A stretch of DNA of 64,000 bases, from the NCBI GenBank assembly GCA_965262335.1, contig OZ253528.1, positions 84,237-148,236 on the forward strand. The letters run 5' to 3'. The position numbers and the translations under genes were made by a program. The notes under the pieces were generated by a model that was given only the letters and a program-made list of their open reading frames with translations, searched no databases and was not told the DNA's origin. Numbering within the stretch: position 1 is the first letter of the stretch; every line of letters begins with the position of its first letter. This DNA is from Phototrophicaceae bacterium. GTDB lineage: Bacteria; Chloroflexota; Anaerolineae; Aggregatilineales; Phototrophicaceae. Shown one piece after another: positions 1-64,000 of this stretch.

Positions 1-1232
1 AGGAACTATTAGATATCATCCGCGCTAATGTTCGCGTGCCCGATCAGGTGATCGGCGATATTTATGCCCAGGAAGTCGGCAATCAGGTCGGCGCGCGCAA
101 GCTGATCGAAATGCTGGAAGAATACGATCTGCCCGATATCGAAGAGATCTCCAGGCTGATTCTCGATCGCACCGAGCATGCCCTGCGCGCTGCCATAGGC
201 GCCCTGCCCGATGGTATCTATCGCAGCGCCATCACCATCGACGGCTTTGACGATCCGCTGGATATCGTTTGCGCCCTAACGGTGGCAGGCGATCAGCTGC
301 AAGTCGACTATGAAGGATCATCTCCACAGGTCGAGCGTGGCATCAACGTCGTGCTCAACTATACGCACGCCTATACCACCTACACCTTGATGGTGGCTCT
401 GGCGCCCGGAATCCCCAACAATGAAGGCGCATTCCGTCCCATTGACGTCCGCGCGCCGCACGGATCTATTCTCAATTGCCGCCGTCCCGCGCCGGTCAGC
501 GCCCGTCATCTGATCGGGCATTTTGTCAGCCAGCCGCTGCTGACAGCCTTGTCCGAGCTGATCCCGCAGCAGGTGATCGCCAACGGCTCGGCCGGTTTGT
601 GGAATACCATGATGGACGGCATCGATGAGAATGGTAGCGAATTCGCTTATGTCTTTTTCTCCGCCGGTGGCATGGGCGCGGCACACGACCGCGATGGGCT
701 TTCGGCAACGGCTTTCCCGAGCGGGATCAAGGGTGTGCCGGTCGAAGCGATTGAAACTGCCGCGCCGCTGCTCATGCATCGCCGAGAACTGCGGCCGGAT
801 TCTGGCGGTCCCGGCCAATTCCGCGGCGGACTTGGCCAGGTCATGGAGATGGAAATCATCACGGGCATGAACGCCAGTCATTCTTGCATGTACGATCGCA
901 CCGGGCATCCGGCTGTCGGCCTGTTCGGCGGCAAGTCAGGCGTCAGGGGCGACGTGCGTCTCTCGGATGGCGCGCATCCGCATCCCAAGAGTCATTACGT
1001 CTTGCGGCCGGGCCAGCGCGTGACATTAAAGCTACCGGGCGGTGGCGGATACGGCCTTCCCCAGCTGCGCGCTACCGAGCGCGTGCTGGAGGATGTGCGG
1101 CAAGGTTATATATCGGTCGAGGCAGCCGCAGCCGAATACGGCGTGGTGATCGATAGGGAATCTATGACTGTAGATGCCGCGGCCACGCAAAGGCGACGTG
1201 AGGAGAAGGAAAATGACCGCCAATCACTATGA
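1..1232 (+). CDS. Hydantoinase B / 5-oxoprolinase (HyuB) family protein, C-terminal ~400 aa; 5' end lies upstream of the window
   Basis: Frame is open from base 1 (tracked ORF 36..1232 only marks the first in-frame alternative start). Translation (..VVLNYTHAYTTY.., ..FFSAGGMGA.., C-terminal GGGGYG) resembles the hydantoinase_B family by recall. Confidence 0.75.
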   Translation, partial: ELLDIIRANVRVPDQVIGDIYAQEVGNQVGARKLIEMLEEYDLPDIEEISRLILDRTEHALRAAIGALPDGIYRSAITIDGFDDPLDIVCALTVAGDQLQVDYEGSSPQVERGINVVLNYTHAYTTYTLMVALAPGIPNNEGAFRPIDVRAPHGSILNCRRPAPVSARHLIGHFVSQPLLTALSELIPQQVIANGSAGLWNTMMDGIDENGSEFAYVFFSAGGMGAAHDRDGLSATAFPSGIKGVPVEAIETAAPLLMHRRELRPDSGGPGQFRGGLGQVMEMEIITGMNASHSCMYDRTGHPAVGLFGGKSGVRGDVRLSDGAHPHPKSHYVLRPGQRVTLKLPGGGGYGLPQLRATERVLEDVRQGYISVEAAAAEYGVVIDRESMTVDAAATQRRREEKENDRQSL

Positions 1233-2391
1233 TCTGATCGTGGTCGGATTAGGCGCGATGGGTTCTGCGGCGCTCTATCCGGCGAGCAAACGTGGCGCGA
1301 CCGTCCTGGGCATTGAACGCTTCAATCCGCCGCACAATTTCGGATCCAGCCACGGTGATACCCGAATCACGCGGCAAGCCATCGCCGAGGGCGAAATGTA
1401 CATGCCCTTCATCCGCCGCAGCAACGAAATATGGCGCCAGTTGCAAGCGATCAGCGGGCGCGAACTCTTCCATCAGAGCGGCGGGCTTATCATCTCCCCG
1501 CCACGCGACACAGCAACCTTCCATGCCCAAGGTGATTTCGTCACCGCTTCCGCCCGCGTTGCCGAAAAATTTGGCATCGCGCATGAAATTCTGGACGCGG
1601 ACGAAGTCATGCGGCGCCATCCGCTGCTAACCTTGCGCCCGATCGACCGCGCCTATTACGAAAGCGGCGCCGGAGTCCTGCGGCCGGAACGCTGCATTCA
1701 AACCCAACTCGACCTGGCGCTGGCTGCCGGCGCGACGATAAACATGCGGGAAATGGTGACTGCCTATGAGCCGAGCGCTGATGGCGTCAAAGTGCTCACG
1801 GAAAAGGGCAGTTACCACGCCGACAAAGTGATTCTGTCAGCCGGCGCCTGGATCGGCGATTTGCTGCCGGAGGACTATCGAGCCGGTATCCGCGTTTGCC
1901 GACAGGTGATTTATTGGTTCGAGGCGGAAAATATCAGCGATTTCTATCCGGAAAACTTCCCCTTTGTCATCTGGATCGGCGACAAGTTGGAGGAATTCTG
2001 GTCTGCGTTTCCGGCACCGCGCGATGGCATGCCTGGCGTCAAGATGGTCACCGAGCAATACCATACAGCGACTCATCCCGATCGGGTCAGCCGCGAGGTA
2101 ACAGCGGCTGAAACGGCAGACATGTATCACCGCTTGACCTTGCCGCGCCTCAAAGGTCTGCGCGAAAATCTTGTCCATGCCGATGTCTGCATGTATACCG
2201 TCACGCCAGACGAACACTTTGTCATCGATCAACATCCGCAATCCGAACGGGTGATCATCGCCTCGCCCTGCTCCGGCCACGGCTTCAAACACTCGGCGGC
2301 AGTTGGAGAAGCCCTGGCACAACTGGCATTGGACGGGCAAGCGCAATTTGATATTAGCGACTTTAATCTGGCGCGCTTGCGAATCCCCTAA
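1213..2391 (+). CDS. FAD-dependent oxidoreductase, monomeric sarcosine oxidase / N-methyltryptophan oxidase-like
   Basis: N-terminal dinucleotide fold YDLIVVGLGAMGSAA. C-terminal SPCSGHGFKH (covalent-flavin Cys context of the MSOX/MTOX family). ATG 1213 is preceded by GGAGAAGGA; the longer tracked start 1174 overlaps the previous gene. Confidence 0.75.
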   Translation: MTANHYDLIVVGLGAMGSAALYPASKRGATVLGIERFNPPHNFGSSHGDTRITRQAIAEGEMYMPFIRRSNEIWRQLQAISGRELFHQSGGLIISPPRDTATFHAQGDFVTASARVAEKFGIAHEILDADEVMRRHPLLTLRPIDRAYYESGAGVLRPERCIQTQLDLALAAGATINMREMVTAYEPSADGVKVLTEKGSYHADKVILSAGAWIGDLLPEDYRAGIRVCRQVIYWFEAENISDFYPENFPFVIWIGDKLEEFWSAFPAPRDGMPGVKMVTEQYHTATHPDRVSREVTAAETADMYHRLTLPRLKGLRENLVHADVCMYTVTPDEHFVIDQHPQSERVIIASPCSGHGFKHSAAVGEALAQLALDGQAQFDISDFNLARLRIP

Positions 2392-2451
2392 ACTAGCGAC
2401 AAACGAGGCGCTGGATCGCCTGCGAGTGTTGACAACTATCGGTCTGAATCT

Positions 2452-2477
2452 CCCCTCCCTAATGCTTTGGGGAGGGG
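2452..2477. repeat. REP-like hairpin: C-rich arm CCCCTCCC, loop TAATGCTTTG, G-rich arm GGGAGGGG
   Basis: Read directly. 8-bp stem in the intergenic gap between 2391 and 2500. The same loop sequence recurs at 49711..49731, and related hairpins flank the MITE copies. Confidence 0.6.
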
Positions 2478-2499
2478 TTGGCGGAGAGGAAGAAAAACC

Positions 2500-3303
2500 A
2501 TGCGACTTCAAGGAAAAACAGCCATTATAACCGGTGGCGCCAACGGCATCGGCGCGGGCTGCGTACGCCGGCTTGCCAGTGAAGCATCCAATGTTGTCAT
2601 CGCCGATATCGATGATAATAGCGGGCAGGCATTGGCTGCTGATCTGGCAGCTGCGCCCGCCGGTGTCATTTATCATCGCACCGATATCACGGAGCGCGCT
2701 GCGGTGGAAGCACTATTTGCTGCAGCTATCGACGCGTTTGGCAGCATCAATATTCTGGTGAACAACGCCGCCTTCGTGCATAAATCCGGTGTGATCGCCA
2801 ACTTCCTCGATTATAGCGATGAATCTTGGCAACTGACGCTGGCGGTGAATCTCACCGGCATGTTCTATTGCTCGCAGACGGCCGCGCGCCTCATGGCGAA
2901 GCGCGGTCAAGGTGGCGTGATCATCAATATGAGCAGCGGTGGCGCCTCACGCGCGCATCGGCATATGTTCGGCTACGACACCAGCAAAGGTGGCATCGAG
3001 GCAGCCACGCGGGTGATGGCGCTTGATTTGGCGCCGCTCAATATCCGCGTCAACACCGTCGTGCCAGGCAGCACCCGCGTCGATCATGGTACTTTCGTCG
3101 GCGATAATCCCATCCCGCCCTCGGACGTCATCCCGCTGGAGCGTCAAGGTAGGCCGGCCGATATCGCCGCTGCCGTGGCTTTCCTGGCATCAGATGACGC
3201 TGCCTACATCACTGGCACGCGCCTCATCGTCGATGGCGGTATGGACGCGCAATTGCGTACACCCTCGGTCGACTTTCGCTATGATTTCAGTGAGTATCGT
3301 TAG
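2500..3303 (+). CDS. Short-chain dehydrogenase/reductase (SDR)
   Basis: TGGANGIG cofactor motif, NNAA, catalytic YDTSK. ATG 2500 is preceded by GGAGAGGA. Confidence 0.85.
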   Translation: MRLQGKTAIITGGANGIGAGCVRRLASEASNVVIADIDDNSGQALAADLAAAPAGVIYHRTDITERAAVEALFAAAIDAFGSINILVNNAAFVHKSGVIANFLDYSDESWQLTLAVNLTGMFYCSQTAARLMAKRGQGGVIINMSSGGASRAHRHMFGYDTSKGGIEAATRVMALDLAPLNIRVNTVVPGSTRVDHGTFVGDNPIPPSDVIPLERQGRPADIAAAVAFLASDDAAYITGTRLIVDGGMDAQLRTPSVDFRYDFSEYR

Positions 3304-3357
3304 CTGATGGCCATCGCGGCCGCCGGGTAGCTCTGAGAAAACTAGGTCCGACTAATT

Positions 3358-3450
3358 CTCTTTTCTTAACAATCCGCTATGCTCGAACGAGCAGTCGGTT
3401 TGATATTTTGCGCGAGCACGGCAGACCTTATCGCTGCCGCCGAGCGGCTG
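3358..3450 (+). repeat. ~92-nt intergenic repeat family, copy 1
   Basis: CTCTTTTCTTAACAATCCGCTATGCTCGAACGAGCAGTCGGTTTGATATTTTGCGCGAGCACGGCAGACCTTATCGCTGCCGCCGAGCGGCTG is near-identical to 49612..49703. It contains hairpins TGCTCGAACGAGCA and GCCGCCGAGCGGC. Its 3' part overlaps the last codons of the minus-strand gene ending at 3428. Confidence 0.7.
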
Positions 3451-5386
3451 CGTCGCTTGCATCGCTGCTGTGCCAGGCAAGCCGGCCCGTCTCATCGCTG
3501 CGATACCCGCTCTGCGCCCCCAATTCTTGTTTGAACGCCTCGTCCTGCAGCACCTGCAGAAGTGCTTGTACGCCGGGTAATTCCAGGAATCGCTCTGGAA
3601 TCACCAGATCGAATCGCTCCCAAGTGATGCCGATGAAATCCAGCCCCATCGCCTCAGCCGCGCTGCGCAATCCCATGCCGCAAGCGCCGATGCCATCCGC
3701 GACAGCCGCCGCCACCCCCAGATGCGTGTACTCTACGTGATCGTATCCTTCAACCGCGTCGGATGAAATCTTATGTTCATCCAGCAAATAATCGAGGAGG
3801 ACGCGCGTTCCGGCACCACGCTGCCGATTGACATAACGCGATCCGCGGATATCCGCGATTGATGTGATGCCCTGTGGATTGCCGGCTTGTACTATCAATC
3901 CTTGTTCACGCTGGGCAAATGTAATCAATTGCACGGCTTCTTCGCGCAGATATTTTTTCAGATAAGGCACGTTATAGCTGGCCGATGCCGGATCAAACAG
4001 ATGACTGCCGGCGATATGAGCCTCGCCGCGCCGCAAAGCGATCAATCCGCCCAGCGACCCTACGTTGACCGACACGATTCGTCCTTCCGGATTGCTTAGC
4101 CGCAAATGCGTCGCCAGCAAATCCAGCATGGGATCGTGGCTGCCCATGATCATGATCGTTTCTTGGATCTGCCTGAGCGGGCGATACAGCGCCACATTCA
4201 AACTCGCGCCTCGGTCCACGCCCTCGTGGAAGCGCGGGATATGCGCCAAGCCGTCCGCCTGCACCAGGGATGTGATCACGCCGGCGCCGCGTTGCAGCGG
4301 TGTCGCCTGCATTTGTCCGTCGATCTGCGCCAATGCCACACGCACAAAATCATCATCACCGGTGGGCGAGACAATCTTCTGCGTCGAGATTGCTTCAACG
4401 GTCCGGACATCGGCCTCGCCCAGCCCCAACCATTGCCGGATCAGCGGTATGACCAAAAGCTCGCCGGTGAGCGCCGCGCTGACCGGATAACCCGGCACGC
4501 CAATAATGGGGATGTCCGCCACCATGCCGATGATGACCGGATGCCCGGGACGAACCGCGATGCCATGCACCAGCACCTCGCCCAGCTCGCCTATGGCCGC
4601 GGCGGTGAAATCATGACTGCCGGCCGATGAACCGGAGAGCACCAAAATCAAATCTGGCCGTCTGGCGACCGTCTCTTGCAACGCAGCGCGCAATTGGTCC
4701 AGTTCATCGTTGACGATATCCTCCATCGTGGCATCGCCACCCGCCTGGCGAATCTGACTGCCCAGGATCAAGCTGTTGTATTCGATGAGTTGCCCACGCT
4801 GCGGTTTTTGCTGCCGCGGGACCAATTCGCTGCCGGTAGGTATGATCGTAACTCGTGGTTTGCGCCGCACCGTCACCTGCGCGTGGCCGCAGCCGGCCAA
4901 AGCGCCGAGATCGACCGGTCGCAGCTTGTGATTGACCTGCAAGACCGTTTCCGTCGTTACCATGTCCTCGCCCATCAGGCGCACATGTTGCCAGGGCGCT
5001 ACAGCAGCGTAGATCAGCAAGCTGCCCTCATCGGACGGATTGACATTCTCAATCATGATGACGGCGTTGCTGCCTTCCGGCAATGCATCGCCGGTATTGA
5101 CCGGGTGCGCAGTTTGTCCCGGGACCAGGCTGACGGCTCTTGTCTCCCGCGCTTCGCTGGTATCGGCAGCGTTGACGGCATAACCATCCATCGCCGCGCA
5201 ATGATAATGTGGCGAGGACAAATGCGCGCGCACCGGCTCAGCGGTCACTCGTTCCAGCGCATCCGCCAGCCCGATGGTTTCGCCTGTCGTCGGCATGGCG
5301 CGTCCGGCAGCCTGCAACGCAGCTTGCAACGTCGCCTTTGCCTCTTCCAGCGGGATGTCTTCCAAATAGATGTGACGTTTAGCCAT
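3428..5386 (-). CDS. MoeA-like molybdopterin molybdenumtransferase fused to a C-terminal periplasmic-binding-protein-like domain
   Basis: 652 aa. The N-terminal ~410 aa parallel the adjacent MoeA (..MDGYAV.., ..GVPGYPVSA..). The extra ~240-aa C-terminal domain (..IMGSHDPMLDLL.., ..VNRQRGAGTRVLLD..) resembles molybdate/PBP-type binding domains. Confidence 0.7.
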   Translation of the reverse strand: MAKRHIYLEDIPLEEAKATLQAALQAAGRAMPTTGETIGLADALERVTAEPVRAHLSSPHYHCAAMDGYAVNAADTSEARETRAVSLVPGQTAHPVNTGDALPEGSNAVIMIENVNPSDEGSLLIYAAVAPWQHVRLMGEDMVTTETVLQVNHKLRPVDLGALAGCGHAQVTVRRKPRVTIIPTGSELVPRQQKPQRGQLIEYNSLILGSQIRQAGGDATMEDIVNDELDQLRAALQETVARRPDLILVLSGSSAGSHDFTAAAIGELGEVLVHGIAVRPGHPVIIGMVADIPIIGVPGYPVSAALTGELLVIPLIRQWLGLGEADVRTVEAISTQKIVSPTGDDDFVRVALAQIDGQMQATPLQRGAGVITSLVQADGLAHIPRFHEGVDRGASLNVALYRPLRQIQETIMIMGSHDPMLDLLATHLRLSNPEGRIVSVNVGSLGGLIALRRGEAHIAGSHLFDPASASYNVPYLKKYLREEAVQLITFAQREQGLIVQAGNPQGITSIADIRGSRYVNRQRGAGTRVLLDYLLDEHKISSDAVEGYDHVEYTHLGVAAAVADGIGACGMGLRSAAEAMGLDFIGITWERFDLVIPERFLELPGVQALLQVLQDEAFKQELGAQSGYRSDETGRLAWHSSDASDAAARRQR

Positions 5387-5399
5387 CGTTCTTCTTTAT

Positions 5400-5495
5400 A
5401 CTGCTTTTTTGATAAACTTCTATGCTGGCAAAAGCGGAAGCTTGATAATTTTGTATGAGCGCACTTGCCCTTAGCGCTGCCGCCTTGAGGCTAGT
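5400..5495 (+). repeat. ~92-nt intergenic repeat family, diverged copy
   Basis: ..CTATGCTGGCAAAAGCGGAAGCTTGATAATTTTGTATGAGCGCACTTGCCCTTAGCGCTGCCGCCTTGAGGCTAG aligns by eye with the 49612 and 3358 copies. Similarity is clearly weaker. Confidence 0.35.
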
Positions 5496-5506
5496 CCGCC
5501 GCTGGC

Positions 5507-6781
5507 CTAAAACCGAATCACCTCGACCAGGCTGCCGGCTTCCAATCCGCCCGAATTCAAGGGCACGCGCAGCAGTGCATCGGCTTGTACCAACGTGAAA
5601 ATCAGATTCGATTTGCCAAATATCGGTTGCGCCAGCGGATACTCGTCTTTCCCTTTCTGCAATCGCAGGGCCACCCAATCCTCACGGCCACTGACCGAAG
5701 CAATGCGCAGCCCAAGACGCGCGCGGGTCGTTGCCGGCGTTTCCAGCGCTTGACCGCCAAAGCGGGCGATCAAATGGGGTAAGAGTTGCCGCGCGACCAA
5801 GAGTGCCGAGACCGGATTGCCCGGCAAGCCAATCACCGGCGTGTTGTCACAGACTGCGATGATGGTCGGTTTGCCCGGTTTGGTTGCCAAGCCGTGCTGC
5901 AATACCCCCGGCTCTCCCAGACCATTGATGACATCACGGGTGTAATCGCGCGCCGAAACGGAACTGCCGGCGCTTAACAACAATATATCGGCAGCGGCGA
6001 ATCCGGCTTGAGCGCATCGGCGGTATTCCGCTAGCGAATCAGAGGCGATGCCCAGCGGCACGGCTTCGCCGCCAAGTTTCTCCGTCAAAGCGCTCAGCGT
6101 ATAGGCATTGATGTCGCGCACTTTGCCCGGCGGCGCCTCGGCATCCGGCGCGACCAACTCATCGCCACAGCTGAGAATACCCAGCCGTGGCCGCTGCAGT
6201 ACATTGATCTTTCCGATGCCGACCGCCAGCAAACCGCCGATGTCCTGCGGGCGTATGCGATGATGTCGCTGCAGAATCAGCGCCCCTTCCGCGACATCCT
6301 CGCCGGGTTGTATCATGTTCTCGCCCGGCGCCACCGCCTTCAAAACCTCGATTTCCCCTTCATTGACGCGCTGGACAGTCTCCACCATCGCTACCGCATC
6401 AGCGCCATCAGGTAACATGCCGCCGGTGTGAATCTGCAGTGCCTCACCTGCGCCGATAGCACCCTGCGGCACCTCGCCCATTTTTATCTCGCCGATGACA
6501 GCGACGAAGGCGGGCAGCGATTGGCTGGCGCCGAAGGTATCAGCCGCTCGCAGGGCATAGCCATCCATAGTGCTCTTGCGGAACGATGGCACCTGCTCCG
6601 GCGACAGAATGTCAGCAGCGACAATCCTGTCCAACGCCTCGGCTGTCGACAGCGTTTCGCTTTGTGGCTGTGGCTGCCAATGGGCATCCAGCAGATTCAG
6701 AGCATCGGCTACGGGCGTGACCTGAAAAAACTCGGGAGATGGCATCCTATCCTGATTCTCAACTGAAAGCTGGTTGATCAA
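5507..6781 (-). CDS. moeA: Molybdopterin molybdenumtransferase MoeA
   Basis: 424 aa with MoeA hallmarks (..STMDGYAL.., ..LLLSAGSSVSARDY.., ..GLPGNPVSA..). Start may be the internal Met at 6745. Confidence 0.85.
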   Translation of the reverse strand: MINQLSVENQDRMPSPEFFQVTPVADALNLLDAHWQPQPQSETLSTAEALDRIVAADILSPEQVPSFRKSTMDGYALRAADTFGASQSLPAFVAVIGEIKMGEVPQGAIGAGEALQIHTGGMLPDGADAVAMVETVQRVNEGEIEVLKAVAPGENMIQPGEDVAEGALILQRHHRIRPQDIGGLLAVGIGKINVLQRPRLGILSCGDELVAPDAEAPPGKVRDINAYTLSALTEKLGGEAVPLGIASDSLAEYRRCAQAGFAAADILLLSAGSSVSARDYTRDVINGLGEPGVLQHGLATKPGKPTIIAVCDNTPVIGLPGNPVSALLVARQLLPHLIARFGGQALETPATTRARLGLRIASVSGREDWVALRLQKGKDEYPLAQPIFGKSNLIFTLVQADALLRVPLNSGGLEAGSLVEVIRF

Positions 6782-6924
6782 CGGTAAGAAATTTTACCAC
6801 AGCCGCCCGCCGGTAGCGAAATGGACGGCCGCGCTCACACACGATATATCAAGCCTCTTGCTAGTGCCAGCACACTGGTTCGTCAAGAAAAGAGGCATCG
6901 AGCATCTTAGGCGAGTCAATCTAT

Positions 6925-7345
6925 GTGCTTGCGAAAACGGCAAATGACAGAAATAGGCCGAAAATGGGCAACAAAGGCGCAACAAAGGGCGGCAAAGGGG
7001 CAACCATCGGCGGCATCATGCCCTGATTTGGCAACAGGGTGTCAATACAGTATTGACATTATATGGGATTGCACCAGAATGGTTAACGATGCGCAGGGAG
7101 CGTGTCAGCCGGCCGGCGGCAACGAAAAAGTCGTCTGCGCTCACGCGAAACAACCGACCTCCGGCTCGTGCGAGCACGGCGATCTATTGAAAAAGTTGCA
7201 GGTTTACCAGGAAGGTTAGCGATGCGATTGCCATAGAGCCGAGCGTATCATCATCTTGCGAGAATCTGGGGACTAAATGGACGCGGTCTATTGCGAGTTG
7301 AGAATGATTGATGGTGACAGGCAGAGAAGCGGGTCCTGTCCTCTG
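6925..7345 (+). mobile_element. Degenerate, longer relative of the 39990/58335 MITE-like element
   Basis: The 3' ~140 nt (..AGCGATGCGATTGCCATAGAGCCGAGCGTATCATCAT..GGGTCCTGTCCTCTG) align with 40165..40305. It has an internal palindrome TCAATACAGTATTGA and GGCAA-rich short repeats in equivalent positions. The left end is not defined. Confidence 0.4.
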
Positions 7346-7383
7346 AATGTTTTGGAGAGGTGACCGGGCATGGGATTGCTAAC

Positions 7384-8202
7384 TTATCGCAAACCGAGCC
7401 GCCAGCTATGCGTATATACACGCATACCACCCTGCCGCACATAACCGATGACGCAGATATTCCAGGCCTGCGCCATCTCCACCGTGATGCTGGTTGGTGC
7501 CGTGCGGCTGGCCACAACCGGAATGCCCATGCGCCGCGCCTTGCCCAACATCTCCGAGCTGATGCGACCGCTCGTCAGCAAAATCCGATCTTGAGTGACT
7601 ATTCCGTCCAGCAGCGCCTGCCCAGCCACCTTATCGACCGCGTTATGTCGCCCGACATCCTCGGCGCTGATCAGCAGACCCGCCTCATCACCCAGCACCG
7701 CCGTATGCACACCACGCACGGCATTGTATAGCTTCGCCGCGCCTTGCAACTCGCGCATCAAGCGCTTGATAGTCACCGTCGATGTCGTGTATTCGCTTTC
7801 CAAGGCCGGGAAATTACTCGAGAGTACTTGCCCGGTCATGCCACCGCCGCATCCCGTGGTTAGAATCATGCGCCGCGGCAACTTGACCTCATCGTGCTTG
7901 AGGATGACATCGGCAACGCTATTCGGCAGGTTCAGTTGCAGCAAGCCGATCTCCGCTGCCGATTCGATCACGCCTTCGTTATACATGAAGCCGACAGCCA
8001 GCGCTTCCAATTGCAAAGGGCTGCACATCATCGTCGCCAGCGATTGCCCGTTGACATATATCGAAAGCAACTGCTCGTCGATCACGCCGCCTTCGACCTG
8101 CCGCACAGTCTCGCCTTCAATCACTTGATAGCTGAAGGGCACAGCGCCGATCAAAGTTTCCTGCACATTCCCTGTCACTATCTGTCCCTTGTTTGCCACC
8201 AT
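7384..8202 (-). CDS. fdhD: Formate dehydrogenase accessory sulfurtransferase FdhD
   Basis: 272 aa. ..LTTGCGGGM.. Cys loop and C-terminal ..TSGRISSEMLGKARRMGIPVVASRTAPTS.. are typical of FdhD. Sits in the fdh cluster. Confidence 0.85.
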   Translation of the reverse strand: MVANKGQIVTGNVQETLIGAVPFSYQVIEGETVRQVEGGVIDEQLLSIYVNGQSLATMMCSPLQLEALAVGFMYNEGVIESAAEIGLLQLNLPNSVADVILKHDEVKLPRRMILTTGCGGGMTGQVLSSNFPALESEYTTSTVTIKRLMRELQGAAKLYNAVRGVHTAVLGDEAGLLISAEDVGRHNAVDKVAGQALLDGIVTQDRILLTSGRISSEMLGKARRMGIPVVASRTAPTSITVEMAQAWNICVIGYVRQGGMRVYTHSWRLGLR

Positions 8203-8219
8203 CTGCTCTTCTCGCAGAC

Positions 8220-8927
8220 CTATTCGCTGTCAACGCGCCGCTTGCGCGGACGACGTGTGTTACTGCGCAGCTCTTCCGCGCTCCAACCCTGCTCCATACC
8301 CCATTCCACTTTCGGCTTTAGCGCGCCAGTCGGGCAGACGCCAACGCATTGACCACAAAACACACAAGGCGATTCGGTCATCGAAATATCAAATGCGGTG
8401 GCTACTGATGTCTCATGCCCGCGGTTCTTCAGCGTCAAGGCAAAGGTAAACTGCGCATCCTCGGCGCAGACCTGCACACAGCGCCAACACAAAATACACT
8501 GCTCATAATCTCGCACGTAAAAGGGATTGTCATCAATGACCTCCGCCTCGCGCCGCTGCGCGTCCGGGAAGCGCTCATCATCCGCAGTGTATTCCGACAT
8601 CATGCCCTGAATCTCGGGCGCCTGTTCCAGATTTACCGAGGCATTCAGCATTTCCAGGATGGTCCGCCGGCTGCGCTCGACGCGCTCGTTGCGCGTTTCT
8701 ACTCGAGAATCCGCTTGACACTCTGCCACGCAAGCCGGCTGCAAGACGCGTCCATTATCCACATCCACCACGCAAATGCGGCAGAGTCCGTTGGGTGAGG
8801 TCGCCTCGTGATAGCAGATGACGGGGATCTCCACGCCGGCCTCGCGCGCCGCGTCGAGCAGCGTCGCGCCTTTTGGGACTGTGATCTCTTGGCCGTCCAA
8901 TTCAAGCCGTATCGTTTCTTCGCTCAT
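8220..8927 (-). CDS. [2Fe-2S]/[4Fe-4S] iron-sulfur subunit (NuoG / FdhA N-terminal-module-like), stand-alone
   Basis: Plant-type ferredoxin start (IRLELDGQEITVPKGATLLDAA..CYHE..C..C) followed by CxxCxxC and CxxCxxCxxxCP clusters. ATG 8927 has an AAGGAG RBS; the tracked start 8963 is less likely. Confidence 0.8.
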   Translation of the reverse strand: MSEETIRLELDGQEITVPKGATLLDAAREAGVEIPVICYHEATSPNGLCRICVVDVDNGRVLQPACVAECQADSRVETRNERVERSRRTILEMLNASVNLEQAPEIQGMMSEYTADDERFPDAQRREAEVIDDNPFYVRDYEQCILCWRCVQVCAEDAQFTFALTLKNRGHETSVATAFDISMTESPCVFCGQCVGVCPTGALKPKVEWGMEQGWSAEELRSNTRRPRKRRVDSE

Positions 8928-9200
8928 TTCCCTGCTCCTTTTTGACGGTTGTGCTCGCGACACAGGACTTGGCCGTTTTCGATCAGGGTTTGACCGCCGT
9001 TGCTGTGGGGGAGTACATGGTCAGCTTCGAACGCTGACCAAGGCACTCGTGCTTCATGATCTGACATACCTTCAGCGCGGCATTTTTGGCAAATGCCATT
9101 GTCACGCAGATAGATGGCAATGCGATTCTTTTCTGAGAATGTGCGTTGATTATCTTTGGAGAGCAGCTTAAGGCCTCTTCGTTCAGCGAATCCAAAGAAC

Positions 9201-10328
9201 TCAAGACGGAAAATCTGCTCTCTTAATCTCTACCGCTCGGACATTCTGTTGACGATTCTCTACAAACCGGACCACTTGTTCGGTTGCTCGTGATATTCCC
9301 TTCGTACGTTCAAAGAAATCATATGCGAAATCCCTGAAACATAGTTGTGTCTCATTTGAAAAGACGTAATACTTCAGCAGATGACGTAGCAACAAGTAGC
9401 AAGAAATCGTAAAGTACTCAAAGCGGAATGCTAGGACACCAGTGCCGTAAGTTGTCGTGTCCAAAAGCGGGTCGTCATGAAAGACTTTATACATCTCCTT
9501 GAGATTCTGAAGAACTGCACGGGCCGGCACTTCTTGCTCATAACTTGTGTTTCCAATGCCATCCGCCTGAATCGTTTCGTCAATTAGCGTAACTATATTT
9601 TGATCACCAATATTAGTGGGCCCGCCCGAAATTTCCAAAAGCAGGAAGCGTCCGAGCAGTGTTAGATGTTGCATTCGACTATTGGATCTGGCCCGGGTTT
9701 CTGAAAAAAATCCTAATTTGTGTGGGTTGTCATCTATCGATACATAGGAACTAAAATCAAAATCAGAATCATCGGCATATTTGACAAGGAAATTGCGAAC
9801 CAGACTTGAAAGTCGCGCATGTGCAGTTTCCATCTTGTTAAGCGACTCGCCCTGTTGAAGACGCCAAAAGATTTCGGTGGCTGTCTCTTGATGCCTTGTA
9901 TCGAGTGGATCACTTATATTCTTAATTATATCGACGTCAAACTTTAGTTCTCGGTCAACGAACTTTTTGATCTCCGCGGGTAATCTGGAATACGTGCAAT
10001 TCGGTAAGAGAGTATTGATGTCGGAGAGTGAATCAGGCAAAGGCAGTTCGTCCTGAAAGAATGCTTGAACCGTGTTAATCCTTTGTTGGCCGTCCACAAC
10101 TTCGTACTTAGTTTGCATTTCGCCAAGACGCACTAGGCGGATTACTACACTTGGTATGTAGAAGCGACGGAACAAGCTATCTAGCAGAGCTTGCTGTTTC
10201 TTTCTCTCCCAAACCACCTTGCGCTGATAGGGCGGTCGAGTTTCATATTCATCTGCATAGGCAGAGAAGTCACGAATTCGAATATTTGTTCTCTCAGTGT
10301 CGTATTCTGTTCTTGGATTGAATGCCAT
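9201..10328 (-). CDS. DUF262 (ParB-like nuclease/NTPase fold) domain protein without a DUF1524 domain
   Basis: N-terminal ..RPPYQRKVVWERKKQQALLDSLFRRFYIPSVV.. and ..VVDGQQRINTVQAFF.. match the DUF262 signature. AGGAG RBS lies inside the end of the upstream gene. AT-richer than its neighbours. Confidence 0.8.
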   Translation of the reverse strand: MAFNPRTEYDTERTNIRIRDFSAYADEYETRPPYQRKVVWERKKQQALLDSLFRRFYIPSVVIRLVRLGEMQTKYEVVDGQQRINTVQAFFQDELPLPDSLSDINTLLPNCTYSRLPAEIKKFVDRELKFDVDIIKNISDPLDTRHQETATEIFWRLQQGESLNKMETAHARLSSLVRNFLVKYADDSDFDFSSYVSIDDNPHKLGFFSETRARSNSRMQHLTLLGRFLLLEISGGPTNIGDQNIVTLIDETIQADGIGNTSYEQEVPARAVLQNLKEMYKVFHDDPLLDTTTYGTGVLAFRFEYFTISCYLLLRHLLKYYVFSNETQLCFRDFAYDFFERTKGISRATEQVVRFVENRQQNVRAVEIKRADFPS

Positions 10329-10335
10329 ATTCTCT

Positions 10336-12054
10336 TCACTCCTGTCTGAACAGCGCTGGAAACTTCTCCATCGCGCTCATCACCGCTATCGCCGCCGTAT
10401 GCCCCAAGCCACAAATCGATGCCTCTGTCATTGTCATGCCGATATCATGCAGCCGGTCACGATCGCCCGGCGCGGGAGTATCCAGCCGCTCCAATATCTC
10501 GACCTGACGCTGCGTGCCCAACTGACAGGGAAAGCACTTGCCGCAGCTCTCGTGTTGGAAGAAACGTCCCAGCCGCTTGAGAACATCGCGCAAATCCGTC
10601 GTCTGATTAAAGACCATGATTGCGCCCGAGCCGAAGGTGCTGCCCGCCGCCCGCAAATCCTCGAAAGTCAGCCTGACGTCAATCTCGTCCGGCAGCAAAA
10701 ATGTGCCGGCCGCGCCACCCATCAGAATCGCACCCAACTCACCGACGACACCGCCGCAGATCTCATCGAGAAAATGCCGCAGCGTGATTCCGGGCTCGAT
10801 CTCATAGCAGCCGGGTTTTCCAATATGTCCACTGACCGATACCAGTTTAGTGCCGCTGCTTTGCTCGGTGCCGAACTGCTTGAACCAATCCGCTCCATGA
10901 CTGATAATGCCAGGGATCGCGCACAAGGTCTCGACATTGTTGACCGCAGTCGGCTTGCCGAACAAGCCGAAAGTGGTTGGATACGGTGGTTTCATGCGCG
11001 GGAAGCCGCGTTTGCCTTCAATCGCTTCAAAGAGCGCGGTTTCTTCGCCACAGATATAAGCGCCCGCGCCCCGCCGTATCTCGATGTTCAGCGAGAGTGT
11101 TCCCCCCAACATGCCATCGCCAAGCAAGCCATTCTCTTCCGCTTCTTTTATGGCATTCTGCAGGATCGCGGTCGCTTTAGGATATTCGCCGCGGATGAAA
11201 ATATACGCCTTGTCCGTGCCCACAGCGAAGGCTGCCAGCGCCATACCTTCCAGCAACAGATGTGGATGGTGCTCCATCAACACGCGATCCTTGAAGGTGC
11301 CCGGCTCACTTTCATCGGCGTTACAGACGACATACTTGATCTCGCCCGTCGTTCCACGCGTAAACTTCCATTTCATGCCGGTCGGGAAAGCCGCGCCACC
11401 TCGTCCGATCAAGCCGGAGCCTTCCACTTGCGCGATCACCGCCTCGGGTGTCATACTTGTGATCGCCTTGCGCAACGCCGCATAATCGCCGTAATCAGAC
11501 AGAGACTTCGGTGCTGCTGTCATGTCAGGATCAAGCATCACCGACCCGCCATCACCCGCAGGCGTGAAATAATCGTCTTCCCATTCACCTAACAGCTCAT
11601 CCACTGTCACATTCGCCAGCGCCATATCCGCCTCACCCCGCGCGCTGACCAAAGCCGCCGGCGCATAATCGCACATGCCGAGGCAAGGCGAATGCTCAAC
11701 CGTGTATTCGCCATCAAGAGTGGATTCGTCGGCCGCAATATCCAGCCGGGCGCAAACATCATGCAAAACCTGATCAGCGCCGGACAAGCTGCAAGTGGGA
11801 TCGGTGCAAACCCGGATGATGCGCCGCCCGGTCGGCTGCTCATGAAAAAGCGTGTAGAAGCCGATCACCCCATAGATGTCCGCTTCCGGAACCCGCAATA
11901 AATGTGAGATTTTATGCACATGCTCGGGACTGATACTGCCGCAAGCGCCCTGTACATCCCAAAGTACCGGCAACAACGCCTCGCGCCCACGTCCGTGGTA
12001 GGGCGTGAAGAGGGATGCGATTGAAGGAATTGAAGTTTCTGTATGATTAGTCAT
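10336..12054 (-). CDS. NuoE-NuoF fusion: NAD(H)-binding diaphorase subunit of NAD-dependent formate dehydrogenase
   Basis: N-terminal thioredoxin-like [2Fe-2S] part (..RVCTDPTCSL..SPCLGMCDYAPA..). FMN/NADH part (..GRGGAAFPTGMKW.., ..CNADESEPGTF..) and [4Fe-4S] ESCGKCFPCQLG. ATG 12054 is preferred over the TTG at 12066. Confidence 0.85.
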   Translation of the reverse strand: MTNHTETSIPSIASLFTPYHGRGREALLPVLWDVQGACGSISPEHVHKISHLLRVPEADIYGVIGFYTLFHEQPTGRRIIRVCTDPTCSLSGADQVLHDVCARLDIAADESTLDGEYTVEHSPCLGMCDYAPAALVSARGEADMALANVTVDELLGEWEDDYFTPAGDGGSVMLDPDMTAAPKSLSDYGDYAALRKAITSMTPEAVIAQVEGSGLIGRGGAAFPTGMKWKFTRGTTGEIKYVVCNADESEPGTFKDRVLMEHHPHLLLEGMALAAFAVGTDKAYIFIRGEYPKATAILQNAIKEAEENGLLGDGMLGGTLSLNIEIRRGAGAYICGEETALFEAIEGKRGFPRMKPPYPTTFGLFGKPTAVNNVETLCAIPGIISHGADWFKQFGTEQSSGTKLVSVSGHIGKPGCYEIEPGITLRHFLDEICGGVVGELGAILMGGAAGTFLLPDEIDVRLTFEDLRAAGSTFGSGAIMVFNQTTDLRDVLKRLGRFFQHESCGKCFPCQLGTQRQVEILERLDTPAPGDRDRLHDIGMTMTEASICGLGHTAAIAVMSAMEKFPALFRQE

Positions 12055-12062
12055 CCATAGCT

Positions 12063-13331
12063 TCAATCAACAAGCTTGCCATCACCATCGAAAAACTCCC
12101 ATCCTAAATTTACTGTACACGATTCGTCCCACGTTTGCAGAGCCAAAGCGTCAAGGTTCAAGTTGTACTCATCGTTCAGATAAGCAAGGTACTGTGCGAA
12201 TTTCCGCCTCTCTGTGAGTCGTTCCAACGCTGTATCTTTGTCTGTCCAGTAATGGTATATCAGGGTACAGGAGGATTCCAGAACACCTGCTCTCATGTAA
12301 GCCCCGTCAATGTTACATCGTCCGTAGCTAGCCGTATACAAATCCAGCTCGTCAATGATTCGCTGAGTTTCGCAGTCATTGCTGGCAGGTATTGTTGAAC
12401 CTATTGAGCTTGTACGAGCTGTGACTTCAGGCTTTCGCGTCGCAGTCACTGGGGGCTTTCCGCGCGTCAATAACGAGGAGTGGATGTACTCGTCGGCATC
12501 TGTTCTGGCCCATCGGCTGCTTCCGCTAATAGTTTGACCGTCCTCGAACCCGGTAACATACACGGTTTTCCCAAATTGAACCCGTGCTACCACAGAGCAG
12601 GATGTACTGGCACAGGACCTTACATTTACACCACCTGACCTGCTGATGTAGTAAGTGCCCGCTTCTGGATCAACAGTCGGGCGCGGAGTGCGTGACGAAG
12701 TAGGTATGTTCGTCGGCGAATCCGTTGGGGTGATCGAAGGTGTCGCCGTCAGTATATTAGTTGGTGTAATCGTCGGCCTCACTGTCAATCTCGGCGTAGG
12801 TGTTTTGGTTGCCGTCAGAGTGACTGTTAATTTGTTTCGGGGTGTTAATTGAGTTATCAGTAAAAGTGTATGTGAGGAATTAGATCGCACTTCGAATTTC
12901 AGGGAACGCAGGGGACATATGATATGAAATGCTTTAGCTGCCTCTGATATCAGTGAAGTAAAACATCTTTGCGGAGAAGCCTGGAGTTCGATGTCTGTAT
13001 TTGGAAAATCCTTACCTCTATAATTTGTTTCATCATCGCCGCCTATTCCTACTGTAATAATCGACCATGAACCTTCTTCAAGACCAAGTGTTCCTACAGT
13101 CCGATAGTAGTCAGACTGAAATGTCCGTTCTTTCTTATTCCCCTTCATCAGATAAACTTGAGCTAGGTTGATGAATTCAGCCTCACCAATGTCGATAAAC
13201 AAAACAGGACTTTCTTCAGTTGCCTGATCAAGCGTGTCTTGTGCCAAGACAGGAATATTCAATGTAAGAAAAGCAATCAGCAAGACAAGTATTCGAATCA
13301 TGGAGTACGTCTTTTCAGCGTGTTGGTTCAT
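12063..13331 (-). CDS. Secreted hypothetical protein with Thr/Pro-rich linker and SH3b-like domain
   Basis: Signal-like N-terminus (ILVLLIAFLTLNIPVLAQD), a ~60-aa T/P-rich linker, then YYISRSGGVNVRSCASTSCSVVARVQFGKTVYV..GSSRWAR (bacterial SH3 pattern). Clearly AT-richer than the flanking fdh genes. Confidence 0.55.
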   Translation of the reverse strand: MNQHAEKTYSMIRILVLLIAFLTLNIPVLAQDTLDQATEESPVLFIDIGEAEFINLAQVYLMKGNKKERTFQSDYYRTVGTLGLEEGSWSIITVGIGGDDETNYRGKDFPNTDIELQASPQRCFTSLISEAAKAFHIICPLRSLKFEVRSNSSHTLLLITQLTPRNKLTVTLTATKTPTPRLTVRPTITPTNILTATPSITPTDSPTNIPTSSRTPRPTVDPEAGTYYISRSGGVNVRSCASTSCSVVARVQFGKTVYVTGFEDGQTISGSSRWARTDADEYIHSSLLTRGKPPVTATRKPEVTARTSSIGSTIPASNDCETQRIIDELDLYTASYGRCNIDGAYMRAGVLESSCTLIYHYWTDKDTALERLTERRKFAQYLAYLNDEYNLNLDALALQTWDESCTVNLGWEFFDGDGKLVD

Positions 13332-13356
13332 TTATTTCGTGTTGTCCACTACGGTT

Positions 13357-13965
13357 TCAGCTTCGTTGATGTTCATTGATCCAGTTCTCAGCAGCCGCCA
13401 TTTCAGCCGGCGTATTCAGATTGCTGAAGCACAGCCCGTCTGTGTCATAAGCCGCATAATCCGCCTCATCAAGATATCGCACACGCATCCGGTCGTAGAA
13501 GCGGATGATCTTCAGTCGATTTTGCTTCAACTGTTCGGCAATAGGAGACAAGCAGGTTTTTTTGTAAATCGCGTGCAGTCCTTGTGGATAACCAGCGACG
13601 CGCGGCACTACAATATCTGTCGCCTCGTCCATCTGCTCGATCATGAAGCTCAACATATCCGGCTTGATGAAGGGCATGTCGCAAGCCAGCACCAGCACAT
13701 CGGCTTTGTCAGCCTTCGTCAGCGCAGTGTAAATCCCGCCCAGTGATCCTTTGTCGGGATGAACATCCGCGAACATTTCCAACCCGAGATGCCGATAGTC
13801 GTCGGTTCTGTTGGTTATCAGCAGCGTCTCCGATTGTCTCAGATCGGCAGTCCGCTCAATGACATGCTCGATCATGGCTTTGCCGCCCAACTCGACAAAG
13901 GCTTTGTCGCGCCCCATGCGCCGGCTCTTGCCACCTGCGATTATTGCGAGGGAGACTTCGGTCAT
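13357..13965 (-). CDS. mobA: Molybdenum cofactor guanylyltransferase MobA
   Basis: ..AIIAGGKSRRMGRDKAFVELGGK.. and ..VLACDMPF.. are MobA hallmarks. Start ATG overlaps the hepT stop (ATGA). Confidence 0.85.
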   Translation of the reverse strand: MTEVSLAIIAGGKSRRMGRDKAFVELGGKAMIEHVIERTADLRQSETLLITNRTDDYRHLGLEMFADVHPDKGSLGGIYTALTKADKADVLVLACDMPFIKPDMLSFMIEQMDEATDIVVPRVAGYPQGLHAIYKKTCLSPIAEQLKQNRLKIIRFYDRMRVRYLDEADYAAYDTDGLCFSNLNTPAEMAAAENWINEHQRS

Positions 13966-14321
13966 GACGCATCGGCCTCAAGGATGTGCTCCAAATCGTC
14001 GATTAGCGGCGGCATGTGTTCGGTTGCCGTCTGCCAGATCACGTCCAAGTCAATGGCATAGTAGACATGGACCAGTCGATGGCGCATTCCGATTATGTCA
14101 GGCCATGGAATGGTCACGTAACCTCGTCTTGTATCGGCCGTGACGCTATTGGCAGCTTCTCCGATGATTTGCAGAGTTCTTGCCAATGCAAGCTGTAGCA
14201 TCCGGTTTCTGTCGAGCGACTGGCGCGATTCACCCGTAGCAATGCGTTCAGTGTATCGCGCCCATTCCAACATGTGAAGCAAACGGGTCGGATCATTCTC
14301 GCGAGTTTTGGACAAAAACAA
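13962..14321 (-). CDS. hepT: HepT (DUF86) family toxin, HEPN RNase
   Basis: ..LQIIGEAANSV..IPWPDIIGMRHRLVHVYYAIDLDVIW.. contains the Rx4HxY HEPN motif typical of DUF86. Confidence 0.8.
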   Translation of the reverse strand: MFLSKTRENDPTRLLHMLEWARYTERIATGESRQSLDRNRMLQLALARTLQIIGEAANSVTADTRRGYVTIPWPDIIGMRHRLVHVYYAIDLDVIWQTATEHMPPLIDDLEHILEADAS

Positions 14322-14625
14322 GTGTCGCCCCTTTAAGGATCGTTTGCCGAGTAGTCATTTCAAGCTCGTTTGGCGTACGCAAGTCAATCGCGCCACCGAT
14401 GATCTTACTCAATTCGCGTTCTTGCCGCGCCATGTCAATATACGTGATGGACGCGCCGGGAAGATAATCCACCAGTATACCAACTTCGGTATTTGGTCGG
14501 AGCCAGTCATCAAATGCTGCGCCCAACAGCGACAAGTTAGCTATTTGTTGCGTTTCGCAATAGGCGCGAATCGCTGCTACCGGAACATCAACTCTCAGCG
14601 TCTCGCTCATGATTATGCCCTTCAA
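14293..14625 (-). CDS. mntA: MntA-like minimal nucleotidyltransferase antitoxin with a degenerate catalytic motif
   Basis: ..IANLSLLGAAFDDWLRPNTEVGILVDY..IDLRTP.. aligns with the LFGSxxRGxxxxxSDxDxLV..VDL consensus, but GS is GA and DxD is ExG. Gene is immediately upstream of and overlapping hepT. Confidence 0.65.
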   Translation of the reverse strand: MKGIIMSETLRVDVPVAAIRAYCETQQIANLSLLGAAFDDWLRPNTEVGILVDYLPGASITYIDMARQERELSKIIGGAIDLRTPNELEMTTRQTILKGATLVFVQNSRE

Positions 14626-14646
14626 TCGTAACCTGGCTGGCCCACG

Positions 14647-16788
14647 CTAATGCACAAACCGCACTGGATCCTTGATCGCGCCCTGCTCTTCCAGCACGGT
14701 CGACGCCCGAGCCACCTTCTCCAGCTTGACCGCCGCCATCTTGAAATCGGGTATCTTGGCGCGCGGATCAATTTTGTCCAATGTGAGCAGGTTCGCGGCT
14801 GCCTCGACAAAATGGAAAGGCAGAAACACCGTGCCCGACGGCGAGCGGCCGGTGACCATCACCTGACATTCCACCTGCCCGCGCCGCGACGTGATGCGCA
14901 GCCAATCGCCCGAAACGACTTGCAGCTTGCCAGCATCCGCCGGGTGCATCTCGATGATCGGCACCGGAAATGCATCTTCCAGTCTCGAGCGCCGCGTCAT
15001 CGTCCCGCCATGCCAGTGGAATAGCACGCGCCCGGTCGTCAGATGATAAGGATATTCCGAATCTGGCAATTCACTTTCGGTGCCATATTCCAGTTCCCAG
15101 AATTTACCTTTGCCGCGAGGGAAATCATCCTCGAACAGATAAGGCGTGCCCGGATGATCCACCGCCGGGCAAGGCCAGTGCACACCGCCCTCGCGGTTCA
15201 GCCGCGCATAAGTGATGCCATAAAAGTCCGGCGTGACCGAGCGAATCTCTTCCCAAATCTCTTCCGCATCGCGATAAGCGAATCCGGCGCTGCGTTCCAC
15301 GCCCAGTTGCGCTTCCATGCGCTGGGCAAGTTGACAAATGATCTGCCAATCGGGCAGGGACTCGCCGACCGCCGGCAAGGCCTGCCGCACACGCTGTACG
15401 CGTCGATCGCTGTTGGTAAACGTGCCTTCTTTTTCGGCAAAGCTCGCCGATGGCAAGATGACATCCGCCATTTCGCCGGTTTCATTCATGAAAATATCGA
15501 TGCAGACCAGCAGATCCAGTTCTTCCAAAGCATGTTGCGCATGCGACAGATTCGGCTCGCTCATCATCGGGTTTTCGCCCATGACGATCATTGCTTTGAT
15601 CTGCCCCAGCAAGGCGCCGTCCACCATCTCGGTGACGGTAAGCCCCGGTGTCGGGTTCAGTTCCGTATTCCAGGCGGCTTCAAATTTGCCCTTGATCGCC
15701 GGATCGCTGACCGACTGATAGGCCGTATACACTGTCGGTAAGCCGCCGCTATCGGAGCAGCCCTGTACATTATTTTGTCCGCGCAAAGGATTAAGCCCGG
15801 TGCCAGGTTTGCCGACATGCCCGCACATCAGCGCCAAATTGGTGATCGACAGCGCGTTATCGGTGCCGTGGGTGCTCTGGCTGATGCCCATGCCCCAATA
15901 AAAGGCGGCTCGCTCGGCATCGGCATACATGCGCGCCGCCTGACGAAGGTCATCGGCCGGCACTCCACTAATCGCCTCCGCCCATTCCGGCGTACAATGC
16001 TCCAGCGATTCGATATAGTCCTCAAAGCCTTCGGTGCGCGCTTCGATGAACGCCGGATCGAAGCGGTTCTCGCTAACGATTACGTTGGCCATCGCCTGGA
16101 AGACCGCCACATCCGTGCCAGGTTTTTGCCGCAGCCACAAGGTCGCGAAGTCCGTCAGCTCGATCTGTCGTGGATCAATCACAATCAGCTTTGCGCCATT
16201 CTTGCGCACCGCTTTCTTCAGGAACAGACTGATGACCGGATGCGTCTCGGTGGTGTTGCTGCCGGTGACAATAAAGGTATCGAGATGCTCCATCTCGGCG
16301 ATGCTATTGCTCATAGCGCTGGAACCGATCGCCAGCTGCAAACCGGTCACGCTGCCGGCATGGCACAAACGCGCGCAGTGATCGACATTATTCGTCTTCA
16401 TCACTGCCCGCACCCACTTCTGGAAAACATAATTGTCCTCATTAGTCGCTTTGGCACAGGCATAAGTCGCCATACTGTCTCCGCCGTGCTGCCTGACAAT
16501 GGACGACAAGCGTTGGCTAACGAAGTCCAGCGCTTCATCCCAACTGGCTTCGCGGAAATTGCCGCGCGCGCCATCACGGATCAGCGGCTTTTTCAAGCGC
16601 CGCGGATGCGTGGCGAAATCCAACCCGAAGCGCCCCTTGACGCAGAGATTGCCGTAATTGGGCGCGCTGTCAAACGGCGCTTCCACACGGTAGATTTTCT
16701 CGTCTTTGATTTGCAAGTTCATCTGACAACCGACGCCACAGTATGGGCAGGTTGTGCGGACAGTAGAGTCAGGATGTACGGCGGTCAT
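14647..16788 (-). CDS. fdhA: Formate dehydrogenase catalytic subunit (Mo/W-bis-PGD), Cys type, lacking the N-terminal Fe-S module
   Basis: Starts directly with the [4Fe-4S] motif CPYCGVGC..C of molybdopterin oxidoreductases. Active-site context ..VDHCARLCHAGSV.. has Cys, no in-frame TGA. 713 aa. Confidence 0.9.
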   Translation of the reverse strand: MTAVHPDSTVRTTCPYCGVGCQMNLQIKDEKIYRVEAPFDSAPNYGNLCVKGRFGLDFATHPRRLKKPLIRDGARGNFREASWDEALDFVSQRLSSIVRQHGGDSMATYACAKATNEDNYVFQKWVRAVMKTNNVDHCARLCHAGSVTGLQLAIGSSAMSNSIAEMEHLDTFIVTGSNTTETHPVISLFLKKAVRKNGAKLIVIDPRQIELTDFATLWLRQKPGTDVAVFQAMANVIVSENRFDPAFIEARTEGFEDYIESLEHCTPEWAEAISGVPADDLRQAARMYADAERAAFYWGMGISQSTHGTDNALSITNLALMCGHVGKPGTGLNPLRGQNNVQGCSDSGGLPTVYTAYQSVSDPAIKGKFEAAWNTELNPTPGLTVTEMVDGALLGQIKAMIVMGENPMMSEPNLSHAQHALEELDLLVCIDIFMNETGEMADVILPSASFAEKEGTFTNSDRRVQRVRQALPAVGESLPDWQIICQLAQRMEAQLGVERSAGFAYRDAEEIWEEIRSVTPDFYGITYARLNREGGVHWPCPAVDHPGTPYLFEDDFPRGKGKFWELEYGTESELPDSEYPYHLTTGRVLFHWHGGTMTRRSRLEDAFPVPIIEMHPADAGKLQVVSGDWLRITSRRGQVECQVMVTGRSPSGTVFLPFHFVEAAANLLTLDKIDPRAKIPDFKMAAVKLEKVARASTVLEEQGAIKDPVRFVH

Positions 16789-16820
16789 AGGCCACTCTCC
16801 AGGAAATTGTCCCTCTTCTC

Positions 16821-16849
16821 ATTATATCCGGCGTCTATGCCCTTGCCAA
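16821..16849 (-). promoter_or_regulatory. Candidate sigma70-type promoter for the fdhA operon
   Basis: Minus strand reads TTGGCA, 17 nt, TATAAT, about 30 nt upstream of the GGAGA RBS and the ATG at 16788. Confidence 0.45.
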
Positions 16850-16904
16850 CAAGAAGCAGCCTCCAGCTACTTCGCGCAGCCAAAATCTGCGATATGAGCG
16901 AATA

Positions 16905-16933
16905 TTGCATACAATGTTAGAAAGTTATATAAT
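16905..16933 (+). promoter_or_regulatory. Candidate sigma70-type promoter for the 17095 gene
   Basis: Plus strand reads TTGCAT, 17 nt, TATAAT in an AT-rich divergent intergenic region. Confidence 0.45.
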
Positions 16934-17094
16934 TCTACGAAATATGGAGCGTGGCGAGAGTCACACTTCTGGACGAAACAAGCTATTCGCGCCAAACTCA
17001 TGACAAAAAACTTAGCGTAATGCCTATTCTTGAGGTACTATTTTGCTAATTATCTATTACTAGTAAGGCTTACTCATTTGATTGATGTTATAAT

Positions 17095-19260
17095 ATGAAT
17101 AAATACTTTGATCTCGGTGGCATGCATGCCAAATCCTCATGGTTGACGAGATGTCTGCTCATGCTACTGTGTGTATTGTTCTCCGGTGCTGCGCCGGTTC
17201 TGAGCCAGGGCAACCCGGAGCCGGCCGCCTGTGGTCTGCCGGTCGGTGGCATCATCTTTTCGTCAGTTACCTACTCGCTTTCTGCCGACTGTATCCAGAC
17301 TAGCGTTCTTCAAGTGAACGCCGGGATAACACTGACCATCAATGGCGCCGGCCACAGCATCAGCGGCGGTAGTTATACTCTGATTCTAGGAGCTGCCACC
17401 AGCACCTTGAATCTGAATCAGTTGTCTTTTGATGGTGAAGATATCAGTCGCACATCAATGGTCGGTGTTGCTGGAAGCCTAAGCGCGAATAGCGTCACGT
17501 TTCGGCGCGGATCCAGTGGTGTCGCCCTGAATGTAGTCGGGGCGGCGACGCTGACAAATATGCTGTTTGATGGCAACGTGGGTGCAGCGTTTAGTCCAGG
17601 AAATGGAGTAGCGCTGAATATCGTCGCTGGTGCAACTGTCACCATGACAGATTCTGTAGTTCGAAACAATCATTACGTCGGCGGCGCGATCGCCGTACAC
17701 GGTGATGGTTCGTTCACCGCCAACGGCTGCCTGACATTCTCCGGCAACCTCCCGTACAACGTCGCTGGAGACTGGACGGACAACAGCACGGGCGCCTGTA
17801 GTGGAACGGTCGGAAACGGCGGGTCTGCGGTCATCGCGCCTCCAGCCTTGCTCAGCTGTGGCTTGCCCGGAAAGGGAAATCTGGACAGATCGACCAGCTA
17901 TACCTTACGATCTGACTGCGATCTTAGTGCGAGCGGAGCTAGTCAGTACTTGTGGACCGTTTCTGAAGGCGTGTCGATTACTGTACAAGGCAATGGTTTC
18001 AGCATTATCGGCGGCCACGGCGGCTACCTTTCCGTTATCCAAACCGCCGCAGGCGGCACTCTTACTTACCGCAATGTAATAGTGGAAAGTACAATATTCA
18101 TCTTATTCGGCGATATCGTCTCCGAATTCAGCACATTCAGGAACACGCGTGACCGAGTGTTTGCATCCGAGGCTATCGCCACGTTTTCAAACACCCTCTT
18201 TGAAAACAACTCCACGAGTCGAAGCTCCGGCAATGCATCTGTCTTCTATAATTTACCTGATTATGGAGGGGGGCATGCCACCTTTACGAATGTCGTTTTC
18301 CGCAACAACATGGGCACCGGCGGCGCTCCCGTATTGAACACGTTTGGGTCTGCCACCATCACCCTGAACGGCTGCATCACCTTTGACAACAATTCGCCAG
18401 CCAATTTCTCCGGCAATGTGACCGACAACAGTATCGCCTGTGCTGACGATATCGTCATCGGTCCTACCGGTCCTACCGGTCCTGTTCCTGATGAGCCGCG
18501 CAATTCCCCGTCGGAGCCTGAGCCTAAAGGCGTCGTCGTGGTCGTGCGCCGCAAGCCGGAGAATTGCTTCCAGAAACTGGGCGCCATCGGTATTATCTGT
18601 CGCCCGCCGAATCGTCCCGATGCCACGCTTGAAATCTGGGGTGTCACCGCTGAAAGCGAAGGCTTCTTCATCATGGAGCTGAGGCAATCGCAGGTCGAGT
18701 CCCAGCAGTCGCAAGGCCTGGTAGCAAGTTCGCCGGACGGGCGCGTGGCGATGCGGGTCACTGGATCGGAGTGCATCATACGCGATAGCAATAACGTTCC
18801 GCGCGTCAGCGGACCGGAATGTGTCGCCGCGCGGTTGACGCAAGGCTCGGGCGCAGCCATCGGGTCACAGCGGTTTATCATCGTCTCAATGGGCCTCACC
18901 TTCGAAGGCAAAGTACACAGCGTCGTTTTCGATAACAGTCTGGCCGGGCACGTGATCGGCACGGTCGATACCTTCACCGGTCTGCCGGGCGTCGTCGCCA
19001 CTCCCGCAGACACGCCAGACGCGTCCACAGAAACATCCGCGGAAACGGCGTCCACAACCACAGCATATGCACAGCCGGTGTCTGCGCAGCCGCCCCGCGC
19101 TGACGGCTCTATCATCCATATAGTGCAACCGGGCGACACCGTCAATGCCATAGCCTTGACATACAAGGTGAGCGCAGCTGAGATCATAGTACGCAACCAG
19201 CTTGCGGACCGCAATTACATCACGATCGGGCAAGAATTGGTTGTCCGCGACGCCAACTAA
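17095..19260 (+). CDS. Secreted protein with beta-helix-like repeats and a C-terminal LysM domain
   Basis: Signal peptide (LLMLLCVLFSGAAPVLSQG). Repeated ..N.V.F..N.. segments (..TNMLFDGNVGA.., ..FSNTLFENNST.., ..FTNVVFRNNMG..). C-terminal HIVQPGDTVNAIALTYKVSAAEIIVRNQL..ITIGQELVV is a LysM pattern. Confidence 0.7.
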   Translation: MNKYFDLGGMHAKSSWLTRCLLMLLCVLFSGAAPVLSQGNPEPAACGLPVGGIIFSSVTYSLSADCIQTSVLQVNAGITLTINGAGHSISGGSYTLILGAATSTLNLNQLSFDGEDISRTSMVGVAGSLSANSVTFRRGSSGVALNVVGAATLTNMLFDGNVGAAFSPGNGVALNIVAGATVTMTDSVVRNNHYVGGAIAVHGDGSFTANGCLTFSGNLPYNVAGDWTDNSTGACSGTVGNGGSAVIAPPALLSCGLPGKGNLDRSTSYTLRSDCDLSASGASQYLWTVSEGVSITVQGNGFSIIGGHGGYLSVIQTAAGGTLTYRNVIVESTIFILFGDIVSEFSTFRNTRDRVFASEAIATFSNTLFENNSTSRSSGNASVFYNLPDYGGGHATFTNVVFRNNMGTGGAPVLNTFGSATITLNGCITFDNNSPANFSGNVTDNSIACADDIVIGPTGPTGPVPDEPRNSPSEPEPKGVVVVVRRKPENCFQKLGAIGIICRPPNRPDATLEIWGVTAESEGFFIMELRQSQVESQQSQGLVASSPDGRVAMRVTGSECIIRDSNNVPRVSGPECVAARLTQGSGAAIGSQRFIIVSMGLTFEGKVHSVVFDNSLAGHVIGTVDTFTGLPGVVATPADTPDASTETSAETASTTTAYAQPVSAQPPRADGSIIHIVQPGDTVNAIALTYKVSAAEIIVRNQLADRNYITIGQELVVRDAN

Positions 19261-19292
19261 GACTAGCTGACACCTAAACAAAACGTAAAGTT

Positions 19293-19328
19293 GGGATGGC
19301 AATGTCATCGCTTGGCTTTCCCTTTTTT
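19293..19328 (+). terminator. Candidate intrinsic terminator after the LysM gene
   Basis: GGGATGGC..GCTTTCCC imperfect stem (one mismatch, one G-U) followed by TTTTTT. Confidence 0.4.
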
Positions 19329-19433
19329 CTATCGCCGCCTGACGTCGCAGTTTGACCGGCAAAGGGTGCGCTTTGCCTCAATCGTGGTTAAAATGATGTC
19401 GATATCATCAACAGCGATAGAGGGACACAAACT

Positions 19434-19754
19434 ATGACCTACCAAGCCAATGAGCCCCTGCCCAAGAGCATGTCCGCTATCGTCTGCCACGGACCCGAAG
19501 ACTACCGAATTGGAGAATGGCAAGTGCCGGAACCCGGCGCCGGCGAAGTCGTCATCCGCGTGCAATCGGTGGGCATCTGCGCCAGCGACCTCAAGTGCTA
19601 TCAAGGCGCGCCGCTCTTTTGGGGTGATGATACGCGCCAGGGTTACTGCCAGCCGCCGGTCATACCGGGCAGCAAGTTTGTCCACACGGGTTTGAAGCCC
19701 CTCCCTCTTAAAGGAACCGAGGCGCGGATCCGTAGTTTTTGCCACTTACAATAG
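19434..19754 (+). pseudogene. Truncated 5' copy of the Zn-ADH gene at 20565
   Basis: 19434..19669 equals 20565..20800 apart from 3 synonymous substitutions. After the repeat the frame reads GSKFV.. instead of GHEFV.. and stops at 19754. Confidence 0.85.
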
Positions 19755-19780
19755 CTAAAGCGCAATTAGGGGGAGTTCTT

Positions 19781-20449
19781 ATGGATATCGACGGTACTAG
19801 GAGAGGTATAATTCCCGGCCTCATATCTGGATATCTATTCCTTGCCTATGCAGGTCCGGCGATACAAGATATGACTGGGGACATGTTAAGCGCTGATTCC
19901 CTTGTCGGCTTCGTCTTGCATACCGTTATCAGTATCGTTATCGGCGCCCTTTACACCGGTGTGTTCATGCTGTACGTGGACTTGGGCAGTCCGACGTTGA
20001 ATATCCTAATTGGAGGTTCGATCTACGGACTGATCTGGTGGATCATCGGCGTCAATATCATCGTGCCCATCCTAACTGGCGGCCAGGTCTTGCAGCTTTC
20101 CATCGGGCCTAGTTTCTACGGACACATCATCTTTGGGCACACGCTCGCCTTCCTGGTCGTCCTGCGAGAAGCAGTTTATCTTGCTCGTGATTACCAATAT
20201 TTGCGCAAGAGTGAACATCCTGCTGGATTTATCTATAATATTTCTGACCCTATATCCGGGCTCGTAAAAATTGGACGAACCATTAATCCAAAACAACGCA
20301 TGCAACAACTCCAAAGCGAGCACGGGAAGCAATTGAGATACTCAAGCCTGATGAAATCAGATAACGCGCCGAAAGATGAAAGACGTTTGCACAAGAAATA
20401 CGCTTCTAGGCGAAAAGATGGAGAATGGTTCGACATGAGCGAAGAATAG
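19781..20449 (+). CDS. Membrane protein (about 4 TM helices) fused to a C-terminal T5orf172/MUG113 (GIY-YIG-like) domain
   Basis: ATG 19781 is preceded by GGGGGAG. Hydrophobic N-terminal ~150 aa. C-terminal GFIYNISDPISGLVKIGRTINPKQRMQQL..RRLHKKYASRRKDGEWF. AT-richer than the flanks. Confidence 0.75.
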   Translation: MDIDGTRRGIIPGLISGYLFLAYAGPAIQDMTGDMLSADSLVGFVLHTVISIVIGALYTGVFMLYVDLGSPTLNILIGGSIYGLIWWIIGVNIIVPILTGGQVLQLSIGPSFYGHIIFGHTLAFLVVLREAVYLARDYQYLRKSEHPAGFIYNISDPISGLVKIGRTINPKQRMQQLQSEHGKQLRYSSLMKSDNAPKDERRLHKKYASRRKDGEWFDMSEE

Positions 20450-20564
20450 ACAGGTCAAGAAATGAATTACCTCTCTAGTCATTTCGCCAATTATATGAGC
20501 GAATACTGGAATGCGGAAACTACAGAGTTGTGACGTAATAAGCAAACCGAAAAAGGAAACATTA

Positions 20565-21665
20565 ATGACCTACCAAGCCAATGAGCCCCTGCCCAAGAGC
20601 ATGTCCGCTATCGTCTGCCACGGACCCGAAGACTACCGAATTGGAGAATGGCAAGTGCCGGAACCCGGCGCCGGCGAAGTCGTCATCCGCGTGCAATCGG
20701 TGGGCATCTGCGCCAGCGATTTGAAGTGCTATCAAGGCGCGCCGCTCTTTTGGGGTGATGATACGCGCCAGGGTTACTGCCAGCCGCCGGTCATACCGGG
20801 ACACGAATTTGTCGGCGAAGTGGTGGCATTAGGCGAAGGCGCGGGCGAAAAGTACGGCTTGGCATTGGGCGATAACGCCGTCTCCGAACAGATCGTGCCT
20901 TGCTGGAATTGCCGCTTCTGCAAGCGCGGTCAATATTGGATGTGCCAGGACAAGCACGATGTCTACGGCTTCCGTCAAGCCACCGTTGGCGCCATGGCGG
21001 AATATATGCTTTTCCCGGTCGGCGCCCTGAATTACAAAGTCCCCGATACCCTGCCGGCCCATCATGCCGCTTTCATCGAGCCGCTCGGCTGCTCCATCCA
21101 TGCCGTGCAACGTGGCGAAATCGAACTTGATGATGTGGTGGTGATCGCCGGTTGCGGACCGCTCGGTTTGGGTATGGTGGCTGCCGCAAGGCTAAAGAAT
21201 CCGGGCCTGTTGATCGCCATCGACTTGAACGACGACCGCTTGGAAATCGCCGAACTCTGCGGCGCTGATATGCGCATGAATCCGCGTAAAATCGATGTCA
21301 TCGACGAAGTGCTAAAACTGACCGAGGGCTACGGCTGCGATGTCTATATCGAAGCCACCGGTTACCCCGCCGCCGTGCTGCAAGGCTTGCAGATGATCCG
21401 CAAGCTCGGCACCTTTGTCGAATTCAGCGTCATGCGCGAGCCGGTCACCGCCGATTGGACCATCATCGGCGATACCAAAGAACTCAATATCCACGGCTCC
21501 CACCTTAGCCCCTATACCTATCCCATCGCTATCGATATGCTGAGCAAAGGATTGCTGCCCATGGACCGCATCATGACGCATCAGCTGCCCCTGAGCAGTT
21601 TCCACGCTGGTATGGATATGGTCGCTGCTGGCACGGAATCGGTAAAAGTCACCTTAACGCCTTAG
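20565..21665 (+). CDS. Zn-dependent medium-chain alcohol/polyol dehydrogenase (sorbitol/threonine dehydrogenase-like)
   Basis: GICASDLK, GHEFVGEV catalytic-Zn motif, structural-Zn Cys cluster C..C..C.......C (CWNCRFCKRGQYWMC), GCGPLGL Rossmann motif. Confidence 0.85.
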   Translation: MTYQANEPLPKSMSAIVCHGPEDYRIGEWQVPEPGAGEVVIRVQSVGICASDLKCYQGAPLFWGDDTRQGYCQPPVIPGHEFVGEVVALGEGAGEKYGLALGDNAVSEQIVPCWNCRFCKRGQYWMCQDKHDVYGFRQATVGAMAEYMLFPVGALNYKVPDTLPAHHAAFIEPLGCSIHAVQRGEIELDDVVVIAGCGPLGLGMVAAARLKNPGLLIAIDLNDDRLEIAELCGADMRMNPRKIDVIDEVLKLTEGYGCDVYIEATGYPAAVLQGLQMIRKLGTFVEFSVMREPVTADWTIIGDTKELNIHGSHLSPYTYPIAIDMLSKGLLPMDRIMTHQLPLSSFHAGMDMVAAGTESVKVTLTP

Positions 21666-21694
21666 GATCGCCCGTATGAACCAGGAGAAGCTAC

Positions 21695-22426
21695 TTGACC
21701 AACCAACTTGCCGATAAAGTCGTCATCATCACCGGCGCTAGTTCCGGCATCGGCGAAGCCTGTGCCCGCCTACTCGCCCAACAGGGCTGCAAACTCACGC
21801 TGGCCGCCCGTTCCGTCGACAAGATGGAAGCGCTCGCTGCCGAGTTATCGACGGAAAGTTTAGTCGTACCTGCCGACATGACCCAGCCCGCTGACATATC
21901 CAACATGGTGCAACGCACCCTTGATCACTTCGGGCGTATTGATGTGATGTTGGCGAATGCCGGCATTTATATCAAAGGGCAGTTTGCCGACGGCGACATC
22001 AATGACTTATGCACTTTGCTCAAGATCAATGTCGATGCCGTTTTGCGCTGTGCCCACGCCGTCATCCCGCAGATGAAAGCGCAAGGCAGCGGAGATATCA
22101 TCGTCAGCAGTTCTGTCTCCGGACATCACGATATTCACGGTGAACCGATCTATAGCGCCAGCAAAAACGCCGTGCAGACCTTCGTGCATACCGTTCGACG
22201 TCAATTGGCGGGTGATGGCATTCGCGTCATGTCCCTGGCGCCGGGCCCGATTGCCAATCCTCTATTGGGTTTCCATGATGCTGAGGATATCCGGCGCGTA
22301 TCGGAGGATGACCGCGCCTATTTGACCTCCGTCGATTGCGCGGAGGTGATTCTCTTCATGCTTTCCCGTCCGCCCCATGTGACCATCCGCGATTTGGTCA
22401 TGCTGCCACAAATCGACCGAGTCTGA
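21695..22426 (+). CDS. SDR oxidoreductase, tandem paralog 1
   Basis: KVVIITGASSGIGEA, NAG, YSASK catalytic motif. 243 aa. Confidence 0.85.
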   Translation: MTNQLADKVVIITGASSGIGEACARLLAQQGCKLTLAARSVDKMEALAAELSTESLVVPADMTQPADISNMVQRTLDHFGRIDVMLANAGIYIKGQFADGDINDLCTLLKINVDAVLRCAHAVIPQMKAQGSGDIIVSSSVSGHHDIHGEPIYSASKNAVQTFVHTVRRQLAGDGIRVMSLAPGPIANPLLGFHDAEDIRRVSEDDRAYLTSVDCAEVILFMLSRPPHVTIRDLVMLPQIDRV

Positions 22427-22473
22427 CCAAAGGCTGTTCCATTCTCTTGTCGTATTGAATTCGAGGAACTTCA

Positions 22474-23208
22474 ATGAGCAATTCACTGGAAGGTAAAGTC
22501 GTCATCATCACAGGAGCCAGCTCTGGCATCGGCGAAGCCTGTGCCCGCCTGCTCGCTGAGTACGGCTGCAAACTCACGCTGGCCGCCCGCTCTGTCGACA
22601 AGATGGAAGCGCTCGCTGCCGAGTTGTCCGCGGAATGTTTGGTCGTCCGCGCCGATATGACCGTGCCACAGGATATTGCGGCCATGATCGACCGCACTCA
22701 AGATCATTTCGGACGGATTGATGTCATGTTTGCCAATGCCGGCGTCTATATCGACGGCGAATTTGCCGATGGTGACCCCGATGCCTTTTCGGACTTGCTC
22801 ACGATCAATATCGACGCGGTCCTGCGCTGTGCCCATGGCGTCATCCCGGCGATGAAAGAACAGGGCGGTGGCGATATCGTCGTCACCAGCTCGATTTCCG
22901 GTTTCGGGGATATACATTGGGAACCGATCTATAGCATGAGCAAGCACGCCGTGCAGACCTTTGTGCATACAGTGCGTCGACAATTGGCTGGTGATGGCAT
23001 TCGCGTGATGTCGCTAGCGCCGGGCGCCGTCGCCAATCCACTATGGGGATTTCACGATGCCGCGGAAATCGAGCGCGTCTCGGCCGGCGAGCGCAGTTAT
23101 CTGGCATCCGAAGATTGTGCCGAAGCGCTGGTCTTTATGCTGACTCGGCCGAAACATGTCACCATCCGCGACCTGGTGATCTTGCCGCAAAATCAGGTAA
23201 ACGTCTGA
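22474..23208 (+). CDS. SDR oxidoreductase, tandem paralog 2
   Basis: KVVIITGASSGIGEA, YSMSK. Collinear with paralogs 1 and 3 along its whole length. Confidence 0.85.
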   Translation: MSNSLEGKVVIITGASSGIGEACARLLAEYGCKLTLAARSVDKMEALAAELSAECLVVRADMTVPQDIAAMIDRTQDHFGRIDVMFANAGVYIDGEFADGDPDAFSDLLTINIDAVLRCAHGVIPAMKEQGGGDIVVTSSISGFGDIHWEPIYSMSKHAVQTFVHTVRRQLAGDGIRVMSLAPGAVANPLWGFHDAAEIERVSAGERSYLASEDCAEALVFMLTRPKHVTIRDLVILPQNQVNV

Positions 23209-23222
23209 TGGTGCCGGGGAAT

Positions 23223-23954
23223 ATGCGCAACCCGCTGGCGGGCAAAGTCGTCATCATCACCGGTGCCAGTTCCGGCATTGGTGCTGCTGCGGCTCGTCTG
23301 CTCGCCCAATACGGCTGCCAACTCACGCTGGCCGCCCGCTCTGTGGACAAGATGACAGCTCTCGCCGCGCAATTGGCCACCGAGTCCCTCGTCTTCCGCG
23401 CTGATATGAGCGTTCCGGCTGATATTATCGCCATGGTGGAGCGGACTCTGGAGCGCTTCGGCCGGATTGATGTGATGTTCGCCAATGCCGGCGTTTTTAT
23501 TATGGGTGATTACGCATCCGGCGACCCCGACGCATATTCCAACTTGCTCAAGGTAAACGTGGACGCCGTTTTGCGCTGTGCTCATGCTGTCATTCCTATC
23601 ATGAAAGCACAAGGCTCTGGCGATATTCTGGTCACCAGCTCAATCGCCGGTCATGCCGAACTGCACCTGGGACCGGTCTACGGCGCCTCGAAACACGCGA
23701 TCCAGACCATGGTGCATACCCTGCGGCGACAATTGGCTCAAGACGGCATTCGCGTGATGTCGCTGGCGCCCGGCCGGGTTGCAAACGAATTATGGGGTTT
23801 GACTGATCCGCAGGAAATCGAGCGCTTGACCGTAGCCGAACACGCTTACCTGAAGGTCGAAGATGTCGCCGAAGCCGCTGTCTTTATGTTAAGCCGACCA
23901 AGTCACGTGACTATCCGCGATATCCTGATGTTGCCGCAGAAACAGGATGTGTAG
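23223..23954 (+). CDS. SDR oxidoreductase, tandem paralog 3
   Basis: MRNPLAGKVVIITGASSGIG parallels MTNQLADK.. and MSNSLEGK.. of the other two, so ATG 23223 is preferred over 23208 or 23043. YGASK motif. Confidence 0.8.
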   Translation: MRNPLAGKVVIITGASSGIGAAAARLLAQYGCQLTLAARSVDKMTALAAQLATESLVFRADMSVPADIIAMVERTLERFGRIDVMFANAGVFIMGDYASGDPDAYSNLLKVNVDAVLRCAHAVIPIMKAQGSGDILVTSSIAGHAELHLGPVYGASKHAIQTMVHTLRRQLAQDGIRVMSLAPGRVANELWGLTDPQEIERLTVAEHAYLKVEDVAEAAVFMLSRPSHVTIRDILMLPQKQDV

Positions 23955-23990
23955 GTTTGGAGACTGTGCGTCTATGAGAACTAAAGAGAA

Positions 23991-24707
23991 CTAAAGGCGT
24001 TCTTTTTTGAGGTAGAGTCGGCAGATAGCCAATGGAGAAACCCGGAATTTCGTGCCGTGGTTGCGCAATCCTACGCTACCGGGCTTGTTTTCTCGGCAAT
24101 CAAAATCAATAGCAATCGCACCACGGAGGACTTCTTGCACAAAGTCTGCCAGATGAAAAGTCTCATACGCTTCTGCATATAGAAAGCGCACGCTGCGTTT
24201 TTTTGCTTCGCCCTTCACCAAGATCAAACGGCGTAATTTTGCCCCTGCTGCCGCGATCAATTCGTCGTAAGACCAATAAGGTGCCGGCCCCTTGACGTGT
24301 TTCGGACGCACTATTATCCGTCTCGCACTGTCATCAGCCTTAACTCTGAATAACGCCGACTCTCCCTCCACCGTATGGCGAAAACTCAATCGATCGCGCT
24401 GGTCTTTCCAGCCGTAAGCGCGAACCATTTCGCGCATCACGTTTTTGGGTCCTTTGGCTTCCTTGTGGAACAGCGTAATCAGCCGGGTGCGTTTGCTAAA
24501 CCATTTCATTTCCCAGCCGACGGCGTCTGGGATATCCATCGATCCTGCTGTTAGCCCAAGCAGATCCTCTAAAAACATACCCGCCGCCCCAGTCCCTTGA
24601 TAGCGAGAGCCTTCCGGCATATGGTACGGTCCATGATCAGTGACGGTACGAATACGATCAAACAATTGGTCTTTGCTACGAGGAGGTTTGCTGGGAAAGT
24701 CGATCAT
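23991..24707 (-). CDS. Type II restriction endonuclease, MvaI/BcnI (MutH-like) family candidate
   Basis: ..GAAGMFLEDLLGL..DIPDAVGWEMKW..LITLFHKE.. (D..ExK) and the C-terminal ..HGTKFRV.. resemble R.BcnI as I recall it. Start ATG overlaps the methylase stop (TAATG). Confidence 0.55.
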   Translation of the reverse strand: MIDFPSKPPRSKDQLFDRIRTVTDHGPYHMPEGSRYQGTGAAGMFLEDLLGLTAGSMDIPDAVGWEMKWFSKRTRLITLFHKEAKGPKNVMREMVRAYGWKDQRDRLSFRHTVEGESALFRVKADDSARRIIVRPKHVKGPAPYWSYDELIAAAGAKLRRLILVKGEAKKRSVRFLYAEAYETFHLADFVQEVLRGAIAIDFDCRENKPGSVGLRNHGTKFRVSPLAICRLYLKKERL

Positions 24708-25477
24708 TATTGCAATTTGTTTATGCTCTTGATTCGTTCGCGAGCCAATTCGCAATATTCTTCACTGACGTCTATGCCAATCCATTGACGCCGCGAGTTC
24801 TCGGCAGCAATAGCAGTTGTGCCCGAACCCATGAAAGGATCAAGCACCACTTTCGCGTTGGTCGAATCAACACACCTCTGAGCGAGCGCTAGAGGAAAAG
24901 GCGCCGGATGCGGATTCTTGCTCTCTTGAGGGATTTGCCAAACATCGCCTTGCGCATTGGCTTTAGGCGCCAGCCGAAAGTTGGGCTTGGCTATCAAGTA
25001 AAGCACTTCGTATGTAGGCAAGAAATAGCCCGGATTAAAGTTGATCCCACCACTTCGTTGCCAAATGATTATCTGCCGCACAGGAAAACCATCAACGATG
25101 TCTGCGCGGTCTTGCAGCAGTCCCCGCTGAACACGCCATTTGTGGTTGTAGAAGATCGCGCCATCATCACTTAACACTCTCATCATGGCGTCCAGACAAT
25201 CTCGTTGCCAGGCAACATATTTGTCGTGGGGCATAGCATCGTCGTGATTCGCATATCCCTTGATGAGTTCCGCCTGCGGCCATTTACCCCCACTGCCATT
25301 CTTTAGACCATTGCCCGTGCTGTTTTTTATGTTATACGGAGGGCTTGTAACGAAAAGGTCAACAGAAGCGGCCGGCATTTGATTCATCAACTCGATACAA
25401 TCTCCTTGATGAACCTTGCCTAACCAATGTTCAATGCCAACTTGTGAGGTCAGACCTGGATGTACTTCTACTGCCAT
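24707..25477 (-). CDS. Beta-class N4-cytosine/N6-adenine DNA methyltransferase
   Basis: Motif IV DLFVTSPPY precedes motif I VLDPFMGSGTTAIAA (N6_N4_Mtase order). ATG 25477 has a GGGAG RBS. Confidence 0.85.
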   Translation of the reverse strand: MAVEVHPGLTSQVGIEHWLGKVHQGDCIELMNQMPAASVDLFVTSPPYNIKNSTGNGLKNGSGGKWPQAELIKGYANHDDAMPHDKYVAWQRDCLDAMMRVLSDDGAIFYNHKWRVQRGLLQDRADIVDGFPVRQIIIWQRSGGINFNPGYFLPTYEVLYLIAKPNFRLAPKANAQGDVWQIPQESKNPHPAPFPLALAQRCVDSTNAKVVLDPFMGSGTTAIAAENSRRQWIGIDVSEEYCELARERIKSINKLQ

Positions 25478-25860
25478 GACTACACTCCCTAGCACAATTG
25501 TACTATTTTAGCGCTTGCAATGCTAGTTTTATCGGGCTTCGGTCCTCAGTCTTCAGGCTGCTAGTTGCAACAATTCCTTGTCTACACCGGTTACCTTCTC
25601 CCATGCAAGCGCCGCGCCGCCGCCAAACTCCGCGGCACAGCCATCGTCGCCTTCCAGCCGGTAAGGCAGTCCGTCTGGCATCAGCTATGCCAACGATCTT
25701 ACAGCGACCGGCCTGGGCAGCGTATGCCCGCAGATGCGTCCCTGGCCCCACCCTTGTATATAATTGAATGGGAGCAACATCGATACTGATGACTATGACC
25801 TGTGCCAATCACGTTTTCAAAATTGCTATCCCGCTGCGTTGCGCTGGATGATAGCGTCTT

Positions 25861-28059
25861 GTGTCGGGACAGCAACAGGCAGAGCAGGAAGGAACCCAAA
25901 TGATCGCGACAAACACGAACAAGCAACGAGACATGAAAAACGAATTCATCAACATCACCTTGCTGCTGGTGAGCCTCGCGCTGTGGTGTTTGATCGCCCT
26001 GGGCGATATTTTGCCGGGCAGCCTGCCCAATATCATCATGTTCGATGCCGTTATCATGATCGCCATTTGCGGTATCAGCTATCTCATCAAATCTCGCAAC
26101 TTCAATTTCGCTTGTTTCTTCTTCCAGTTCTGCATTGCCCTGCTCGCCGTGCAAATCTCTCTCTCAAACACATTTGTACCCTCCCTCTATCTCATCCCAG
26201 CCTGCCTTGTCATCGTCGTGATTCTGCTGCCCCTGCCTTGGATTCTGCTGGCAATTTTGCTCGACTCGCTCTTGATCTTTGCCTTCGCCCCCAACCACGA
26301 TGGCGCTTTCCTCTTTTTGCTGATGGCCGCGCATCTCGTCGTTGTCGGCTTGCTGAAGCGCTACTTCCTCATCGAACTGGCAATCAGCCATAATTTTCAA
26401 GATTATGCTGCCGAGCAAATGCGCGAAGCCCGTGAAAGCCGGGCTAAATTAGTGTTGATGTCCAAGCAATTGCAGGAATATCAAGAGCGGCTGCGCCAGA
26501 CAAACAAGAAACTGGAAATCGCTTTCGAGCAAGCGGAAGAATCGCGCGAGCTCAAGTCGCGCTTCGCCGCCAATGTCAGCCACGAGCTGCGCACGCCAAT
26601 CAACCTTATCGTGGGCTTCAGCGAGGTGATGATCCTTGCGCCGGAGGTATACAATCAGCCCTTGCCCTCGCCCTACCGCGCCGATATCCACGCCATTTAT
26701 CGCAATGCCAAGCACCTGCAAAACCTGATCAACGATGTGCTCGATATCTCACAACTGGAAGCGCGGCATTTGGCTATCGTCAAGCAAAAATCCAACCTGC
26801 GCGATAGTGTGCGCGAGACCGCCAAGATGGTCGAGGAACTTATCGAAAAGAAAGGCTTGAGTTTCAGTCTGGATATGCCCGACGACTTGCCCGATCTATG
26901 GTTTGATCCTGTGCGCATACGCCAGATTCTGCTGAACCTGCTGGTGAATTCAGTGCGTTTTACCAGCACGGGCAGCATCGCCATCGATATTAAAGTCGGC
27001 GACAATCAAGTGATCACCAGCGTTATCGATACCGGCATCGGCTTGAACGAAACGGATATCAAACACGTCTTTGAAGAATTTTATCAGGTCGATGACGGCA
27101 ATCTATACCTCGACAGAGGATCGGGCCTGGGCTTGACTGTCAGCCGCGAATTGATCCGCCTGCACGATGGCGAGATGACCGTCAGCAGCGCCGGTATCCC
27201 CGGTCAAGGCAGCAAATTCACCTTCTCACTGCCCACGACCAAGAGTCTCGTCTCGCGGATGCCCACCAGCAATCACGTGCAAGAGAAGGCCGCTCCCCAA
27301 AAGCGCATACTTGTCGTAGACGAGGACGAAGCCATCACCAGTTTCTTTACCCGCTATCTGAAGGCGCACAATGTCGTCGCCTGTAGCAATGAGGCAGACG
27401 CCCTGCAGACCTTGACTAAGATTGAGCCCGATGTGCTGCTATTGGCGCATGATCACAATTACCGCCACCTGCTTGCGGAGATCCAGCGACTAAACATCAG
27501 CGTGAATGTTATCACCTTGCCCATGCCCAGCGGACGCGAGGCGATACGGCAACGCGGCGTCGCCGAATATCTGGTCAAGCCGGTTTCGCGTGAAACGCTG
27601 AATAAAGCGCTCGCTCAGTTTGGTGATGCCTTGCGCTCGATTATGATCATTGACGACAATCGTGATATTGTTCGGCTCTTCTCCCAGACACTGCGCAGCC
27701 TCAATACCCAATACCAAATCCGCAGCGCCTATAGCGGTAGCGATGGCATCGCGCTTATGAATCAAGACCCGCCCGATTTGCTTATTCTCGATGTCTTGAT
27801 GCCGGGAATGGATGGTTTCGCCGTTATCGAAACCATGCGAGCTCACGAGAAATTACGGGGTATCCCCATCGTCGTGATTTCGGCTAAGGGCGCCAGCGAA
27901 TCCATCACGCACAGCATTCATGGAGATATCACCCTCGCTCGCAGTGGCGGCTACTCGCCAATTGAGCTTGTCTCCAGTATCCAGGCGCTAATTGATGGCA
28001 TTCGACAGCCCATCGACCTGCGCTTGACCAGAAGCGAAGCAGCGGTCGTGTCTCCTTGA
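25861..28059 (+). CDS. Hybrid sensor histidine kinase with membrane N-terminus and two receiver-like domains
   Basis: H-box SHELRTPIN, G-boxes DTGIGL / GSGLGL, hydrophobic N-terminal ~190 aa. REC-like ILVVDEDE.. and IMIIDDNRD..LILDVLMPGMDG. Start uncertain (25861, 25900 or 25933). Confidence 0.8.
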   Translation: MSGQQQAEQEGTQMIATNTNKQRDMKNEFINITLLLVSLALWCLIALGDILPGSLPNIIMFDAVIMIAICGISYLIKSRNFNFACFFFQFCIALLAVQISLSNTFVPSLYLIPACLVIVVILLPLPWILLAILLDSLLIFAFAPNHDGAFLFLLMAAHLVVVGLLKRYFLIELAISHNFQDYAAEQMREARESRAKLVLMSKQLQEYQERLRQTNKKLEIAFEQAEESRELKSRFAANVSHELRTPINLIVGFSEVMILAPEVYNQPLPSPYRADIHAIYRNAKHLQNLINDVLDISQLEARHLAIVKQKSNLRDSVRETAKMVEELIEKKGLSFSLDMPDDLPDLWFDPVRIRQILLNLLVNSVRFTSTGSIAIDIKVGDNQVITSVIDTGIGLNETDIKHVFEEFYQVDDGNLYLDRGSGLGLTVSRELIRLHDGEMTVSSAGIPGQGSKFTFSLPTTKSLVSRMPTSNHVQEKAAPQKRILVVDEDEAITSFFTRYLKAHNVVACSNEADALQTLTKIEPDVLLLAHDHNYRHLLAEIQRLNISVNVITLPMPSGREAIRQRGVAEYLVKPVSRETLNKALAQFGDALRSIMIIDDNRDIVRLFSQTLRSLNTQYQIRSAYSGSDGIALMNQDPPDLLILDVLMPGMDGFAVIETMRAHEKLRGIPIVVISAKGASESITHSIHGDITLARSGGYSPIELVSSIQALIDGIRQPIDLRLTRSEAAVVSP

Positions 28060-28153
28060 TTGCCAAATCAATAGATGCTACGCTGCATTTAGCCAACAGG
28101 TTTGCTGCCGTCGCTGCATTGCCCAATATTCTAAAGCCGAAAAGAGAGTCCTC

Positions 28154-29320
28154 ATGACCATACGCCTGGGACTGGAAGTCTTTCTGGATGAGTATCTCCA
28201 CCTGATTGCGGGCAAGCGCGTCGGGCTTGTCGCCGGCCCCAGCAGCGTCGATCGTCAGCTGCGCAGCAGTGTCGAGCTTCTTTACCAACATCCCGAAGTT
28301 AACCTCGTTGCGCTCTTCGGTCCCGAGCACGGGATACGTGGCGAGGCGCAAGCGGGGGAACAGGTCTCGACCTTCTCTGATCCCGTGATGAATCTTCCCG
28401 TCCATAGCCTCTACGGTAAGACTTATGAGCCGAGCTCCGATATGCTGCAAGAGCTTGATGCCATCATCATCGATTTGCAGGACGGCGGCGTACGCTTCTA
28501 TACCTTCCTGGCGACCGCGCTCAATGTTATGAAAGCGGCCGGCCGAGTTGGCTGCCCGGTTCTTATTCTGGATCGCCCGGCGCCCATCACGGCCACGCGC
28601 ATAGCAGGTCCCATTCTCGATCCAGCTCATACGTCCTTCGTCGGTCCCTATCCCCTGCCCATTCGCTACGGCATGACCATCGGCGAAATCGCCCGTTTGC
28701 TGAACGAAGAATATGCTATTTCCTGTGATCTGACGGTGATCCCGATGGCGGGATGGCGGCGCGAGCTATGGTACGATCAAACCGGACTGCCATTCGTCCC
28801 ATCCTCGCCAAACCTGCCCACTCTTGATGCCATGACACTATATCCCGGCACTTGCCTGATTGAAGGCACCAACTTGTCCGAAGGGCGCGGCACCACCAGA
28901 CCCTTCGAATATCTGGGCGCGCCCTGGATCGATGCCGAGTCGTGGACCGACCAGTTGAACGACCTGGCTTTGCCGGGTGTGCGCTTCCGCCCGGTCTATT
29001 TCGTGCCGACCTTCAGCAAGTATCAAGGCGAGCGCTGCGCCGGTGTCCATGTCTTTGTCACTGACCGGGAACGCTTGCAGCCGCTGCACATGATCCTGCA
29101 TCTCTTGCAAACGCTGATATCCGCCTATCCCGCTCACTTCGCTTGGCGAGAACCGTGGTCAAAGGAAGCGGCACGTCCCATTGACCTGCTCGCTGGAAGC
29201 GATGCTTTGCGTTTACATTTTGATGCTAAACGCGCTGCAGATGAACTTGTCGAATCCTGGCAACCAGCTATGAATGCATTTGTGCAGCTGCGAGATCAAT
29301 ACATGTTATACTCGGGCTAA
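28154..29320 (+). CDS. DUF1343 family protein (NamZ-like exo-beta-N-acetylmuramidase family)
   Basis: ..KRVGLVAGPSSVD..LFGPEHGIRGE.. is the typical DUF1343 N-terminus. 388 aa. Confidence 0.7.
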   Translation: MTIRLGLEVFLDEYLHLIAGKRVGLVAGPSSVDRQLRSSVELLYQHPEVNLVALFGPEHGIRGEAQAGEQVSTFSDPVMNLPVHSLYGKTYEPSSDMLQELDAIIIDLQDGGVRFYTFLATALNVMKAAGRVGCPVLILDRPAPITATRIAGPILDPAHTSFVGPYPLPIRYGMTIGEIARLLNEEYAISCDLTVIPMAGWRRELWYDQTGLPFVPSSPNLPTLDAMTLYPGTCLIEGTNLSEGRGTTRPFEYLGAPWIDAESWTDQLNDLALPGVRFRPVYFVPTFSKYQGERCAGVHVFVTDRERLQPLHMILHLLQTLISAYPAHFAWREPWSKEAARPIDLLAGSDALRLHFDAKRAADELVESWQPAMNAFVQLRDQYMLYSG

Positions 29321-29368
29321 TGAAGCATCAATTTTCGCAAGTCTAAAAGGTTTTTTGGGAGGAATACC

Positions 29369-30676
29369 ATGATTCTCAAACGTTTAGTTGTTGCTCTCTT
29401 ATTCTTTGTCATGCTGCTCGGCATCTTAAGTGTCGCCAGCTTGGCGCAAGATGACATCACACTGACTATGCTGACCCATTGGGGCACGGAAGACCAGCTT
29501 GCAGCGCAGCAAGTCATCATCGACGCCTACATGGAAAGCAATCCGGGCGTCAACATTGAGTTGGTCACAGTCGACTTTGGCGAGCTGCGAACCAAGATCA
29601 TCACCGGCCGCACAGCCGGCATCAGCGCCGATGTCTACCATTTCTACCACCTCTGGCTGCCTGACTTTGTCAACAGTGGCGTCTTGGCGGAACCGCCACA
29701 AGATTCGCTGACATTCATTGACGATTATGTCGCACAAGGCACCATTAATGCAGTCAGCACCTCCGATGGGCAAACCTGGGGCTACCCCACCGAGGTCAAT
29801 CCTTACCTGCTGGTCTACAACAAACGCTTGCTCGCGGAAGCTGGCTACGATGCCCCGCCCGCAAATTGGGACGAGCTCAAAGAGATCGCTGCCGCTATCA
29901 CCCAAGTGGATGATACCGGCGCCATCAGCCAAGTAGGTTTGGGTGTCATGCCCGGTTGGGATTCCGGCATCGTGCATCCCTTCAGCGCACTATTGTTCTC
30001 CAATGGCGGCAATTACCTCAGTGACGATCGCACCGTCGCCGAATTCAATAGCTCGCAAGGCATCGAAACCCTGCAACTTTATGCTGATCTGGTCGCCAGC
30101 GGCGGAACCGACCCCAGTATCAACGGACTCGGCAACTTCCCCAGTGGCACCGTCGGCATGGTGATCATGGCGCCCTGGTGGCGGGCAACCTTGCGCGCAG
30201 CCGAAGGCGTCGACTTCGACACCGAAGTTGGCGTTGCCGAGATTCCCGTCGGTCCCAGTGGCGATTCGCCTTCCAGTATCGCCTACACCTGGATGTTCGC
30301 CGTCGATTCCAGCTCGCCAAACAAAGCAGCAGCTTGGGATTTCGTGCATTGGATGAATGCCGAACATGACGAAGGCGCGGGTTCCGCCATTGGCGATTTC
30401 CTGGTTAACGCGCTGGGCGCTATTCCCAGCTTCAGTCACGACCAGGCCGCTTTCGCCGACTCGATGAGCGATCATTATGTCTCGGCATTTGTCGCTGCCT
30501 CCGCTTATGCCCGTCCCGAACAAATTGTCGCTGGCGGTCAAGAGATCAAGACCTTGCTGCAAGTCGAAATCGAAGCCGTGCTGGCTGGCATGACCACGCC
30601 GGAAGAAGCGTTGGCTTCCGTCGCACAGCAAGCAGATGCCATCCTGGAAGAACATCGCATGATGGCCGAAGAATAA
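29369..30676 (+). CDS. Sugar ABC transporter substrate-binding protein
   Basis: Signal peptide, family-1 extracellular solute-binding protein length and motifs. GGGAGG RBS. Followed by two permeases. Confidence 0.8.
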   Translation: MILKRLVVALLFFVMLLGILSVASLAQDDITLTMLTHWGTEDQLAAQQVIIDAYMESNPGVNIELVTVDFGELRTKIITGRTAGISADVYHFYHLWLPDFVNSGVLAEPPQDSLTFIDDYVAQGTINAVSTSDGQTWGYPTEVNPYLLVYNKRLLAEAGYDAPPANWDELKEIAAAITQVDDTGAISQVGLGVMPGWDSGIVHPFSALLFSNGGNYLSDDRTVAEFNSSQGIETLQLYADLVASGGTDPSINGLGNFPSGTVGMVIMAPWWRATLRAAEGVDFDTEVGVAEIPVGPSGDSPSSIAYTWMFAVDSSSPNKAAAWDFVHWMNAEHDEGAGSAIGDFLVNALGAIPSFSHDQAAFADSMSDHYVSAFVAASAYARPEQIVAGGQEIKTLLQVEIEAVLAGMTTPEEALASVAQQADAILEEHRMMAEE

Positions 30677-30921
30677 GCCGCAGCAAGTTGCACTAGCTTT
30701 GATTCGCTACAGGCTCATAGTGCCGACAAAGACCAATGAAGTCTCATTGCTCGGCACATGAGCCGCCCTTCCGCATCAATATGGGGAGGATCAGACGTTG
30801 AATTTGCCGCACTGGCTGAACTGCGTTCGTCAAAACCAGCGTTGAAGTTGCGTTGCTCCGTGAATAATTTTATCGCGCCACAAGACTCCACCATGATATC
30901 AACCCTCCCCAACACGTTATT

Positions 30922-31004
30922 GATAAATCACCATGCTCGTGAGAGCAGAAGCTTCGATGTTTTTAGGGTGGGCGACGAACCTTATCGCCGCCGCCGAGCG
31001 GCTG
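30922..31004 (+). repeat. ~92-nt intergenic repeat family, diverged copy
   Basis: ..CCATGCTCGTGAGAGCAGAAGCTTCGATGTTTTTAGGGTGGGCGACGAACCTTATCGCCGCCGCCGAGCGGCTG aligns with 49612..49703. The first hairpin keeps the TGCTC/GAGCA stem with a different loop. Confidence 0.55.
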
Positions 31005-31031
31005 TGGGAAGCGTCAAGGGGAGCGCTTGAC

Positions 31032-31970
31032 ATGTCGTCCCCCGTCGCAAGATCCGCCTGGTGGCTGCCGGATATCCCGAAAAGCACGCTCATGCGACGG
31101 CGCATGGTCTGGGCGTACGCTTTCGTCGCGGCGCCTATTTTCGCTCTGCTGGTCTTTCTCTTGGGTCCAATTCTCTTTTCCGGCTGGGTCAGCCTGCACC
31201 GCTGGGATATGCTCTCGCCTGTCAACGAAATGCCTTGGCGTGGCTTGAATAATTACGTCTTTCTCCTCACCAAAGACACCGTATTTCTTAAATCACTGGG
31301 CAATACTTTCTTGTTTGCCTTCGGCGGTGTCGGCGCTAACACCGTGCTGGGCCTAGGGTTCGCGCTCCTGCTAAATAGCCGTATCCGTGGACGCACGGTA
31401 TGGCGCGTACTTTACTTCATGCCGGTCATTACTGCGCCACTGGCGTTGGCTGTCATGTTCTCTTTCATCTTCGATCGCAATTATGGCGCCGTAAACAGTC
31501 TTATCACTGCCTTGGGTTTGCCCCGCCAACCCTTTCTCAGCGGGCCCAATCAGGCGCTCATGACACTCATCTTCATCGCTGTCTATCAATATGTCGGTTA
31601 TTATATCGTCATTTTCCTGGCTGGTTTGCAAGGCATCCCGCAAGACTATTATGATGCCGCGCAAGTTGACGGCGCTGGCAAATATCAGGAGTTTCGCTTT
31701 ATCACCCTGCCCTTGCTGCGCCCCGTCATGTTATTCGTGGTGGTCACCAATACCATCGGCGCCCTGCAGGTTTTTGATCTCGTCTTTGCCACGACCGGCG
31801 GCGCGCCGGCCAACAGCTCGATGACCGTCGTGTTGCACATGTATAACATGGCCTTCAAATTCTCGCGTATGGGCCGCGCCTCGGCCATGGCCTTCATCCT
31901 TTTTGCCATCATTATGCTCATTACGCTCATCCAGGTCCGCTTTCTGCGCGACCGTACCTACCAGGACTAA
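31032..31970 (+). CDS. Carbohydrate ABC transporter permease (MalF/UgpA type)
   Basis: Multiple TM segments and an EAA-like loop (..YDAAQVDGAGKYQEFRFITLPLLRP..). The tracked 5' extension (30933) covers the intergenic repeat, so ATG 31032 is preferred. Confidence 0.8.
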   Translation: MSSPVARSAWWLPDIPKSTLMRRRMVWAYAFVAAPIFALLVFLLGPILFSGWVSLHRWDMLSPVNEMPWRGLNNYVFLLTKDTVFLKSLGNTFLFAFGGVGANTVLGLGFALLLNSRIRGRTVWRVLYFMPVITAPLALAVMFSFIFDRNYGAVNSLITALGLPRQPFLSGPNQALMTLIFIAVYQYVGYYIVIFLAGLQGIPQDYYDAAQVDGAGKYQEFRFITLPLLRPVMLFVVVTNTIGALQVFDLVFATTGGAPANSSMTVVLHMYNMAFKFSRMGRASAMAFILFAIIMLITLIQVRFLRDRTYQD

Positions 31971-31981
31971 ATGCAAAGACT

Positions 31982-32821
31982 ATGAACGACGACGCCACCA
32001 TGCCGCGGATCACCGGAACCCTGCTGAAGTACCTCATTTTGGCCTTGGGCGCGTTTATCATGGTGTTTCCCTTCGTCTGGATGATAGTCGCCTCGCTGAT
32101 GACCGCCGGTGAGATCCAGTTGCGCCCACCGGTCTGGCTGCCCGCCCATCCGCAATTCAATAACTACAGCGACCTGTCGCAATCCATACCCATCGTCCGA
32201 CTGTATTTCAACAGCTTGTTCACTTCGGGCACTATTGTCTTCGGCGTTCTGCTCAGCAGCTCCCTGGCCGGCTTTGCCTTTGCCAAGTATCGCTTCCCCG
32301 GTCGCGAATTCTTGTTTTACTTGATCCTCGCCACCATGATGATTCCCTTCTTCGTGACGCTGATCCCGGTATTTTTCATTGTGCGGCAATTGGGTTGGAT
32401 TGATACCTACCAAGGCCTGGTCGTGCCCGGCCTCACCTCGGCCTATGGCATCTTCCTCATGCGCCAATTCATGGTCACCGTGCCCGATGAATTGATTGAT
32501 GCTGCTCGCATTGATGGCGCCTCGGAATTGAAGATTTTCTGGCGAATCGTCGTTCCCCTGGTCAGACCGGCGCTGGCGACATTGGGCACCTTCGCTTTCA
32601 TCGGCTCTTGGAACAACTTTCTCTGGCCATTGCTGGTAATCAATAGCCGTGATCTCATGACCCTGCCGCTAGGCATAAATACGATGAAGAGTCTTTATGC
32701 CGACAACACCAACCTGCTCATGGCGGGTACCGCCGTTGCTGTGATACCCATGCTCTTTGTATTCATCTTCCTGCAACGCTATTTCATCCAGGGCATCGCG
32801 CTCACTGGATTGAAAGGATAG
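31982..32821 (+). CDS. Carbohydrate ABC transporter permease (MalG/UgpE type)
   Basis: ..DELIDAARIDGASELKIFWRIVVPLVRP.. EAA motif. 279 aa. Confidence 0.85.
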   Translation: MNDDATMPRITGTLLKYLILALGAFIMVFPFVWMIVASLMTAGEIQLRPPVWLPAHPQFNNYSDLSQSIPIVRLYFNSLFTSGTIVFGVLLSSSLAGFAFAKYRFPGREFLFYLILATMMIPFFVTLIPVFFIVRQLGWIDTYQGLVVPGLTSAYGIFLMRQFMVTVPDELIDAARIDGASELKIFWRIVVPLVRPALATLGTFAFIGSWNNFLWPLLVINSRDLMTLPLGINTMKSLYADNTNLLMAGTAVAVIPMLFVFIFLQRYFIQGIALTGLKG

Positions 32822-32830
32822 GATCAACAA

Positions 32831-33772
32831 ATGCAAATTCGACCTTTCCAAGGAAGCGACGAACAAGAACTGCTTGATGTCTGGTACCAGGCCATGCCCA
32901 GCGACCGCATCAACGACAGCATCTTCCGCACACAGGTTTTGCTTGATCCCAATTTCCATCCTGCCTGCGTCCCGGTCGCCGTCGTCGATGGGCGCGTGGT
33001 TGGTTTCATCTTGTGTCTGACGCGACAAGTGCCCTATTTCTTGCAAGGCATGGACCCGGCCGAAGCCTGGATCTCCGCCTTTGGTGTACATCCCGATTAC
33101 CAGGGACGTGGCATCGGCAGCGCCCTTTTCGACTACATCATCGCCAAGCTGAAGGACGAGCAGCGCGATATCCTGGATATCTCGCCCTACGTGCCCAACT
33201 ACTTCGTGCCCGGCATCGACACCCGCGCCTATCCCCACACTATAAACTTTCTGCAAGAGCGCTTCGCTTTCGAGACTTTGTACCACGCCATTAGCATGGG
33301 CGCCGATCTGACTGATTTCCGAATTCCGCCAGAAATCCAAACGCGCATCGACCGGGCCGAAACTGAAGACGGCTTGACCATCAACCCGATCGCCCCCAGC
33401 GATATCCCCGATCTCATGCCATTTCTGGTAGAACACTTCGGCTGGGACTGGTTCCGCCACGCGCAGAGCTACTTACTCGAATACTTTGGCGATAGCCCCC
33501 ACCGTATTTGCTTCCTTGTCGCTCGGGAAAAAGGCGAGGTTGTCGGCTTTTGTCAACAGCGCAATGAACGCTTCGGACCTTTCGGCGTTCGTCCCGATTG
33601 TCGCGATCGCGGCATCGGCCGCATGCTATTATTCAAATGCTTGGAAATGATGAGCGCCAAGCACGTTTTCTTCGCCTACTTTCTCTGGACCGACGAAAAC
33701 GCCGCTCGTCTCTATTCACTCGCCGGTTTCAAGCGTCGGCGAGAATTCGCCGTGATGCGCAAGACACTTTGA
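32831..33772 (+). CDS. GNAT family N-acetyltransferase (two GNAT-like halves)
   Basis: ..VHPDYQGRGIGSALF.. and ..VRPDCRDRGIGRMLL.. acetyl-CoA-binding motifs. Confidence 0.7.
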   Translation: MQIRPFQGSDEQELLDVWYQAMPSDRINDSIFRTQVLLDPNFHPACVPVAVVDGRVVGFILCLTRQVPYFLQGMDPAEAWISAFGVHPDYQGRGIGSALFDYIIAKLKDEQRDILDISPYVPNYFVPGIDTRAYPHTINFLQERFAFETLYHAISMGADLTDFRIPPEIQTRIDRAETEDGLTINPIAPSDIPDLMPFLVEHFGWDWFRHAQSYLLEYFGDSPHRICFLVAREKGEVVGFCQQRNERFGPFGVRPDCRDRGIGRMLLFKCLEMMSAKHVFFAYFLWTDENAARLYSLAGFKRRREFAVMRKTL

Positions 33773-33793
33773 ACATAAAGAGGAGAATAAGAA

Positions 33794-34501
33794 ATGGCTG
33801 GACACTTAATGGTAGTCGGCGGACACATATCCGACCCGGAAAACATGGCCGGCGCCGTCATGCTCAAACACAAGAACGCAGGCTGGGATATCACCATCGT
33901 CCACGCCACCACCGGCGAAAAAGGTCATCCCACCCTCAGCGCCAAAGATTATCTAAAGATGCGCCTGGTGGATGCCCATGCCTCGGCCGAATTTATCGGT
34001 GCTAATCTGGAGCTGATGCCCTATGGCGATGGCGAATTGCCCGTCAATGACGAATCAATCTGGATCATGGCCGATCTCATCCGCAAGCACAAACCCACGC
34101 TCATCATCACCCATTGGAAAGGCAGCTTCCACATCGACCACAACAATACCCACGATGTGGTTTTGAAGGCGCTCTTCCGGGCCGGCTTGCCCGCCTTCGA
34201 ACGCGAATACCCGGCGCATTCGCCGCAAACTGTGCTCTACTCGGAAAACTGGGAAGATATGGAAGGCTACAAGGCCGATATCTATCTCGATGTCAGCGAT
34301 GTCTTCGACGACTATCTGGCGCTGCTGAAAACCCATGCTCTCATGCGCGATGATTATTCCAGTTTCCGCTATTGGGATTATTACAAGGCTTTGGGGGAAG
34401 CTCGGGGTGCGCTGGGTGGTTTCGACCGGGCTGTAACGCTAATGCGCCGCCGTAGCCTTTATTCATTCGAGCGTCAACCCGGCCTGCTGCTCAATAGCTA
34501 A
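33794..34501 (+). CDS. PIG-L / LmbE family deacetylase
   Basis: ..LMVVGGHISDPENMAG.., ..ATTGEKGH.., ..HIDHNNTH.. resemble the PIG-L metal-binding pattern. Confidence 0.6.
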   Translation: MAGHLMVVGGHISDPENMAGAVMLKHKNAGWDITIVHATTGEKGHPTLSAKDYLKMRLVDAHASAEFIGANLELMPYGDGELPVNDESIWIMADLIRKHKPTLIITHWKGSFHIDHNNTHDVVLKALFRAGLPAFEREYPAHSPQTVLYSENWEDMEGYKADIYLDVSDVFDDYLALLKTHALMRDDYSSFRYWDYYKALGEARGALGGFDRAVTLMRRRSLYSFERQPGLLLNS

Positions 34502-34563
34502 ACATCGCGCATGCACGCCCGCAATTTTTTGCTGCCAGTCGCCTCGCGCTGGAAAAACGGTCC

Positions 34564-35760
34564 TCACATCACCCACTGGCTCAAGGTGGACAAGAATTCG
34601 TCACGGGTCGGCGGCTTCTTGATATATCCATCCGCGCCCAGCGACATCGCCAACTCTTTCATGTCCAGCACCGAACAAATCAAAACCGGAATGTGCTTGG
34701 TCAAGGGATGGCTTTTGTAGGTCTGCAAGATCTGCCAGCCATCTTTTTCCGGCAGCATGATATCCAGGATGATGCACATCAGCGGCGTTTGCTGCGCGAT
34801 CAGCATGGCATCGCTCTCGCGTTGCGTCGACAGCAGTTGATATGGCAGATTCGCCAAATAGCGGTTGAACAAACTGATCGTATCAGGATTGTCATCCACG
34901 ATCAGGATCTTCTGAATTTCCTGATTGAATAGCAGCGCGATCCCTCCCGCGCCTCCTGCCTCCGCAAGTGAGCTCACCGTCGCGTGCAATCGCTTCATCA
35001 ACTCGCGCAAGATTCGGTCAGCCTGCAAGACATCGCAAAACGCCTGCCAATCAATAACCGAATTGTCATTGCGGATTTCGATGCTCGGCACGCCTTGGTG
35101 CAGGCGCACTTGTATGCTGATTGCTCCGCCCGCCCGCGTCGCTTGAATCAGCTCATGCAATACATTAATGACAAACTGCCGAAAGAGCGGTTGCGCCACG
35201 TTTAATATGACCGGTGGAGAGCTATCGTTCAAGCCCAGCGAAACACCCTGTTGCTCTGCGATGACGCGCGTTGCCGCGATGGCCGCCAGGACCTCTTCTT
35301 TGGGATAGAATATCTTGGTCTTGGCAGCAAGCTGTAAATGATCCAATTCATCAATCAAGGTTGCTGTCGCAGCGCTCGCCTGGACCCCCTTGGCGTAATG
35401 CTTGTCCCAGATGAATTGACTGATTGTCTGTATCGCGCGTTGATGTTCGCGATAATACTGCCGTTCACTCAGCGCCAACTGACCCAGCACCTCGGCCGTC
35501 GATTGTTCTTCGACATAGCGCAGCAACAGAATGTTGTAGAGCCGGTTCTGCCGCGATGTCAGTTGCAAATTGTTTTCCGACTTCAAATCCTCGATCGTCT
35601 CCAGGATCGTATGCCGCACATCATGCATGCGCGCGCTGCCGGTTAGGTTTGACGAAAGCTGCTGCGCCACCGGATTATTGATCAAGCGCAAATAGTCGTA
35701 CAGGTTGCTTAACAGATCGCGAATGTTATCTTCAAAGTCGTCGCTGTAGCTCGTCTTCAT
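34564..35760 (-). CDS. Regulator: sigma-70 region-4-like HTH + degenerate HATPase-like middle + C-terminal receiver domain
   Basis: ..NILLLRYVEEQSTAEVLGQLALSERQYYREHQRAI.. (HTH). C-terminal KILIVDDNPD..IILDIMLPEKDGW..ADGYIKKP (REC). No H-box seen. Confidence 0.65.
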   Translation of the reverse strand: MKTSYSDDFEDNIRDLLSNLYDYLRLINNPVAQQLSSNLTGSARMHDVRHTILETIEDLKSENNLQLTSRQNRLYNILLLRYVEEQSTAEVLGQLALSERQYYREHQRAIQTISQFIWDKHYAKGVQASAATATLIDELDHLQLAAKTKIFYPKEEVLAAIAATRVIAEQQGVSLGLNDSSPPVILNVAQPLFRQFVINVLHELIQATRAGGAISIQVRLHQGVPSIEIRNDNSVIDWQAFCDVLQADRILRELMKRLHATVSSLAEAGGAGGIALLFNQEIQKILIVDDNPDTISLFNRYLANLPYQLLSTQRESDAMLIAQQTPLMCIILDIMLPEKDGWQILQTYKSHPLTKHIPVLICSVLDMKELAMSLGADGYIKKPPTRDEFLSTLSQWVM

Positions 35761-36068
35761 TGTTCCGCCCCGCTATATGGCAGTATTCTGGCAGACTTAT
35801 GCCTGTACCTTCCGACTAGACTGCAATTGGGCAGAACCAAAATATATCAGACGACGGCGCTGCATTTCAACAGGGTGCTTATTTGAGAATCCAAAACACG
35901 ACCCTTTCCTGGCCCTTTGCGTAGTCGTTCGAACGATCGTCCCGTCACGCCAGTCTTTGTGTTTTCCAGCTAACCTGCCCTATAGTATACGTATTCCGGA
36001 ATGGAGGCGCTGATAAGCAATCGATGTATCACTCGTCCGCAAGTCTATTGATTGATGCGAGGTGCGAA

Positions 36069-37358
36069 ATGTTACGTTCATTCAAATTCTTCACATTCCT
36101 TTCCGTCTGCATCCTGATATTCGCCGGCACGGCGCTGGCGCAGGATGATGGCCTTAAACTCACCGGCTGGCCCTATCAAGTGGATGTCGTCACCGAGAAC
36201 CTGGGACGCTTTACCGAGCAATCAGGTAATGACGCCGTCTTCTTACCCTTCCCCAGCAATGAATACCACGACAAGATGGTCGCCAGCTTCGTTGCCGGCA
36301 CCGAATTCGATGTTGCCTACGTCCGCGACAGCTACCTGGCGGAATGGGCTTCGGCCGGCTGGATCGTGCCCATAACCGGCTTGCCCAACTCCGAAGAATT
36401 GCTGGCTGATCTCCCGGCCGGTATCATCGAGCAGATGTCTTACGCTGGCGAAGTCTATGGCTTGCCCTACTATTCGGGCTTGGAGACTCTCGCCTACAAC
36501 GCAGCGCATCTGGAAGCCGCGGGTCTCGACGCTCCGCCCGCAACCTGGGACGAAATGCTGGAACAAGCCCAGGCTATCAAAGACGCTGGCGTGGTCGATT
36601 ATCCCATCTTGATGCAGTTGCGTAGTGGCGAGAACTACCTGCTGCGCCAGTGGGAGACGCTGACAGCCTCTCGTGGCGGCCGACTATTCGATGACGACCT
36701 CAACCCGCTTTTCCATCTTGAAGACAGCCCGGCGAGCCAGGCATTGCAATGGCTGGTACAGGGACTCGACGCCGGTTTGATCGATCCGGCTTCGATCACC
36801 GACGATGACGGTACTTTGCTGATGATGGCTGGAACCACCAGCTTCATGACCACCACTGACTACACGCTCAAGGCAATAAACGATCCGGAACAATCCAATG
36901 TCGCCGGCGACGTCAAGAACGCCCTCGTGCCAGGAGCGAATGGCGTGATAAGCGGCACCTGGGGTTATGTCCGCTTGTATTCCATCACTGCCAATGCCGA
37001 AGACCAGGACGCCGCCTGGCAGTTGGTCCAATTCCTCGGCGGCCGGGACGCCACCGGTGTCTACTACGTGCCCAAGCGCTGGGCGCTGGAATTTGGCTTG
37101 GGCTTCTCTCAGGCACCGCTTTACGAAGATGAAGAAGTTCGCAATTCCATCTCCGGCTGGATAGATCCCGATCTGCTCAGCGAGCAAGCCGAATACGCCA
37201 TCTCACGTCCCTATCGCTTCGTGCCCTTCTTCTCCGATTGGGAGATCGACAGTTGGGGTCCGCTGCAATCCGTTATCCTCGGCGATTCCGATGTCGGCGA
37301 GGTGCTCAACGACCTGGCTGAAGAATGGAACGACCTGAAAGAAGAATGGGACTACTAG
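36069..37358 (+). CDS. Sugar ABC transporter substrate-binding protein
   Basis: MLRSFKFFTFLSVCILIFAGTALAQDD signal peptide, GAGGTG RBS, solute-binding family-1 size. Confidence 0.8.
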   Translation: MLRSFKFFTFLSVCILIFAGTALAQDDGLKLTGWPYQVDVVTENLGRFTEQSGNDAVFLPFPSNEYHDKMVASFVAGTEFDVAYVRDSYLAEWASAGWIVPITGLPNSEELLADLPAGIIEQMSYAGEVYGLPYYSGLETLAYNAAHLEAAGLDAPPATWDEMLEQAQAIKDAGVVDYPILMQLRSGENYLLRQWETLTASRGGRLFDDDLNPLFHLEDSPASQALQWLVQGLDAGLIDPASITDDDGTLLMMAGTTSFMTTTDYTLKAINDPEQSNVAGDVKNALVPGANGVISGTWGYVRLYSITANAEDQDAAWQLVQFLGGRDATGVYYVPKRWALEFGLGFSQAPLYEDEEVRNSISGWIDPDLLSEQAEYAISRPYRFVPFFSDWEIDSWGPLQSVILGDSDVGEVLNDLAEEWNDLKEEWDY

Positions 37359-37380
37359 GCCATATTGATCCCACCCCAAG

Positions 37381-37429
37381 GTCCTTCTAAGAAAGTCTGT
37401 GTCTGCGCGAAACAGACTGAGGGAAGGAC
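37381..37429 (+). other. Nested intercistronic stem-loop downstream of the binding-protein gene
   Basis: GTCCTTC..AGTCTGT-GTCTGCGCGAA-ACAGACT..GAAGGAC. Two stacked perfect 7-bp stems. No adjacent T-run. Confidence 0.4.
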
Positions 37430-37455
37430 ATCCGCAGTTTTGAACGAACTCCCCT

Positions 37456-38280
37456 TCCCTCCTTGTGGGGGACGGGGCCGGGGGATGGGGGGCTAAGGAA
37501 ACCGCAGTGCGATCACAAATCACCGCCACGCGCAAGGAAATGTCACAAGGCATGATGGCGCTGCTCTTCAGCGCGCCCGCCGTACTCATTATCTCCGCCA
37601 CCATCCTCTTGCCCTTCGGCTTGGCTGTTTTCCTCAGTTTGCATAGTTGGAACTTGAAGCGGCCCGGACGCGAACGCTTTATCGGCTTGGAGAATTACGC
37701 CGACTGGCTCACCGATAGCGACTTCTGGGATGTATCCCCCCACAGAGGTGGGGGGAGCGTGGAAGGGGGGCATTCGAATTGATGACGCAGAATTCCACCG
37801 CCACACGCAAGGAAATGTCACAAGGCATGATGGCGCTGCTCTTCAGCGCGCCCGCCGTACTCATCATCGCCGCCACCATCCTGGTGCCCTTCGGCTTGGC
37901 TGTTTTCCTCAGTTTGCATAGTTGGAACTTAAAGCGGCCCGGACGCGAACGCTTTATCGGCTTGGAGAATTACGCCGACTGGCTCACCGATAGCGACTTC
38001 TGGGATGTATTCCCCCACAAAGGTGGGGGGAGCGTGGAAGGGGGGCATTCGAATTGATGACACAGAATTCCACCGCCACACGCAAGGAAATGTCACAAGG
38101 CATGATGGCGCTGCTCTTCAGCGCGCCCGCCGTACTCATCATCGCCGCCACCATCCTGGTGCCCTTCGGCTTGGCTGTTTTCCTCAGCTTGCATAGTTGG
38201 AACTTGAAGCGGCCCGGACGCGAACGCTTTATCGGCTTGGAGAATTACGCCGACTGGCTCACCGATAGCGACTTCTGGGA
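37456..38280 (+). repeat. Tandem array, 3 x 275 bp: G/C hairpin + first ~200 bp of the permease gene
   Basis: CACCGCCAC(G/A)CGCAAGGAAATGTCACAAGG recurs at 37521, 37796 and 38071 (period 275). All units end at GACTTCTGGGA (37730, 38005, 38280). Units 2 and 3 are near-identical, unit 1 is slightly diverged. Confidence 0.9.
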
Positions 38281-38962
38281 ACCCTTGCGCACCACCTTCA
38301 CCTTCGCCATCATGGCCGTCGTGCTCATTGTCATTATCTCTCTGCTGATCGCCCTTCTGCTCAATGAAAAGTTTCCCGGACGCGGCATGCTTCGGGCGCT
38401 GCTGCTGGTCCCGTGGGCGATTCCCTCGGTCGTCAACGCCTTACTCTGGAAATGGCTGCTTGATCCCACCTACGGCTTGATCAACGCCCTCTTACTCGAA
38501 ACCGGCTTGATCTCGACCTACCAAGCCTGGCTGGGGCAAATGCCCAGCGTCATGATCTGGACCGTCATCGCCTATTCCTGGATTCATATCCCCCTGGCCA
38601 CCCTGCTGCTGCTATCCGGCTTGCAGACCATCCCGGGCGATATCTACGAATCCGCCATCGTCGACGGCGCCAGTATCTGGCAGCGCTTCCTCTTCATCAC
38701 CCTGCCCATGCTGCGTCCCATGCTCTCCATCGTCATCATATTCGAGATGATTTTCGCCCTGAAAGTCTTCGATATCATCTTCGTACTCACCGCCGGTGGA
38801 CCCGCCAACGCCACCAATGTGCTCGGCTGGCAAATCTATACCGAGACCTTCCGCAAGCTCGATTTCGGCGCAGGTAGTTCTATTGCGATGCTGCTCGGTG
38901 CCATCACCCTCGCCCTCGCCATCTTGTTCTACGCCTTCCTGGACAAAGGAGTAGAACAATAA
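38057..38962 (+). CDS. Carbohydrate ABC transporter permease (MalF type), full-length copy
   Basis: TM-rich, EAA loop ..YESAIVDGASIWQRFLFITLPMLRP... Start ambiguous (ATG 38057, 38090 or 38102) because the 5' end lies in the tandem array. Confidence 0.8.
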   Translation: MTQNSTATRKEMSQGMMALLFSAPAVLIIAATILVPFGLAVFLSLHSWNLKRPGRERFIGLENYADWLTDSDFWEPLRTTFTFAIMAVVLIVIISLLIALLLNEKFPGRGMLRALLLVPWAIPSVVNALLWKWLLDPTYGLINALLLETGLISTYQAWLGQMPSVMIWTVIAYSWIHIPLATLLLLSGLQTIPGDIYESAIVDGASIWQRFLFITLPMLRPMLSIVIIFEMIFALKVFDIIFVLTAGGPANATNVLGWQIYTETFRKLDFGAGSSIAMLLGAITLALAILFYAFLDKGVEQ

Positions 38963-39834
38963 TGAAACAGCGCGCGCGCATCCGCATGGCCATCATTTAC
39001 ATCGCCGCCACACTCTTGTTGTTAGGCACAGTTGGCCCCTTCCTTTGGCTGGTCAGCTCCAGCTTCCAATATGAACGGCAACTGCTCAATATCCCGCCGC
39101 AATGGCTGCCCAATCCGGTCGTGATTGACAGCTACCGCGAGATCTTCGAAGGCGCAGTCCTGGGCGAGGCATCCGGCGTGCCCTATCAATCGCGTATTTT
39201 CTTGCGTTCCTTCGCCAACAGTTTCTTCGTGGCCGGCAGTGTCGCGGTCATCGCCGTTCTTGTCGGTGCCTACGCCGCCTATCCGCTGGCGCGCCTGCGA
39301 TTTCGCGGTCGACGCATCTTGCTTTTTGGCATCCTTGCCAGCCGGCTAATCCCGGCACTATCATTGGCCATCCCCATCGTGCTTGTCGCCAAGAAAATCG
39401 GCATGAGTGACAAGATCGTCTCGCTAGTCTTCATCAACCTGTCTTTCATCCTGCCCTATGTCATCTGGCTGCTGCAATCCTACTTCAAATCCATTCCCGT
39501 GGAATTGGAAGACGCCGGCCGCATTGATGGCTGCAGCCGCCTGCAAGTGGTGCACAAGATCATCCTGCCTCTGTCGCTCCCCGGCTTAACATCGGCGGGC
39601 ATCCTGGCTTTCTTGCTGACCTGGGGCGAGTTCCTCTTTGCCTTGCTCTTGTCAGAGACGCCCAGTTCCTATACCAGCACGGTCGTTGTCTCGCTCTTCG
39701 CCACCGATGTCGATGTCAATTTCGTCAGTATTATCACCGCTGGCGTGATCTCGGTCATTCCACCTATCAGTTTCGCATTGATCTTTCAACGTTTCATCAT
39801 CAGCGGCTTGCTCTCCGGCTCGCTCAAGGGCTGA
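38962..39834 (+). CDS. Carbohydrate ABC transporter permease (MalG type)
   Basis: TAATG overlap with the upstream permease. ..ELEDAGRIDGCSRLQVVHKIILPLSLP.. EAA motif. Confidence 0.85.
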   Translation: MKQRARIRMAIIYIAATLLLLGTVGPFLWLVSSSFQYERQLLNIPPQWLPNPVVIDSYREIFEGAVLGEASGVPYQSRIFLRSFANSFFVAGSVAVIAVLVGAYAAYPLARLRFRGRRILLFGILASRLIPALSLAIPIVLVAKKIGMSDKIVSLVFINLSFILPYVIWLLQSYFKSIPVELEDAGRIDGCSRLQVVHKIILPLSLPGLTSAGILAFLLTWGEFLFALLLSETPSSYTSTVVVSLFATDVDVNFVSIITAGVISVIPPISFALIFQRFIISGLLSGSLKG

Positions 39835-39989
39835 GCAAAAATCTGGCAGCAGAGCACAAAGATCAAGACGAACCGAAACTTTCAATTCTTAGTAGTTCCC
39901 ATAAAATAATGCGAAAAAACTTCATTTGTATCGAGAGTTCTGGATGTAATCCCAATCCCGCGAATAGCGCTCCCCTTCCCTCATTTTGG

Positions 39990-40305
39990 CTGAGGACAGG
40001 ACAGGTTTTGAGGTGGAACGTGATGTGGAAAAGGACGGGAAAAGGATAAGAAAAGGAGCAAATATAGCGATTACATATCGATACAGTATCGATATTGAGC
40101 ATGATTTCGCCAAATTGGATAGTGATCCGGCGAGAACGCGCCAGTTGCAAGAAAGACATGAAGGAAAGCGATAAGATTCCCATATAGCCGAGCGTATCAT
40201 CATTTGCCGGGGACGCGGCGACTATATGGTCGCGGTTTCATGCAGGAATTGCTGATGGTCGCTAGCTGATGCGCGAGGCGGGAGCGAAACCTGTCCTGTC
40301 CTCAG
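39990..40305 (+). mobile_element. MITE-like non-autonomous element, copy 1 (316 bp)
   Basis: Perfect 19-bp terminal inverted repeats CTGAGGACAGGACAGGTTT. 10-bp direct duplication CTCATTTTGG at 39980..39989 and 40306..40315. ~93% identical to the reverse complement of 58335..58681. Confidence 0.8.
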
Positions 40306-40430
40306 CTCATTTTGGGGGATGGGGGCTGATCGCAAATCACTTTTCTTGCACGGCAAACTTGGTACTGCTTTTGTCTTTTAGTGATTAAAATAAATCGTTA
40401 ACTTCAGCGTCCGCATAACGAGGCGCAACC

Positions 40431-40952
40431 ATGCCATTCAACATCAAAAAACGCGGCAAACTCGCCTACTACTACGAAGGCGATGACCCCGTGCTGTCCA
40501 ACATGGTCGTCGAGACCCTGCCCGATGGCGACCTGCGCATCTGTTTCTCCGGGCTGACGGGTGGCTACTCGGCAACCGGCGTCCTCGAGCTTAACTGCGT
40601 CGCCTTCATGGAACCGGAGGTCGAAATCCCGCTGGTCTTCCGATGTTGGGAACGCTGGCTGCAAGAAGCCGGCATTTGCGCTTCCATCGCCGATATCGAC
40701 TTCATCGAGATGCACGCCTTTGGCACCCAACCCAAATCTCCCAATCCCCAGCTTGACCCCGTCGGCTACCAAGCCGAGCTTGAACGCCTGCGCTCCGCCT
40801 ATGCCCTGGCATACCGCAACTTCTTCAAGCAACACTGTCCCGAAAATGGCCTGCCCGCTCGTTTCACGGTACACGTCGTCGATGTGCCCGACCAAGCCGC
40901 GAGTTACGAGTTTTACGCCACCGCACTCTTTCAGAAAGCGATGCAGCGCTAG
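40431..40952 (+). CDS. Hypothetical protein (173 aa)
   Basis: ORF with host-like GC and codon appearance. No motif recognised. Confidence 0.45.
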   Translation: MPFNIKKRGKLAYYYEGDDPVLSNMVVETLPDGDLRICFSGLTGGYSATGVLELNCVAFMEPEVEIPLVFRCWERWLQEAGICASIADIDFIEMHAFGTQPKSPNPQLDPVGYQAELERLRSAYALAYRNFFKQHCPENGLPARFTVHVVDVPDQAASYEFYATALFQKAMQR

Positions 40953-41250
40953 TTCTGTTTTACGATTCTCCAGCCTAACACGAGCAAATCCTGGACGTTC
41001 GATAGCGCTTCATTGGAGCCGATCAGGACGCGGCCAACGCGCCCCTGATAAGCGTGACGGTGAACGATAAACTATGCGACGGAGAGCTAAGCCCGGGCTT
41101 GGCAATACAGAACACCGATCCCGCCCATTTGGCTTTTGCGCAGACGATCGAGATTAACCTGCCCGGCCGGACGCTGGTCAAAAGACATAACATGCTTGCA
41201 CTTCTCGTCGGGGACACTTAAGCGTCACCACATCCACATGCTGTGATTTC

Positions 41251-41279
41251 TTGACACTCTCCGACGAATATGTCATTAT
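41251..41279 (+). promoter_or_regulatory. Candidate promoter of the 41332 ABC-transporter operon
   Basis: TTGACA, 17 nt, CATTAT, ~50 nt upstream of AAGGAG and ATG 41332. Confidence 0.4.
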
Positions 41280-41331
41280 CACCTGAGCAATAAACTTCAC
41301 AAATCAAGAAAATTTTTAAGGAGATAAAATA

Positions 41332-42639
41332 ATGAACATGCTTAATCGAGCACTGTCTCGGCGTGACATGCTGAGGTTGATGGGCATTGCTTCTGTGGGA
41401 ACTGCCCTCGGCTCCCGCGTCGCAGCCCAATCAATACCGGAATCCGGCACCTTCCGATTTCAGATCGAGTCCGGTCCCGGTACAGATTTCGTCAACGTCG
41501 TTAACGCCTTCATTGAAGAACATCCGGAAATCAACGTGGAGTTCAGCCAGGTCGAAGCGGCGGTCGTCGGCGTCGACTGGCAGCGCATTGCCATGGAGGC
41601 CGGTGTCGTCGATCTGATCTCGAACGAAAACCCGAAATTCCTCAAGCTCGACCCAGTTCTCAGGGGCGGTCTGATCCAGTCTCTCGACGGCTACCGCGAC
41701 TTGTATAGCTGGGACGACTGGGTTCTCCCCGCTGCGCTGCGGCGCTCATCGCGTGGCGGCCAACTATGGACGCTGCCACTCTATTACGAGATCTGCGGTG
41801 CTTCATACAGAAAGTCGGTCCTCGAGAGCGTGGACGCCGGTGAGCCGCAGTCTTGGGAAGAATTCATCGCCCTGCTCGAGAAATTCAAGGCAGCAGGCAT
41901 GATCCCGCTCACCACCGGCCATCGCGGCTTTAGCCAAATCCAGATGATTCACTATCAGTTCTGGGCCAGCATCGGCGGGCTTGATGGACCGGGCAGTATC
42001 ACCGATGTCATATTTGGCGACGGCAAATTTACCGATGCCCCAAGTGTCGAAGCGGCCAGAGCCATCCTGGATATCTACAAGGCCGGGCTGCTTGATGCGG
42101 ATGTGCTGTCGATCACCCAGGATGATGGTAATGAACGCTTCATCTCTGGCGCGGCCGCTTTGAACGTGACCGGCACCTGGTTCTATTCGGAGATGCAACG
42201 GCAATTCGAAGACGACTGGGACATGCTCACCATGCCAGGACCGGGTGGCGGTCCCATTTGGTGTACCGGCGAGACCGAAGCCATGGTCATTCCCGCGGCC
42301 GCGCAAGACCCCGATGCGGCGGCGCTTTTCCTTGATTTCTGCGTTTCCGGCACCGGCGCCAAGAAATTGGTCGAGAGCGGAAATCTCTTGTCTACCAAGG
42401 CCTTTGGCGATCTGGCCATTCCACAAGTTCAGCGCCTGCCTATTGTCACGGGCGAGGAATCATCGCTCTTGATTTTCGGCTGGCTGCCACAGTCTTCCCA
42501 AGACGCCTACCAACAAGGCTTGGGTGGTATCCTTTCAGAGAGCATCACGCCGGAACAATGGGCGGCCAACGTCCAACAAGCTTGGGAGCAAGACATCGAG
42601 GATGGACAGATTCCTGAAGACCGCAGCGATTTGCTCTAG
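41332..42639 (+). CDS. Sugar ABC transporter substrate-binding protein with Tat-type signal
   Basis: N-terminal LSRRDMLRLMGIASVGTALGSRVAAQ (twin-arginine pattern). AAGGAG RBS. Confidence 0.8.
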   Translation: MNMLNRALSRRDMLRLMGIASVGTALGSRVAAQSIPESGTFRFQIESGPGTDFVNVVNAFIEEHPEINVEFSQVEAAVVGVDWQRIAMEAGVVDLISNENPKFLKLDPVLRGGLIQSLDGYRDLYSWDDWVLPAALRRSSRGGQLWTLPLYYEICGASYRKSVLESVDAGEPQSWEEFIALLEKFKAAGMIPLTTGHRGFSQIQMIHYQFWASIGGLDGPGSITDVIFGDGKFTDAPSVEAARAILDIYKAGLLDADVLSITQDDGNERFISGAAALNVTGTWFYSEMQRQFEDDWDMLTMPGPGGGPIWCTGETEAMVIPAAAQDPDAAALFLDFCVSGTGAKKLVESGNLLSTKAFGDLAIPQVQRLPIVTGEESSLLIFGWLPQSSQDAYQQGLGGILSESITPEQWAANVQQAWEQDIEDGQIPEDRSDLL

Positions 42640-42866
42640 GTCGTGACCACAACCGGGCTCGGCCAGGCATCTTGTCTAGGGCCGGGCTTGGCTGTTAACC
42701 CGGCTCCGAGCCGTTCTTGCCGCACTGCCACACCCATTGTCAAGAATACCTTCCGCCGACGAGCCGTTCGGCGGCATCGCATCGGTCTGCCGCGCTCACG
42801 CAAAATAACCAGCCGTCTGCTCGTGCCAGCAAGGTCGGTTTGTCAATAATCATAGAGATCGCTTCA

Positions 42867-43850
42867 ATGTCCGCACTTGCATCGAAACTGCGCTTTCGGC
42901 CTCTCGACGCTTGGCGAAGCGCCCCAGATAAGACGCGCGAGCAGTGGCTCTTGGCAGCTGTTCTTATCGCGCCTGCCTTGGTCTTAATGGGGATTTTTGT
43001 CTTCTTCCCCGCCATACAGACAGTCGGGCTGAGTTTCTATCGCTGGGACGGGATAAGTCCTGATATAGGGGAGTTCGTTGGCCTCAAGACTTTCGCCCGG
43101 GCGACGAACAACTTCCCCTTTTCGCAGGCGATCAAGAACAGCATGTTGTGGGGGCTGGTCGGCCTTTTGGTCCCCACGAGCATTGGCCTGATCGCGGCGG
43201 CACTGGTGGAGGATACCAATCTACGGCCAAAACCCTTGTTTCGCTTTGCCTTCTTCGTGCCCTACTTCTTTTCTATGGCGGTGGCGGCGGCCGTATTCAC
43301 CCGCGTTTACGACCCCAGCTATGGCATGATCAACCAGCTCATTCATGCGCTTGGCTTCGTTGATGTCAAACCGCAATGGTTGGGTGACGGCAAGATCGCC
43401 CTCTTTGCCGCCATGGGGGTTTTCGTCTGGCACGAAACCGCCTTCTGCTACATCGTCTTCACCGCCTCTATTCAGCAGATCGACCGTTATCTCTATGATG
43501 CCGCCAAAGTTGATGGCGCCTCTGTAATCCAGGTTTTCCGCTATATCACCATTCCCAGTGTCAGAGACGTGGTCACCTTTGTCATGACAATTATGCTGAT
43601 CGTCGGCTTGACTCCCTTTGCCGTCGTCTTCCCCTTAACGGCGCCCGGTCTGGGCGGGCCATATTACGCGACTGAGATTCTGCCGACGCTAATTTTCAAG
43701 AAAGCCCGCCAAGGTTATAACGCCAGCGAAGCAGCGGCCCTTGGCGTAATTCTGTTGATTGTCGTCATCGGGATCGTGTCCGTCTTCGTCTGGTTTAGAG
43801 AGCGCACCGCGCCCAAGGACTGGACAGGCAAAAACAATGGTATCGACTAA
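42867..43850 (+). CDS. Carbohydrate ABC transporter permease
   Basis: ATG 42867 (MSALASKLRF..). TM-rich, ..YDAAKVDGASVIQVFRYITIPSVR.. EAA motif. The tracked upstream extension has no support. Confidence 0.8.
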   Translation: MSALASKLRFRPLDAWRSAPDKTREQWLLAAVLIAPALVLMGIFVFFPAIQTVGLSFYRWDGISPDIGEFVGLKTFARATNNFPFSQAIKNSMLWGLVGLLVPTSIGLIAAALVEDTNLRPKPLFRFAFFVPYFFSMAVAAAVFTRVYDPSYGMINQLIHALGFVDVKPQWLGDGKIALFAAMGVFVWHETAFCYIVFTASIQQIDRYLYDAAKVDGASVIQVFRYITIPSVRDVVTFVMTIMLIVGLTPFAVVFPLTAPGLGGPYYATEILPTLIFKKARQGYNASEAAALGVILLIVVIGIVSVFVWFRERTAPKDWTGKNNGID

Positions 43851-44667
43851 GCTGACGCGCTACGCCCTTTATCTACTGGTCGTCTTACTGGCATTGCCCT
43901 TTGTTTTTCCTTCCCTGTGGGTCTTTATGGCCAGTTTCTCGACCAACACACAAATCACAATGGACTCATTGGCACTGCCGGACCGGCTGTATGTCGAAAA
44001 CTACACCCACGCCTGGACGGGCGCCAAATTCAGTAGTTTCGTCTACAACAGCCTGGCCGTTTCGGGGTCGGTCACCGTCTTGATTGGCCTGTTGGCTACC
44101 ATGCTTGGTTATGCCATCGCCCGGCTGGATTTCCCTGGGCGCAGGATTCTGCTGCTCCTGATCATGATGGCCCTTGTTACGCCGGTCTTTTCTTATCTGG
44201 AGCCCCTGGCTCGCGTCGTGCGTAGCCTGGGCCTGTCCAATTCGCATACTGCCGTCATTTTGACGACAACCGCCACGTTCTTGCCGGTACCGACCCTGCT
44301 CATGCGCTCGTTCTATCTGACCCTGCCCGAAGAGCTGGGCGACGCCGGGCGCGTCGAAGGGGCCAGCGAATGGGGCGTCTTCCGCTATATCATGATGCCC
44401 ATGGCTCGCTCAGGCATTCTCACCGTGCTCATTTTCGCCTTTCTCTGGAGCTGGAATGATCTCTTGCTGCCGGCCGTTTTTATCCAGTCACCCGACAAGT
44501 ACACCATCGCCTACGCCATAACCACACTCAAACCGGCTGGCTTTCGTACCGATCACGTCACCATGTTTGCCGCGTCGATAATTTCCACCGGACCCATGAT
44601 CGTCGTCTATCTATTGCTCATGCGCAGATTTATCGCCGGCCTGACGGTAGGCGGCCTCAGAGGCTAG
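43837..44667 (+). CDS. Carbohydrate ABC transporter permease
   Basis: ATG 43837 (MVSTKLTRYALYLL..). ..ELGDAGRVEGASEWGVFRYIMMPMAR.. EAA motif. Confidence 0.8.
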   Translation: MVSTKLTRYALYLLVVLLALPFVFPSLWVFMASFSTNTQITMDSLALPDRLYVENYTHAWTGAKFSSFVYNSLAVSGSVTVLIGLLATMLGYAIARLDFPGRRILLLLIMMALVTPVFSYLEPLARVVRSLGLSNSHTAVILTTTATFLPVPTLLMRSFYLTLPEELGDAGRVEGASEWGVFRYIMMPMARSGILTVLIFAFLWSWNDLLLPAVFIQSPDKYTIAYAITTLKPAGFRTDHVTMFAASIISTGPMIVVYLLLMRRFIAGLTVGGLRG

Positions 44668-44722
44668 TAGCGCAGATCAGAGAGTGCCAGCTTATTCACC
44701 CGGTAACGCCAAGGAACTCTTG

Positions 44723-45796
44723 ATGGCATACAAAATGATTCAGATCGGCCTCGGTGCCATGGGCCGCGATTGGTGCCAGACCTCGCTGCCGCCGAACATC
44801 AAAGAGGGCTTGATCGAGGTTGTTGCCGCGGTCGATATCGATCCAGGATCATTAAAGTACGCCCAAAAGCTTCTCGGATTGCCTGCCGATCAATGCTATA
44901 CAGACATCAAGCAAGCGCTCGACCAGAACCCGGCCGATTTTTGTACGATTGTTGTGACGCCGGCTGCCCACGAAGCAGTCGTCGACCTGGCTTTGGACCA
45001 CGATCTGCACATTCTTTCCGAAAAGCCGATCGCGGACAGCTTGGCTGCCTCAGTCCGCATCGCGGACAAAGTCAAACGCGCCGGCGTCAAAATGGGCGTG
45101 ACGATGAGCCACCGCTTCGACCAGGACAAGACGACCCTGCGACAGGAATTGCGCTCGGGGCGATACGGCAGGCTGGACTACCTCGTCTACCACTTGACCT
45201 CCGATCTGCGCAAATTCGGCAGCTGGGGTAAGTTTCGCCACCAGATTCCTCATCCGCTCATGGTCGAAGGCGCCGTGCATCAACTGGATATCGTCGCGGA
45301 TTTGGCCGGCGCCAAATGTGATACCATCTACTCGCAGTCTTGGAATCCGCCCTGGGGCGAGTACGCCGGTGATACGCAGGCGCTGGTCACCCTGTCTTTT
45401 GAAAATGACAGCCGCGCTTTCTTTGAGGGCGCCTGCACAAATGCCGTCGGCTTGAAAGATTGGACCCGGGAAACGATCCGCGCTGAATGCGAGCTGGCAA
45501 CCTTGGTGCTTAATGCGCGCCGTCTCGAGCGTTTCATCTACGACCGCACGCGTTGGCGGATCAGCAAGGCGGAAGGCGAAGGCGAGGAAATCCCGCTGCT
45601 TGAACAGCCCAAGTGGATGAATACCTGGTTGATCGAGCAGTTCGTACACTGGCTGGATGGCGGCGAGCCTATGGAGACCCACATCGAAGCCAATCTCCAG
45701 TCGGTGGCGCTAATCTTCGCAGCTATAGAAAGTAATCGGATCGGACAGCCGGTCAAAGTACAAGAGTTCTTAGCAAAAGCCCGACAGGAAGCCTAA
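44723..45796 (+). CDS. Gfo/Idh/MocA family oxidoreductase
   Basis: MAYKMIQIGLGAMGRDW Rossmann start, ..EKPIA.. motif. AAGGA RBS. Confidence 0.8.
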   Translation: MAYKMIQIGLGAMGRDWCQTSLPPNIKEGLIEVVAAVDIDPGSLKYAQKLLGLPADQCYTDIKQALDQNPADFCTIVVTPAAHEAVVDLALDHDLHILSEKPIADSLAASVRIADKVKRAGVKMGVTMSHRFDQDKTTLRQELRSGRYGRLDYLVYHLTSDLRKFGSWGKFRHQIPHPLMVEGAVHQLDIVADLAGAKCDTIYSQSWNPPWGEYAGDTQALVTLSFENDSRAFFEGACTNAVGLKDWTRETIRAECELATLVLNARRLERFIYDRTRWRISKAEGEGEEIPLLEQPKWMNTWLIEQFVHWLDGGEPMETHIEANLQSVALIFAAIESNRIGQPVKVQEFLAKARQEA

Positions 45797-45801
45797 AAAC
45801 T

Positions 45802-46470
45802 ATGGATAGCGATGTGAAAACTGAAAAGATCAAGACCGCCGTGATTACCGGCGCGCATCCCTTCGATGTACCGGCCTTCCACGCCGTATTCCGCGCTATG
45901 CCCGAGATCGATTTTTATCCGCAGCACCTGGAAGAGTTTGCTGCCGATTTCGGTAAGCGACGGCAGGAATACCATGTGCTGCTCTTTTTCAACTTTACCC
46001 AAGCCACTCCCGGCAGCTCGTCGACTGCGCAAGACCTAGAAACCAAAGCCGCGCTGGAAAAACTGGGTGAAAGTGACCAGGGCATATTCATCTTGCATCA
46101 CGCTATCCTGGCTTTTCCGCACTGGCAGCCCTGGTCAGACCTTGTAGGCATTCAGGATCGTCGTTTCGGCTGGCATATGGACCACAGGACCTTCATTCAG
46201 GTCGCCGACTCCCAGCATCCGATCACCCAAGGATTGAACGATTGGAATATGCTGGATGAAACCTATACCATGCACGAGCCCGGGGAAGACAGTCAAGTCA
46301 TTTTGACAACAGATGATCCCCAAAGCATGAAGAGCATCGCCTGGACGCGGCGCTACAAAAATGCGCCTGTATTCTGCTTCCAATCGGGTCACGACCACCT
46401 TGCTTACGAGAATCCGAATTTCCGATTGGTCATCAGCCGCGGCATCCAATGGGCTGCGGGAAGACTTTAG
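45802..46470 (+). CDS. ThuA-like (trehalose utilisation) domain protein
   Basis: 222 aa. ..KTAVITGAHPFD.., ..FILHHAILAFPHW.., ..CFQSGHD.. resemble the ThuA family by recall. Confidence 0.6.
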   Translation: MDSDVKTEKIKTAVITGAHPFDVPAFHAVFRAMPEIDFYPQHLEEFAADFGKRRQEYHVLLFFNFTQATPGSSSTAQDLETKAALEKLGESDQGIFILHHAILAFPHWQPWSDLVGIQDRRFGWHMDHRTFIQVADSQHPITQGLNDWNMLDETYTMHEPGEDSQVILTTDDPQSMKSIAWTRRYKNAPVFCFQSGHDHLAYENPNFRLVISRGIQWAAGRL

Positions 46471-46504
46471 GCGCCATCCAATAAAGAGGCAACGTTTCCT
46501 TACC

Positions 46505-48130
46505 GTGTACGACCGCAGTAGTGAACTAGATCTGAGAAGTCACCTCGCTCTTGGAGTAGAGCACATTTTCAGTACGCTCGACGAACGGCAAGGCTACCTG
46601 CCCTTCTTCCATTACGAGCTCATTCAGCAGCCGACTTGCCTCAAGCACGGTCCCTTCGACTCGCCTCATGTCGTGGGGCGTTTCCTGGATGCTTTGGCTC
46701 GCTCCTCGCCTATCATTGAACTGCCAGACACACCCGAAGTCTATGATGCCCTGGCTCGTCAACTCTACGAAAGCCTGGAGCGTCACCCCTCCGGCTTGCC
46801 CGTTAATGCCCCGACAGCCTGGCAGCCAAATCTAGCGGTGATGCATAACTGCCGCGAAACCGTCCTCGGGCTGCTCGCACTCATGAACTGGCGAAACGAT
46901 CCGCGGGCGGAGCCAGCCCTGCGACGCCTGTGCCGTTCCTTGCTGGACCTGATCGGCGACGAGTCGCGCTTCGCGGGCGAGTGTCTGGGACCTGACGGCT
47001 GGACGACCGCCTTCAGTGGCATCCTGGCATCGGCACCGGCCACAAGCGGACGGCTGATTCGGCCGCTGGTGCAGGTTTATCGTCAAACCGGGGATGAGCT
47101 TGCCCTGGAACTGGCGCGTCGCTTCGCGGCTGACAATCTCGAGAATGCCTTCGGCGCCGATGGCTCGATTAGCGCGGCGGCCGGGTCGCATATGCATTCC
47201 ATCACCGGCACCATAACCGGCCTGATTGACTTTGGCATCTTGGTTGGCGACGACACGGTGATCGAAGGCGCGCGCAGAGTCTACGACCTGGGCATGAGCG
47301 AGTTTCGCAGCAGCTACGGCTGGGTCAAAGAGTTTCGCTGGCTGTCCTCACTGGCTGAACCGCTGCGGGCGGCCGGTTACGCCGGGCACGACATCAGCCG
47401 GGGAGAAGCCAATAACACCGGCGATCTCATCGAGGCAGCGCTTCTGCTTGGCCAGGCCGGTTATCCAGGCTACTTTGAAGATGCCGACAGGATGCTGCGT
47501 AATCATCTCCTGGCTTCACAAATCGTGGATACTTCCTGGGTGCAAGCCGCAACCGGACTTGAAGATACAGACGAGGCGCGCTACAGCGAAGTGGCGCGGC
47601 GTGCCCGCGGCGGCTTCTGTTTTGGCAGTCCTAACGATCTCATCTCTTATCCGCAAGAAACCTATCAGATCAACGCCGATCTGGTCGGTGGCGCGCTGCA
47701 AGCCATCTGCGAAGCTTGGCACGCCATAACTCAGCTTGATGAGACAACGCTGCGAATTAATCTACTGTATTCCCAGCGCAGCGCCGCAGCAGCATTGACT
47801 TGTCCGCCACCTGGTAAAGAACCCATCATCCTGCGGCTCCTTGAGCCCAGCAACTTGCAAGTTCGCATCCCTTCCTGGGCGCAATCCGCCCAAGTTACCC
47901 TTCAGATCAATGACAATCCCCGCACATCAGCCGCGGCAGCGATTGAAGACGGCTATCTCAAGCTATCGTCGTTAAAGCGGAACTCTGTCATTAAGCTGTG
48001 GCTGCCGTCCCGAAGGGAAACCGTAAGCGAAGTCATCGCGGACCAGGTTTATGAAGTTGAGTGGCATAACGACACCGTTGTCGATATTAACCCGCCGGCG
48101 CGCTTCCAAGCCCTCTATGGACGAAGCTAA
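46505..48130 (+). CDS. Hypothetical protein (~541 aa) in the sugar-utilisation cluster
   Basis: Long ORF with host-like composition. The only in-frame start after the ThuA stop is GTG 46505 (start uncertain). No motif recognised. Confidence 0.55.
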   Translation: MYDRSSELDLRSHLALGVEHIFSTLDERQGYLPFFHYELIQQPTCLKHGPFDSPHVVGRFLDALARSSPIIELPDTPEVYDALARQLYESLERHPSGLPVNAPTAWQPNLAVMHNCRETVLGLLALMNWRNDPRAEPALRRLCRSLLDLIGDESRFAGECLGPDGWTTAFSGILASAPATSGRLIRPLVQVYRQTGDELALELARRFAADNLENAFGADGSISAAAGSHMHSITGTITGLIDFGILVGDDTVIEGARRVYDLGMSEFRSSYGWVKEFRWLSSLAEPLRAAGYAGHDISRGEANNTGDLIEAALLLGQAGYPGYFEDADRMLRNHLLASQIVDTSWVQAATGLEDTDEARYSEVARRARGGFCFGSPNDLISYPQETYQINADLVGGALQAICEAWHAITQLDETTLRINLLYSQRSAAAALTCPPPGKEPIILRLLEPSNLQVRIPSWAQSAQVTLQINDNPRTSAAAAIEDGYLKLSSLKRNSVIKLWLPSRRETVSEVIADQVYEVEWHNDTVVDINPPARFQALYGRS

Positions 48131-48141
48131 TCTCGGCACTG

Positions 48142-49167
48142 ATGCGATCAAAGGAAAGAATGCCCATGCTTGACTACAAGAGGGTTCATGAAGAAGCGAT
48201 AGTTTTTGATGGCACTTGCCCGCTCCTCAATTATTCGCCAAACCACACATCTTATTATGTCGAAGGTGGTGTCACTGTTGCGACCCCTTCTATAGCTGCC
48301 AATCACAACTGTGGCCAAGCCATTAAGAATATCGCGACCTGGATGGCCATTATCAAAGAACGCAATCACGAGCTATTGCAGGTCACAGAGGTAGAGGACT
48401 TCCGCCGCGCCAAGCAACAGGGCAAACTGGGCATCCTCTTCCACTTCCAAAACTCACTGCCGCTGGAGCAGAGTGTCGAGCTGGTAGATGTCTATAGAGC
48501 TTTGGGGGTCAGAGTCATCCAGTTGACTTACAACGTTAAGAACTTCGTCGGTGATGGCTGCCTCGAGCGTACAGATGCCGGTCTCAGCTCCTTCGGGGTC
48601 AGGTTGATCAAAGCCATGAACCGCGCCGGGGTCGCCGTCGACTGCAGTCATACCGGCGTAAAGACCACCTTCGATGCCATGGACGTCTCCGAATATCCGG
48701 TGGTCTTCAGCCATAACCTGGTGCGGGCCGTACGCGACAGTCCGCGAAACCTGACCGATGAACAGATTAAGCGGGTCGCTGAAATGGGCGGCGTCATCGG
48801 CATCAACGGCTTCCCGCCCTTCGTGGCGGACACGACCCGCCCGACGCTTGATGATCTGCTCAAACATGTCGACTACATCGCCGAACTTGTCGGCATCGCT
48901 CATGTCGGCATTGGCATTGACTTTGAATACATTGATGAATCCATGCAAGAACAGTCAAAGGCTCATTACGAGTACTTCGTCAAAACGGGCCAGTGGGATC
49001 CCAAAGATTACCCGCCACCACCCTACTATTATCCGCAAGGCCTGGACGATCCCCGCTATTATCCAAACCTGACCAAGGCGCTCTTGCAGCGCGGCTATAG
49101 CGCGGAGGAAACCAAAAACGTGCTCGGCGGCAACTTTATGCGCGTCTATTCGCAAATCTGGCAGTAA
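48142..49167 (+). CDS. Membrane (renal-type) dipeptidase family M19 protein
   Basis: ..VFDG..(N-term), ..VIQLTYNVKNFVGDG.., ..AVDCSHTG.., ..VVFSHN.., ..IGIDFE.. fit the M19 pattern. Confidence 0.75.
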   Translation: MRSKERMPMLDYKRVHEEAIVFDGTCPLLNYSPNHTSYYVEGGVTVATPSIAANHNCGQAIKNIATWMAIIKERNHELLQVTEVEDFRRAKQQGKLGILFHFQNSLPLEQSVELVDVYRALGVRVIQLTYNVKNFVGDGCLERTDAGLSSFGVRLIKAMNRAGVAVDCSHTGVKTTFDAMDVSEYPVVFSHNLVRAVRDSPRNLTDEQIKRVAEMGGVIGINGFPPFVADTTRPTLDDLLKHVDYIAELVGIAHVGIGIDFEYIDESMQEQSKAHYEYFVKTGQWDPKDYPPPPYYYPQGLDDPRYYPNLTKALLQRGYSAEETKNVLGGNFMRVYSQIWQ

Positions 49168-49276
49168 GCCCGACCTCAGTAATTCCAACTAAGTAAAGAG
49201 GATTCACCACAGAGGCACAGAGGACACAGAGAAAAAGGGTCAAGAGATTATAAACGATTCGCAAAATCAAGATCCG

Positions 49277-49594
49277 TTGACACATAAGATAATTGGCGCA
49301 GCCATAGAAGTTCATCGCGCTTTGGGTCCTGGTTTGTTGGAAGAGCGGAAGCTGAAATATGAGCGACAGCGGCACATCAGCGTCGTATACAAAGGGAGAG
49401 ACATCGGTGATATGGTTGCGGACATCGTTGTGGAAAATGCTGTAATTGTAGAATTGAAGTCCGTTCAAAGTCTGAATCAAATTCACATCGCTCAATTGCT
49501 GACTTATATGAAACTTATGAAGCTCAAAAAGGGACTGCTCAGCAACTTCAATGTACGATTTCTGAGGGAAGGCATCAAGCGGGTAGTCCTTTAG
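49277..49594 (+). CDS. GxxExxY-family (PD-(D/E)XK-like) small protein, apparently shortened
   Basis: ..THKIIGAAIEVHRALGPGLLE.. then ..VVYKGRDIG..ADIVVENAVIVELKSV..IHIAQLLTYMKL... About 10 residues including the xxY of the signature seem missing. TTG start. Confidence 0.55.
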   Translation: MTHKIIGAAIEVHRALGPGLLEERKLKYERQRHISVVYKGRDIGDMVADIVVENAVIVELKSVQSLNQIHIAQLLTYMKLMKLKKGLLSNFNVRFLREGIKRVVL

Positions 49595-49611
49595 TTCATT
49601 CCCTCTGTGCC

Positions 49612-49703
49612 CTCTTTTCTAACAAACCGCTATGCTCGAACGAGCAGTAGGTTTGATATTTTGTGTGAGCGCGACAGACCTTATCGCTGCCGCCGAGCGG
49701 CTG
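49612..49703 (+). repeat. ~92-nt intergenic repeat family, copy 2
   Basis: Near-identical to 3358..3450 (about 8 differences). Immediately followed by a REP-like hairpin. Confidence 0.7.
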
Positions 49704-49710
49704 TGGTGAA

Positions 49711-49731
49711 TCTCCCTAATGCTTTGGGAGA
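49711..49731. repeat. REP-like hairpin TCTCCC-TAATGCTTT-GGGAGA
   Basis: Same loop sequence as the hairpin at 2452..2477. Confidence 0.55.
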
Positions 49732-49841
49732 CGGGGGTTAGATTTGCATGACTAACTTGGTATTACTTCTGCCCCAGGGCATAAGTCGCGCAAAATGCGC
49801 TAGCGGAATTATCTATCATTGACACCAAAGGCAGGTAATAA

Positions 49842-50684
49842 ATGAACAGAAATGAGATCCTCGGCAGGCTGAGAGCAACGCTGGCAAATGGCGATGCCAT
49901 TATCGGCGCCGGCTGCAGCGCGGGAATTGTGGCCAAGTGCGCCGAGCTTGGCGGCGCCGACTTTATCGTCTGCTATAGCACCGGCAAATCCCGCATTATG
50001 GGGCTGCGCACGACCGTCATCGGTCACTCGAACCCGCTTACGCTCGAGATGTATGACGAGATCGCCAATGTCGTCAAAGACACGCCGATCATAGCCGGGA
50101 TCGAAGCTAACGATCAGACCACCTACGATTTGGGCACGGTGATCGATCGCTTTATGGACCAGGGCTTCGACGGCATCATCAACTTTCCTACCGTAGGCAC
50201 GCACGAGCACGTATCGCCGTTTTTTGTCAAAGAATATCAGAACATCGCCAGCAGCTTGGGACAACCCTGGGGATTCGCCCGCGAGGTCGAATTGATTCGT
50301 ATGCTGCGCGAGCGTGATATATTCTCAATGTGCTATGTCTTTAATGCCAAACAAGCAGCCCAGATGGCAGAGGCCGGCGTCGATGCGGTTTGCGCCCACG
50401 TCGGTGGCACAGCCGGCGGCTTGATCGGCTTCCCGGCCGACCCCATGGAAGAGTCGCTGCAAAACACTCAGACAATCATGGAAGGCGCTTGGCAGGTGAA
50501 TCCCAACGTCATCTGCCTGGCACATGGCGGTCCCTTCGCCGAGCCGGAAGATACCCGCGCGCTCTACGAAAAAACGGACGCCCACGGCTTCGTAGGCGCG
50601 TCTAGCATCGAACGCATCCCAATCGAAAAAGCCGTCATGGGTGCCGTCAAAGCCTTCAAAAATCACAAAATCAGGAAGCGCTAG
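49842..50684 (+). CDS. PEP-hydrolase-like TIM-barrel protein (Tm-1 C-terminal-domain family)
   Basis: ..IIGAGCSAGIVAKCAELGGADFIVCYSTGKSRIMG.. and ..GIINFPTVG.. match my recollection of the TIM-barrel signal transduction / PEP_hydrolase family. Confidence 0.65.
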   Translation: MNRNEILGRLRATLANGDAIIGAGCSAGIVAKCAELGGADFIVCYSTGKSRIMGLRTTVIGHSNPLTLEMYDEIANVVKDTPIIAGIEANDQTTYDLGTVIDRFMDQGFDGIINFPTVGTHEHVSPFFVKEYQNIASSLGQPWGFAREVELIRMLRERDIFSMCYVFNAKQAAQMAEAGVDAVCAHVGGTAGGLIGFPADPMEESLQNTQTIMEGAWQVNPNVICLAHGGPFAEPEDTRALYEKTDAHGFVGASSIERIPIEKAVMGAVKAFKNHKIRKR

Positions 50685-50687
50685 CCA

Positions 50688-51905
50688 ATGTCCGTCGCAC
50701 AGAAAACTGTCGTCATCGCCGGCGCTCTTGATACCAAAGGCGCGGAGTTTGCCCTGGTGAAAGACCTGATCGAAAAGCAGGGCCTGCGCGTGCTGGTGGT
50801 GGATTTTGGTATCCTCGGCGAGCCCGGTTTCCCGCCCGACATAAAACGCGACGAGGTCGCGCGGGCCGGTGGTGGCGACCTCGACTCGCTGCGCCGCGAC
50901 AAGCACAGAGACGAAGCCCTGCGGACGATGGGCCAGGGCCTGTCGGTGATCGTCCGCCGCTTGTTCGGAGAAGGCAATCTTCACGGTATCCTGGGCATGG
51001 GTGGCAGCGGCGGGACCTCCATCGCCACGGCCGCTATGCGCGCCCTGCCGGTTGGCTTGCCCAAGCTGATGGTCTCCACCATCGCCAGCGGCGATATACG
51101 GCACTATGTGGGCCCCAAAGACATCGTCATGATGCCTTCGGTCGTCGATGTGGCCGGTATCAATCGCATCAGCGGCAAAATCTACACCAATGCGGCAGCC
51201 GCCATATCGGGCATGGTCCTGGCCGATCCGCTGCCGTCAGCGGCAGAAAAGCCGCTCGTGACCGCCTCGATGTTCGGCAACTCGACAGCCTGCGTCGACC
51301 GTGCTCGCGCCGTGCTGGAGCAACAGGGCTACGAAGTACTGATCTTCCACGCAACCGGTACCGGTGGCCAGACGATGGAGAGCCTGATCGCCGATGGGCA
51401 TATCGTCGGTTCCCTGGATATCACCACTACGGAATTAGCCGACGAGGTATGTGGCGGTGGCGCCAGCGCCGGACCCGACCGCGGCATGGCGGCCTCGCGT
51501 GCCGGTGTCCCGGCAGTTATCGTGCCCGGCTGCGTGGACATGGCCAATTTTGGCGCTCTGGACTCGCTTCCAAAACGCTATCGCGACCGCAATCTCTACC
51601 AGTGGGCGCCAACCGCCACCTTGCTGCGTACCAACATCGAAGAGAACCGCCGCATCGGCGAAATGATTGCCGCAGTAGCCAATGCCGCGACCGCAGCAGT
51701 CGCCATCGTGCTGCCTCTCAAGGGCGTTTCCATGCTCGATAGCATCGGCGGCGCTTTCTGGGACCCCGCTGCCAATGCCACCTGCTTCGATACCATCAAG
51801 AGCAAGCTCAAGCCGGATATCCCCGTGATAGAACTCGACAACAACATCAACGACCCCTTCTTTGCCGACACCGCGGCTAACATTTTGCTGGATATGCTGG
51901 TGTAA
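50688..51905 (+). CDS. UPF0261 family protein (Tm-1 N-terminal-domain family)
   Basis: ..VVIAGALDTKGAEFALVKDLIEKQGLRVLVVDFG.. is the typical UPF0261 N-terminus. Starts 4 nt after the partner gene. Confidence 0.65.
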   Translation: MSVAQKTVVIAGALDTKGAEFALVKDLIEKQGLRVLVVDFGILGEPGFPPDIKRDEVARAGGGDLDSLRRDKHRDEALRTMGQGLSVIVRRLFGEGNLHGILGMGGSGGTSIATAAMRALPVGLPKLMVSTIASGDIRHYVGPKDIVMMPSVVDVAGINRISGKIYTNAAAAISGMVLADPLPSAAEKPLVTASMFGNSTACVDRARAVLEQQGYEVLIFHATGTGGQTMESLIADGHIVGSLDITTTELADEVCGGGASAGPDRGMAASRAGVPAVIVPGCVDMANFGALDSLPKRYRDRNLYQWAPTATLLRTNIEENRRIGEMIAAVANAATAAVAIVLPLKGVSMLDSIGGAFWDPAANATCFDTIKSKLKPDIPVIELDNNINDPFFADTAANILLDMLV

Positions 51906-52204
51906 TCGCTGCGCGGAAAATCGGCAGCGCCACCATTTCCGGCACCTCCTTCTCCAACAATACCGCGGCTGAAGGTCCCGATCTCCTGTCCATTGATGCC
52001 GAGATCACCTTGCAGCCATCCAACTCCATGAGCGCGCAGGGTTACGTCAGCAAGTAAGTCCGTAACACAATCAAGCCCGCCCGGATTATCGAGGCGGGCT
52101 CCTGCTTTCCACGTAAGTTTGTATTTTGACGCGAAAATCTGCACGTTTGCGTTTCCGACGTAGCCGATGTAGAGTACGGTAGCCGCGTGTACACGGAGAC
52201 TACA

Positions 52205-53674
52205 ATGAACAAGACAGACGCAGAAATCTCATTGAATACAATAGATAACACTACATATCGCGTAACGAGATATCGGCCATCGGACCAAGGGCAAGTCCGC
52301 AAGCAACAAACATCAAGTCACGACACGGATCGAAAGAAAGCCAAGACGGACACTCAAATATCGCGCGCCGACGCTTTGTCTGTCGCGTCACAGGCTGACT
52401 CCGTAAAAAAGTATGGCTCATTCCAAGACAGCCTTCGTGCGCCCGTCCACCGCTGGTTTACCTACCCAGCTGGATATTCACATAAGCTAGTCGAACAAAA
52501 GATAGAGGAATATGGTCTTGGTAGGCAGCATTGGATTATGGACCCGTTTGTGGGAACGGGAACAACTTCGGTTGCAGCCAAAGCAAAGGGTGTCAACTCC
52601 ATCGGTGTAGAAGCGCATCCTTTTGTTTTCTGGGTGGCAAAGACTAAGTTGCACAGTGATCTTGATGTAGCAAAGATAGAAAAAGACGCCGCGACAATTC
52701 AGGACCAAGCAAAAGTAATCTCTTCTACCGATATTCAATACGATGGAGTGTGGCCAGCATTAATTTACAAATGTTTTGCGGAAGACAATTTGCGCCAATT
52801 GCTTTCAATTCGTACTGCGATTCTACAGCACAAAACCTCTCCAGAGCGTAGAGATTTCTTCAAAGTGGCCCTTACAGCAACCTTGCGGGACGTAACATCT
52901 GCGGGTGCTGGATGGCCTTACATCGCCCCTAGCAAATACGCCAAAAGGACAGTTCACCGAGAGGCATTTGTAGAATTCCGGAAACGCGTAGATTTGATGC
53001 TTTCCGACATTTTTGAGACCAATGTTTGTGACGCTCAAAAGCTACAGCACAATCTGTTCAACGGAGATGCCAGAAACTTAGAAGAGTACGCTGACCGTAA
53101 CAGTGTTGATATGGTATTGACTTCACCACCTTATCTCAACAACTATGATTATGCTGACCGCACACGTTTAGAAACGTACTTTTGGGGCATATATGAAAGT
53201 TGGGGCGATATAACTCGGCAAGTTCGTGACCACTTGATTATTGCAGCTACTACTCAAATTCGTCGGTCTGAAATGGATGAGGTACGGTCTTGCCCAAGCG
53301 TCCTCGAAGTAAGCCGAGAAATTCATGCGGAAATCTCGAGAATCGTTGATCAGCTTTCACAATTACGCCTTGTTAAAGGGGGAAAAAAGAGCTACGACTT
53401 AATGGTCGCCGGTTACTTTGAGGATATGTTGAAGGTGATTCAGGGAGTTTATAAGGTATTGAAGCCGGGCCAGCCTTTTGTTCTGGTTCTGGGCGATTCA
53501 GCCCCTTATGGCGTACATGTTCGTACTGACGAGATCATTGGGGAACTTGCAATAGCTGCGGGATTCACCAAGTGCGATATTCAGGTTATCCGGAAACGCG
53601 GTGACAAATGGGCTGGGAACTCACAGCGTCACAAAGTTCCCTTGAGAGAAAGCATCGTTACAATTATAAAATAG
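52205..53674 (+). CDS. DNA methyltransferase (N4-C/N6-A type) with motif I upstream of motif IV
   Basis: ..MDPFVGTGTTSVAAKAKG.. (motif I-like) about 185 aa before ..VDMVLTSPPYLNNYDY.. (motif IV). Low-GC gene. ATG 52205 has a GGAG RBS. Confidence 0.75.
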   Translation: MNKTDAEISLNTIDNTTYRVTRYRPSDQGQVRKQQTSSHDTDRKKAKTDTQISRADALSVASQADSVKKYGSFQDSLRAPVHRWFTYPAGYSHKLVEQKIEEYGLGRQHWIMDPFVGTGTTSVAAKAKGVNSIGVEAHPFVFWVAKTKLHSDLDVAKIEKDAATIQDQAKVISSTDIQYDGVWPALIYKCFAEDNLRQLLSIRTAILQHKTSPERRDFFKVALTATLRDVTSAGAGWPYIAPSKYAKRTVHREAFVEFRKRVDLMLSDIFETNVCDAQKLQHNLFNGDARNLEEYADRNSVDMVLTSPPYLNNYDYADRTRLETYFWGIYESWGDITRQVRDHLIIAATTQIRRSEMDEVRSCPSVLEVSREIHAEISRIVDQLSQLRLVKGGKKSYDLMVAGYFEDMLKVIQGVYKVLKPGQPFVLVLGDSAPYGVHVRTDEIIGELAIAAGFTKCDIQVIRKRGDKWAGNSQRHKVPLRESIVTIIK

Positions 53675-53684
53675 GAAATACTAG

Positions 53685-54461
53685 GTGACCAAGAAGTCCT
53701 CTCAAGTTTCGAATCCAGGTAGCGCGCTTGGCGAAGCGGTTGGAAAACTATTTGAATCTGCGGCGATCGAGTGTCTCCGATCAGAGGTAGCTGCTCGTGG
53801 TCACACCATACGCCCTTCTCGATTGAAGAATGGAACCGGCAACACCTATCAAATTGACGCGGTTGTGTTCGATCAAAATGAGAAACCCATTATTATCATC
53901 GAACCTAAGTACATTCGATACACGAAACACAACAGGGACAAGGGCAGTTGGCTTTGTACTGCTCACTACAATCTTAGAAAATCCCACCCGACAATACGAA
54001 AGTCCATTGCCGTTTTAGGAGGTAGATGGTCAGTTCCATCCAAAGCCCTGATGAGAAGTTTCGGTGTGCAATTGTTTGAAGTTCCATTCGATAAGATTGC
54101 TGCGATTCTCGCCAAGTATGGTGTGGCCTTTGATTGGCCAGAAAAAAACGATGGAGAACAACCTAGACAGGCATGGAATACTTTTTTGGGATTGGACGTA
54201 TTTTCCAAAGAGCAGATATCAAAAGAACTAGTGGTAGATATTCAGAATGATTTGAACGACGCCGTGACCTACGTCTTGGATACTGATTTATCATCCTTGC
54301 CACGGCGTATATCATCTGTAGAAGTTCTAATGAAAACAGAACAAGATGAAATCGTTTTGAAAACGTTCGCATCGGTCGCCGATGCCCTGACCGACCTAAC
54401 ACGATACATAACGGATCGTCCTGACATCGGTGCCTTGCCAGATTCTTCAAAAAAGACATAA
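53685..54461 (+). CDS. Putative PD-(D/E)XK restriction endonuclease partner
   Basis: ..YQIDAVVFDQNEKPIIIIEPKYIRY.. gives D-x14-E-x-K. Sits 10 nt downstream of the methylase with the same low GC. Confidence 0.55.
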   Translation: MTKKSSQVSNPGSALGEAVGKLFESAAIECLRSEVAARGHTIRPSRLKNGTGNTYQIDAVVFDQNEKPIIIIEPKYIRYTKHNRDKGSWLCTAHYNLRKSHPTIRKSIAVLGGRWSVPSKALMRSFGVQLFEVPFDKIAAILAKYGVAFDWPEKNDGEQPRQAWNTFLGLDVFSKEQISKELVVDIQNDLNDAVTYVLDTDLSSLPRRISSVEVLMKTEQDEIVLKTFASVADALTDLTRYITDRPDIGALPDSSKKT

Positions 54462-54630
54462 GCTCAGATCTTGATATTGCATTCCCTTTTCTGTCCTCGT
54501 CCGCATATGTCGTTATGCCGGATCTACCCGCGACCAAACAGTCGCCACCCCACACCCCAACCCTGCTACCCTGACCTCAACCCGCGCCTTAACAACCGCA
54601 TACGCGTTTCCCCATACCGCCACGCAGATG

Positions 54631-54671
54631 GCCAGATGGCCGAAAAACATTTCTGACAGCGGCCATCTGGC
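54631..54671. repeat. Perfect 12-bp inverted repeat with 17-nt spacer
   Basis: GCCAGATGGCCG ..17 nt.. CGGCCATCTGGC, in the gap between the R-M island and the PhyH gene. Confidence 0.6.
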
Positions 54672-54906
54672 AATAAAAGCATCCCGTGGTTATGGCAAGA
54701 AGCGAGCATGGCATTATTGCAGCATAGCCTATGTGTCGTAAAACGTGTTTTCATCCCGACACAAGAACGACACAAAGCCCAACCTTTTCCCAACCACAAG
54801 GTCGAGTCACCCTTCTGCCAAGCCTTAAGGCGGGACTTGGCGCGTGATTGGCATTTCCACCTCCGACCATCTATCATTACGCTAGCTTATACGAGGAGAA
54901 AAGCCT

Positions 54907-55692
54907 ATGATTCCACTCGCCCAGCCTGGACCCATGACCGAAGACGAACGCTTCACCTTCGAGTGCTTCGGCTACATCATCATCGAAGACGTCCTTACAC
55001 CCGCCGAAACTGAAGCCGCCCTCGCCGCCTCGCAACGCCTCCACAGCCAAACTAGCGACGCCTGGTGGCAAATCGGCGCCGCCTTCACGTCCGAACCCGA
55101 CCTCGCCGACCTTATCGACCACCCCGCCATCTTCCCTAAAGTCCGCGCCCTCTACCGCGACCAATTCATTCTGCAGTCCGCCTGGAGTACCAGGCAAGCC
55201 GCCAACACCGACGCCGAAAGCATCGGCTGGCATCAGGACGGCTCCGGCGTCTACGAATTTCGCGATATCGGCTACCCCCCGCCCCTTCTCCAACTCCGCG
55301 CCACCTATAGCCTCACCGACCAATCGCGCGAGTTCATGGGCAACATGATGATGATCCCGGGCAGCCACCGCAGCCCCGTCCTCCTGCCCGCCGACAAACG
55401 CGCGCAACTGAACGTCTCGCCCATCCAGCACAACATCCTCTGCCGCGCTGGGACTGCCCTCCTCTTCCACAACGGTGTCTGGCACTCGCCCATGCCCAAC
55501 CACCAAGACTTCGACCGCCACAATGTGCACTATATCTATAGCCCGCCCTGGATGCGCCGAGCCGATCGCTTCGCCACTGACGCCGATGTCCGGGCAGAGA
55601 TGCCGCCGCTGCGCCGCGCTCTACTGGGAGACTACGAACGGCCCGATGCGCCCTTCGCCGGCGGCGTCCCGGAGCTTCCTTTCGAAGACTGA
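54907..55692 (+). CDS. Phytanoyl-CoA dioxygenase (PhyH) family Fe(II)/2-oxoglutarate oxygenase
   Basis: ..GWHQDG.. (HxD) and ..FHNGVWHS.. distal His. GAGGAG RBS. Confidence 0.7.
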   Translation: MIPLAQPGPMTEDERFTFECFGYIIIEDVLTPAETEAALAASQRLHSQTSDAWWQIGAAFTSEPDLADLIDHPAIFPKVRALYRDQFILQSAWSTRQAANTDAESIGWHQDGSGVYEFRDIGYPPPLLQLRATYSLTDQSREFMGNMMMIPGSHRSPVLLPADKRAQLNVSPIQHNILCRAGTALLFHNGVWHSPMPNHQDFDRHNVHYIYSPPWMRRADRFATDADVRAEMPPLRRALLGDYERPDAPFAGGVPELPFED

Positions 55693-55926
55693 GCCATGCC
55701 CATCGACATCCCGCCCAAATGCTGCGCCCTCATCTTCCAGCGCTATAGCATCGCGGCTGGCTATCGGGTTCGCTCAAGAACTGATTGAGTGTTATCTACA
55801 AGTGACGAAAGGCCACCAAGAAATCCTTTATTCTCCATTTCATGGTGAATTCCTGTCCTTGTGGCTAAACTGAACCAACAGTACTATTAGCGACACAATG
55901 TGTCGAGTCAATAAGGTAGGCTATTA

Positions 55927-57231
55927 ATGAATATGCGATTGTTTGCCGCAATGATATCAGTGTTTTTTCTATGTGTTGTGGCAACGGCGCAGGATTATAC
56001 CATTCGCGTAACGTTCAACACCAATTTGCGGGATACCTATAGTCTCGAGGGCAATGTCGTTGAATCTGTGCCAGCAGGCGCAACCCTGCATGTCGTCGGC
56101 CAGTTTGGCCGATGGCTAACTATCAACAGAAACGGAAACGAAGTCTGGATGGCGAGCTGGGTAAGTCACACCCGCGTTGAAAGCGCTACTCAGACGCAGA
56201 CCACAACGCAAGTTGCGAGCAACATAGACAACTGCTGTTTCGTAGATCGGCAATGCAATAACGATCAAGAATGGATGGACGGGTATTGGGCCTTTCAAAA
56301 TGGTCAATGCACGGCGCCTTCAACATCTCAGGAGCAGACGCCATCGCAGCCCGCGGGTAATGAGACGGGTCCAATTGATAATTGCTGTTACGTTGATCGG
56401 CAATGCAATAACGATCAGGAGTGGATAGACGGGTATTATGCCTATCTGAATAATCAATGTGCTGCGCCTTCAACATCTCAGGAGCAGACATCATCGCAGC
56501 CCGCGGGTAATCAGACGGGTTCAACTGATAATTGCTGTTTCGCTGGCTGGTACTGCAATAGTGACCTGGAATGGGTAAACGGGTATCATGCCTATCAGGA
56601 CAATCAATGCGGGGCGGCGACCCCGGTGAGCTATGTGGATAGTTGCTGTCAGCTGGGCTGGAATTGTACGCTTTATGAAGACCGGCTCGTAGGGCAGTGG
56701 ACCATCGGAGAAGGCTTGGAATGTGGCGCGCCCATACAGGTTCCTTACGATGGAACGATAATAGAGGGCACAGAAACTTTTATCGCCCAGGTTAAAGCAG
56801 CGCTTGATTTGCTCAAGAGCGCCGCGCCGCCGTGGTATGCCTACGTGGTCAAGGGGCCAATTAAGATTCGCGGGGTTCCTCCCGGAAGCGGCACCTACGC
56901 ACTGGAAAGGACGATTAATTTAGCGCCTTCCCATGCTGCTCAAGCCACAATCGTGTTTGCCGGTACCATTTTGCATGAGACTTGTCACTCACACAGATGG
57001 CGTGCCGGGTTGTTACGTTATGACACTGAAGAACATATATTTATCGAAGAGAACATCTGTGAAACAGTAAGGACAGAGGTGCTGGAAGGGATCGACCCTC
57101 AAAGACCACCCAATGTCATTCTCCAACAGGTAATCGCTGAATTCTTTAGTCGGGGAAACCAATTTGATTTTGATGCCGGCGCGCGTCGAGAACGGGATCT
57201 TGCAGCCCATCTCCTTTCGACGATGAACTGA
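55927..57231 (+). CDS. Secreted protein: SH3b-like domain + 4 Cys-rich repeats + C-terminal HExxH domain
   Basis: Signal peptide. YTIRVTFNTNLRDTYSLEGNVV..GRWLTI (SH3b-like). Four CC-x5-C-x17-C modules, two of them a ~150-bp near-identical tandem repeat. ..GTILHETCHSH.. metalloprotease-like motif. Confidence 0.7.
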   Translation: MNMRLFAAMISVFFLCVVATAQDYTIRVTFNTNLRDTYSLEGNVVESVPAGATLHVVGQFGRWLTINRNGNEVWMASWVSHTRVESATQTQTTTQVASNIDNCCFVDRQCNNDQEWMDGYWAFQNGQCTAPSTSQEQTPSQPAGNETGPIDNCCYVDRQCNNDQEWIDGYYAYLNNQCAAPSTSQEQTSSQPAGNQTGSTDNCCFAGWYCNSDLEWVNGYHAYQDNQCGAATPVSYVDSCCQLGWNCTLYEDRLVGQWTIGEGLECGAPIQVPYDGTIIEGTETFIAQVKAALDLLKSAAPPWYAYVVKGPIKIRGVPPGSGTYALERTINLAPSHAAQATIVFAGTILHETCHSHRWRAGLLRYDTEEHIFIEENICETVRTEVLEGIDPQRPPNVILQQVIAEFFSRGNQFDFDAGARRERDLAAHLLSTMN

Positions 57232-57252
57232 AAGCTGATTGAAGACTGAACC

Positions 57253-58194
57253 ATGACCCTAGACATCCTGACCATCGGCGAAGCCCTGGTCGAAGTCATG
57301 CGCACCGACATCGACCAACCGCTGCACCGGCCCGGTCCCTTCATCGGTCCCTATCCCAGCGGCGCGCCCTTCATCTTTGCCGTGCAAGCCGCCCGGCTGG
57401 GCATGAAAACCGCCGCCATCGGCTCGGTCGGCCAGGATGCCTTTGGCGACTGCCTGCGCGATCAGCTCCAGGCGGATGGCGTACTCACAGACGGCCTGCA
57501 CTACCTGCCCGACCAACCGACCGGCGTCGCCTTCGTGGCTTATCAAGCGGATGGCTCGCGCAATTTCTTTTTCAGCCTGGGTGCCGGCGGGTCTTTATCC
57601 CGCGATATGCTGCGCGCCGATCTGTTCCAGGATTTGCGCTGCTTCCATGTCATGGGCTCGACTCTGTCCATGAGCAGCACTGCGCTCGAAGTCTGTAGCA
57701 CTGCGCTGGAAATGGCGATTGAGGCCGGCGCGCTCATCAGCTTTGATCCCAACTTGCGCCCGGAACTGCTGCCGCCTGATCAAGCGCGCATCAGCTTCGC
57801 GCCCTTTATCAGCGCCGCCGATATCTTCCTGCCCACCGAAACGGAACTGCTCCAGCTTAGCGGCGCCGTCAATGCCGAAGAGGCAATTGCCGAGCTGCTG
57901 GACGAAAGACCCGCTCGCAAGATCGTGGTCACGCGTGGCGCAGCAGGCTGCACCGTCTACACATCGCAAGGCCGTCTTGATGTCGCTGGCTACGCGGTGC
58001 CAGAAGTCGATCCCACCGGCGCCGGCGATTGTTTTGATGCCGGCTTCATCGCCGCCATCCTAGACGGCAAGTCAATCAGCGCAGCCGCTTCGCTGGCGAA
58101 CGCCTGCGGCGCGCTGACCGTCAGCGCCAAAGGCCCCATGACCGGCGCCAAACCCCGCGCCGATGTCGAGCAATTCATGCGAACCGGAACATAA
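57253..58194 (+). CDS. PfkB family sugar kinase (KDG kinase / fructokinase-like)
   Basis: ..DILTIGEALVE.. N-terminus and ..DPTGAGDCFDAGF.. ATP-binding motif. Confidence 0.85.
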   Translation: MTLDILTIGEALVEVMRTDIDQPLHRPGPFIGPYPSGAPFIFAVQAARLGMKTAAIGSVGQDAFGDCLRDQLQADGVLTDGLHYLPDQPTGVAFVAYQADGSRNFFFSLGAGGSLSRDMLRADLFQDLRCFHVMGSTLSMSSTALEVCSTALEMAIEAGALISFDPNLRPELLPPDQARISFAPFISAADIFLPTETELLQLSGAVNAEEAIAELLDERPARKIVVTRGAAGCTVYTSQGRLDVAGYAVPEVDPTGAGDCFDAGFIAAILDGKSISAAASLANACGALTVSAKGPMTGAKPRADVEQFMRTGT

Positions 58195-58334
58195 GCTCAG
58201 TTGACAAGTGCATCCCCGGTAAAGACTTTGCGCAGGGACAACCCGCGCCAACTAAGCTATGAATGCGCGTCGTTCTGAGTTTGATCGGGTTGACTAGAGA
58301 CTATAGCCTTTGCGTCACCCTTCCCTGATGCTTC

Positions 58335-58681
58335 CTAAGGACAGGACAGGTTTCGCTCCCGCCCCGCGCATCAGCTAGCGACCATCAGCAATTCCTGCAT
58401 AAAACCGCGTCCATATAGTCGCCGCGTCCCTTGCAAATGATGATACGCTCGGCTCTATGGGAATATTATCGCTTTCCTCCATGTCTTTCTTGCAACTGGC
58501 GCGTTCTCGCCGGATCGCCATCCAATTTGGCGAAATCCTGCTCTATATCAATACTGTATCGATAGATAATCGCTATATTTGCCCCTTTTCCCGTCCTTAT
58601 TCATCCTTTTCCCATCCTTTTCCCGTCTTTTCCCGTCCTTTTCCACATCACGTTCCACCTCAAAACCTGTCCTGTCCTCAG
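58335..58681 (-). mobile_element. MITE-like non-autonomous element, copy 2 (347 bp), inverted relative to copy 1
   Basis: Same termini (one mismatch: CTAAGG vs CTGAGG). 9-bp duplication TGATGCTTC at 58326..58334 and 58683..58691. Carries extra GGGAAAAGGA-type short repeats relative to copy 1. Confidence 0.8.
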
Positions 58682-58707
58682 ATGATGCTTCGGGGAGGGG
58701 TTGAAAA

Positions 58708-60138
58708 TCAGCGGTGATCTTGAAACAGGTTACGCGTCTCCAGGCCGCTTTCGATGCGCCAGTTGAGCATACTCTGCAGCAACGACTGCTTGACGCCTTC
58801 CAGCCCGGCATCATCCCACAAGTTGTTGATCTCGCCCGGATCCGCTTCTAGGTCAAACAATTGCCCGTAATCCTCGCCCAGGAAATGCACCAGCTTGTAC
58901 TTCTCGCCGCGGATCATCGTCATGTAGGCTCCTTCATAGTTGCCATCCGCCGGGTGCTCGGCAAAGACGAACTCCCGCCCCTGCCAATCCTCGCCCTGCA
59001 GCGCCGGCAACAGCGAAACCGTCTGCATATCAGCGCGCGGCTTCACGCCCGCCAATTCCAGCACCGTTAGCCCGATATCCATCCACTGGCATTGCGCCCC
59101 CACCCGCTCCCCAGCCGGGAAGCGCCCTGGCGCCCAGAAGATCGCCGGCACACGCGTGATGATGTCGTACATCGTCCACTTCTGGATATGCCCGTGATCG
59201 CCCAGGCAATCGCCGTGATCGCTGGTGAAGATCACGATGCTGTTTTCCAGGTAGCCCTCTGCCTCCAACGTCTCCATGATCTGCCCGACCTGCTTGTCGA
59301 TCATGCTCACGTTGGCGGCGTAATAAGCGCGCAGTCGCTGGTGTTGCGTCCGCGTGGGATTCTGCAAATGCACGACTGAGTCGTGATTGATCTCGGTATT
59401 GTGCTTGCGCAACTGTTGATAGGGCGGCGGCTGCGATTCCAGTTCTTCTTGTGTCACCTGCGGCAGCGGCAGATCGCGGTCAATGTATTCCGCGGCGGCT
59501 TCCGGTGTCGGATCATAAGGCGGATGCGGACCCGGGAAGCCGATCTGCAAGAAGAGCGGCTCGGTTTTGGGATAGCTGCGCAGCCACCATTGCGCCAGCC
59601 CACCGACGAAATTATCGGGATGCGTATCCGCCGGCAGCTCCCAGGTGAAAGCGCCCATGCGCTCACGATAGTCGTCGCGCAGCCGGTACTGCTCTCGCTG
59701 CTGCTTGACCAAGCCGCGCGCTGCCAGGGCTTTGTCCCACTCATCGAAATAATAGCGCCCTTCCAGATAGCGATCTTTGTTCTCGACCACGTAGCGCTCG
59801 TGGAATCCCAGCGGCGTCTCGAAGGGTTGCGTATGCATCTTGCCGATATTGACGCAGTGATAACCCGCCTCGTTCAAATCCTCTACCCAGGAACGTCGCC
59901 AGCGATCGCCGTTGCCCATGATGCCCGTTACATGCGGATAATAACCGGTGAACAAGCTGGCCCGCGCCGGCGCGCAGGAAGGCGCGGTGATATGACAGTT
60001 GTCGAAGCTCACGCCTTCATTGACCAGCCGGTCCAGGTTGGGCGTGTCCATATAAGGGAATCCCAGCGCATTGATGCTGTCGTAGCGCTGCTGGTCGGTG
60101 ATGATCAGAATGATATTGGGTGCTTGGCTCATGGTCAC
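58708..60138 (-). CDS. Sulfatase family protein (Cys-type)
   Basis: ..PNIILIITDQQRYD.. and the formylglycine motif SCAPARASLFTG (CxPxR). Confidence 0.85.
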   Translation of the reverse strand: MTMSQAPNIILIITDQQRYDSINALGFPYMDTPNLDRLVNEGVSFDNCHITAPSCAPARASLFTGYYPHVTGIMGNGDRWRRSWVEDLNEAGYHCVNIGKMHTQPFETPLGFHERYVVENKDRYLEGRYYFDEWDKALAARGLVKQQREQYRLRDDYRERMGAFTWELPADTHPDNFVGGLAQWWLRSYPKTEPLFLQIGFPGPHPPYDPTPEAAAEYIDRDLPLPQVTQEELESQPPPYQQLRKHNTEINHDSVVHLQNPTRTQHQRLRAYYAANVSMIDKQVGQIMETLEAEGYLENSIVIFTSDHGDCLGDHGHIQKWTMYDIITRVPAIFWAPGRFPAGERVGAQCQWMDIGLTVLELAGVKPRADMQTVSLLPALQGEDWQGREFVFAEHPADGNYEGAYMTMIRGEKYKLVHFLGEDYGQLFDLEADPGEINNLWDDAGLEGVKQSLLQSMLNWRIESGLETRNLFQDHR

Positions 60139-60311
60139 TTCCTACCTGTCCAACTAACGGTACGAGACTAACGCGTAAGCCGCTTCCAGGCAAATTGTAG
60201 TCAGCACCTGATCAATGCCTGCGGTAGCGTATGCGAGCCGTGGGTTTCAGCGCCCAGCTTGTGGCGCATACACACGATACGATGAGACAAATGGATTGTA
60301 GGAGGTGACTT

Positions 60312-62081
60312 ATGCGCACCTTGCTCTTACTTGCATTTATCGTAAGCGGATTCTTCTTTCCGGCAGCGCAGGTGCTGGCTTGTAGTTATGGCGGCGATCA
60401 AGGGAGCATGGAGCGATATATTGAGTTGGCTGACTTGGTCGTTTCTGCCAGCGTCGAGTTTGTCGATGAACTCGGCAAGAACGGAGTTTTGCAGGTGGAT
60501 CGGTATTTTAAGGGAAGCGGAGGCGAGTTCTTGCCACTGGTGTATTTTCGTCCCGCCGTATTCTACGCCGACACGGTCAGAGATTATGATAATGGATGCC
60601 TAACTATTGGACCGTGGGGTGTCGAATTGAGCGAAGGTGAGTCCGGCTATTTTGCCTTGTACGCCAACGGTGATGGCACCTATGACTACAGCAGCGTAAC
60701 CATGTGGATTCCGGGTGATATTGATCGCTATGGTTATCAATGGCCGACGGATGGCATGGTCGACTTTTACATTGACTCACGCTCCGAATGGTACGCAGAA
60801 GCTCCCCTGCCTATTCCAGACTTTGAAGCGCTGCTTCTGGAGATGAGCAAGCAAGAAGAAACTGTAGTACCTGACGATGGCAAGTATCCCCTCATGCGCT
60901 TCTTGAACATAACCACGGAATCAGGCAAGCGATATCGTCTTAATCCGGATTTCTCAGTCACTTGGCTAGATCCTGACAAATGGCCAATCGCCATCTCAAA
61001 TGACGGCAGCCATCTCATGTTCCGCTTGGAGATGGACGAGCTGGGGTTCCAGTATCTTTCGCTTGTCAGAAAAGAGCTCCATCCCTGTCCCTATTGCCAG
61101 CCATTGGGTAGCGCCATTGTCGGCGGCGGACGCGCGCTATCAACGGGAGCATACAGCAATGACGGCTGGCTGGAACCTGTGAAGGGTTGGCACGCTACCT
61201 TTTCGCCGGACAGCAATTTCGTCGCCGTGCAAGAACGAAATGACTTGCTAATCTATATGTTCGACAATTGGTCGCTCGCCGAATATGAATATGGAAGGCT
61301 AATGGGCATGGAGGTGGTCGCCGGACAACGCGTCTGGTGGCATCTCTCGTTTGTTTGGGCAGAGCCATTGGCATGGAGCGCCGACAGCACAACTATCGCT
61401 TATCAGGATTCCCGCGGCATTTGGCATTGGGACTTTTTTGAGGAAACCCATCCTCAGCTAGTCCTGCCAGGTGACGGAAGCAATGAGCTGCTGGACATAT
61501 CCAATAGCGGACGTTACATTCGCTACAGTCACGACGAGTCATGGAGCCTGATAGATGTCGAAAGCGGCAAGACTTACGAAAGGGCCATTGCCACACCCGA
61601 TGAACGCAACCTGATATTTTTGCAGCCCAGCTATCCAAAAGGCACTGTGACCTTGTTTTCGGGTAGAGAAAACCACTATCGGAAGGCTTGGCGCACCTGC
61701 CATGCGCCCTTGTCGGATTGTCCCATCCACGTCGTGTATCCCTACAATCCCATCGATATCTTTGAGTATCAGCCGGGTTGGATCGGTTTAGTTTCACGCA
61801 GAGATATACAGCTGTTCCCGTGGTACTTGTCCATGGAGGAAGGCAGACTGCACGTCGGTGCTGAGCCACCTCAAGCCATAAACGCCTTTGACTATGACAA
61901 AATGTATAATCGCCCCGCGATTGCTTATGGAGACTACAAGCTCGGCCTTAGTTTTTCGTGGGATTACAGCAAGATGCTGTCGGAAGAGGCGCGCTATGAG
62001 TTTCTAGATCTGCAGAATTATCTGGACAGCCCCATCGTAGATCTGGAATGGGGGCAGCCGATCTTTCTCGATCGGCGTTAA
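60312..62081 (+). CDS. Hypothetical exported protein, possible lipoprotein
   Basis: MRTLLLLAFIVSGFFFPAAQVLAC with a lipobox-like VLAC. GGAGGTG RBS. No catalytic motif recognised. Confidence 0.55.
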   Translation: MRTLLLLAFIVSGFFFPAAQVLACSYGGDQGSMERYIELADLVVSASVEFVDELGKNGVLQVDRYFKGSGGEFLPLVYFRPAVFYADTVRDYDNGCLTIGPWGVELSEGESGYFALYANGDGTYDYSSVTMWIPGDIDRYGYQWPTDGMVDFYIDSRSEWYAEAPLPIPDFEALLLEMSKQEETVVPDDGKYPLMRFLNITTESGKRYRLNPDFSVTWLDPDKWPIAISNDGSHLMFRLEMDELGFQYLSLVRKELHPCPYCQPLGSAIVGGGRALSTGAYSNDGWLEPVKGWHATFSPDSNFVAVQERNDLLIYMFDNWSLAEYEYGRLMGMEVVAGQRVWWHLSFVWAEPLAWSADSTTIAYQDSRGIWHWDFFEETHPQLVLPGDGSNELLDISNSGRYIRYSHDESWSLIDVESGKTYERAIATPDERNLIFLQPSYPKGTVTLFSGRENHYRKAWRTCHAPLSDCPIHVVYPYNPIDIFEYQPGWIGLVSRRDIQLFPWYLSMEEGRLHVGAEPPQAINAFDYDKMYNRPAIAYGDYKLGLSFSWDYSKMLSEEARYEFLDLQNYLDSPIVDLEWGQPIFLDRR

Positions 62082-62090
62082 TGCGGTTCG

Positions 62091-62666
62091 CTAGCCGTAC
62101 TTGGGATTATCAACCACCTCCGGCTGACCATCGCGCATCACAACCAACTTACGGAAGCCATTGCGCTCAATCGTTCCGTAATCGTGCCCGGCGCGGGCTT
62201 CCCATACCGAGAAGAAAACGAAGTCCTCGTCGCCGATATTGACCGTGCGGTGCGCCCAGTAGGGCGGTATATAGGCGGCGCTGCCGGCGACCATCTCCAC
62301 TTCGCTGCTCTTGCCGTCTTCCGTTTGCAGGAGGAGGCAGCCGTGTCCGGACAAACCAAAATAAACCTCGCCCTGCTCGCGCCGCGCGTGATAGTGGCCC
62401 TTGGTCATGTGATACTCGTCGCCGATGCGCCCAGGCAGAATGCGCGTGCTGCAATGCGGGATCTGCCCTTCTTCCTCCGGCAGCTCGACGCCTTGCACTT
62501 CGTAGAGCAACCGATCACCATCTTGCGTCAGGATACGGCTGGCTTCCTCAACATCGGCGTGCATAGTCACCATATCACTGAGGCGACGCTGGATGATGTA
62601 ATTCGGCTTGGAAAGCACGCCGGATTGAAAGTCAACTTCGTTCTTGAAAGGTCTTATCAAGTTCAT
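62091..62666 (-). CDS. Cupin-type glucose-6-phosphate isomerase (cPGI family)
   Basis: ..TKGHYHARREQGEVYFGLSGHG.. and ..IPPYWAHRTVN.. match the cupin PGI metal-binding pattern by recall. Confidence 0.7.
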   Translation of the reverse strand: MNLIRPFKNEVDFQSGVLSKPNYIIQRRLSDMVTMHADVEEASRILTQDGDRLLYEVQGVELPEEEGQIPHCSTRILPGRIGDEYHMTKGHYHARREQGEVYFGLSGHGCLLLQTEDGKSSEVEMVAGSAAYIPPYWAHRTVNIGDEDFVFFSVWEARAGHDYGTIERNGFRKLVVMRDGQPEVVDNPKYG

Positions 62667-62687
62667 ATCTAGTCCTGCTCTAGTTTG

Positions 62688-63608
62688 TTAAGTGTCTAGC
62701 GAAGCGGCATCAGCCAATTGGGCAAACAAAAGGTCGCTTATCGTGATCTTGAACACTTCGGCGATGCCCTGCGCCCAGCCATGTAGAAAATAGGTCCAGC
62801 CATCTTCAATCGTCAAGTTGCGTGTTTTGGTTTGCGCCAGCGCCTGCTTCATGAAGGACCGTTCACCGCGGTAATTCAGCTCCCAAACCAAGCCGTCGAG
62901 CGGAAAACGAGCGGCCGCGGTAATCGGCGAACCGGGCAGATCTTTGCCCAGTCCGGTGGCATTGATCACCAGCGAACCGGCTGGCAGCGTCTCCATCAAT
63001 GCATCGTTTACTTCGGCGCTACGTGAGAGATGATAATCGAACTTCATGGTTGTATCCAGCTTCTGATGTATGCCTTGAACGGAGTCCAGGCGCTCTTGCA
63101 AGATATCGACCAGCATGAACTTGCGCGGATGAGCAGCTTCGCGCGATCGCTCGGCCAGGCAGACGCTAATGGCGATTGCGGCGCCACCGGCTCCCAGACA
63201 AAGCACATCACGCGCGCTTTCTTGCCAATGCTCGGGGGGCACAAAGTGATCGAGCGCCAAGCTAGATGAAATGACATCTTTGGCAAAGCCCACGAGCCGA
63301 CCATCGCGCTTGGCAATGCAGGAGACTTCAGCGCATATTTCGGCATAAGGATCAAGGCTGTCAAAGAGATCTCGGCAAGCGTTTAACAGGTCGATCTTGT
63401 GAGAAGTCACCAGTGCGCCCGCTGCCTTCGGATCCGCGCAGATCTCTTGCGCAATCCGACGATAGGTGGCTGCGGGAGCGTGAAGCGGAGCATCACAACC
63501 GCGGATTTCGGCATCAATGCCGAGGATTCTTGCCCAGCGCGGGAAGATTTGCATGATCGAGGACTGCCCGGTGCTAACACCGACGAAGTAGAAGATTGCT
63601 GGAAGCAT
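62688..63608 (-). CDS. Shikimate/quinate dehydrogenase-like (AroE family) protein
   Basis: AroE-like layout: N-terminal substrate domain (..FVGVSTGQSS..VTSHKIDLL..) and Rossmann ..VLCLGAGGAAIAI... Confidence 0.55.
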   Translation of the reverse strand: MLPAIFYFVGVSTGQSSIMQIFPRWARILGIDAEIRGCDAPLHAPAATYRRIAQEICADPKAAGALVTSHKIDLLNACRDLFDSLDPYAEICAEVSCIAKRDGRLVGFAKDVISSSLALDHFVPPEHWQESARDVLCLGAGGAAIAISVCLAERSREAAHPRKFMLVDILQERLDSVQGIHQKLDTTMKFDYHLSRSAEVNDALMETLPAGSLVINATGLGKDLPGSPITAAARFPLDGLVWELNYRGERSFMKQALAQTKTRNLTIEDGWTYFLHGWAQGIAEVFKITISDLLFAQLADAASLDT

Positions 63609-63632
63609 GCTGTCAGTTTTGTACAGGTGAAC

Positions 63633-64000
63633 TCACAGCGCGGCAATCTCGTCGTAAACCGGCGCCAGCGCATCATAGAGCTTGTTGAATATCGGGACCA
63701 TAGGCTCGTAAACCGCTTGCGCCTTGGCATCTGGCATTACAGTAACGGCAATATCATTCATCGTTTCGATCATGGAAAAGTCGCGATACAAACCAACCCC
63801 AACACCGCCTACCAAGGCTGCTCCCATGGATGTCGCTTCTTCCAGTATAGCGAGACGATGCACCGGCAGGCCGTAGATATCGGCCATGATTTGATTCCAG
63901 ACACGTCCGCTGGCGCCTCCGCCGATCAAGCGCATGGCGTCGATTTTGGTACCTTGATCGCGAAAGGCATCGAGGATCACGCGTAAGTTCATGGTTACGC
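63633..64000 (-). CDS. FGGY family carbohydrate kinase, C-terminal part (gene continues beyond the window)
   Basis: ..LIGGGASGRVWNQIMADIYGLPV..EEATSMGAALVGGVGVGLY.. is the FGGY C-terminal motif. Frame is open to base 64000. Confidence 0.8.
   Translation of the reverse strand, partial: VTMNLRVILDAFRDQGTKIDAMRLIGGGASGRVWNQIMADIYGLPVHRLAILEEATSMGAALVGGVGVGLYRDFSMIETMNDIAVTVMPDAKAQAVYEPMVPIFNKLYDALAPVYDEIAAL

Follow-up and report, generated by a model that had tools for sequence, protein, structure and literature searches.

A T5orf172-type gene inside a duplicated dehydrogenase gene start: a probable hybrid of two operon haplotypes in Phototrophicaceae

In a 64,000-nt stretch of a Phototrophicaceae contig (here called the window), the 5' end of a gene for a Zn-dependent dehydrogenase (ADH) occurs twice, on either side of a gene, T, whose product ends in a T5orf172/MUG113 domain. 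We propose, with a probability of roughly 0.6, that this arrangement is a hybrid junction of two alternative 5'-end haplotypes of the ADH-SDR operon that coexist in the Phototrophicaceae/Aggregatilineales clade. The T-less haplotype would consist of the promoter, a leader of ~40 nt and ADH, while the T-bearing haplotype would carry T and a second leader between that first leader and the ADH ATG. The truncated ADH copy carries a promoter and leader of the T-less type, which argues that the duplication is a hybrid of T-less and T-bearing alleles.

The two copies of the ADH start form a direct repeat in which 233/236 positions match, confirming the 236-bp duplication from the start codon that was noted in the initial annotation. 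They mismatch solely at 19589, 19590 and 19592, where GACCTC in one copy faces GATTTG in the other (both Asp-Leu); three mismatches within 4 nt have a probability of about 3e-4 under uniform placement. The ATG is the first codon of both copies, and the 40 bases 5' of each are unrelated. Identity stops at 19669/20800, immediately 5' of the GHE codons, and beyond this point a weaker match (8/13) extends to 19682/20813. It includes TTTGTC, common to 19677-19682 and 20808-20813, a candidate microhomology at the junction. Open reading frames and Pfam matches agreed with the initial annotation on what follows the repeat: the upstream frame (19434..19754) encodes a truncated product of 106 aa that reads ...GSKFV... 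and lacks the GHE zinc-ligand motif, and the downstream copy continues into a complete MDR dehydrogenase. The G+C content is 0.467 between the repeats, 0.549 in the window and 0.623 in the repeat, and the insert contains a single ORF, as expected of the AT-richer, one-gene insert first described. The intact ADH heads the conserved genes of an ADH-SDR-SDR-SDR cluster and has orthologues at 86-93% aa identity in Phototrophicaceae/Aggregatilineales MAGs. The surrounding region looks duplication-prone, with three tandem SDR paralogues and restriction-modification modules inserted among them.

Table 1. Features around the duplicated ADH start, in window positions.
Feature	Coordinates	Strand	Remarks
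Leader 1, native T-less-type promoter and 5' UTR of the ADH operon	19261..19433	+	Same architecture in T-less relatives
Upstream copy of ADH nt 1-236	19434..19669	+	ADH_N match spans residues 35-82 only; same junction in L003
Tail between ADH remnant and T	19670..19780	+	19670-19682 residual ADH similarity (junction zone, GSKFV), remainder non-ADH
Gene T, 222 aa	19781..20449	+	N-terminal four-helix membrane domain and C-terminal T5orf172/MUG113 (GIY-YIG-like) domain
Leader 2, T-ADH spacer with replacement RBS AAAAAGGAAAC (20550-20560) for the intact ADH	20450..20564	+	Part of the T-bearing haplotype
Downstream copy of ADH nt 1-236, with which the functional gene starts	20565..20800	+	Derived GATTTG at 20720-20725
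Intact Zn-dependent MDR dehydrogenase, 366 aa	20565..21665	+	Pfam and NCBIfam; ADH_N 1e-22, ADH_zinc_N 4e-19

Leader 1 contains a -35-like element, GGTGCGCTTTGCC (19365-19377), a -10 element, TAAAAT (within 19388-19395), and the RBS AGAGGGAC (19419-19426), with 39 nt between the -10 and the ATG; at 19295-19309 is a hairpin that resembles a terminator and belongs to the preceding LysM gene. The same architecture is found 5' of the ADH ATG in the T-less relatives L008-L011, L014, L017, L021, L022 and L028, where 38-41 nt separate the -10 from the ATG. With L003, a T-bearing relative, leader 1 has only the last ~52 nt in common. Leader 2 is unrelated to leader 1, which bears out the different leader and RBS reported for the intact copy; L003 has it at 97% identity, and homologues can be recognised in L015, L016 and L005. 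The tail is 92.8% identical to that of L003, and a search with 19670-19780 gave no other significant match outside L003. It contains GTTTTTGCC (19735-19743) and TACAAT (19747-19752), with a spacer that is too short, followed by the RBS of T, GGGGGAG (19769-19775). We regard GTTTTTGCC/TACAAT as probably a decayed copy of the operon promoter, a reading based on short similarities judged by eye. Also by eye, the 3' part of the tail resembles the -10 and UTR 5' of T in L091, which is no more than suggestive, and a short match of 19 nt links the tail to the region 5' of the L021 ADH promoter (E 0.08).

The arrangement is not confined to one assembly. It also appears in another assembly of this strain (ENA ERZ25068833, L001), which over 13.1 kb differs by 11 indels and 0 mismatches, and L003, which is roughly 5% diverged and comes from a third sample, has the same junctions; the duplication is therefore not an artefact of assembly. 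Collapsed or chimeric reads would have had to produce it in three assemblies of three samples, one of them ~5% diverged with compensating differences in both copies, and the 1.4-kb structure fits inside single reads of long-read (HiFi) assemblies, which we take these to be from their contig names. Against this stands nothing more than the general risk that repeats pose in metagenome assemblies, and we consider the probability of such an error negligible.

A further locus, L139, has the same topology with another breakpoint: the native promoter is followed by ADH nt 1-68, a 93-nt spacer, T and then the full ADH. The upstream copies begin MTYHARES in L003 and MNYLAN in L139, and the corresponding downstream copies MTYQAN and MKYCSH. 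Since the first 16-25 nt differ between the copies in both loci, the copies derive from different alleles, in support of the earlier opinion that simple slippage is unlikely. Instead of having recurred, the duplication may be a single ancient one that was trimmed differently in L139. Across nt 1-236 of the window and L003 we found 16 genome-specific sites and 0 copy-specific sites. The copies share 233/236 positions within the window and 223/236 within L003, compared with 209/236 and 214/236 between the genomes. Copy-specific sites common to both genomes are restricted to nt 237-243, and the L003 upstream copy has 9 private differences at nt 6-25, which we interpret as an unconverted edge. This pattern shows that, since the junction formed, gene conversion inside each genome has made its two 236-nt copies alike.

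The three clustered substitutions had been proposed to mark a recognition site made resistant to cleavage. Their clustering stands, but the resistance mark does not. GATTTG is the derived state and is confined to the functional copy of the window, L003 has GACCTC in both copies despite an intact T, and the wobble sites concerned vary in T-bearing and T-less alleles alike, which leaves no recognisable immunity mark in these substitutions. GATTTG is present in distant T-less orthologues, so the site represents ordinary wobble variation. Throughout ADH nt 1-330 we detected no substitution diagnostic of T-bearing versus T-less alleles that could be a candidate recognition or immunity site, and no local donor of GATTTG was found within the window. 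The change from GAC CTC to GAT TTG is a later synonymous change in the functional copy.

We found T directly 5' of ADH in 13 further loci (L003, L004, L005, L007, L012, L015, L016, L027, L091, L093, L095/96, L097 and L139); 14 close ADH orthologues and every outgroup lack it. These T-less loci correspond to the empty site that the initial annotation had suggested looking for. In all 14 T-bearing loci, including the window, T is at the ADH start. Its distribution on the ADH tree is patchy, with sister pairs that differ in its presence, and T-bearing and T-less loci each occur in both upstream contexts, FDH and MFS. In L091 and L093 the ATG of T lies 41-43 nt past the -10 of the retained promoter, and in T-less loci this distance is 38-41 nt to the ADH ATG; with T and leader 2 lying between the leader and the ADH ATG, the start codon of T therefore occupies the usual position of the ADH start codon. 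A T-profile scan of JGI metagenome contigs yielded mostly stand-alone membrane proteins and one further T-ADH locus, L097, and a junction 33-mer had no match in those contigs. An exact-protein look-up for an excised allele (the same ADH protein without T) returned only T-bearing contigs on record, and inspection of a T homologue adjoining recJ (L006) revealed no 5' duplication of ADH or recJ.

T alleles are 43-67% identical at the aa level while the flanking ADH is 89-96% identical, with only a weak correlation between them (r 0.34). T is thus far more divergent than its flanks, the opposite of what recent horizontal spread would produce. Synonymous divergence between the window and L003 is 0.077 for T and 0.20 for ADH and FDH, though these are small numbers; since a sliding identity window against L003 showed no clear step at the cassette borders, we do not over-interpret the low value for T. 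Decayed copies are found in L012 (stop after 55 aa), L015 (frameshift), L016 (truncation) and L007 (without the C-terminal EWF motif), and such decay is also expected of any dispensable gene. Partial ADH duplications occur in 3/14 T-bearing loci, with two breakpoints, and in 0/14 close T-less loci; a repeat of the ADH start is absent from the 11 other T-bearing loci. Hence the duplication without the cassette, which would have spoken against the initial annotation, was not seen in the 14 close T-less loci. The restriction of the duplications to T-bearing loci is a hint, though one that carries no statistical weight, that such events are promoted by T itself.

A profile search with T, as had been suggested, identified both expected Pfam families above their cut-offs in residues 149-222: MUG113 (3.8e-14, 53.4 bits, cut-off 22.3) and T5orf172 (6.1e-11, 43.2 bits, cut-off 20). 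The nuclease-like domain spans residues ~146-222. A membrane domain of four helices makes up residues 1 to ~137, a feature absent from the initial annotation. This domain is a paralogue of a conserved stand-alone protein of ~139 aa with weak similarity to DUF1440/YagU, and is copied from that housekeeping membrane protein. Among the homologues of T, fusion proteins formed ~25 clusters (50-94% identity), and stand-alone membrane proteins matched in large numbers at ~73%. An AF2 model of T (pLDDT 82.9) has four long helices and a b-b-a-b-a-b domain, the latter modelled as the C-domain with a pLDDT of 86. Invariant across 26 family members are G149, K163-I-G-R-T167, P170, R173 and E200, with Y152 nearly so; these may be equivalent to the catalytic residues of I-TevI, an assignment drawn from sequence and not from superposition. 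Foldseek placed I-TevI (1ln0, TM 0.49), UvrC (1yd6, 0.47) and Slx1 (7cq3) among the top matches of the C-domain, with TM 0.45-0.49 for I-TevI/UvrC and E > 1 for all. Sequence comparison of the C-domain with the PDB gave no match, and full-length T matched nothing there by structure apart from meaningless helical bundles. We found no zinc finger, HTH or other DNA-binding module beside the predicted nuclease domain. GC3 is 0.43 in the T C-domain and 0.70 in ADH. A phage DNA similarity search with the cassette found nothing, and the best phage relatives of the T5orf172 domain are at most 39% identical. In PADLOC the domain matched the candidate family PDC-S57 weakly (4e-4), which is insufficient for calling T a defence gene. 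We infer that T is most likely a dispensable gene of the conflict type, either selfish or defensive.

How could the hybrid have formed? A T-bearing and a T-less allele would have become joined, in either direction, in the lineage ancestral to the window and L003. The right-hand exchange would have been homologous, inside ADH, and the left-hand joint illegitimate, linking T-less ADH at nt 236-249 (the GHE codons) to sequence ~100 nt 5' of T. One-sided recombination anchored by homology would be expected to give such an anatomy where donor and recipient have no upstream context in common; Campbell-type integration of a circularised fragment would yield an identical topology. The product would comprise the native promoter, a dead ADH stub of 106 aa, T, leader 2 and the intact ADH. 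Because the T-proximal promoter copy looks decayed, stub, T and ADH are probably transcribed from the native promoter. As in a scar of this kind, one junction lies in homologous sequence, the other lies between unrelated sequences, and the flanks can be assigned to two alleles.

The initial annotation had described a mobile cassette that brings a replacement 5' end for the gene it invades. What holds of this is an optional, AT-richer unit comprising T, leader 2 and the intact ADH 5' end, with the truncated copy as the remnant of a cassette-free allele (to judge by its T-less leader and by the other first codons in L003 and L139). What does not hold is a recent arrival, given that T occupies the same site in 13 other loci and is more divergent than its flanks; T also has a membrane domain where homing endonucleases have a DNA-binding domain. 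With this domain, no recent arrival and no immunity mark, mobility driven by the nuclease is no more than a possibility. The anatomy is accounted for just as well by passive, one-sided recombination between alleles, which the predicted nuclease of T may or may not have provoked.

One known system to compare is homology-facilitated illegitimate recombination. Recombination that is homologous on one side and illegitimate on the other is well established (PMC3240628) and explains insertion of foreign DNA without a recombinase or a common upstream context; as in the window, where the right junction lies in the homologous ADH and the left between unrelated sequences, only one side is anchored. It usually replaces DNA beside the anchor, whereas the joint in the window fell inside the anchor gene, so that 236-249 nt were duplicated. 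The copies also behave, in no unusual way, as short direct repeats evolving in concert, being closer within than between genomes and divergent only at the edges of homology. T5orf172 genes have been proposed to be free-standing homing endonuclease genes (HEGs) beside conserved phage genes, at genetic-exchange boundaries (Barth, Dunham & Seed 2023, PMC10448857). Those of ICP1-like, T5-like and other phages resemble T in their domain, a GIY-YIG subfamily, and in their conserved-gene neighbourhood; they too vary between close relatives, are often frameshifted or decayed, and lie at an exchange boundary. They differ in carrying zinc-finger (CapR/DUF723-type) DNA-binding repeats where T has a four-helix membrane domain, and T is chromosomal in Chloroflexota and more divergent than its flanks. 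The free-standing GIY-YIG/HNH genes seg and mob of T-even phages (PMC2988022; mobE PMC2790892) are likewise intergenic and next to a conserved gene. In their intron-less homing the endonuclease gene is transferred with flanking sequence of its neighbour (co-conversion), to which the T unit can be likened. Such homing normally replaces the flank without leaving a duplicated stub behind, whereas the window keeps one, and our comparisons pointed to no cleavage site, resistant/sensitive allele pair or recent transfer for T. Finally, SegB causes segmental amplification in phage T6, with local duplications of its own gene and part of the neighbour joined at microhomology (PMC13096335). Those are tandem arrays selected under laboratory defence pressure, whereas the window has a single, ancient, 1.2-copy structure that joins two alleles.

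Active homing is the first alternative to be weighed, and we consider it unlikely. T would be a free-standing HEG of the T5orf172 type whose product cuts the 5' coding region of T-less ADH. Repair from a T-bearing allele would copy T and flanking ADH, one-ended where upstream homology is missing, and the broken end would be rejoined illegitimately, leaving the ADH stub, so that the breakpoint would mark the site of cutting or resection. The cut of a free-standing endonuclease can be hundreds of bases away from its insertion point. The domain with its conserved GIY-, KIGRT-, Arg and Glu positions favours homing, as do the fixed site and patchiness of T among close relatives, the decayed copies in L012, L015, L016 and L007, the window breakpoint at the highly conserved GHE codons, the second stub-bearing locus (L139) and, within the limits of small numbers, the dS of T below that of ADH/FDH. 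The proposed role of T5orf172 genes as phage HEGs (PMC10448857) and the local duplications, including its own gene, reported for the GIY-YIG HEG SegB (PMC13096335) point the same way. Yet the remainder of T is a conserved membrane domain and not a DNA-binding one, the structural similarity to I-TevI and UvrC falls short of significance, its alleles diverge far beyond ADH with little correlation, nt 1-330 of ADH carry no substitution that sorts with T, and the two breakpoints (nt 68 versus nt 236-249) are unlike. More doubtful still is the broader idea that membrane-anchored T5orf172 proteins are a chromosomal, cellular family of recombination-provoking (homing-like) nucleases aimed at the start of one conserved operon. 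Such proteins, membrane-tethered and with no DNA-binding domain of the classical sort, would nick or cleave the 5' region of T-less ADH, spread with a replacement 5' end, and leave stubs that differ in length (nt 68, nt 236-249) if upstream homology is lacking.

A partial tandem duplication in situ would involve only one genome: slippage or unequal crossing-over would have copied the operon start (promoter, leader and ADH nt 1-249) without any relation to T, which was already there or came later by ordinary allelic exchange. We regard this as improbable. The T-proximal promoter remnant is not of the type of leader 1, in L003 and L139 the upstream and downstream copies differ over their first 16-25 nt, and no T-less genome (14 close loci) has such a duplication, even if the region is duplication-prone and promoter-like fragments in the tail are what a second copy of the upstream region would leave. 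A site-specific integrative element or intron, with the repeats as attachment sites, is already largely refuted and highly improbable. The insert is indeed low in G+C, restores the gene it interrupts and has direct repeats on either side, but a domain search across 15-26 kb found no integrase or transposase, no relaxase lies in or beside the insert, and an Rfam search of 18800-21200 at E <= 1 matched no intron or other RNA family, in line with the absence of integrase, transposase and intron core stated in the initial annotation. Moreover, 236-nt repeats that evolve in concert are unlike att cores, and the 11 other T-bearing loci have no repeat.

If the hybrid-junction reading is correct, the window would be a clean natural case of an accessory gene moving between alleles without a recombinase, in which a gene start is duplicated while the operon stays expressed from its old promoter and gene conversion prevents a dead stub from diverging from the live gene. 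The insertion would be reversible, since recombination of one repeat with the other would remove T precisely and bring back a T-less allele. The more interesting by-product is the T family itself, in which a GIY-YIG-like domain is joined to a copy of a housekeeping membrane protein. The family occupies the ADH start-codon position of T-less alleles, changes several times faster than the genes beside it and has decayed repeatedly. Should T prove to be a nuclease that triggers recombination where its own gene lies, the range of homing-type selfish genes would widen from phages and organelles to include bacterial chromosomes, and the protein design would be a very unusual one.

The initial annotation described a 236-bp direct duplication of the 5' end of a Zn-dependent MDR dehydrogenase gene (ADH), and comparison within the window agreed with it exactly: the two copies differ by three clustered substitutions only, both have ATG as their first codon with unrelated 5' flanks, and identity stops before the GHE codons, with 13 nt of weak match beyond. 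The interval between them, described as AT-richer with a single T5orf172/MUG113 gene (here called T), indeed has a G+C content of 46.7% against 54.9% across the window, and residues 149-222 of T score above the Pfam thresholds for both MUG113 and T5orf172. Other low-G+C stretches of the window lie at 9001-10000, 12001-14000 and 52001-55000 (0.44-0.49 against 0.55 overall). The arrangement is found in two further assemblies, one of the same strain from a different sample (no mismatch and 11 indels across 13.1 kb) and one of a relative about 5% diverged (locus L003), and we therefore dismissed an assembly artefact.

Features of the ADH locus and its surroundings in the window
Feature	Position	Strand	Remark
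Lineage-specific stretch	16854-19381		721-aa secreted repeat protein with C-terminal LysM domain
Leader 1	19261-19433		before upstream ADH copy; T-less type
Upstream repeat copy	19434-19669		106-aa ORF, stop at 19754
Substitutions between copies	19589, 19590, 19592		GACCTC upstream, GATTTG downstream; both Asp-Leu
Tail	19670-19780		between ADH stub and T
Palindrome-like fragment	19693-19707		GAAGCCCCTCCCTC
3' part of tail	19735-19780
T	19781-20449
Leader 2	20450-20564		T-ADH spacer; common to other T-bearing loci
Downstream repeat copy	20565-20800		start of whole 366-aa ADH
Short-chain dehydrogenase (SDR) genes	21695-23954		three tandem paralogues after ADH; 66-78% mutual nt identity
MvaI/BcnI-type restriction endonuclease and N4/N6 methyltransferase pair	23991-25495	minus	directly after SDR genes

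Within nt 1-236, 16 sites are common to both copies of a genome yet differ between the window and L003; across these two genomes no site there is copy-specific, sites of that kind being confined to the junction, nt 237-243. By this pattern the duplication is older than the separation of the two lineages, and gene conversion has homogenised the copies in each. Recombination between the copies could also excise T exactly and so restore a T-less allele; an exact-protein look-up gave no record of a T-less allele with identical ADH protein. The clustering of the three substitutions is non-random, as claimed (probability ~3e-4), and among the window, L003 and L004 (another relative's locus) GATTTG is derived and confined to the window's functional copy, GACCTC being present in both L003 copies and GACCTA in L004. 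Its proposed role as a mark of cleavage resistance did not survive comparison: the wobble positions concerned vary in both T-bearing and T-less alleles, and GATTTG is present in distant T-less orthologues. GATTTG is not an immunity mark; the best reading is a single multi-nucleotide event, or two synonymous ones in quick succession, after the last conversion.

The closest ADH orthologues of this Chloroflexota organism are in Phototrophicaceae and Aggregatilineales MAGs. T lies immediately 5' of the ADH-SDR cluster in relatives' loci L003, L004, L005, L007, L012, L015, L016 and L027, and the same order recurs in L091, L093, L095/96, L097 and L139, while no T was found within 6 kb of ADH in 14 close orthologues (86-93% aa) or any more distant one. 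On the ADH tree T is patchy, with T-bearing and T-less sisters (L007/L009, L004/L011, L015-16/L017-18), and decayed copies exist in L012, L015, L016 and L007. A divergent formate dehydrogenase and an MFS transporter are the two common upstream neighbours, and both classes of locus occur with either. T is thus an optional gene at a single fixed site. T-less loci have in common a promoter-like leader with a TTTTGAAT- or GGTGCGAT-type -35, a TAnAAT -10 and an AAAGGA-type RBS, 38-41 nt separating the -10 from the ADH ATG; T-bearing loci keep this promoter upstream of T, with 41-43 nt from the -10 to the T start in L091 and L093. The ADH start codon is thus the point at which T, together with leader 2 as a new spacer, is inserted. 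Between L007 and L009 homology is back at the ADH ATG, yet differences persist in the first ~20 nt of ADH; between L015 and L017 it resumes 14 nt before the ATG. The 3' part of the window's tail is at most suggestive of the promoter and UTR found before T in other loci, in decayed form.

That the two ADH copies have different leaders had been noticed, and their types prove informative. A T-less-type leader 1, a T-bearing-type leader 2 and the differing copy starts in L003 (the first 25 nt, giving MTYHARES upstream and MTYQAN downstream) indicate that two alleles were joined, and we favour, with a probability of about 0.6, a passive hybrid junction between a T-less and a T-bearing allele. The former would have contributed promoter, leader and ADH nt 1-236/249, and the latter ~100 nt upstream of T, T, leader 2 and ADH; the right-hand exchange would lie within homologous ADH sequence and the left-hand joint would be illegitimate, at the GHE codons. 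Homology-anchored one-sided recombination is expected to yield such an outcome (PMC3240628), Campbell-type integration of a circularised fragment would yield an equal one, and both routes would be favoured when donor and recipient have no common upstream sequence. The region upstream of ADH is highly variable. Recurrence is supported by L139, an independent locus, where a native-type promoter and leader are followed by ADH nt 1-68 (a 52-aa ORF), a 93-nt spacer, T (63% identity to the window T) and full ADH; its copies are identical at 51/52 of nt 17-68 and divergent in nt 1-16. The stub is absent from 11 other T-bearing loci. Duplication without the cassette, which the initial annotation held would count against its reading, was seen in 0 T-less loci. 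We read the window locus as an accessory gene present in some alleles only, here with the scar of a recombination.

The upstream border of the ADH operon is a hotspot of insertion. In the stretch from the formate dehydrogenase promoter region to leader 1, L003 (5833-6506) has a 141-aa ORF unrelated to the window's secreted protein; in further relatives ADH is preceded by large secreted repeat proteins (FN3-type or beta-helix-type), by an ABC ATPase or by a Dam-like methylase. Short G+C-rich palindromic repeats, such as TGTAGGGGCGACCCATTGGGTCGCCC and CCCCTCCC...GGGGAGGGG, occupy the intergenic spacers in relatives' versions of the locus (L004 9818-9887 and 10662-10764; L028 5454-6000; L023 5685-6000). 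A 109-nt segment just 5' of the ADH promoter in T-less L009 (5712-5820) is 94% identical to L007 4771-4879, placed ~3 kb further upstream in that T-bearing sister, and could represent a small element that was repeated or transposed.

Residues 1 to ~137 of T are modelled as four long hydrophobic helices (AF2, pLDDT 82.9) and are ~73% identical to a widespread stand-alone 139-141-aa membrane protein of the same bacterial clade, which has the same N-terminus (MNSDDMRRG...) and a weak match to DUF1440 and is encoded by a conserved gene beside gyrA, among housekeeping genes (L088 5001-5426; also L089 and L090); the N-domain derives from this protein. The full fusion forms ~25 protein clusters (50-94% identity) with invariant residues in both domains, including G149, KIGRT163-167, R173 and E200. 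In the membrane-domain tree stand-alone proteins have short branches and fusions long ones, and two fusions nest among the stand-alone proteins. A representative library contains 3,721 relatives of the T5orf172 part (E <= 0.001) in many architectures, the membrane fusion being limited to a few clusters, and phage relatives reach at most 39% identity; this membrane-T5orf172 architecture is previously undescribed. The C-domain is modelled with the topology b-b-a-b-a-b; I-TevI, UvrC and Slx1 are among the best fold matches, none significant. GC3 of the T5orf172 part is 0.33-0.59 (0.33-0.46 in 10/11 loci) against 0.67-0.85 in ADH. The evolution of T is much faster than that of its neighbour: T identity is 43-67% where ADH is 89-96% (weak correlation, r = 0.34). 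One homologue (L006 8001-8735, 56% identity) sits upstream of recJ rather than of ADH, with an enolase-superfamily gene on its other side, and neither neighbour is duplicated; its membrane domain groups with longer 157-aa stand-alone proteins, which points to an independent fusion or to conversion by the resident paralogue.

Conflict systems are abundant in the wider region. The MvaI/BcnI-type pair, its fragments or second copies are inserted between SDR copies in L004, L091, L093 and L095, and a Mrr-like gene replaces it in L005. Past the formate dehydrogenase gene, tandem HepT/MNT (nucleotidyltransferase) toxin-antitoxin-like pairs, two to four in number, are present in L003 (2065-3548), L004 (3447-5628, with an additional GmrSD-like gene), L091 and L093. 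A divergent patch in the first SDR gene of the window against L003 (~22150-22600, 70-86% identity, dS 0.53) suggests exchange among SDR paralogues or with foreign alleles.

The initial reading of a mobile cassette holds as far as an optional gene with a T5orf172-type domain goes; self-promoted homing is less well favoured than the passive junction. We consider it unlikely that T is an active homing endonuclease, even though its domain family has been put forward as free-standing homing endonuclease genes in phages (PMC10448857), SegB provokes local duplications (PMC13096335), and T sits at a fixed site beside a conserved gene, with a patchy distribution, decayed copies, ADH stubs seen only beside it, a window breakpoint at very conserved codons and a dS between window and L003 (0.077, from few sites) below that of the flanks (0.20). 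Unlike the phage proteins, T has a conserved membrane anchor in place of a DNA-binding domain; its alleles are far older than the flanks, with no recent spread or signature of resistant or sensitive alleles, the breakpoints in the window and L139 are not alike, and structural support for a nuclease fold is weak. Equally plausible is a role in defence or other conflict, in keeping with the HepT/MNT pairs and restriction-modification modules nearby and with GmrSD and Mrr in relatives; the PADLOC match of T is weak. The finding would gain importance if T proves to be an active, self-promoting nuclease.

Follow-up and report, generated by a model that had tools for sequence, protein, structure and literature searches.

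A gene joining a predicted four-helix membrane anchor to a T5orf172 nuclease-like domain beside an alcohol dehydrogenase gene in Phototrophicaceae

Why would a bacterial chromosome join a membrane protein to a nuclease-like domain, and what might the product do? The question is raised by a single gene in the window, i.e. the whole stretch of 64,000 nt from a Phototrophicaceae bacterium that was analysed here. A sequence-only reading had described its product as about four transmembrane (TM) helices fused to a T5orf172 domain, encoded by a single-gene cassette of foreign composition. The gene precedes a Zn-dependent dehydrogenase gene (ADH in the following), a truncated copy of which lies on its other side. 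The features of the locus are:

19434..19671, plus strand: truncated second copy of ADH (its first 238 nt), a pseudogene fragment whose open reading frame continues to 19754
19672..19780, plus strand: leader of 109 nt from the duplication breakpoint to the start of the fusion gene, holding the ribosome-binding site (read from the sequence)
19781..20449, plus strand: complete fusion gene, 222 aa (open reading frame, Pfam matches, ~25 fusion clusters, AlphaFold2)
19808..20200, plus strand: predicted membrane anchor, aa 10-140 (AlphaFold2 helices, hydropathy, paralogy to a stand-alone protein of ~140 aa)
20192..20218, plus strand: putative flexible linker, aa 138-146, YQYLRKSEH (pLDDT <50 at aa 136-145)
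20219..20446, plus strand: T5orf172/MUG113 (GIY-YIG clan) nuclease-like domain, aa 147-222 (Pfam, invariant residues, AlphaFold2)
20450..20564, plus strand: low-GC spacer separating the fusion gene from ADH (total GC 0.37)
20565..21665, plus strand: ADH, a Zn-dependent alcohol/threonine dehydrogenase family gene, 366 aa (Pfam ADH_N and ADH_zinc_N)

Membrane anchor and nuclease-like domain of the fusion protein

The open reading frame of the fusion starts with the ATG at 19781, and a strong GGGGGAG ribosome-binding site is located 7 nt upstream of it. A longer version starting with TTG at 19739 is possible; the ATG is the start used in the sister locus L001. In a homologue search over 5.8 billion proteins ~25 clusters of full-length fusions were found (211-246 aa, 50-94% identical). 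Hence the reading frame did not arise by chance.

The structure of the full-length protein was predicted using AlphaFold2 with 33 aligned sequences (mean pLDDT 85.6). The model bears out the architecture proposed by the sequence-only reading. It consists of four long helices (aa 10-32, 41-65, 71-99 and 110-140), a linker of low confidence (aa 136-145) and a compact C-terminal domain with the order strand-strand-helix-strand-helix-strand-strand. Kyte-Doolittle 19-mers reach values of at least 1.6 for helices 2, 3 and 4, helix 1 being less hydrophobic. Lysine and arginine residues in the membrane part are confined to the N terminus and to the region after helix 4. The positive-inside rule thus predicts that both termini are located inside, which would expose the T5orf172 domain to the cytoplasm. 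Foldseek with the full-length model against the PDB gave non-significant matches to helical bundles only. Neither Pfam nor NCBIfam has a match for the N terminus, and NCBIfam has none for the protein at all.

The anchor also exists as a protein of its own. The search over 5.8 billion proteins also returned a stand-alone protein of 136-160 aa in more than 90 clusters, which matches the anchor alone with 59-76% identity. Its gene has a conserved place among housekeeping genes, with gyrA on one side and a block containing birA on the other. The nuclease module of the fusions starts within a few residues of the point where the stand-alone protein ends, and the fusion anchors retain the invariant residues of the core family. 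The stand-alone protein P0054 and the fusion of locus L006, with TM domains 66% identical, are both reported on contigs of 4,343,363 nt; probably one chromosome carries both. Taking together the identity of 59-76%, the module at the very end of the anchor and the apparent co-residence of both genes, sequence comparison identifies the fusion as a diverged paralogue of a conserved core Chloroflexota membrane protein with a nuclease domain attached.

A more remote relative may be DUF1440/YagU (PF07274). Stand-alone members match this model below threshold (E ~0.1, 13 bits with a gathering threshold of 34.7) and the window's anchor matches it with E 2.5. As all members tested show this weak match, a distant kinship is possible. 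The likeness lies in these sub-threshold matches of the four-helix domain, whereas YagU-type proteins are without a nuclease domain. One source names a stand-alone member YagU-like.

The C terminus passes the Pfam cut-offs of two models, namely MUG113 (PF13455; aa 162-221, E 3.8e-14, 53.4 bits with a cut-off of 22.3) and T5orf172 (PF10544; aa 149-222, E 6.1e-11, 43.2 bits with a cut-off of 20). The general GIY-YIG model of Pfam aligns sub-threshold across the GIY/YIG motifs. The pattern GIY / KIG-R / E-WF, as noted beforehand from the letters, is present in the form of GFIY (149-152), KIGRT (163-167), R173 and E215-W-F. Across 16 diverse family members the GIY-type tyrosine Y152, K163-I-G-R-T167, R173, E200, H204 and E215 are invariant; these residues are the ones that would be expected of a GIY-YIG-type active site. 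The domain on the anchor is only ~75 residues long.

Folded in isolation by AlphaFold2, the domain reaches a pLDDT of 87.4 and shows the order strand-strand-helix-strand-helix. The top Foldseek matches of the isolated domain in the PDB are GIY-YIG folds, i.e. UPF0213 (1ywl, 1zg2), I-TevI (1ln0, TM 0.51) and UvrC (1yd4), all with E >=0.69 and hence non-significant for so small a domain. A sequence search of the PDB with the domain profile gave nothing significant and only a weak match to the YIG motif of SLX1. Pfam indicates no DNA-binding or adaptor domain, the membrane anchor being the sole non-nuclease part of the protein. Moreover, the full-length protein was scanned with PADLOC (PADLOC-DB 2.0.0, which we take to hold a PD-lambda-1 model). 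No defence model matched; a weak, partial match to PDC-S57 was obtained on the nuclease part (E 4e-4).

Locus, duplication and mosaic anchors

The fusion is located directly upstream of the same ADH gene and on the same strand in the window (equal to locus L002) as well as in L001, L003, L004, L005, L006, L011, L092, L093 and L094. Its position upstream of ADH and tandem short-chain dehydrogenase (SDR) genes is thus found in 10 of the 11 loci examined. In the exception the fusion (P0017) lies between a gene for an MR_MLE-family enzyme and recJ. The spacer between fusion and ADH, as measured in nine of the ten loci, is 35-124 nt long. Downstream of ADH two or three tandem SDR genes follow, usually succeeded by an MvaI/BcnI-like restriction gene. 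The upstream flank is variable: six loci have a molybdopterin oxidoreductase there and the remaining ones have different genes. Genes for an MvaI/BcnI-type restriction enzyme and its methylase, as well as a HepT-like gene, are found within 6 kb in the window. The named genome records containing the fusion are Chloroflexota MAGs (Phototrophicaceae, Anaerolineae and unclassified Chloroflexota). Given the same position in 10 of 11 loci, the fusion is a stable syntenic gene of its lineage and not a recent single-gene insertion. The idea of a single-gene cassette therefore does not hold in the form proposed. The same sequence-only reading had counted conserved, syntenic homologues as speaking against it, and the position upstream of ADH is in part such a case.

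ADH itself is 90-96% identical at the amino acid level across the fusion-bearing loci (dN/dS ~0.03-0.15). Recent horizontal transfer was considered as the cause of this conservation and rejected, since dS amounts to 0.57-1.56 between distinct lineages and the genomes are thus well diverged. All 10 loci with an ADH at least 90% identical carry the fusion. A metagenome scan using the ADH protein yielded one further fusion locus (L011) as well as 79 ADH loci without fusion in other organisms. An empty ADH site was not found within the clade of at least 90% ADH identity; the ADH loci without fusion are at most 85% identical and belong to other organisms.

Searches of the phage and plasmid collections by tblastn gave no close relatives (best matches 38.6% and 40.6% identical, respectively), and neither did a scan of the viral contigs in IMG/VR. 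A prophage or plasmid origin was rejected on these grounds. The 109-nt leader is conserved only in L001 and L002, with a 108-nt stretch at the equivalent position in L003, and the window's low-GC spacer can be aligned in part to the spacer of L005. A scan for promoters and terminators gave counts not above shuffled expectation.

The ADH fragment upstream of the fusion, which the sequence-only reading had not mentioned, forms a direct repeat with the complete gene (19434-19682 and 20565-20813, 97% identity). It begins at the ATG, has a distinct 5’ sequence of its own and ends at codon 79. The breakpoint is identical in L001, and the duplicate is absent from L003, L004 and L006. An assembly artefact was rejected, because independent assemblies contain the duplicate and differ in its sequence. 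Within one genome hardly any differences separate the two copies, which are more alike than the orthologous copies of the window and L001. The pattern suggests a piece of a second ADH allele, kept similar by gene conversion. Copy 1 of L001 retains a divergent stretch over its first ~35 nt. Clustered synonymous differences between the copies (GACCTC vs GATTTG) were considered as a site of immunity against the nuclease; this was rejected, as the positions vary freely among orthologues.

The inserted block, consisting of a gene X, a spacer and the ADH fragment, lies in the intergenic region between the oxidoreductase and the fusion. Gene X codes for a LysM protein of 721 aa in the window and for a secreted protein of 141 aa in L001. 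Two origins fit this arrangement. Either the leader, fusion, spacer and ADH 5’ end were integrated by one-sided homology into an ADH allele without fusion, or a foreign fragment of gene X and partial ADH was inserted. Under either origin the locus recombined with a second ADH-bearing DNA.

In the window GC3 amounts to 0.60 in the TM part, to 0.43 in the T5orf172 part and to 0.70 in ADH. Across loci the T5orf172 part ranges from 0.33 to 0.58 and is always the minimum of the locus, with 0.48-0.66 for the anchor and 0.67-0.77 for ADH. The foreign composition ascribed to the gene is hence real as a drop in GC in its 3’ part but does not extend to the membrane part, which has near-host GC3 and a paralogue in a core gene.

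Comparison of the window with L001 yields dN 0.005 and dS 0.092 (dN/dS ~0.05) for the T5orf172 part, dN 0.032 and dS 0.067 (dN/dS ~0.48) for the anchor, and dN 0.026 and dS 0.174 for ADH; the estimates comprise few substitutions and dS is saturated for distant pairs. Judged from these small counts, purifying selection acts on the nuclease part, and the anchor, likewise from few substitutions, seems to be relaxed or diversifying and to evolve faster than the nuclease part.

A neighbour-joining tree of the anchors places most fusions on long branches outside a tight cluster of stand-alone proteins. Three fusion lineages (P0006, P0017 and P0058/P0109) nest inside stand-alone clades. P0006 is a clear mosaic: aa 1-95 are 93-100% identical to the stand-alone protein P0031, and the nuclease part shares 80-86% identity with the one of fusion P0021. 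Hence the core gene overwrites the anchor of a fusion from time to time. Some copies are decaying, namely L005 (protein P0058) by a frameshift in the T5orf172 part, P0109 by truncation and P0025 by absence of the last motif. Such occasional decay resembles that of accessory genes.

Other membrane-anchored GIY-YIG-type proteins

To collect relatives of the nuclease part, an exhaustive HMMER search with the 82-aa C terminus as query was run against 1.84 billion representatives. It replaced a word-indexed profile search with the C-terminal alignment, which is insensitive for short queries and had returned one protein while missing known fusions. HMMER gave 3,721 matches. Only the fusion family scored better than 1e-17, the next relatives being 35-51% identical. 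Among the 147 nearest T5orf172 representatives outside the family, 35 contain strongly hydrophobic 19-mers, on unrelated anchors that are either Gly-rich hydrophobic N termini (P0123/P0270) or comprise 1-5 TM segments (P0124, P0125, P0128 and others). These proteins resemble the window protein in that the nuclease domain follows the anchor and in having the nearest T5orf172 domains (35-51%). They differ in the unrelated anchors and, in P0128, P0130 and P0131, in extra C-terminal segments.

A junction motif (Y-x-x-L-P-K-L-x-x-P-A-G-Y-V-Y) is present in 19 of the 147 representatives, 15 of which have hydrophobic segments. The window’s version reads YQYLRKSEHPAGFIY, with LRKS in place of LPKL. 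The junction of P0123 also departs from the Y..LPKL..PAGYVY consensus; the motif is common, not universal. The nearest of these families (P0123/P0270/P0278, Gly-rich anchor) occupies a conserved chromosomal position beside pyruvate dehydrogenase and glycosyltransferase genes. The curated libraries and the literature searched contain neither a name nor a characterisation for any of the wider set.

A membrane-tethered GIY-YIG nuclease has been a published concept since 2026, when SNIPE (PD-lambda-1) of E. coli was described as a TM-anchored anti-phage GIY-YIG nuclease cleaving the DNA of the phage while it is injected (PMC13190303). The sequence-only reading, which could place a membrane-tethered version in no described family, thus holds for the full-length protein, as it has no curated family, but not for the concept. 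SNIPE without its TM segment is highly toxic, its central DUF4041 is essential for defence and binds DNA as well as the phage tape-measure protein, and the N-terminal parts of proteins homologous to SNIPE are similar to host inner-membrane proteins and are believed to be adaptors (PMC13190303).

SNIPE and the window protein share an N-terminal inner-membrane anchor and a C-terminal GIY-YIG-type domain, with the cytoplasmic orientation of the latter predicted for the window protein. In both the anchor region is similar to host inner-membrane proteins, the nuclease is best conserved and the N terminus is most variable. In contrast, SNIPE has one (rarely two) TM helices followed by DUF4041, whereas the window protein has four predicted helices and ~10 linker residues. 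SNIPE homologues are moreover described as a widespread defence system, whereas the window gene has a fixed place beside metabolic genes. Pfam detects no DUF4041 in the window protein at E values up to 0.1. Since this domain is missing and no defence model matches, the window protein is, by its domain content, not a member of SNIPE. We regard SNIPE as its closest functional analogue by similarity of design.

T5orf172 domains are documented as nucleases, with activity depending on a conserved glutamate, for homing endonucleases encoded by ICP1-like phages and for related enzymes, whose genes (HEGs) cluster beside conserved genes in phages (PMC10448857). Like these, the window protein has a PF10544/PF13455 domain, a highly conserved neighbour gene and modular domains swapped by recombination. 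The ICP1 proteins are however soluble and phage-borne and possess Zn-finger or CapR-type DNA-binding repeats (PMC10448857). The window protein has a membrane anchor instead, is encoded on a Chloroflexota chromosome and is 38.6% identical to its best phage relative.

Proposed function and alternatives

We tentatively favour a membrane-tethered nuclease that faces the cytoplasm and acts on DNA at the membrane; its activity, topology, substrate and defence role are all deduced. The choice is based on what the protein has in common with SNIPE, i.e. tether, orientation, a host-protein-like anchor and the pattern of conservation. Further points in its favour are the intact motif residues, the purifying selection on the nuclease part, the hydrophobic segments of other T5orf172 proteins, the restriction-modification and HepT-like genes nearby and the occasional decay of copies. 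The four-helix anchor would be a diverged copy of the core Chloroflexota inner-membrane protein that stays stand-alone beside gyrA, and the nuclease module would have been joined to the C terminus of this copy via a short flexible linker. The tether would keep a nuclease without DNA-binding domain, and of presumably low sequence specificity, off the nucleoid. Its substrate could then be DNA that turns up at the membrane, the most plausible being that of invading phages or of another foreign source. As the anchor resembles the native membrane protein, and perhaps co-assembles with it, the nuclease would be placed where DNA enters. The working would be similar to SNIPE, but with a polytopic anchor and with no DUF4041 domain to bind DNA and tape-measure protein.

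A wider version of this proposal is conceivable but rather doubtful. Here the fusion family and the T5orf172 modules linked by Y..LPKL..PAGYVY to unrelated anchors would together form a minimal, DUF4041-free class of entry-site nucleases, and the anchor in this class would be a decoy copy of a core inner-membrane protein, refreshed periodically from the core gene by gene conversion. If so, the nuclease would sit exactly at the host protein which phage or other DNA exploits to cross the membrane.

The main argument against a defence role of the tethered nuclease is its fixed position beside metabolic genes. The missing DNA-binding or adaptor domain, such as the DUF4041 that SNIPE needs, and the PADLOC scan without a full-length match also count against it. 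This position outside a defence island and the syntenic sister family with a Gly-rich anchor fit a lineage-specific housekeeping role equally well. Such a non-defence role, inherited vertically with the ADH/SDR cluster, might be the processing or scavenging of nucleic acids at the membrane or a non-catalytic tether that binds them. We consider it unlikely overall. The stable place in 10 of 11 loci, on the ADH strand and with short spacers, agrees with it, and so do the core family's invariant residues kept in the anchor and the synteny of the sister membrane-associated family with pyruvate dehydrogenase and glycosyltransferase genes. However, the anchor evolves several-fold faster than the neighbour genes, the T5orf172 domain is lost in some lineages and GC3 is below that of the neighbours. 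In addition, a GIY-YIG fold has no obvious link to dehydrogenase chemistry, and the core function is presumably covered by the retained stand-alone copy.

The composition and the ADH duplicate may alternatively be read as traces of a selfish or formerly selfish module similar to a homing endonuclease. A free-standing HEG would have lodged by ADH and become fused to an upstream paralogue of the membrane protein, the ADH 5’ duplication being the scar of break-induced or one-sided homologous recombination into another ADH allele. T5orf172 genes are indeed HEGs that cluster by conserved genes in phages (PMC10448857), and the direct neighbour of the fusion is ADH, which with 90-96% aa identity is better conserved than any other gene of the region. 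In each locus the T5orf172 part has the lowest GC3, the 238-bp ADH duplicate with its own upstream sequence fits one-sided-homology integration, the P0017 fusion resides at a different locus (MR_MLE-family gene / recJ), and some copies are decaying. The main argument against homing is that there is no DNA-binding domain to confer target specificity, which T5orf172 HEGs of the ICP1 type almost always have (PMC10448857). A membrane tether would also be odd for an enzyme seeking a chromosomal site. Moreover, the T5orf172 domain is never free-standing at the ADH locus, purifying selection is seen across pairs with saturated dS, no empty site was found in the clade with ADH at least 90% identical, and the phage, plasmid and viral-contig collections hold no close relatives. 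On balance homing seems improbable to us.

Least convincing is an abortive-infection effector, i.e. a nuclease that is inactive at the membrane and, once set free or switched on by infection, e.g. through cleavage of the linker, degrades host and phage DNA: the predicted disorder of the linker, the junction motif common to many membrane-anchored T5orf172 proteins, the high toxicity of TM-less SNIPE, by which a freed domain could kill the cell (PMC13190303), and the HepT-like and restriction-modification genes nearby would suit it, but no sensor or protease partner is adjacent in any locus examined, the window's linker is off consensus (LRKS vs LPKL) and none of the Abi models in PADLOC matched, making it very unlikely.

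Returning to the tethered nuclease, the concept as such is already known from SNIPE. What is unusual here is the minimal, DUF4041-free design, the polytopic anchor from a core gene and its mosaic nature. If the fusion turns out to be a housekeeping protein or a decaying selfish one, the outcome would be a modest improvement in annotation. If it is an active tethered nuclease, the SNIPE principle of telling self from non-self by location only would extend to a much smaller design without DUF4041 and would reach an uncultured Chloroflexota lineage. The core membrane protein encoded next to gyrA would then be a possible DNA-entry factor, and the mosaic anchors would show, as a natural case, how a defence protein can follow a host protein through gene conversion.

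Fusion proteins and a sister T5orf172 family

A mosaic origin of parts is seen in one fusion protein of a relative, P0006, whose gene is located at the ADH locus L004:

L004 5563-6243: mosaic fusion gene (P0006)

Over residues 1-95, its anchor shares 93-100% identity with P0031, a stand-alone core membrane protein, while the nuclease part clusters with the fusion protein P0021. The sole fusion found outside the ADH locus is P0017:

L091 5001-5735: fusion gene (P0017)

This gene is flanked by an MR_MLE-family enzyme gene on one side and recJ on the other, with UvrD-helicase and PDDEXK-nuclease genes upstream.

A sister family of membrane-anchored T5orf172 proteins has an unrelated anchor, the N terminus being hydrophobic and glycine-rich:

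L096 7001-7948: P0270 gene
L097 7001-7630: P0278 gene

The position of these genes is conserved, following pyruvate-dehydrogenase E1/E2 and a glycosyltransferase gene. A DNA methylase occurs in the flanks of one locus, a DndB-like gene in those of the other.

Genes surrounding the ADH locus

Downstream of ADH, tandem short-chain dehydrogenase (SDR) genes are followed by restriction-type genes in the window:

21695-23954: three tandem SDR paralogues
23991-24755 (-): MvaI/BcnI-like restriction gene
24707-25495 (-): N6/N4 DNA methylase

In the related locus L003 (7497-12171), SDR genes are interleaved with two MvaI-like genes, so that a metabolic and a restriction-like gene are paired repeatedly, an odd arrangement.

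On the other side, the molybdopterin oxidoreductase gene (14647-16788) is adjoined by a HepT-like gene and its partner:

13962-14321 (-): HepT-like gene (HEPN RNase toxin)
14293-14625 (-): overlapping small partner ORF

The same site in the relatives L001 and L092 holds one or two HepT/nucleotidyltransferase pairs. The oxidoreductase gene, intact in the window, appears as two ORFs in L002 (861-3004), which overlap by a repeat of residues 238-343. L002 is an assembly of the same strain at lower coverage; the split is probably an assembly error.

Duplication and gene replacement upstream of the fusion gene

A truncated, 238 nt long duplicate of the ADH 5' end precedes the fusion gene in the window and in the sister strain L001, with an identical breakpoint:

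19434-19671: ADH 5' duplicate, matching 20565-20802
L001 5654-5891: ADH 5' duplicate, matching 6786-7023

It is missing in the more distant relatives L003, L004 and L006. Both copies evolve in concert within each of the two genomes, which indicates gene conversion between them.

The two sister strains carry different genes in the interval from the oxidoreductase gene to the ADH 5' duplicate:

17095-19260 (+): 721-aa secreted protein, C-terminal LysM domain
L001 5024-5449, equivalent position: 141-aa secreted protein, unrelated to the former

The interval marks a local hot spot for gene replacement.

Follow-up and report, generated by a model that had tools for sequence, protein, structure and literature searches.

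In bacterial tandem duplication and amplification of the Roth/Andersson type, an illegitimate join comes first, and RecA-dependent expansion and contraction of the copy number follow. The locus described here resembles such duplications in its head-to-tail units, its one novel join, a copy number that varies in close strains, the possibility of collapse, and the homogenised state of its units. It differs in that the unit, at 275 bp, holds no complete gene and sits inside an operon, in a frame arrangement that should preserve downstream translation. It differs also in that the array is common to strains and to two clades, instead of being a transient laboratory variant.

The mycobacterial MIRUs offer another comparison. 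These elements are roughly 50-100 bp long and dispersed at many loci, with a copy number that varies among strains. MIRUs are short and apparently mobile, and form intercistronic tandem units in which the stop of a short ORF overlaps the next start (-4 nt), with little effect downstream; it is thanks to this stop/start coupling that the repeats are thought to be tolerated in operons (PMC12548453). Overlaps of -1 and -4 nt (TGATG and ATGA) are the canonical, enriched spacings for termination-reinitiation coupling (PMC12548453). The present array likewise lies between co-oriented genes, for a solute-binding protein (SBP) and a permease, and its ORFs have stops that overlap the next start, as TGATG (-1) or ATGA (-4). 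Unlike a MIRU, the unit is 275 bp long, derives from the 5' end of the downstream gene, and occurs at one locus only in the DNA sampled, which comprised the window (the whole 64,000-nucleotide, or 64-kb, stretch analysed) and 78 fetched loci.

Stem-loops between transporter genes have precedents too. In the work of Newbury in 1987 and of Shyamala in 1990, REP/BIME stem-loops between malE and malF and between hisJ and hisQ reportedly stabilise the upstream mRNA, and REP elements are said to mediate duplications by serving as join points. Here again a G/C-rich stem-loop lies exactly between the SBP gene and the first permease gene, and one family of these stem-loops has a GTAG head. The palindrome in our spacer differs in having no other copies in the sampled DNA (window and 78 loci), and the join lies beside one hairpin, not between two. 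Leader ORFs for termination-reinitiation share the TGATG or ATGA overlap with the downstream gene; what sets the present case apart is that the 'leader' is a repeated, truncated paralogue of the gene that follows, and that its coupling is putative.

The array is embedded in the following features of the window.

36024 to 37358, forward strand: solute-binding protein gene of an ABC (CUT1-type sugar) transporter operon, directly upstream of the array (Pfam SBP_bac_1, PF01547, E=5.7e-27; SBP_bac_8, PF13416, E=3.6e-23)
37359 to 37506, forward strand: native intergenic region before unit 1 (U1), with stem-loops including CCCCTTCCCTCC-TTGT-GGGGGACGGGG (about 37449-37477), AAGGA at 37495-37499 and a GTG 7 nt on (from sequence and fold)
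37507 to 37782, forward strand: truncated ORF 1, 91 aa, GTG start; encodes the N-terminal tail with TM1 and the beginning of loop 1, followed by the tail DVSPHRGGGSVEGGHSN; the stop, a TGA at 37780-37782, shares its A with the next ATG
37521 to 37730, forward strand: core copy 1, 210 bp (97.5% identical to copy 3 over the 195-nt core compared)
37731 to 37795, forward strand: spacer 1, beginning at the join of GGGA to TGTAT; hairpin 37736-37755, Shine-Dalgarno (SD)-like GGAAGGGGGG 37761-37770, ATG 37782-37784
37782 to 38057, forward strand: truncated ORF 2, 91 aa, ATG start, ending in the tail DVFPHKGGGSVEGGHSN and sharing a base of its stop (38055-38057) with the permease ATG
37796 to 38005, forward strand: core copy 2 (99% identical to copy 3 over the 195-nt core compared)
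38006 to 38070, forward strand: spacer 2, the initiation region of the full-length permease; hairpin 38011-38030 (TCCCCCACAAAGGTGGGGGG), SD-like run 38036-38045, ATG 38057-38059
38057 to 38962, forward strand: full-length permease gene, 301 aa, with core copy 3 at 38071-38280 and unique sequence from 38281 (Pfam BPD_transp_1, E=4.4e-13)
38962 to 39834, forward strand: second permease gene, 290 aa, whose start overlaps the first permease's stop

The first permease matches PF00528 at 49.8 bits (gathering cut-off 26.4) and adjoins the SBP and second permease genes. An initial annotation had read 37456-38280 as three tandem 275-bp units that duplicate a hairpin and the 5' end of the permease gene. 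In the 64-kb window TRF picks out a single strong array, spanning 37521-38280 (score 1450; 2.8 copies of period 275, with 97% matches), and no other such array; the same three-copy family was recovered by a separate repeat search of the window. It is clear from the TRF period, from the unit alignment and from the ORF chain that precedes the intact permease that a tandem duplication of hairpin, ribosome binding site and gene 5' end is real, and in kind the element is a tandem duplication or VNTR, a gene-derived minisatellite. Each unit consists of a 210-bp core of permease 5' coding sequence, which reads CACCGCCAC…GACTTCTGGGA, and a 65-bp spacer, TGTATCCCCCCACAGAGGTGGGGGGAGCGTGGAAGGGGGGCATTCGAATTGATGACGCAGAATTC, which holds the hairpin, a Shine-Dalgarno-like run, the ATG and the first codons. 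The core end GACTTCTGGGA is found at 37730, 38005 and 38280, exactly where the unit ends had been placed, and the substitutions named for unit 1 are present in the unit alignment. The count of three needs qualification: there are three cores, but the 65 bp at 37456-37520 are no copy of the spacer. They belong to a different C-run/G-run hairpin region that aligns weakly to it, which leaves 2.8 units and two occurrences of the spacer hairpin, CCCCCCACAGAGGTGGGGGG at 37736-37755 and a copy with 2 mismatches at 38011-38030. The repeats run head-to-tail at a constant period of 275 through one junction, GGGA joined to TGTWT, that is identical in all units of all arrays. In the window the join falls between 37730 and 37731, with the ATG 51 nt downstream of it.

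How do the truncated ORFs fit together? As first described, two of them, 91 aa each, precede the full permease, with TGATG at 37780-37784 and 38055-38059, where the A of the TGA is the first base of the next ATG. Over all arrays, 19 of the 22 truncated units have an intact ORF that runs from its own start to a stop overlapping the next start, by -1 nt (TGATG) in the window clade and by -4 nt (ATGA) in a second clade described below. The unit length of 275 is 2 mod 3, so that, measured against the next ATG, the fragment reads into the spacer in frame +1 and any ATGA start supplies its stop; in the window an extra TGA lies 3 nt earlier and gives TGATG. Once the join had formed, about one outcome in three would have landed in this frame, and the overlap therefore need not have been selected. 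The suggestion that the array might prove to be part of a longer protein is set aside by the same arithmetic, as 275 is not a multiple of 3 and each unit ends in a stop.

Contigs of the window clade were collected by exact-protein look-ups of the two permeases, a search that is blind to the array. The second permease led to three other contigs, L001 and L002 with 2 units each and L003 with 3. The 301-aa permease led to three as well: L077, which is the same contig as L003; L078, with 3 units; and L076, with about 3.5, where there are three junctions and the first unit is 5'-deleted so that core positions 107-195 are left. The clade thus comprises six contigs, the window and five from four ENA assemblies, which carry 2, 2, 3, 3, 3 and about 3.5 units and are 97.5-98% identical in the unique parts of the genes. 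All six have at least 2 units, and copy number differs between strains of one sample. Units carry their own SNPs, some of them common to orthologous units across strains: A30S is found in unit 1 of the window and of L003, and V35L in unit 1 of the window, L002 and L001. Such a pattern is incompatible with an assembler looping through one copy, and the array is, on the evidence of these SNPs and contigs, real and heritable.

Outside the window clade, a tblastn comparison of the N-terminal 74 residues with 63 species-level loci found the segment in single copy in about 45 close species. It also uncovered a second clade with arrays. L006 (OZ220735.1) has four copies at 275-bp spacing, on a 4.34-Mb contig whose name ends in 'c' and which we read as circular from that letter. 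L012 has three copies, at spacings of 275 and 236, unit 2 having suffered a 39-bp deletion that leaves the frame offset unchanged. With the 91-aa fragment as a protein query, further contigs of this clade were found, in which the fragments are of 92 aa: L072 and L075 have four units each, and L071 has two, its array being separated from the SBP gene by an IS3-type element. A 41-aa tail query returned no candidates in the protein search. L033, which is about 97% (97.3%) identical to L006 in the unique part, is single-copy. The second clade thus shows 1, 2, 3, 4, 4 and 4 units, with the array in 2 of 3 species representatives, and the variation in copy number that had been proposed as a check on the initial annotation extends from 1 to 4 units among strains and species.

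Did the two clades acquire their arrays separately? They are about 82% identical in the unique part of the gene and about 62% at third codon positions, and an NJ tree built on the second permease gene together with non-repeated permease sequence does not group them as sisters. Both clades have the same join, TTCTGGGA to TGTWTCCCCCCACA (that is, TTCTGGGA to TGTWTCCCCCC), and the junction consensus across clades is GA(C/T)TT(C/T)TGGGA joined to TGT(A/T)TCCCCCCACA(G/C)AGG(T/C)GGGGGGAGC(G/T)TGGAAGGGGGG. Microhomology at the join is at most 1 nt. An identical join with so little microhomology makes recurrence unlikely and argues for a single origin, two independent events being very unlikely. A JGI metagenome scan with the junction pattern TGGGATGTWTYCCCCCACA gave 4 matches, all of them chance and none with permease homology. 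Decayed relics of an array were sought upstream of the single-copy orthologues, L011 included, with an nhmmer core profile, and none were found. The stretch ACTTCGAGCATGT upstream of L011 was considered as a relic and rejected; its loose likeness to the junction is taken as chance, and it has no match to the core profile. Recent horizontal transfer between the clades is not supported, as the core units follow the gene tree and no rise in similarity is seen where the core adjoins the spacer. An older transfer, or mosaic recombination between the clades, is conceivable, because N-terminal tails and hairpins have been swapped among lineages. Nine N-terminal codons, for example, differ in this way: L033 and unit 1 of L071 have MQSRIATS, as in the L025/L035 group, versus MTLKPVSS in L006.

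Within each array the units evolve in concert. In an NJ tree of all 72 core units, the grouping follows clade and not array position; core identity is 97-99% within arrays and about 85% between clades, and identity at third codon positions is about 95% within an array and 62-65% between clades. At codons 30 (A/S) and 35 (V/L), all four combinations occur among the unit-1 alleles of the window, L003 and L002 and other units, which indicates conversion or recombination between units or strains. Mutagenesis of the DGR type was rejected as a source of the unit differences, which include G/A, T/C, T/G and CT/GG with no adenine bias.

The source of the spacer is seen in L011, a single-copy relative that is sister to the L006 clade. 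Its ordinary upstream sequence and start, ATGTCCTCTCCACAGCACACAGGTGGGGGGAGCTTGGAAGGGGGG…CATGACC, are homologous to the spacer from ATGT onward. The presence of a homologous hairpin-SD-ATGAC gene start in a single-copy locus shows that the spacer, with its stem-loop, SD-like run and ATGAC start, is a duplicate of native 5' sequence. This bears on the claim that the duplication itself created a new start, which we do not uphold, as the ATG lies 51 nt past the join, within duplicated native upstream sequence that has its homologous start in L011. Unit 1 does lack an ATG, as had been stated, but a GTG occupies the homologous position (37507-37509) and is preceded, 7 nt away, by AAGGA. The AAGGA-N7-GTG layout of U1 also occurs in many single-copy species (AAGGAAGACCGCCGTG), and the hairpin family of the U1 region is likewise the one found in single-copy orthologues. 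A 'ratchet', by which unit 1 would have no usable start and collapse of the array would be lethal, is not supported for the window on this ground.

What sequence of events accounts for the array? The reading that we favour, with moderate confidence, is one illegitimate join, followed by recombination-driven expansion and contraction with gene conversion, the fragments being tolerated by-products. In the first step, permease codon 75 (…TTCTGGGA) would have been joined to sequence (TGTWTCCCCCC…) beginning 5 nt before the stem-loop ahead of the gene's ribosome binding site, and the resulting 275-bp unit would comprise hairpin, SD, start codon and 75 codons. The near-identity of the 210-bp cores would then let unequal homologous recombination or replication slippage add or remove whole units, which would yield the 1-4 copies seen in relatives. 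Gene conversion would hold the units of one genome 97-99% alike while the clades came to differ by about 15-18%. Since the last unit is continuous with the remainder of the gene, the permease would stay intact and be translated from the last spacer. Translation of the fragments, with ribosomes handed on by termination-reinitiation at the stop/start overlaps, probably avoids polarity, and it is probably for this reason that the duplication is tolerated. If so, the locus is a natural example, in uncultured symbiont genomes, of a partial-gene tandem duplication that persists, by a route in which the frame arrangement keeps downstream translation, recombination shifts copy number, and conversion homogenises the units across speciation.

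One would think that such an array should be short-lived. Collapse by recombination between 210-bp repeats should be frequent and irreversible, and at the deletion rates usual for direct repeats mutation pressure alone would be expected to erase a neutral array well within 6-7% synonymous divergence. Synonymous divergence in the window clade is 6-7%, and every independently sampled strain of the clade keeps at least 2 units. This persistence within the clade hints at low deletion rates or at some selection for the array.

Selection is central to the first alternative, in which the array is an expression device: a ladder of hairpins, SD runs and coupled short ORFs, tunable by copy number in the manner of a contingency locus, that sets the ratio of permease to binding protein or the efficiency of permease translation. 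We consider this unlikely, though it has several observations on its side. At least 2 units are near-fixed among window-clade contigs that were found blind to the array, 2 of the 3 species representatives in the second clade carry the array, and the number of units varies between strains in one sample. The stop/start overlap has been kept in both clades despite differing start regions, and the L012 deletion keeps the offset. The first 40 nt of the spacer, comprising join, hairpin and SD, are identical between clades at 36-37 of 40 positions (90-92%), with synonymous sites at about 62%, and the four between-clade differences in the hairpin and SD segment avoid the C6/G6 stem and the SD. Such conservation implies either constraint on the segment or a later transfer. 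It would be expected in any case, however, since translation of the permease would begin from the last spacer and conversion would spread that spacer through the array. About 45 related species do well enough with a single copy and assorted other hairpins; single-copy L033 is 97% identical to four-copy L006; and L076 keeps an intact operon even though a deletion and a frameshift interrupt its chain.

The regulatory content of the spacer itself was also surveyed. The stem, CCCCCCAC/GTGGGGGG, has 0 copies expected by chance in 100 shuffles, and the spacer RNA folds into a 9-bp G:C stem (86 nt, -32.5 kcal/mol, z -1.96). The sequence has no T-run after this stem, a consensus scan detected no intrinsic terminator in 37359-38070 and no sigma-70 promoter within the units, and the whole window has no Rfam match, leaders and riboswitches included, at gathering thresholds. 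An intrinsic terminator or attenuator with a leader peptide was rejected on the missing U-tract, the terminator scan and the lack of an Rfam leader or riboswitch.

A narrower proposition, that selection keeps the array as a heritable rheostat adjustable by recombination, each of whose added units would alter the supply of ribosomes, or of stable mRNA, to the permease genes relative to the binding-protein gene, strikes us as less probable still. If it were true, sponge-associated Chloroflexota would tune transporter stoichiometry by gain and loss of 275-bp units, and the device would have lasted, evolving in concert, from a time before the two clades came to differ at about 38% of synonymous sites. 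A selected array would amount to a simple dial, set at the DNA level, for the ratio of ABC transporter subunits.

Might the 91-aa fragments instead be functional small membrane proteins, for instance modulators of permease dimer assembly? A fragment would consist of a cytoplasmic tail, TM1, about 45 periplasmic residues and a Gly-rich tail, and in 19 of 22 units its ORF is intact with its own SD and start. Most changes that set truncated units apart from terminal ones are synonymous (about 25 synonymous and 8 non-synonymous distinct events, by hand count), and the tail DVSPH.GGGS.EGG is similar in both clades, with between-clade changes of which 2 are synonymous and 2 non-synonymous. Against a function, the synonymous excess could reflect variation imported by conversion from functional copies, and the conservation of the tail is explained by the overlapping hairpin and SD. 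Five or six of the 8 replacements fall at invariant or nearly invariant sites of 57 functional copies, and all of them are in truncated units; the replacements at such sites are A30S, K51E, E62V, W67L, K10M and V35L. Truncated ORF 1 carries both A30S and V35L, residues unseen at those sites in the 57 functional copies. Broken units exist as well. In L076 the 5'-deleted first unit is start-less and the next unit has a +1 frameshift, the operon being intact, and unit 1 of L001 is frameshifted, on a contig with evident indel errors in neighbouring genes. The 91-aa fragment contains no Pfam domain, and most species lack the peptide altogether. To judge from these replacements and lesions, the upstream units look relaxed or decaying, and a function for the fragments is improbable. 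On the preferred reading of tolerated by-products, the 91/92-aa one-helix fragments probably have no function of their own, and annotators should treat the 'hypothetical proteins' of this size upstream of these permeases as gene fragments.

The initial annotation had also set the array beside an ADH case elsewhere in the window, as a hint of a common hairpin-associated mechanism. In its general form this would be a recurrent or site-specific process triggered by the hairpin, either fork stalling and template switching at the G/C stem or something akin to REP/RAYT. The left breakpoint does lie 5 nt from the stem, and the array occurs in two non-sister clades. The intergenic region is moreover a hot spot: every orthologous locus has a G/C-rich stem-loop between the SBP and first permease genes, with at least 4 unrelated hairpin families upstream of the permease across species, swapped so that their distribution departs from the gene tree, and one of them has a GTAG head like that of REP elements. 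The identical junction with its roughly 1 nt of microhomology points, on the contrary, to one event, the spacer hairpin was found at no other place in the 64-kb window or the 78 fetched loci, and TRF found no other such array in the 64 kb. Nor does the ADH gene bear out a common mechanism. Its 249-bp repeats, at 19434-19682 and 20565-20813, are 97% identical and correspond to the first 83 codons of this zinc-ADH gene, but they flank an 882-bp segment of lower GC (0.42-0.52 versus about 0.6) that encodes a membrane-like N-terminal part and a MUG113/T5orf172 domain (PF13455, E = 4e-14; PF10544, E = 7e-11). No stem comparable to the spacer hairpin is present at the borders of the insert, and the same arrangement occurs on another contig, L079. 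The ADH case looks like a mobile gene that inserted in the ADH gene and supplied a replacement 5' end, an event of another kind. A hairpin-triggered mechanism is improbable.

An assembly artefact, which the initial annotation named as a possible refutation, is scarcely credible as the source of the array, whether by collapse or expansion of a repeat or by concatenation of strain variants. The sequences are metagenome-derived, some contigs have low coverage (2x-13x by name), and L001 has indel errors, but the array stands on 10 contigs or more, drawn from at least 6 assemblies and 2 GenBank MAGs, the 4.34-Mb contig flagged 'c' among them, every unit has its own SNPs, some shared by orthologous units across strains, and an array of at most 1.1 kb could be spanned by single long reads if, as contig names imply, these are long-read assemblies. 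Short-read MAGs may misreport the locus. Orthologues of the permease, 79-92% identical, occur in MAGs of Phototrophicaceae, Aggregatilineales, Anaerolineae and other Chloroflexota. In the NCBI taxonomy the family Phototrophicaceae belongs to the Chloroflexota. Several bin names suggest that the orthologous loci come from marine-sponge metagenomes.

In every species represented among the orthologous loci (L004-L064), the solute-binding protein (SBP) and permease genes are separated by a G/C-rich stem-loop, which lies some 130 bp ahead of where the permease begins. These stem-loops belong to at least four unrelated families, one of which, TGTAGGGGTCAGCCAGTGGCTGACCC, has a REP-like GTAG head, the remaining families being TCCCTCCCTCTTTATGGGGGAGGGA, CCCCTTCCCTCCTTGTGGGGGAAGGGG and TCTCCCCCCATTGCAATGGGGGGAGA. 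The distribution of the families across the loci does not track the gene tree, which suggests that the hairpins of the SBP-permease gap are mobile or recombining modules.

Insertion sequences are also found at the permease locus of two relatives:

L063 (OZ243937.1), 1750-3000: IS3-family insertion sequence (HTH_Tnp_1 + rve)
L071, 1813-2984: IS3-family insertion sequence (HTH_Tnp_1 + rve)

The first cuts the permease coding sequence in two near codon 117, and the second, in a locus of the second array-bearing clade, lies between the array and the SBP gene. A smaller lesion is seen in L074 (OZ220735.1), where one nucleotide is missing at about position 1376 by comparison with the 99.7%-identical L075, causing a frameshift in the part of the SBP gene that encodes the signal peptide. 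The frameshift is on a 4.34-Mb MAG contig flagged 'c', and the deletion could be a genuine lesion or a homopolymer error.

Elsewhere in the window, several further duplications and repeats are found:

19434-20813: zinc-ADH 5'-end duplication with insert
21695-23940: three tandem paralogous units, ~750-780 bp each
39973-40324: MITE-like element 1
58318-58700: MITE-like element 2
3362-3450, 5405-5493, 30916-31004 and 49615-49703: ~89-nt repeat family, four copies
56233-56610: tandem array of a 150-bp unit (2.5 copies, 82% matches)

The initial 83 codons of the zinc-ADH gene are present in two copies of 249 bp each, 97% identical, the downstream one belonging to a full-length ADH gene. Between them sits an 882-bp insert of lower GC, coding for a membrane-like + MUG113/T5orf172 (GIY-YIG-related) protein; the insert looks like a mobile gene that rebuilds the 5' end of its own target. 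Contig L079 has a matching layout, with ADH 5'-end copies around an insert. The three tandem paralogous units are 66-78% identical to one another, and they are probably short-chain dehydrogenase genes, because L079 has adh_short/KR genes at the equivalent place, beside its ADH gene.

Both MITE-like elements are ~350-380 bp long and end in terminal inverted repeats of ~36 nt (CCCTTCCCT…GGACAGGACAGGTTT / AAACCTGTCCTGTCCTCAG…GGGG), and their interiors appear to be inverted relative to each other. Element 2 also holds an 11/21-nt repeat of CCTTTTCCCGT at 58584-58649. Members of the ~89-nt family are 64-91% identical, terminate in CCTTATCGCTGCCGCCGAGCGGCTG, and are placed at or near gene ends in differing contexts.

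Follow-up and report, generated by a model that had tools for sequence, protein, structure and literature searches.

Two intact elements of 316 and 347 bp and a decayed third one, all within the 64-kb stretch of DNA analysed here (the window), most probably form a non-autonomous MITE family that has only its ends in common with a ~1.22-kb IS of the IS4 family (Tn5-like), widespread in Anaerolineae-type Chloroflexota, and that is mobilised in trans into the tips of hairpins. We assign this reading a probability of roughly 85%.

MITE copies and their insertion sites in the window

The first-pass annotation of this DNA had described an element with perfect 19-bp TIRs, and this is borne out. Copy A (39990–40305, + strand, 316 bp, non-coding) starts with CTGAGGACAGGACAGGTTT (39990–40008, + strand), which is also the end sequence of the IS in L001 and L097–L100, and finishes with its exact reverse complement (40287–40305, − strand; 19/19). 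Allowing up to three mismatches, this 19-mer matches the window four times, against 0.03 times expected from 100 shuffles of the window. The 10-bp target duplication that had been claimed is likewise present, the left copy of CTCATTTTGG (39980–39989), which is the hairpin tip of site A, being identical in 10/10 positions to the right one (40306–40315; both + strand). When the element and one copy of the duplication are removed, the C-arm CCCCTTCCC (39972–39980) pairs with the G-arm GGGATGGGGG (40316–40325; both + strand), and the restored site, AGCGCTCCCCTTCCCTCATTTTGGGGGATGGGGGCTGA, is predicted to fold as a DNA hairpin of −9.7 kcal/mol (z −2.5), in agreement with the interrupted C-arm/loop/G-arm, REP-like hairpin proposed earlier.

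The second copy, said to interrupt another hairpin, was recovered as well. Copy B (58335–58681, − strand, 347 bp) is inverted with respect to copy A, and one of its TIRs has one mismatch (CTAAGG..., 18/19). It lies between the C-arm CCCTTCCC with the left duplication CTGATGCTTC (58318–58334) and the right duplication ATGATGCTTC with the G-arm GGGGAGGGG (58682–58700; both + strand); the two duplications match at 9/10 positions, and the hairpin restored there has a predicted DNA folding energy of −9.0 kcal/mol (z −3.1). Copies A and B are about 94% identical, with 16/287 positions differing when the variable short-repeat block is left out. A decayed third copy of the same family (about 6941–7335, + strand) has degenerate TIRs and an 83-bp internal insertion, and its right flank resembles a hairpin loop followed by a G-arm. 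The 64-kb window contains two intact copies and this relic, all of them intergenic; an ABC permease gene lies upstream of the MITE.

As had been stated, the interior of copy A holds no convincing ORF: its ORFs have no Pfam match, and the repeat block differs in length by 31 bp between copies, which is not a multiple of three, so that the ORFs running across it are not conserved. This block, previously noted as purine-rich short repeats, was resolved by repeat analysis as A-tracts with an 11-bp period (about 40027–40057, + strand); it adjoins one end of the MITE, and its length varies among copies and strains (29, 60, 74 and 74 nt). It is conceivable, though rather improbable, that such a phased array near one end provides a built-in DNA bend that aids the assembly of the transposition complex. 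An inverted-repeat search located the perfect internal palindrome ATATCGATAC-A-GTATCGATAT (40075–40095, + strand), which had been correctly recognised but is slightly longer than first given.

Intact hairpins of the same type had been reported at two places. The one at 2452–2477 (+ strand; CCCCTCCC-TAATGCTTTG-GGGAGGGG) stands, with a DNA folding energy of −10.4 kcal/mol, and its right arm and tail GGGGAGGGGTTG match site B; the other (about 49712–49732, + strand; TCTCCC-TAATGCTTT-GGGAGA) shares its loop but is a short-armed variant with arms of 6 bp only. A further intact hairpin, CCCCTTCCC-TCCTTGTGG-GGGACGGGG, lies at 37451–37477 (+ strand), and its loop type bears insertions in other genomes (L036 and L073). 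A bona fide REP has a high copy number, is associated with a RAYT and bears a GTAG/CGTC tag. Because the unoccupied hairpins of the window number only three to four, barely above a loose shuffle control, and because the hairpins of OZ242001.1 belong to a dispersed repeat that is 250 bp or more in length, we call these sequences REP-like only.

Orthologous contigs were retrieved via the flanking proteins. Two of them (L096 and L104) have the MITE at the same place, two (L094 and L095) have a wholly different, unrelated intergenic spacer, L103 is broken off where the MITE begins or ends and L105 does not reach the site; none of these contigs offered a clean empty site for either window copy. When the MITE interior was searched with blastn against all 105 loci, including the 93 TIR loci, it matched the two orthologues only, and neither the end-specific 22-mer nor the most conserved internal 24-mer of the MITE had a match in the JGI metagenomes. 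The known insertion sites of the window family number only two to three.

An IS with identical ends and its transposase

The 19-mer TIR marks 93 stretches in genomes of Chloroflexota/Anaerolineae, a distribution that fits the origin of the window, itself a Chloroflexota contig. The first-pass annotation had recommended looking for a complete IS that shares these ends, and this search was successful: Phototrophicaceae/Anaerolineae MAGs and ENA metagenome contigs contain an IS of 1220–1222 bp whose TIRs are identical to those of the MITE (19/19). It is found at 6678–7897 of L001, with eight more copies in OZ242001.1, L034 and L097–L100 (protein P0011), and the P0011 IS comes from ENA samples other than those of the window-like contigs. 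Seven copies in OZ242001.1 are 100% identical across 1220 bp, and their flanks are merely similar, not identical, at equal distance, so that they represent recent independent insertions. The partner IS has therefore been active in this one genome in recent times.

The partner IS encodes a single transposase ORF of 364–367 aa that fills the element and involves no frameshift. The protein matches Pfam DDE_Tnp_1 and the NCBIfam model ‘IS4 family transposase’ NF033591 (E 1.7e-34, positions 2–320 of 340), with a score of 119.5 bits that lies below the curated cut-off of 152. By this profile comparison the protein is clearly related, but not as an equivalog of a curated subgroup. The DDE triad residues D99, D167 and E266 are invariant in 26 transposase homologues and are spaced by 67 and 98 residues, the second spacing being at the lower edge of the IS4 range [D(60–110)D(100–150)E; PMC2266710]. 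The IS4 signature Y-(2)-R-(3)-E-(6)-K is present (YAMRNWQEQGFRDLK), and Y259, R262, E266 and K273 are all invariant. An AlphaFold model of the transposase (pLDDT 90) was used in a fold search against the PDB, and the best five matches were all Tn5 transposase (E 1e-10 to 6e-9, TM 0.58–0.64), the top one with E 1e-10 and TM 0.63, at an identity of only 13–15% in the structural alignment. A PDB search with the sequence did not reach Tn5 and gave only chance matches to peroxiredoxin, and the best named plasmid relatives of the transposase are at most 28% identical. The subgroup features are mixed when set against the table in PMC2266710: the CT ends and the size of 1.22 kb fit IS10, and the 10-bp duplication fits IS4Sa or ISH8. 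Taken together, the sequence and the predicted fold support an IS4-type, Tn5-like transposase, and the link of the MITE ends to the IS4 family, first suggested from the termini, is thereby strengthened.

The window itself had been described as free of a transposase, and in a tblastn search of the 64 kb we found none of IS4 type; the best match (31718–31879, E 0.009 over 54 aa) was treated as chance. Mobilisation of the MITE would therefore have to occur in trans.

Insertion at the tips of repeated hairpins

A 9–10-bp duplication between a C-run and a G-run accompanies each of the 13 full-length IS copies whose TIR is identical, and in each of the seven 100% identical copies it lies between arms CCCTTCCC and GGGAAGGG, in hairpin tips. 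In a set of 122 unique element ends, the base at flank position +11 is G in 105 (86%) and that at +12 in 103 (84%), and the strict G-arm criterion holds for 79/122, compared with 260/20000 random positions (1.3%), about a third of the ends failing it. A C-rich left and a G-rich right arm accompany 29 of the 35 unique paired elements with a duplication, and in 18/35 at least six of eight arm bases are complementary, against 0.6% at random. Some paired elements have no matching duplications, and most of these are still bordered by a C-arm and, at the opposite end, a G-arm, a pattern that recombination between copies would produce. As in the type 1 association of Tobes and Pareja for REP-targeting insertion sequences, every copy, or nearly every one, sits at one position of a repeated palindrome, and within the loop there is a weak palindromic consensus, C-A-G....C-T-G.

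Uninterrupted copies of the IS target repeat carry the loop once (L050 2442, L005 7293, L048 556 and others), such paralogous empty sites having been found for the partner IS only. Both orientations of the IS occur inside the same asymmetric repeat, as is expected under symmetric target capture. The same type of site is used by distant relatives with diverged TIRs (transposases 64% and 49% identical), and at least four other MITE families with the same TIR are inserted in hairpin tips with 9–10-bp duplications. On the three points that the first-pass annotation had regarded as decisive, duplications do flank the copies found elsewhere, a preference for hairpins is evident and the TIR occurs well beyond the copies of the window.

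Proposed mechanism and alternative explanations

We propose that a transposase supplied in trans would bind both identical ends and that the element would move by the cut-and-paste route of the IS4 family. The two-fold-symmetric complex would then capture a palindromic target of the form 5'-(C-rich arm)CC-N10-GG(G-rich arm)-3', namely the tip of a REP-like repeated hairpin, usually just downstream of genes. The strands would be cut at the stem/loop junctions with a stagger of 10 bp (sometimes 9), and gap repair would duplicate the loop and leave the element between C-arm plus loop and loop plus G-arm. Trans-mobilisation of the window copies and the cut-and-paste chemistry are probable parts of this scheme, and the transposase itself would presumably read the palindrome, most simply as double-stranded DNA.

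It is possible, though we consider it unlikely, that the transposase recognises DNA structure, meeting the hairpin as a cruciform in supercoiled DNA or single-stranded at the replication fork, with joining at the stem/loop junctions. This would suit the wide variation of the arms at occupied sites (CCCTTCCC/GGGAAGGG, CCCCCC/GGGGGG and, as a different palindrome in L086, GTCTACGTGACC/GGTCGCCTAGAC), the position of the duplicated segment, always between the arms, and the good folding of the restored sites as single strands. However, the arms in L003, L037, L055 and L081 are non-complementary and have in common only the CC...GG boundaries, so that a local sequence rule fits those sites better, and the palindromic consensus of the loop, weak as it is, also speaks against recognition of structure. 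The targets of Tn5/Tn10-type transposases are double-stranded and have a symmetric consensus, which we counted on the same side. A Tn5-like DDE transposase that chooses its targets by hairpin/cruciform geometry over base sequence, cuts at both stem/loop junctions and duplicates the whole 10-nt loop is in our judgement rather improbable; if it were real, hairpin repeats would be genome-wide safe landing pads, used by the IS, by at least five unrelated MITE families and by nested insertions.

A second alternative takes the element mainly as a functional non-coding locus, either a regulatory module bound by protein or a structured RNA, with transposon-like ends that are incidental or ancient. Parts of the interior, such as CCATAGAGCCGAGCGTATCATCAT, are indeed kept even in the relic copy, which retains the 11-bp-period block and also the central palindrome, as TGTCAATAC-A-GTATTGACA, preserved by changes on both arms. 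Nevertheless, we regard this explanation as very unlikely to be the main one. No significant structured RNA emerged from Rfam, where there was no match at the gathering score and the only match seen with E up to 1, a weak one (E 0.57), sits on the flank, or from folding the interior as RNA, in which neither strand did better than its shuffles (+ strand, z −0.5; − strand, z −1.8). A scan of the region showed promoter-like and terminator-like sites to be absent, the ORFs are without Pfam matches, as described above, and three copies are too few for covariation. A functional interior would, moreover, not contradict MITE status.

The association with hairpins could also be thought to arise by selection after wide insertion, with elements persisting in harmless intergenic repeats; the window copies are all intergenic and REP-like hairpins would be neutral places. 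We reject this explanation, which we find scarcely credible, since survival bias cannot give nucleotide-level precision: the duplication is bounded by the stem in most of the 122 ends, against 1.3% of random positions, and the seven IS copies, very recent given their 100% identity, are all in hairpin tips. Finally, although counting in arms and loop extends the inverted repeat to 40 nt at 78% complementarity, there is next to no chance that the C- and G-arms are the outer inverted repeats of a larger element and the ‘duplication’ an internal direct repeat. The 19-bp ends are constant, while copy A has other arms and another loop than copy B and the IS copies likewise differ among themselves; the window and related genomes contain the same hairpins in uninterrupted form, with the loop present once; and one and the same asymmetric repeat harbours the IS in both orientations.

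Implications

The preferred reading, a MITE family moved in trans by an IS4-type partner, describes, across dozens of Chloroflexota genomes, a compact family of Tn5-like transposases whose preference for palindromic landing sites is precise almost to the nucleotide, along with the MITEs that it carries. The 122 ends make up a natural, sequence-diverse target set for studying target choice by IS4/Tn5-type transposases, a question of practical interest given that Tn5 is in standard use in the laboratory. In the annotation of Anaerolineae MAGs, the system accounts for a class of repeats between genes, of contig breaks and of nested repeats.

Comparison with known systems

According to PMC4596501, a MITE of Porphyromonas gingivalis contains an internal tandem-repeat array (minisatellite) of variable length, as does the MITE described here. 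The organism and the repeat in that account are different, the array here having an 11-bp period and A-tracts near one end. We know of no hairpin targeting by the P. gingivalis minisatellite MITE.

For IS1397 and ISKpn1, of the IS3 family, experiments have shown that the loop region of REP/BIME palindromes, the palindromic units of enterobacteria, is the insertion site and that the transposase sets this specificity, according to the summary in PMC1525189. Their transposase family is unrelated, they have two ORFs with a frameshift and their duplications are short, so the likeness is one of behaviour only.

Within the IS4 family, duplications are about one helical turn long, and some members show specificity for target arms (PMC2266710). 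IS231A of B. thuringiensis is a member with 10–12-bp duplications and some insertion specificity (PMC2266710). It is larger than the partner IS (at least 1450 bp), has CAT ends and occurs in Firmicutes. It prefers to insert at GGG(N)5CCC, a short symmetric site bounded by G/C, and not in a dispersed family of hairpin repeats.

IS10/Tn10 and IS50/Tn5 are similar to the partner IS in their single-ORF DDE transposase, YREK signature and CT(G/A) ends; the size of the partner IS falls within the range of the IS10 subgroup (1200–1350 bp; PMC2266710), the duplications of all of them span about one helical turn, and its predicted fold matches the Tn5 transposase. On the other hand, IS10 and IS50 produce 9-bp duplications with a loose symmetric target preference, whereas here the duplications are mostly 10 bp and the restriction to repeated palindromes is strong.

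The closer precedent is ISRm22 of S. meliloti 1021, IS1397 being an analogy only. ISRm22 belongs to the IS4 family (subgroup IS4Sa) and all of its copies lie at one position, the palindrome axis of REPs (PMC1525189); some copies have hybrid flanks that were attributed to recombination between copies (PMC1525189; PMC2266710). Compared by described features, it has an IS4-family DDE transposase and palindrome-axis insertion in common with the partner IS. It differs in its direct repeats, reported as 6 bp, against a 9–10-bp duplication of the whole loop here, in ends that start with CA instead of CT, and in its alphaproteobacterial host, against Chloroflexota here, where several MITE families share the ends. 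The elements of the window are therefore not a new type of mobile element: palindrome (REP) targeting by the IS4 family has already been published for ISRm22, and what we describe here is a clean, widespread IS/MITE system of this kind in Chloroflexota.

The MITE copies and the hairpins they interrupt

Copy A of the MITE (39990-40305) starts with CTGAGGACAGGACAGGTTT and finishes with its exact reverse complement, and CTCATTTTGG stands on each side, identical at 10/10 positions, so the element proposed in the first-pass annotation, bounded by 19-bp terminal inverted repeats (TIRs) and flanked by a 10-bp duplication, is real. Allowing up to three mismatches, the 19-mer has four matches in the window, where shuffling predicts 0.03, namely both ends of copy A and both ends of copy B (58335-58681), which is inverted relative to copy A, 347 bp long and flanked by CTGATGCTTC and ATGATGCTTC. 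Leaving aside a variable short-repeat block, 16 of 287 positions distinguish the two copies.

Removing the element and one duplication copy and folding the remainder as DNA gives back a hairpin at site A (-9.7 kcal/mol, z -2.5), as had been predicted, and at site B, the other hairpin said to be interrupted by a second copy (-9.0 kcal/mol, z -3.1). An intact hairpin at 2452-2477 (-10.4 kcal/mol, z -3.3) has its right arm and tail, GGGGAGGGGTTG, in common with site B, and its loop recurs in a hairpin near 49712. A further uninterrupted hairpin starts at 37451. The earlier description was accurate overall, with small corrections: one end of copy B carries a mismatch and the arms near 49712 are shorter.

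Two tandem repeats were also seen in the window. A 275-bp repeat at 37521-38280 (2.8 copies, 97% identity) duplicates both the 5' end of an ABC permease gene (38054-38962) and a hairpin upstream of it, TCCCCCCAC-AGAG-GTGGGGGGA (37735, 38010), which occurs twice in L096 and once in L094, both related-strain contigs. ORF 55927-57231 holds a repeat of 150-bp period (56233-56610, 2.5 copies, 82% identity), which may encode a repetitive protein segment.

The MITE is present at both sites in related-strain contigs, with differences in an 11-bp-period purine/A-tract block adjoining one end (40029-40057; 58584-58645; L096 5806-5879; also L104). In the window the block measures 29 nt at site A and 60 nt at site B (elements of 316 and 347 bp), and it is 74 nt both at site A of L096 and at site B of L104 (361 bp each). 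As its length differs among copies and strains, it behaves like a small variable-number tandem repeat, and its phasing, close to the helical repeat, points to DNA that is intrinsically bent. In a more divergent strain (L094, L095), site A has neither hairpin nor MITE and the entire spacer is unlike; no clean empty site for copies A or B was found among L094, L095, L096 and L104. A further contig, L103 (ENA ERZ25068833), stops at its position 1 a few bases beyond the boundary of copy B, and the MITE repeat appears to interrupt this organism's assemblies.

A blastn match of the MITE interior, followed by alignment, led to a third copy at 6941-7335, an old, decayed member of the same family, with degenerate TIRs, an 83-bp internal insertion, the near-identical stretch CCATAGAGCCGAGCGTATCATCAT and an 11-bp-period block at the equivalent position (the repeat itself, at 6966-7004, is unlike that of the intact copies in sequence). 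On the right, AATGTTTTGG AGAGG... still resembles a loop and G-arm; the flank on the left can no longer be recognised. The central palindrome, ATATCGATAC/GTATCGATAT at 40075-40095, reads TGTCAATAC-A-GTATTGACA at 7043-7061, both arms being altered and the symmetry kept, which hints at a constrained protein-binding site or hairpin. No Rfam family matches the MITE, its interior folds no better than shuffles, and a scan of the region gave no promoter-like or terminator-like sites. The absence of a convincing ORF agrees with the lack of any Pfam match for the MITE ORFs.

A proposed partner insertion sequence

A scan of 185,579 species-representative genomes returned 93 stretches with exact CTRAGGACAGGACAGGTTT, so the TIR is not confined to the window copies. 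Nearly all lie in Chloroflexota MAGs (Phototrophicaceae, Aggregatilineales and other Anaerolineae), in agreement with the host, since the 90%-identity cluster mates of the window proteins are named Chloroflexota bacterium. In OZ242001.1 the 19-mer forms inverted pairs 1220 bp apart, as in L001 (6678-7897), where the pair encloses one 367-aa ORF. A protein search gave 587 relatives at E <=1e-5, mostly of 364 aa and mostly on metagenome contigs of ~1.2 kb, as expected of a repeated IS. One of them, P0011 (74% identical), is encoded by a 1221-bp element with ends identical to those of the window MITE at 19/19 positions. Full-length ISs of 1220-1221 bp with these ends therefore exist, and the 64-kb window, as had been noted, has no transposase of this kind.

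Pfam classifies the transposase as DDE_Tnp_1, and its best NCBIfam match is NF033591, 'IS4 family transposase' (E 1.7e-34, profile positions 2-320 of 340), at 119.5 bits, under the curated cut-off of 152. Across 26 aligned homologues the residues D99, D167 and E266 never vary, and nor do Y259, R262, E266 and K273, i.e. the Y-2-R-3-E-6-K signature. The IS4 family is defined by this signature together with one ORF and duplications close to a helical turn in length (PMC2266710). The five best PDB matches of the AlphaFold model (pLDDT 90, pTM 0.89) are all Tn5 transposase (E 1e-10 to 6e-9, TM 0.58-0.64), a match that searching the PDB by sequence alone failed to find. Signature, profile match and modelled fold bear out the IS4-family assignment, and the MITE has its ends in common with an IS4/Tn5-like IS. 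Among annotated relatives on plasmids, the closest carry the labels IS4 family or IS4-like ISAs18 family and are only 22-28% identical, and the group is a distinct clade inside the family.

The window MITE and the IS share 19 bp only. Across loci, at least five unrelated interiors lie between these ends: a widespread family of 172-215 bp, one of 222-291 bp that itself contains hairpins, one of ~200 bp, a singleton, and the family of copies A and B, whose interior has no match in the 93 TIR loci or JGI metagenomes. A 406-bp internal-deletion derivative (L029 1167-1572), retaining the last ~150 bp (3' end) of the transposase gene, shows a route by which the IS can give rise to such MITEs. In L097 (1205-2701) a hairpin within another MITE, whose ends are near-identical (1205..., ...2701), holds a 1221-bp IS, and an additional degenerate end lies at 2813.

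Target choice

The target is a palindrome, and the 9-10-bp duplication is the tip of the hairpin. It falls exactly between C-run and G-run in 9/9 OZ242001.1 copies, the L034 copy and 3/3 P0011 copies, as in CCCTTCCC-CAGTTCACTG-[IS]-CAGTTCACTG-GGGAAGGG. Among 122 unique outward flanks, taken from all ends with <=2 TIR mismatches, the consensus is N10-GGGRRGGGG, with G at +11 (105 flanks) and +12 (103 flanks), and 79 pass a strict G-arm criterion against 260 of 20000 random positions. The hairpin preference and the duplications thus hold beyond the window (13 IS copies, 122 flanks). A C-rich left arm faces a G-rich right arm in 29 of 35 unique paired elements with a duplication, and at least 6 of 8 arm bases are complementary, in fixed register, in 18 of the 35 (0.6% at random). 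Elements lacking matching duplications mostly still combine a C-arm and loop at one end with another loop and a G-arm at the opposite end, hybrid flanks that recombination between copies would give and that are also reported for ISRm22 (PMC1525189). Related transposases P0025 (64% identical) and P0034 (49%) have diverged TIRs (CTGAGGAGCGGACA...) and target sites of the same kind.

Other arms also recur in related genomes (L003, L037, L055, L081, L086 and others): GGTCGCGTAGACAC, palindromic with GTGTCTACGCGACC, flanks ~8 ends and GGATGCCCGCCATAGAG four. As such arms are sometimes paired with a G-rich arm opposite, the hairpin repeats appear to be mosaic.

We favour a transposase that reads target sequence, since occupied sites with non-complementary arms still keep CC...GG. 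Recognition of structure would explain why palindromes whose stems differ widely (L086) are also occupied, but it is less likely given those same non-complementary sites.

The targeted hairpin in OZ242001.1 is part of a dispersed repeat, at least 250 bp long, reminiscent of a BIME-like mosaic or another non-autonomous element; its two hairpins are ~110 bp apart in the flanks of L028, L039, L065 and L070. The IS copies might on this account have been segmental duplicates, but their flanks, though alike, are clearly diverged, seven copies are 100% identical across 1220 bp and two others identical to each other, both orientations occur inside the same asymmetric repeat, and uninterrupted repeats with a single loop (L050 2442, L005 7293, L048 556, L009 860, L053 543, L091 5566 and 7605) serve as paralogous empty sites, together arguing for independent insertions. 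The IS has inserted repeatedly and recently into the hairpin tip, duplicating the loop, and was thus recently active in this related genome.

Proposed mechanism and precedent

The first-pass interpretation, in which the element would be mobilised in trans, was essentially correct. A P0011-type transposase, encoded elsewhere in the genome or formerly there, would mobilise the window MITE by the cut-and-paste chemistry of its family. A symmetric transposition complex would read the palindrome, in the simplest case as double-stranded DNA, with one arm contacted by each half and the two strands cut 10 bp apart at the boundaries of the stem.

We found no published description of this Chloroflexota IS/MITE system in open-access text. 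Insertion sequences of five families are known to target REPs, among them the IS4 family through ISRm22, every copy of which occupies the axis of the palindrome in S. meliloti REPs (PMC1525189), and strong target-arm specificity has been noted for the IS4 and IS4Sa subgroups (PMC2266710). Hairpin targeting is therefore already known in kind and the Chloroflexota system is a further example, distinguished by a clade of compact IS4-family elements, by 10-bp duplications corresponding to the hairpin loop and by a set of MITE families sharing their ends.
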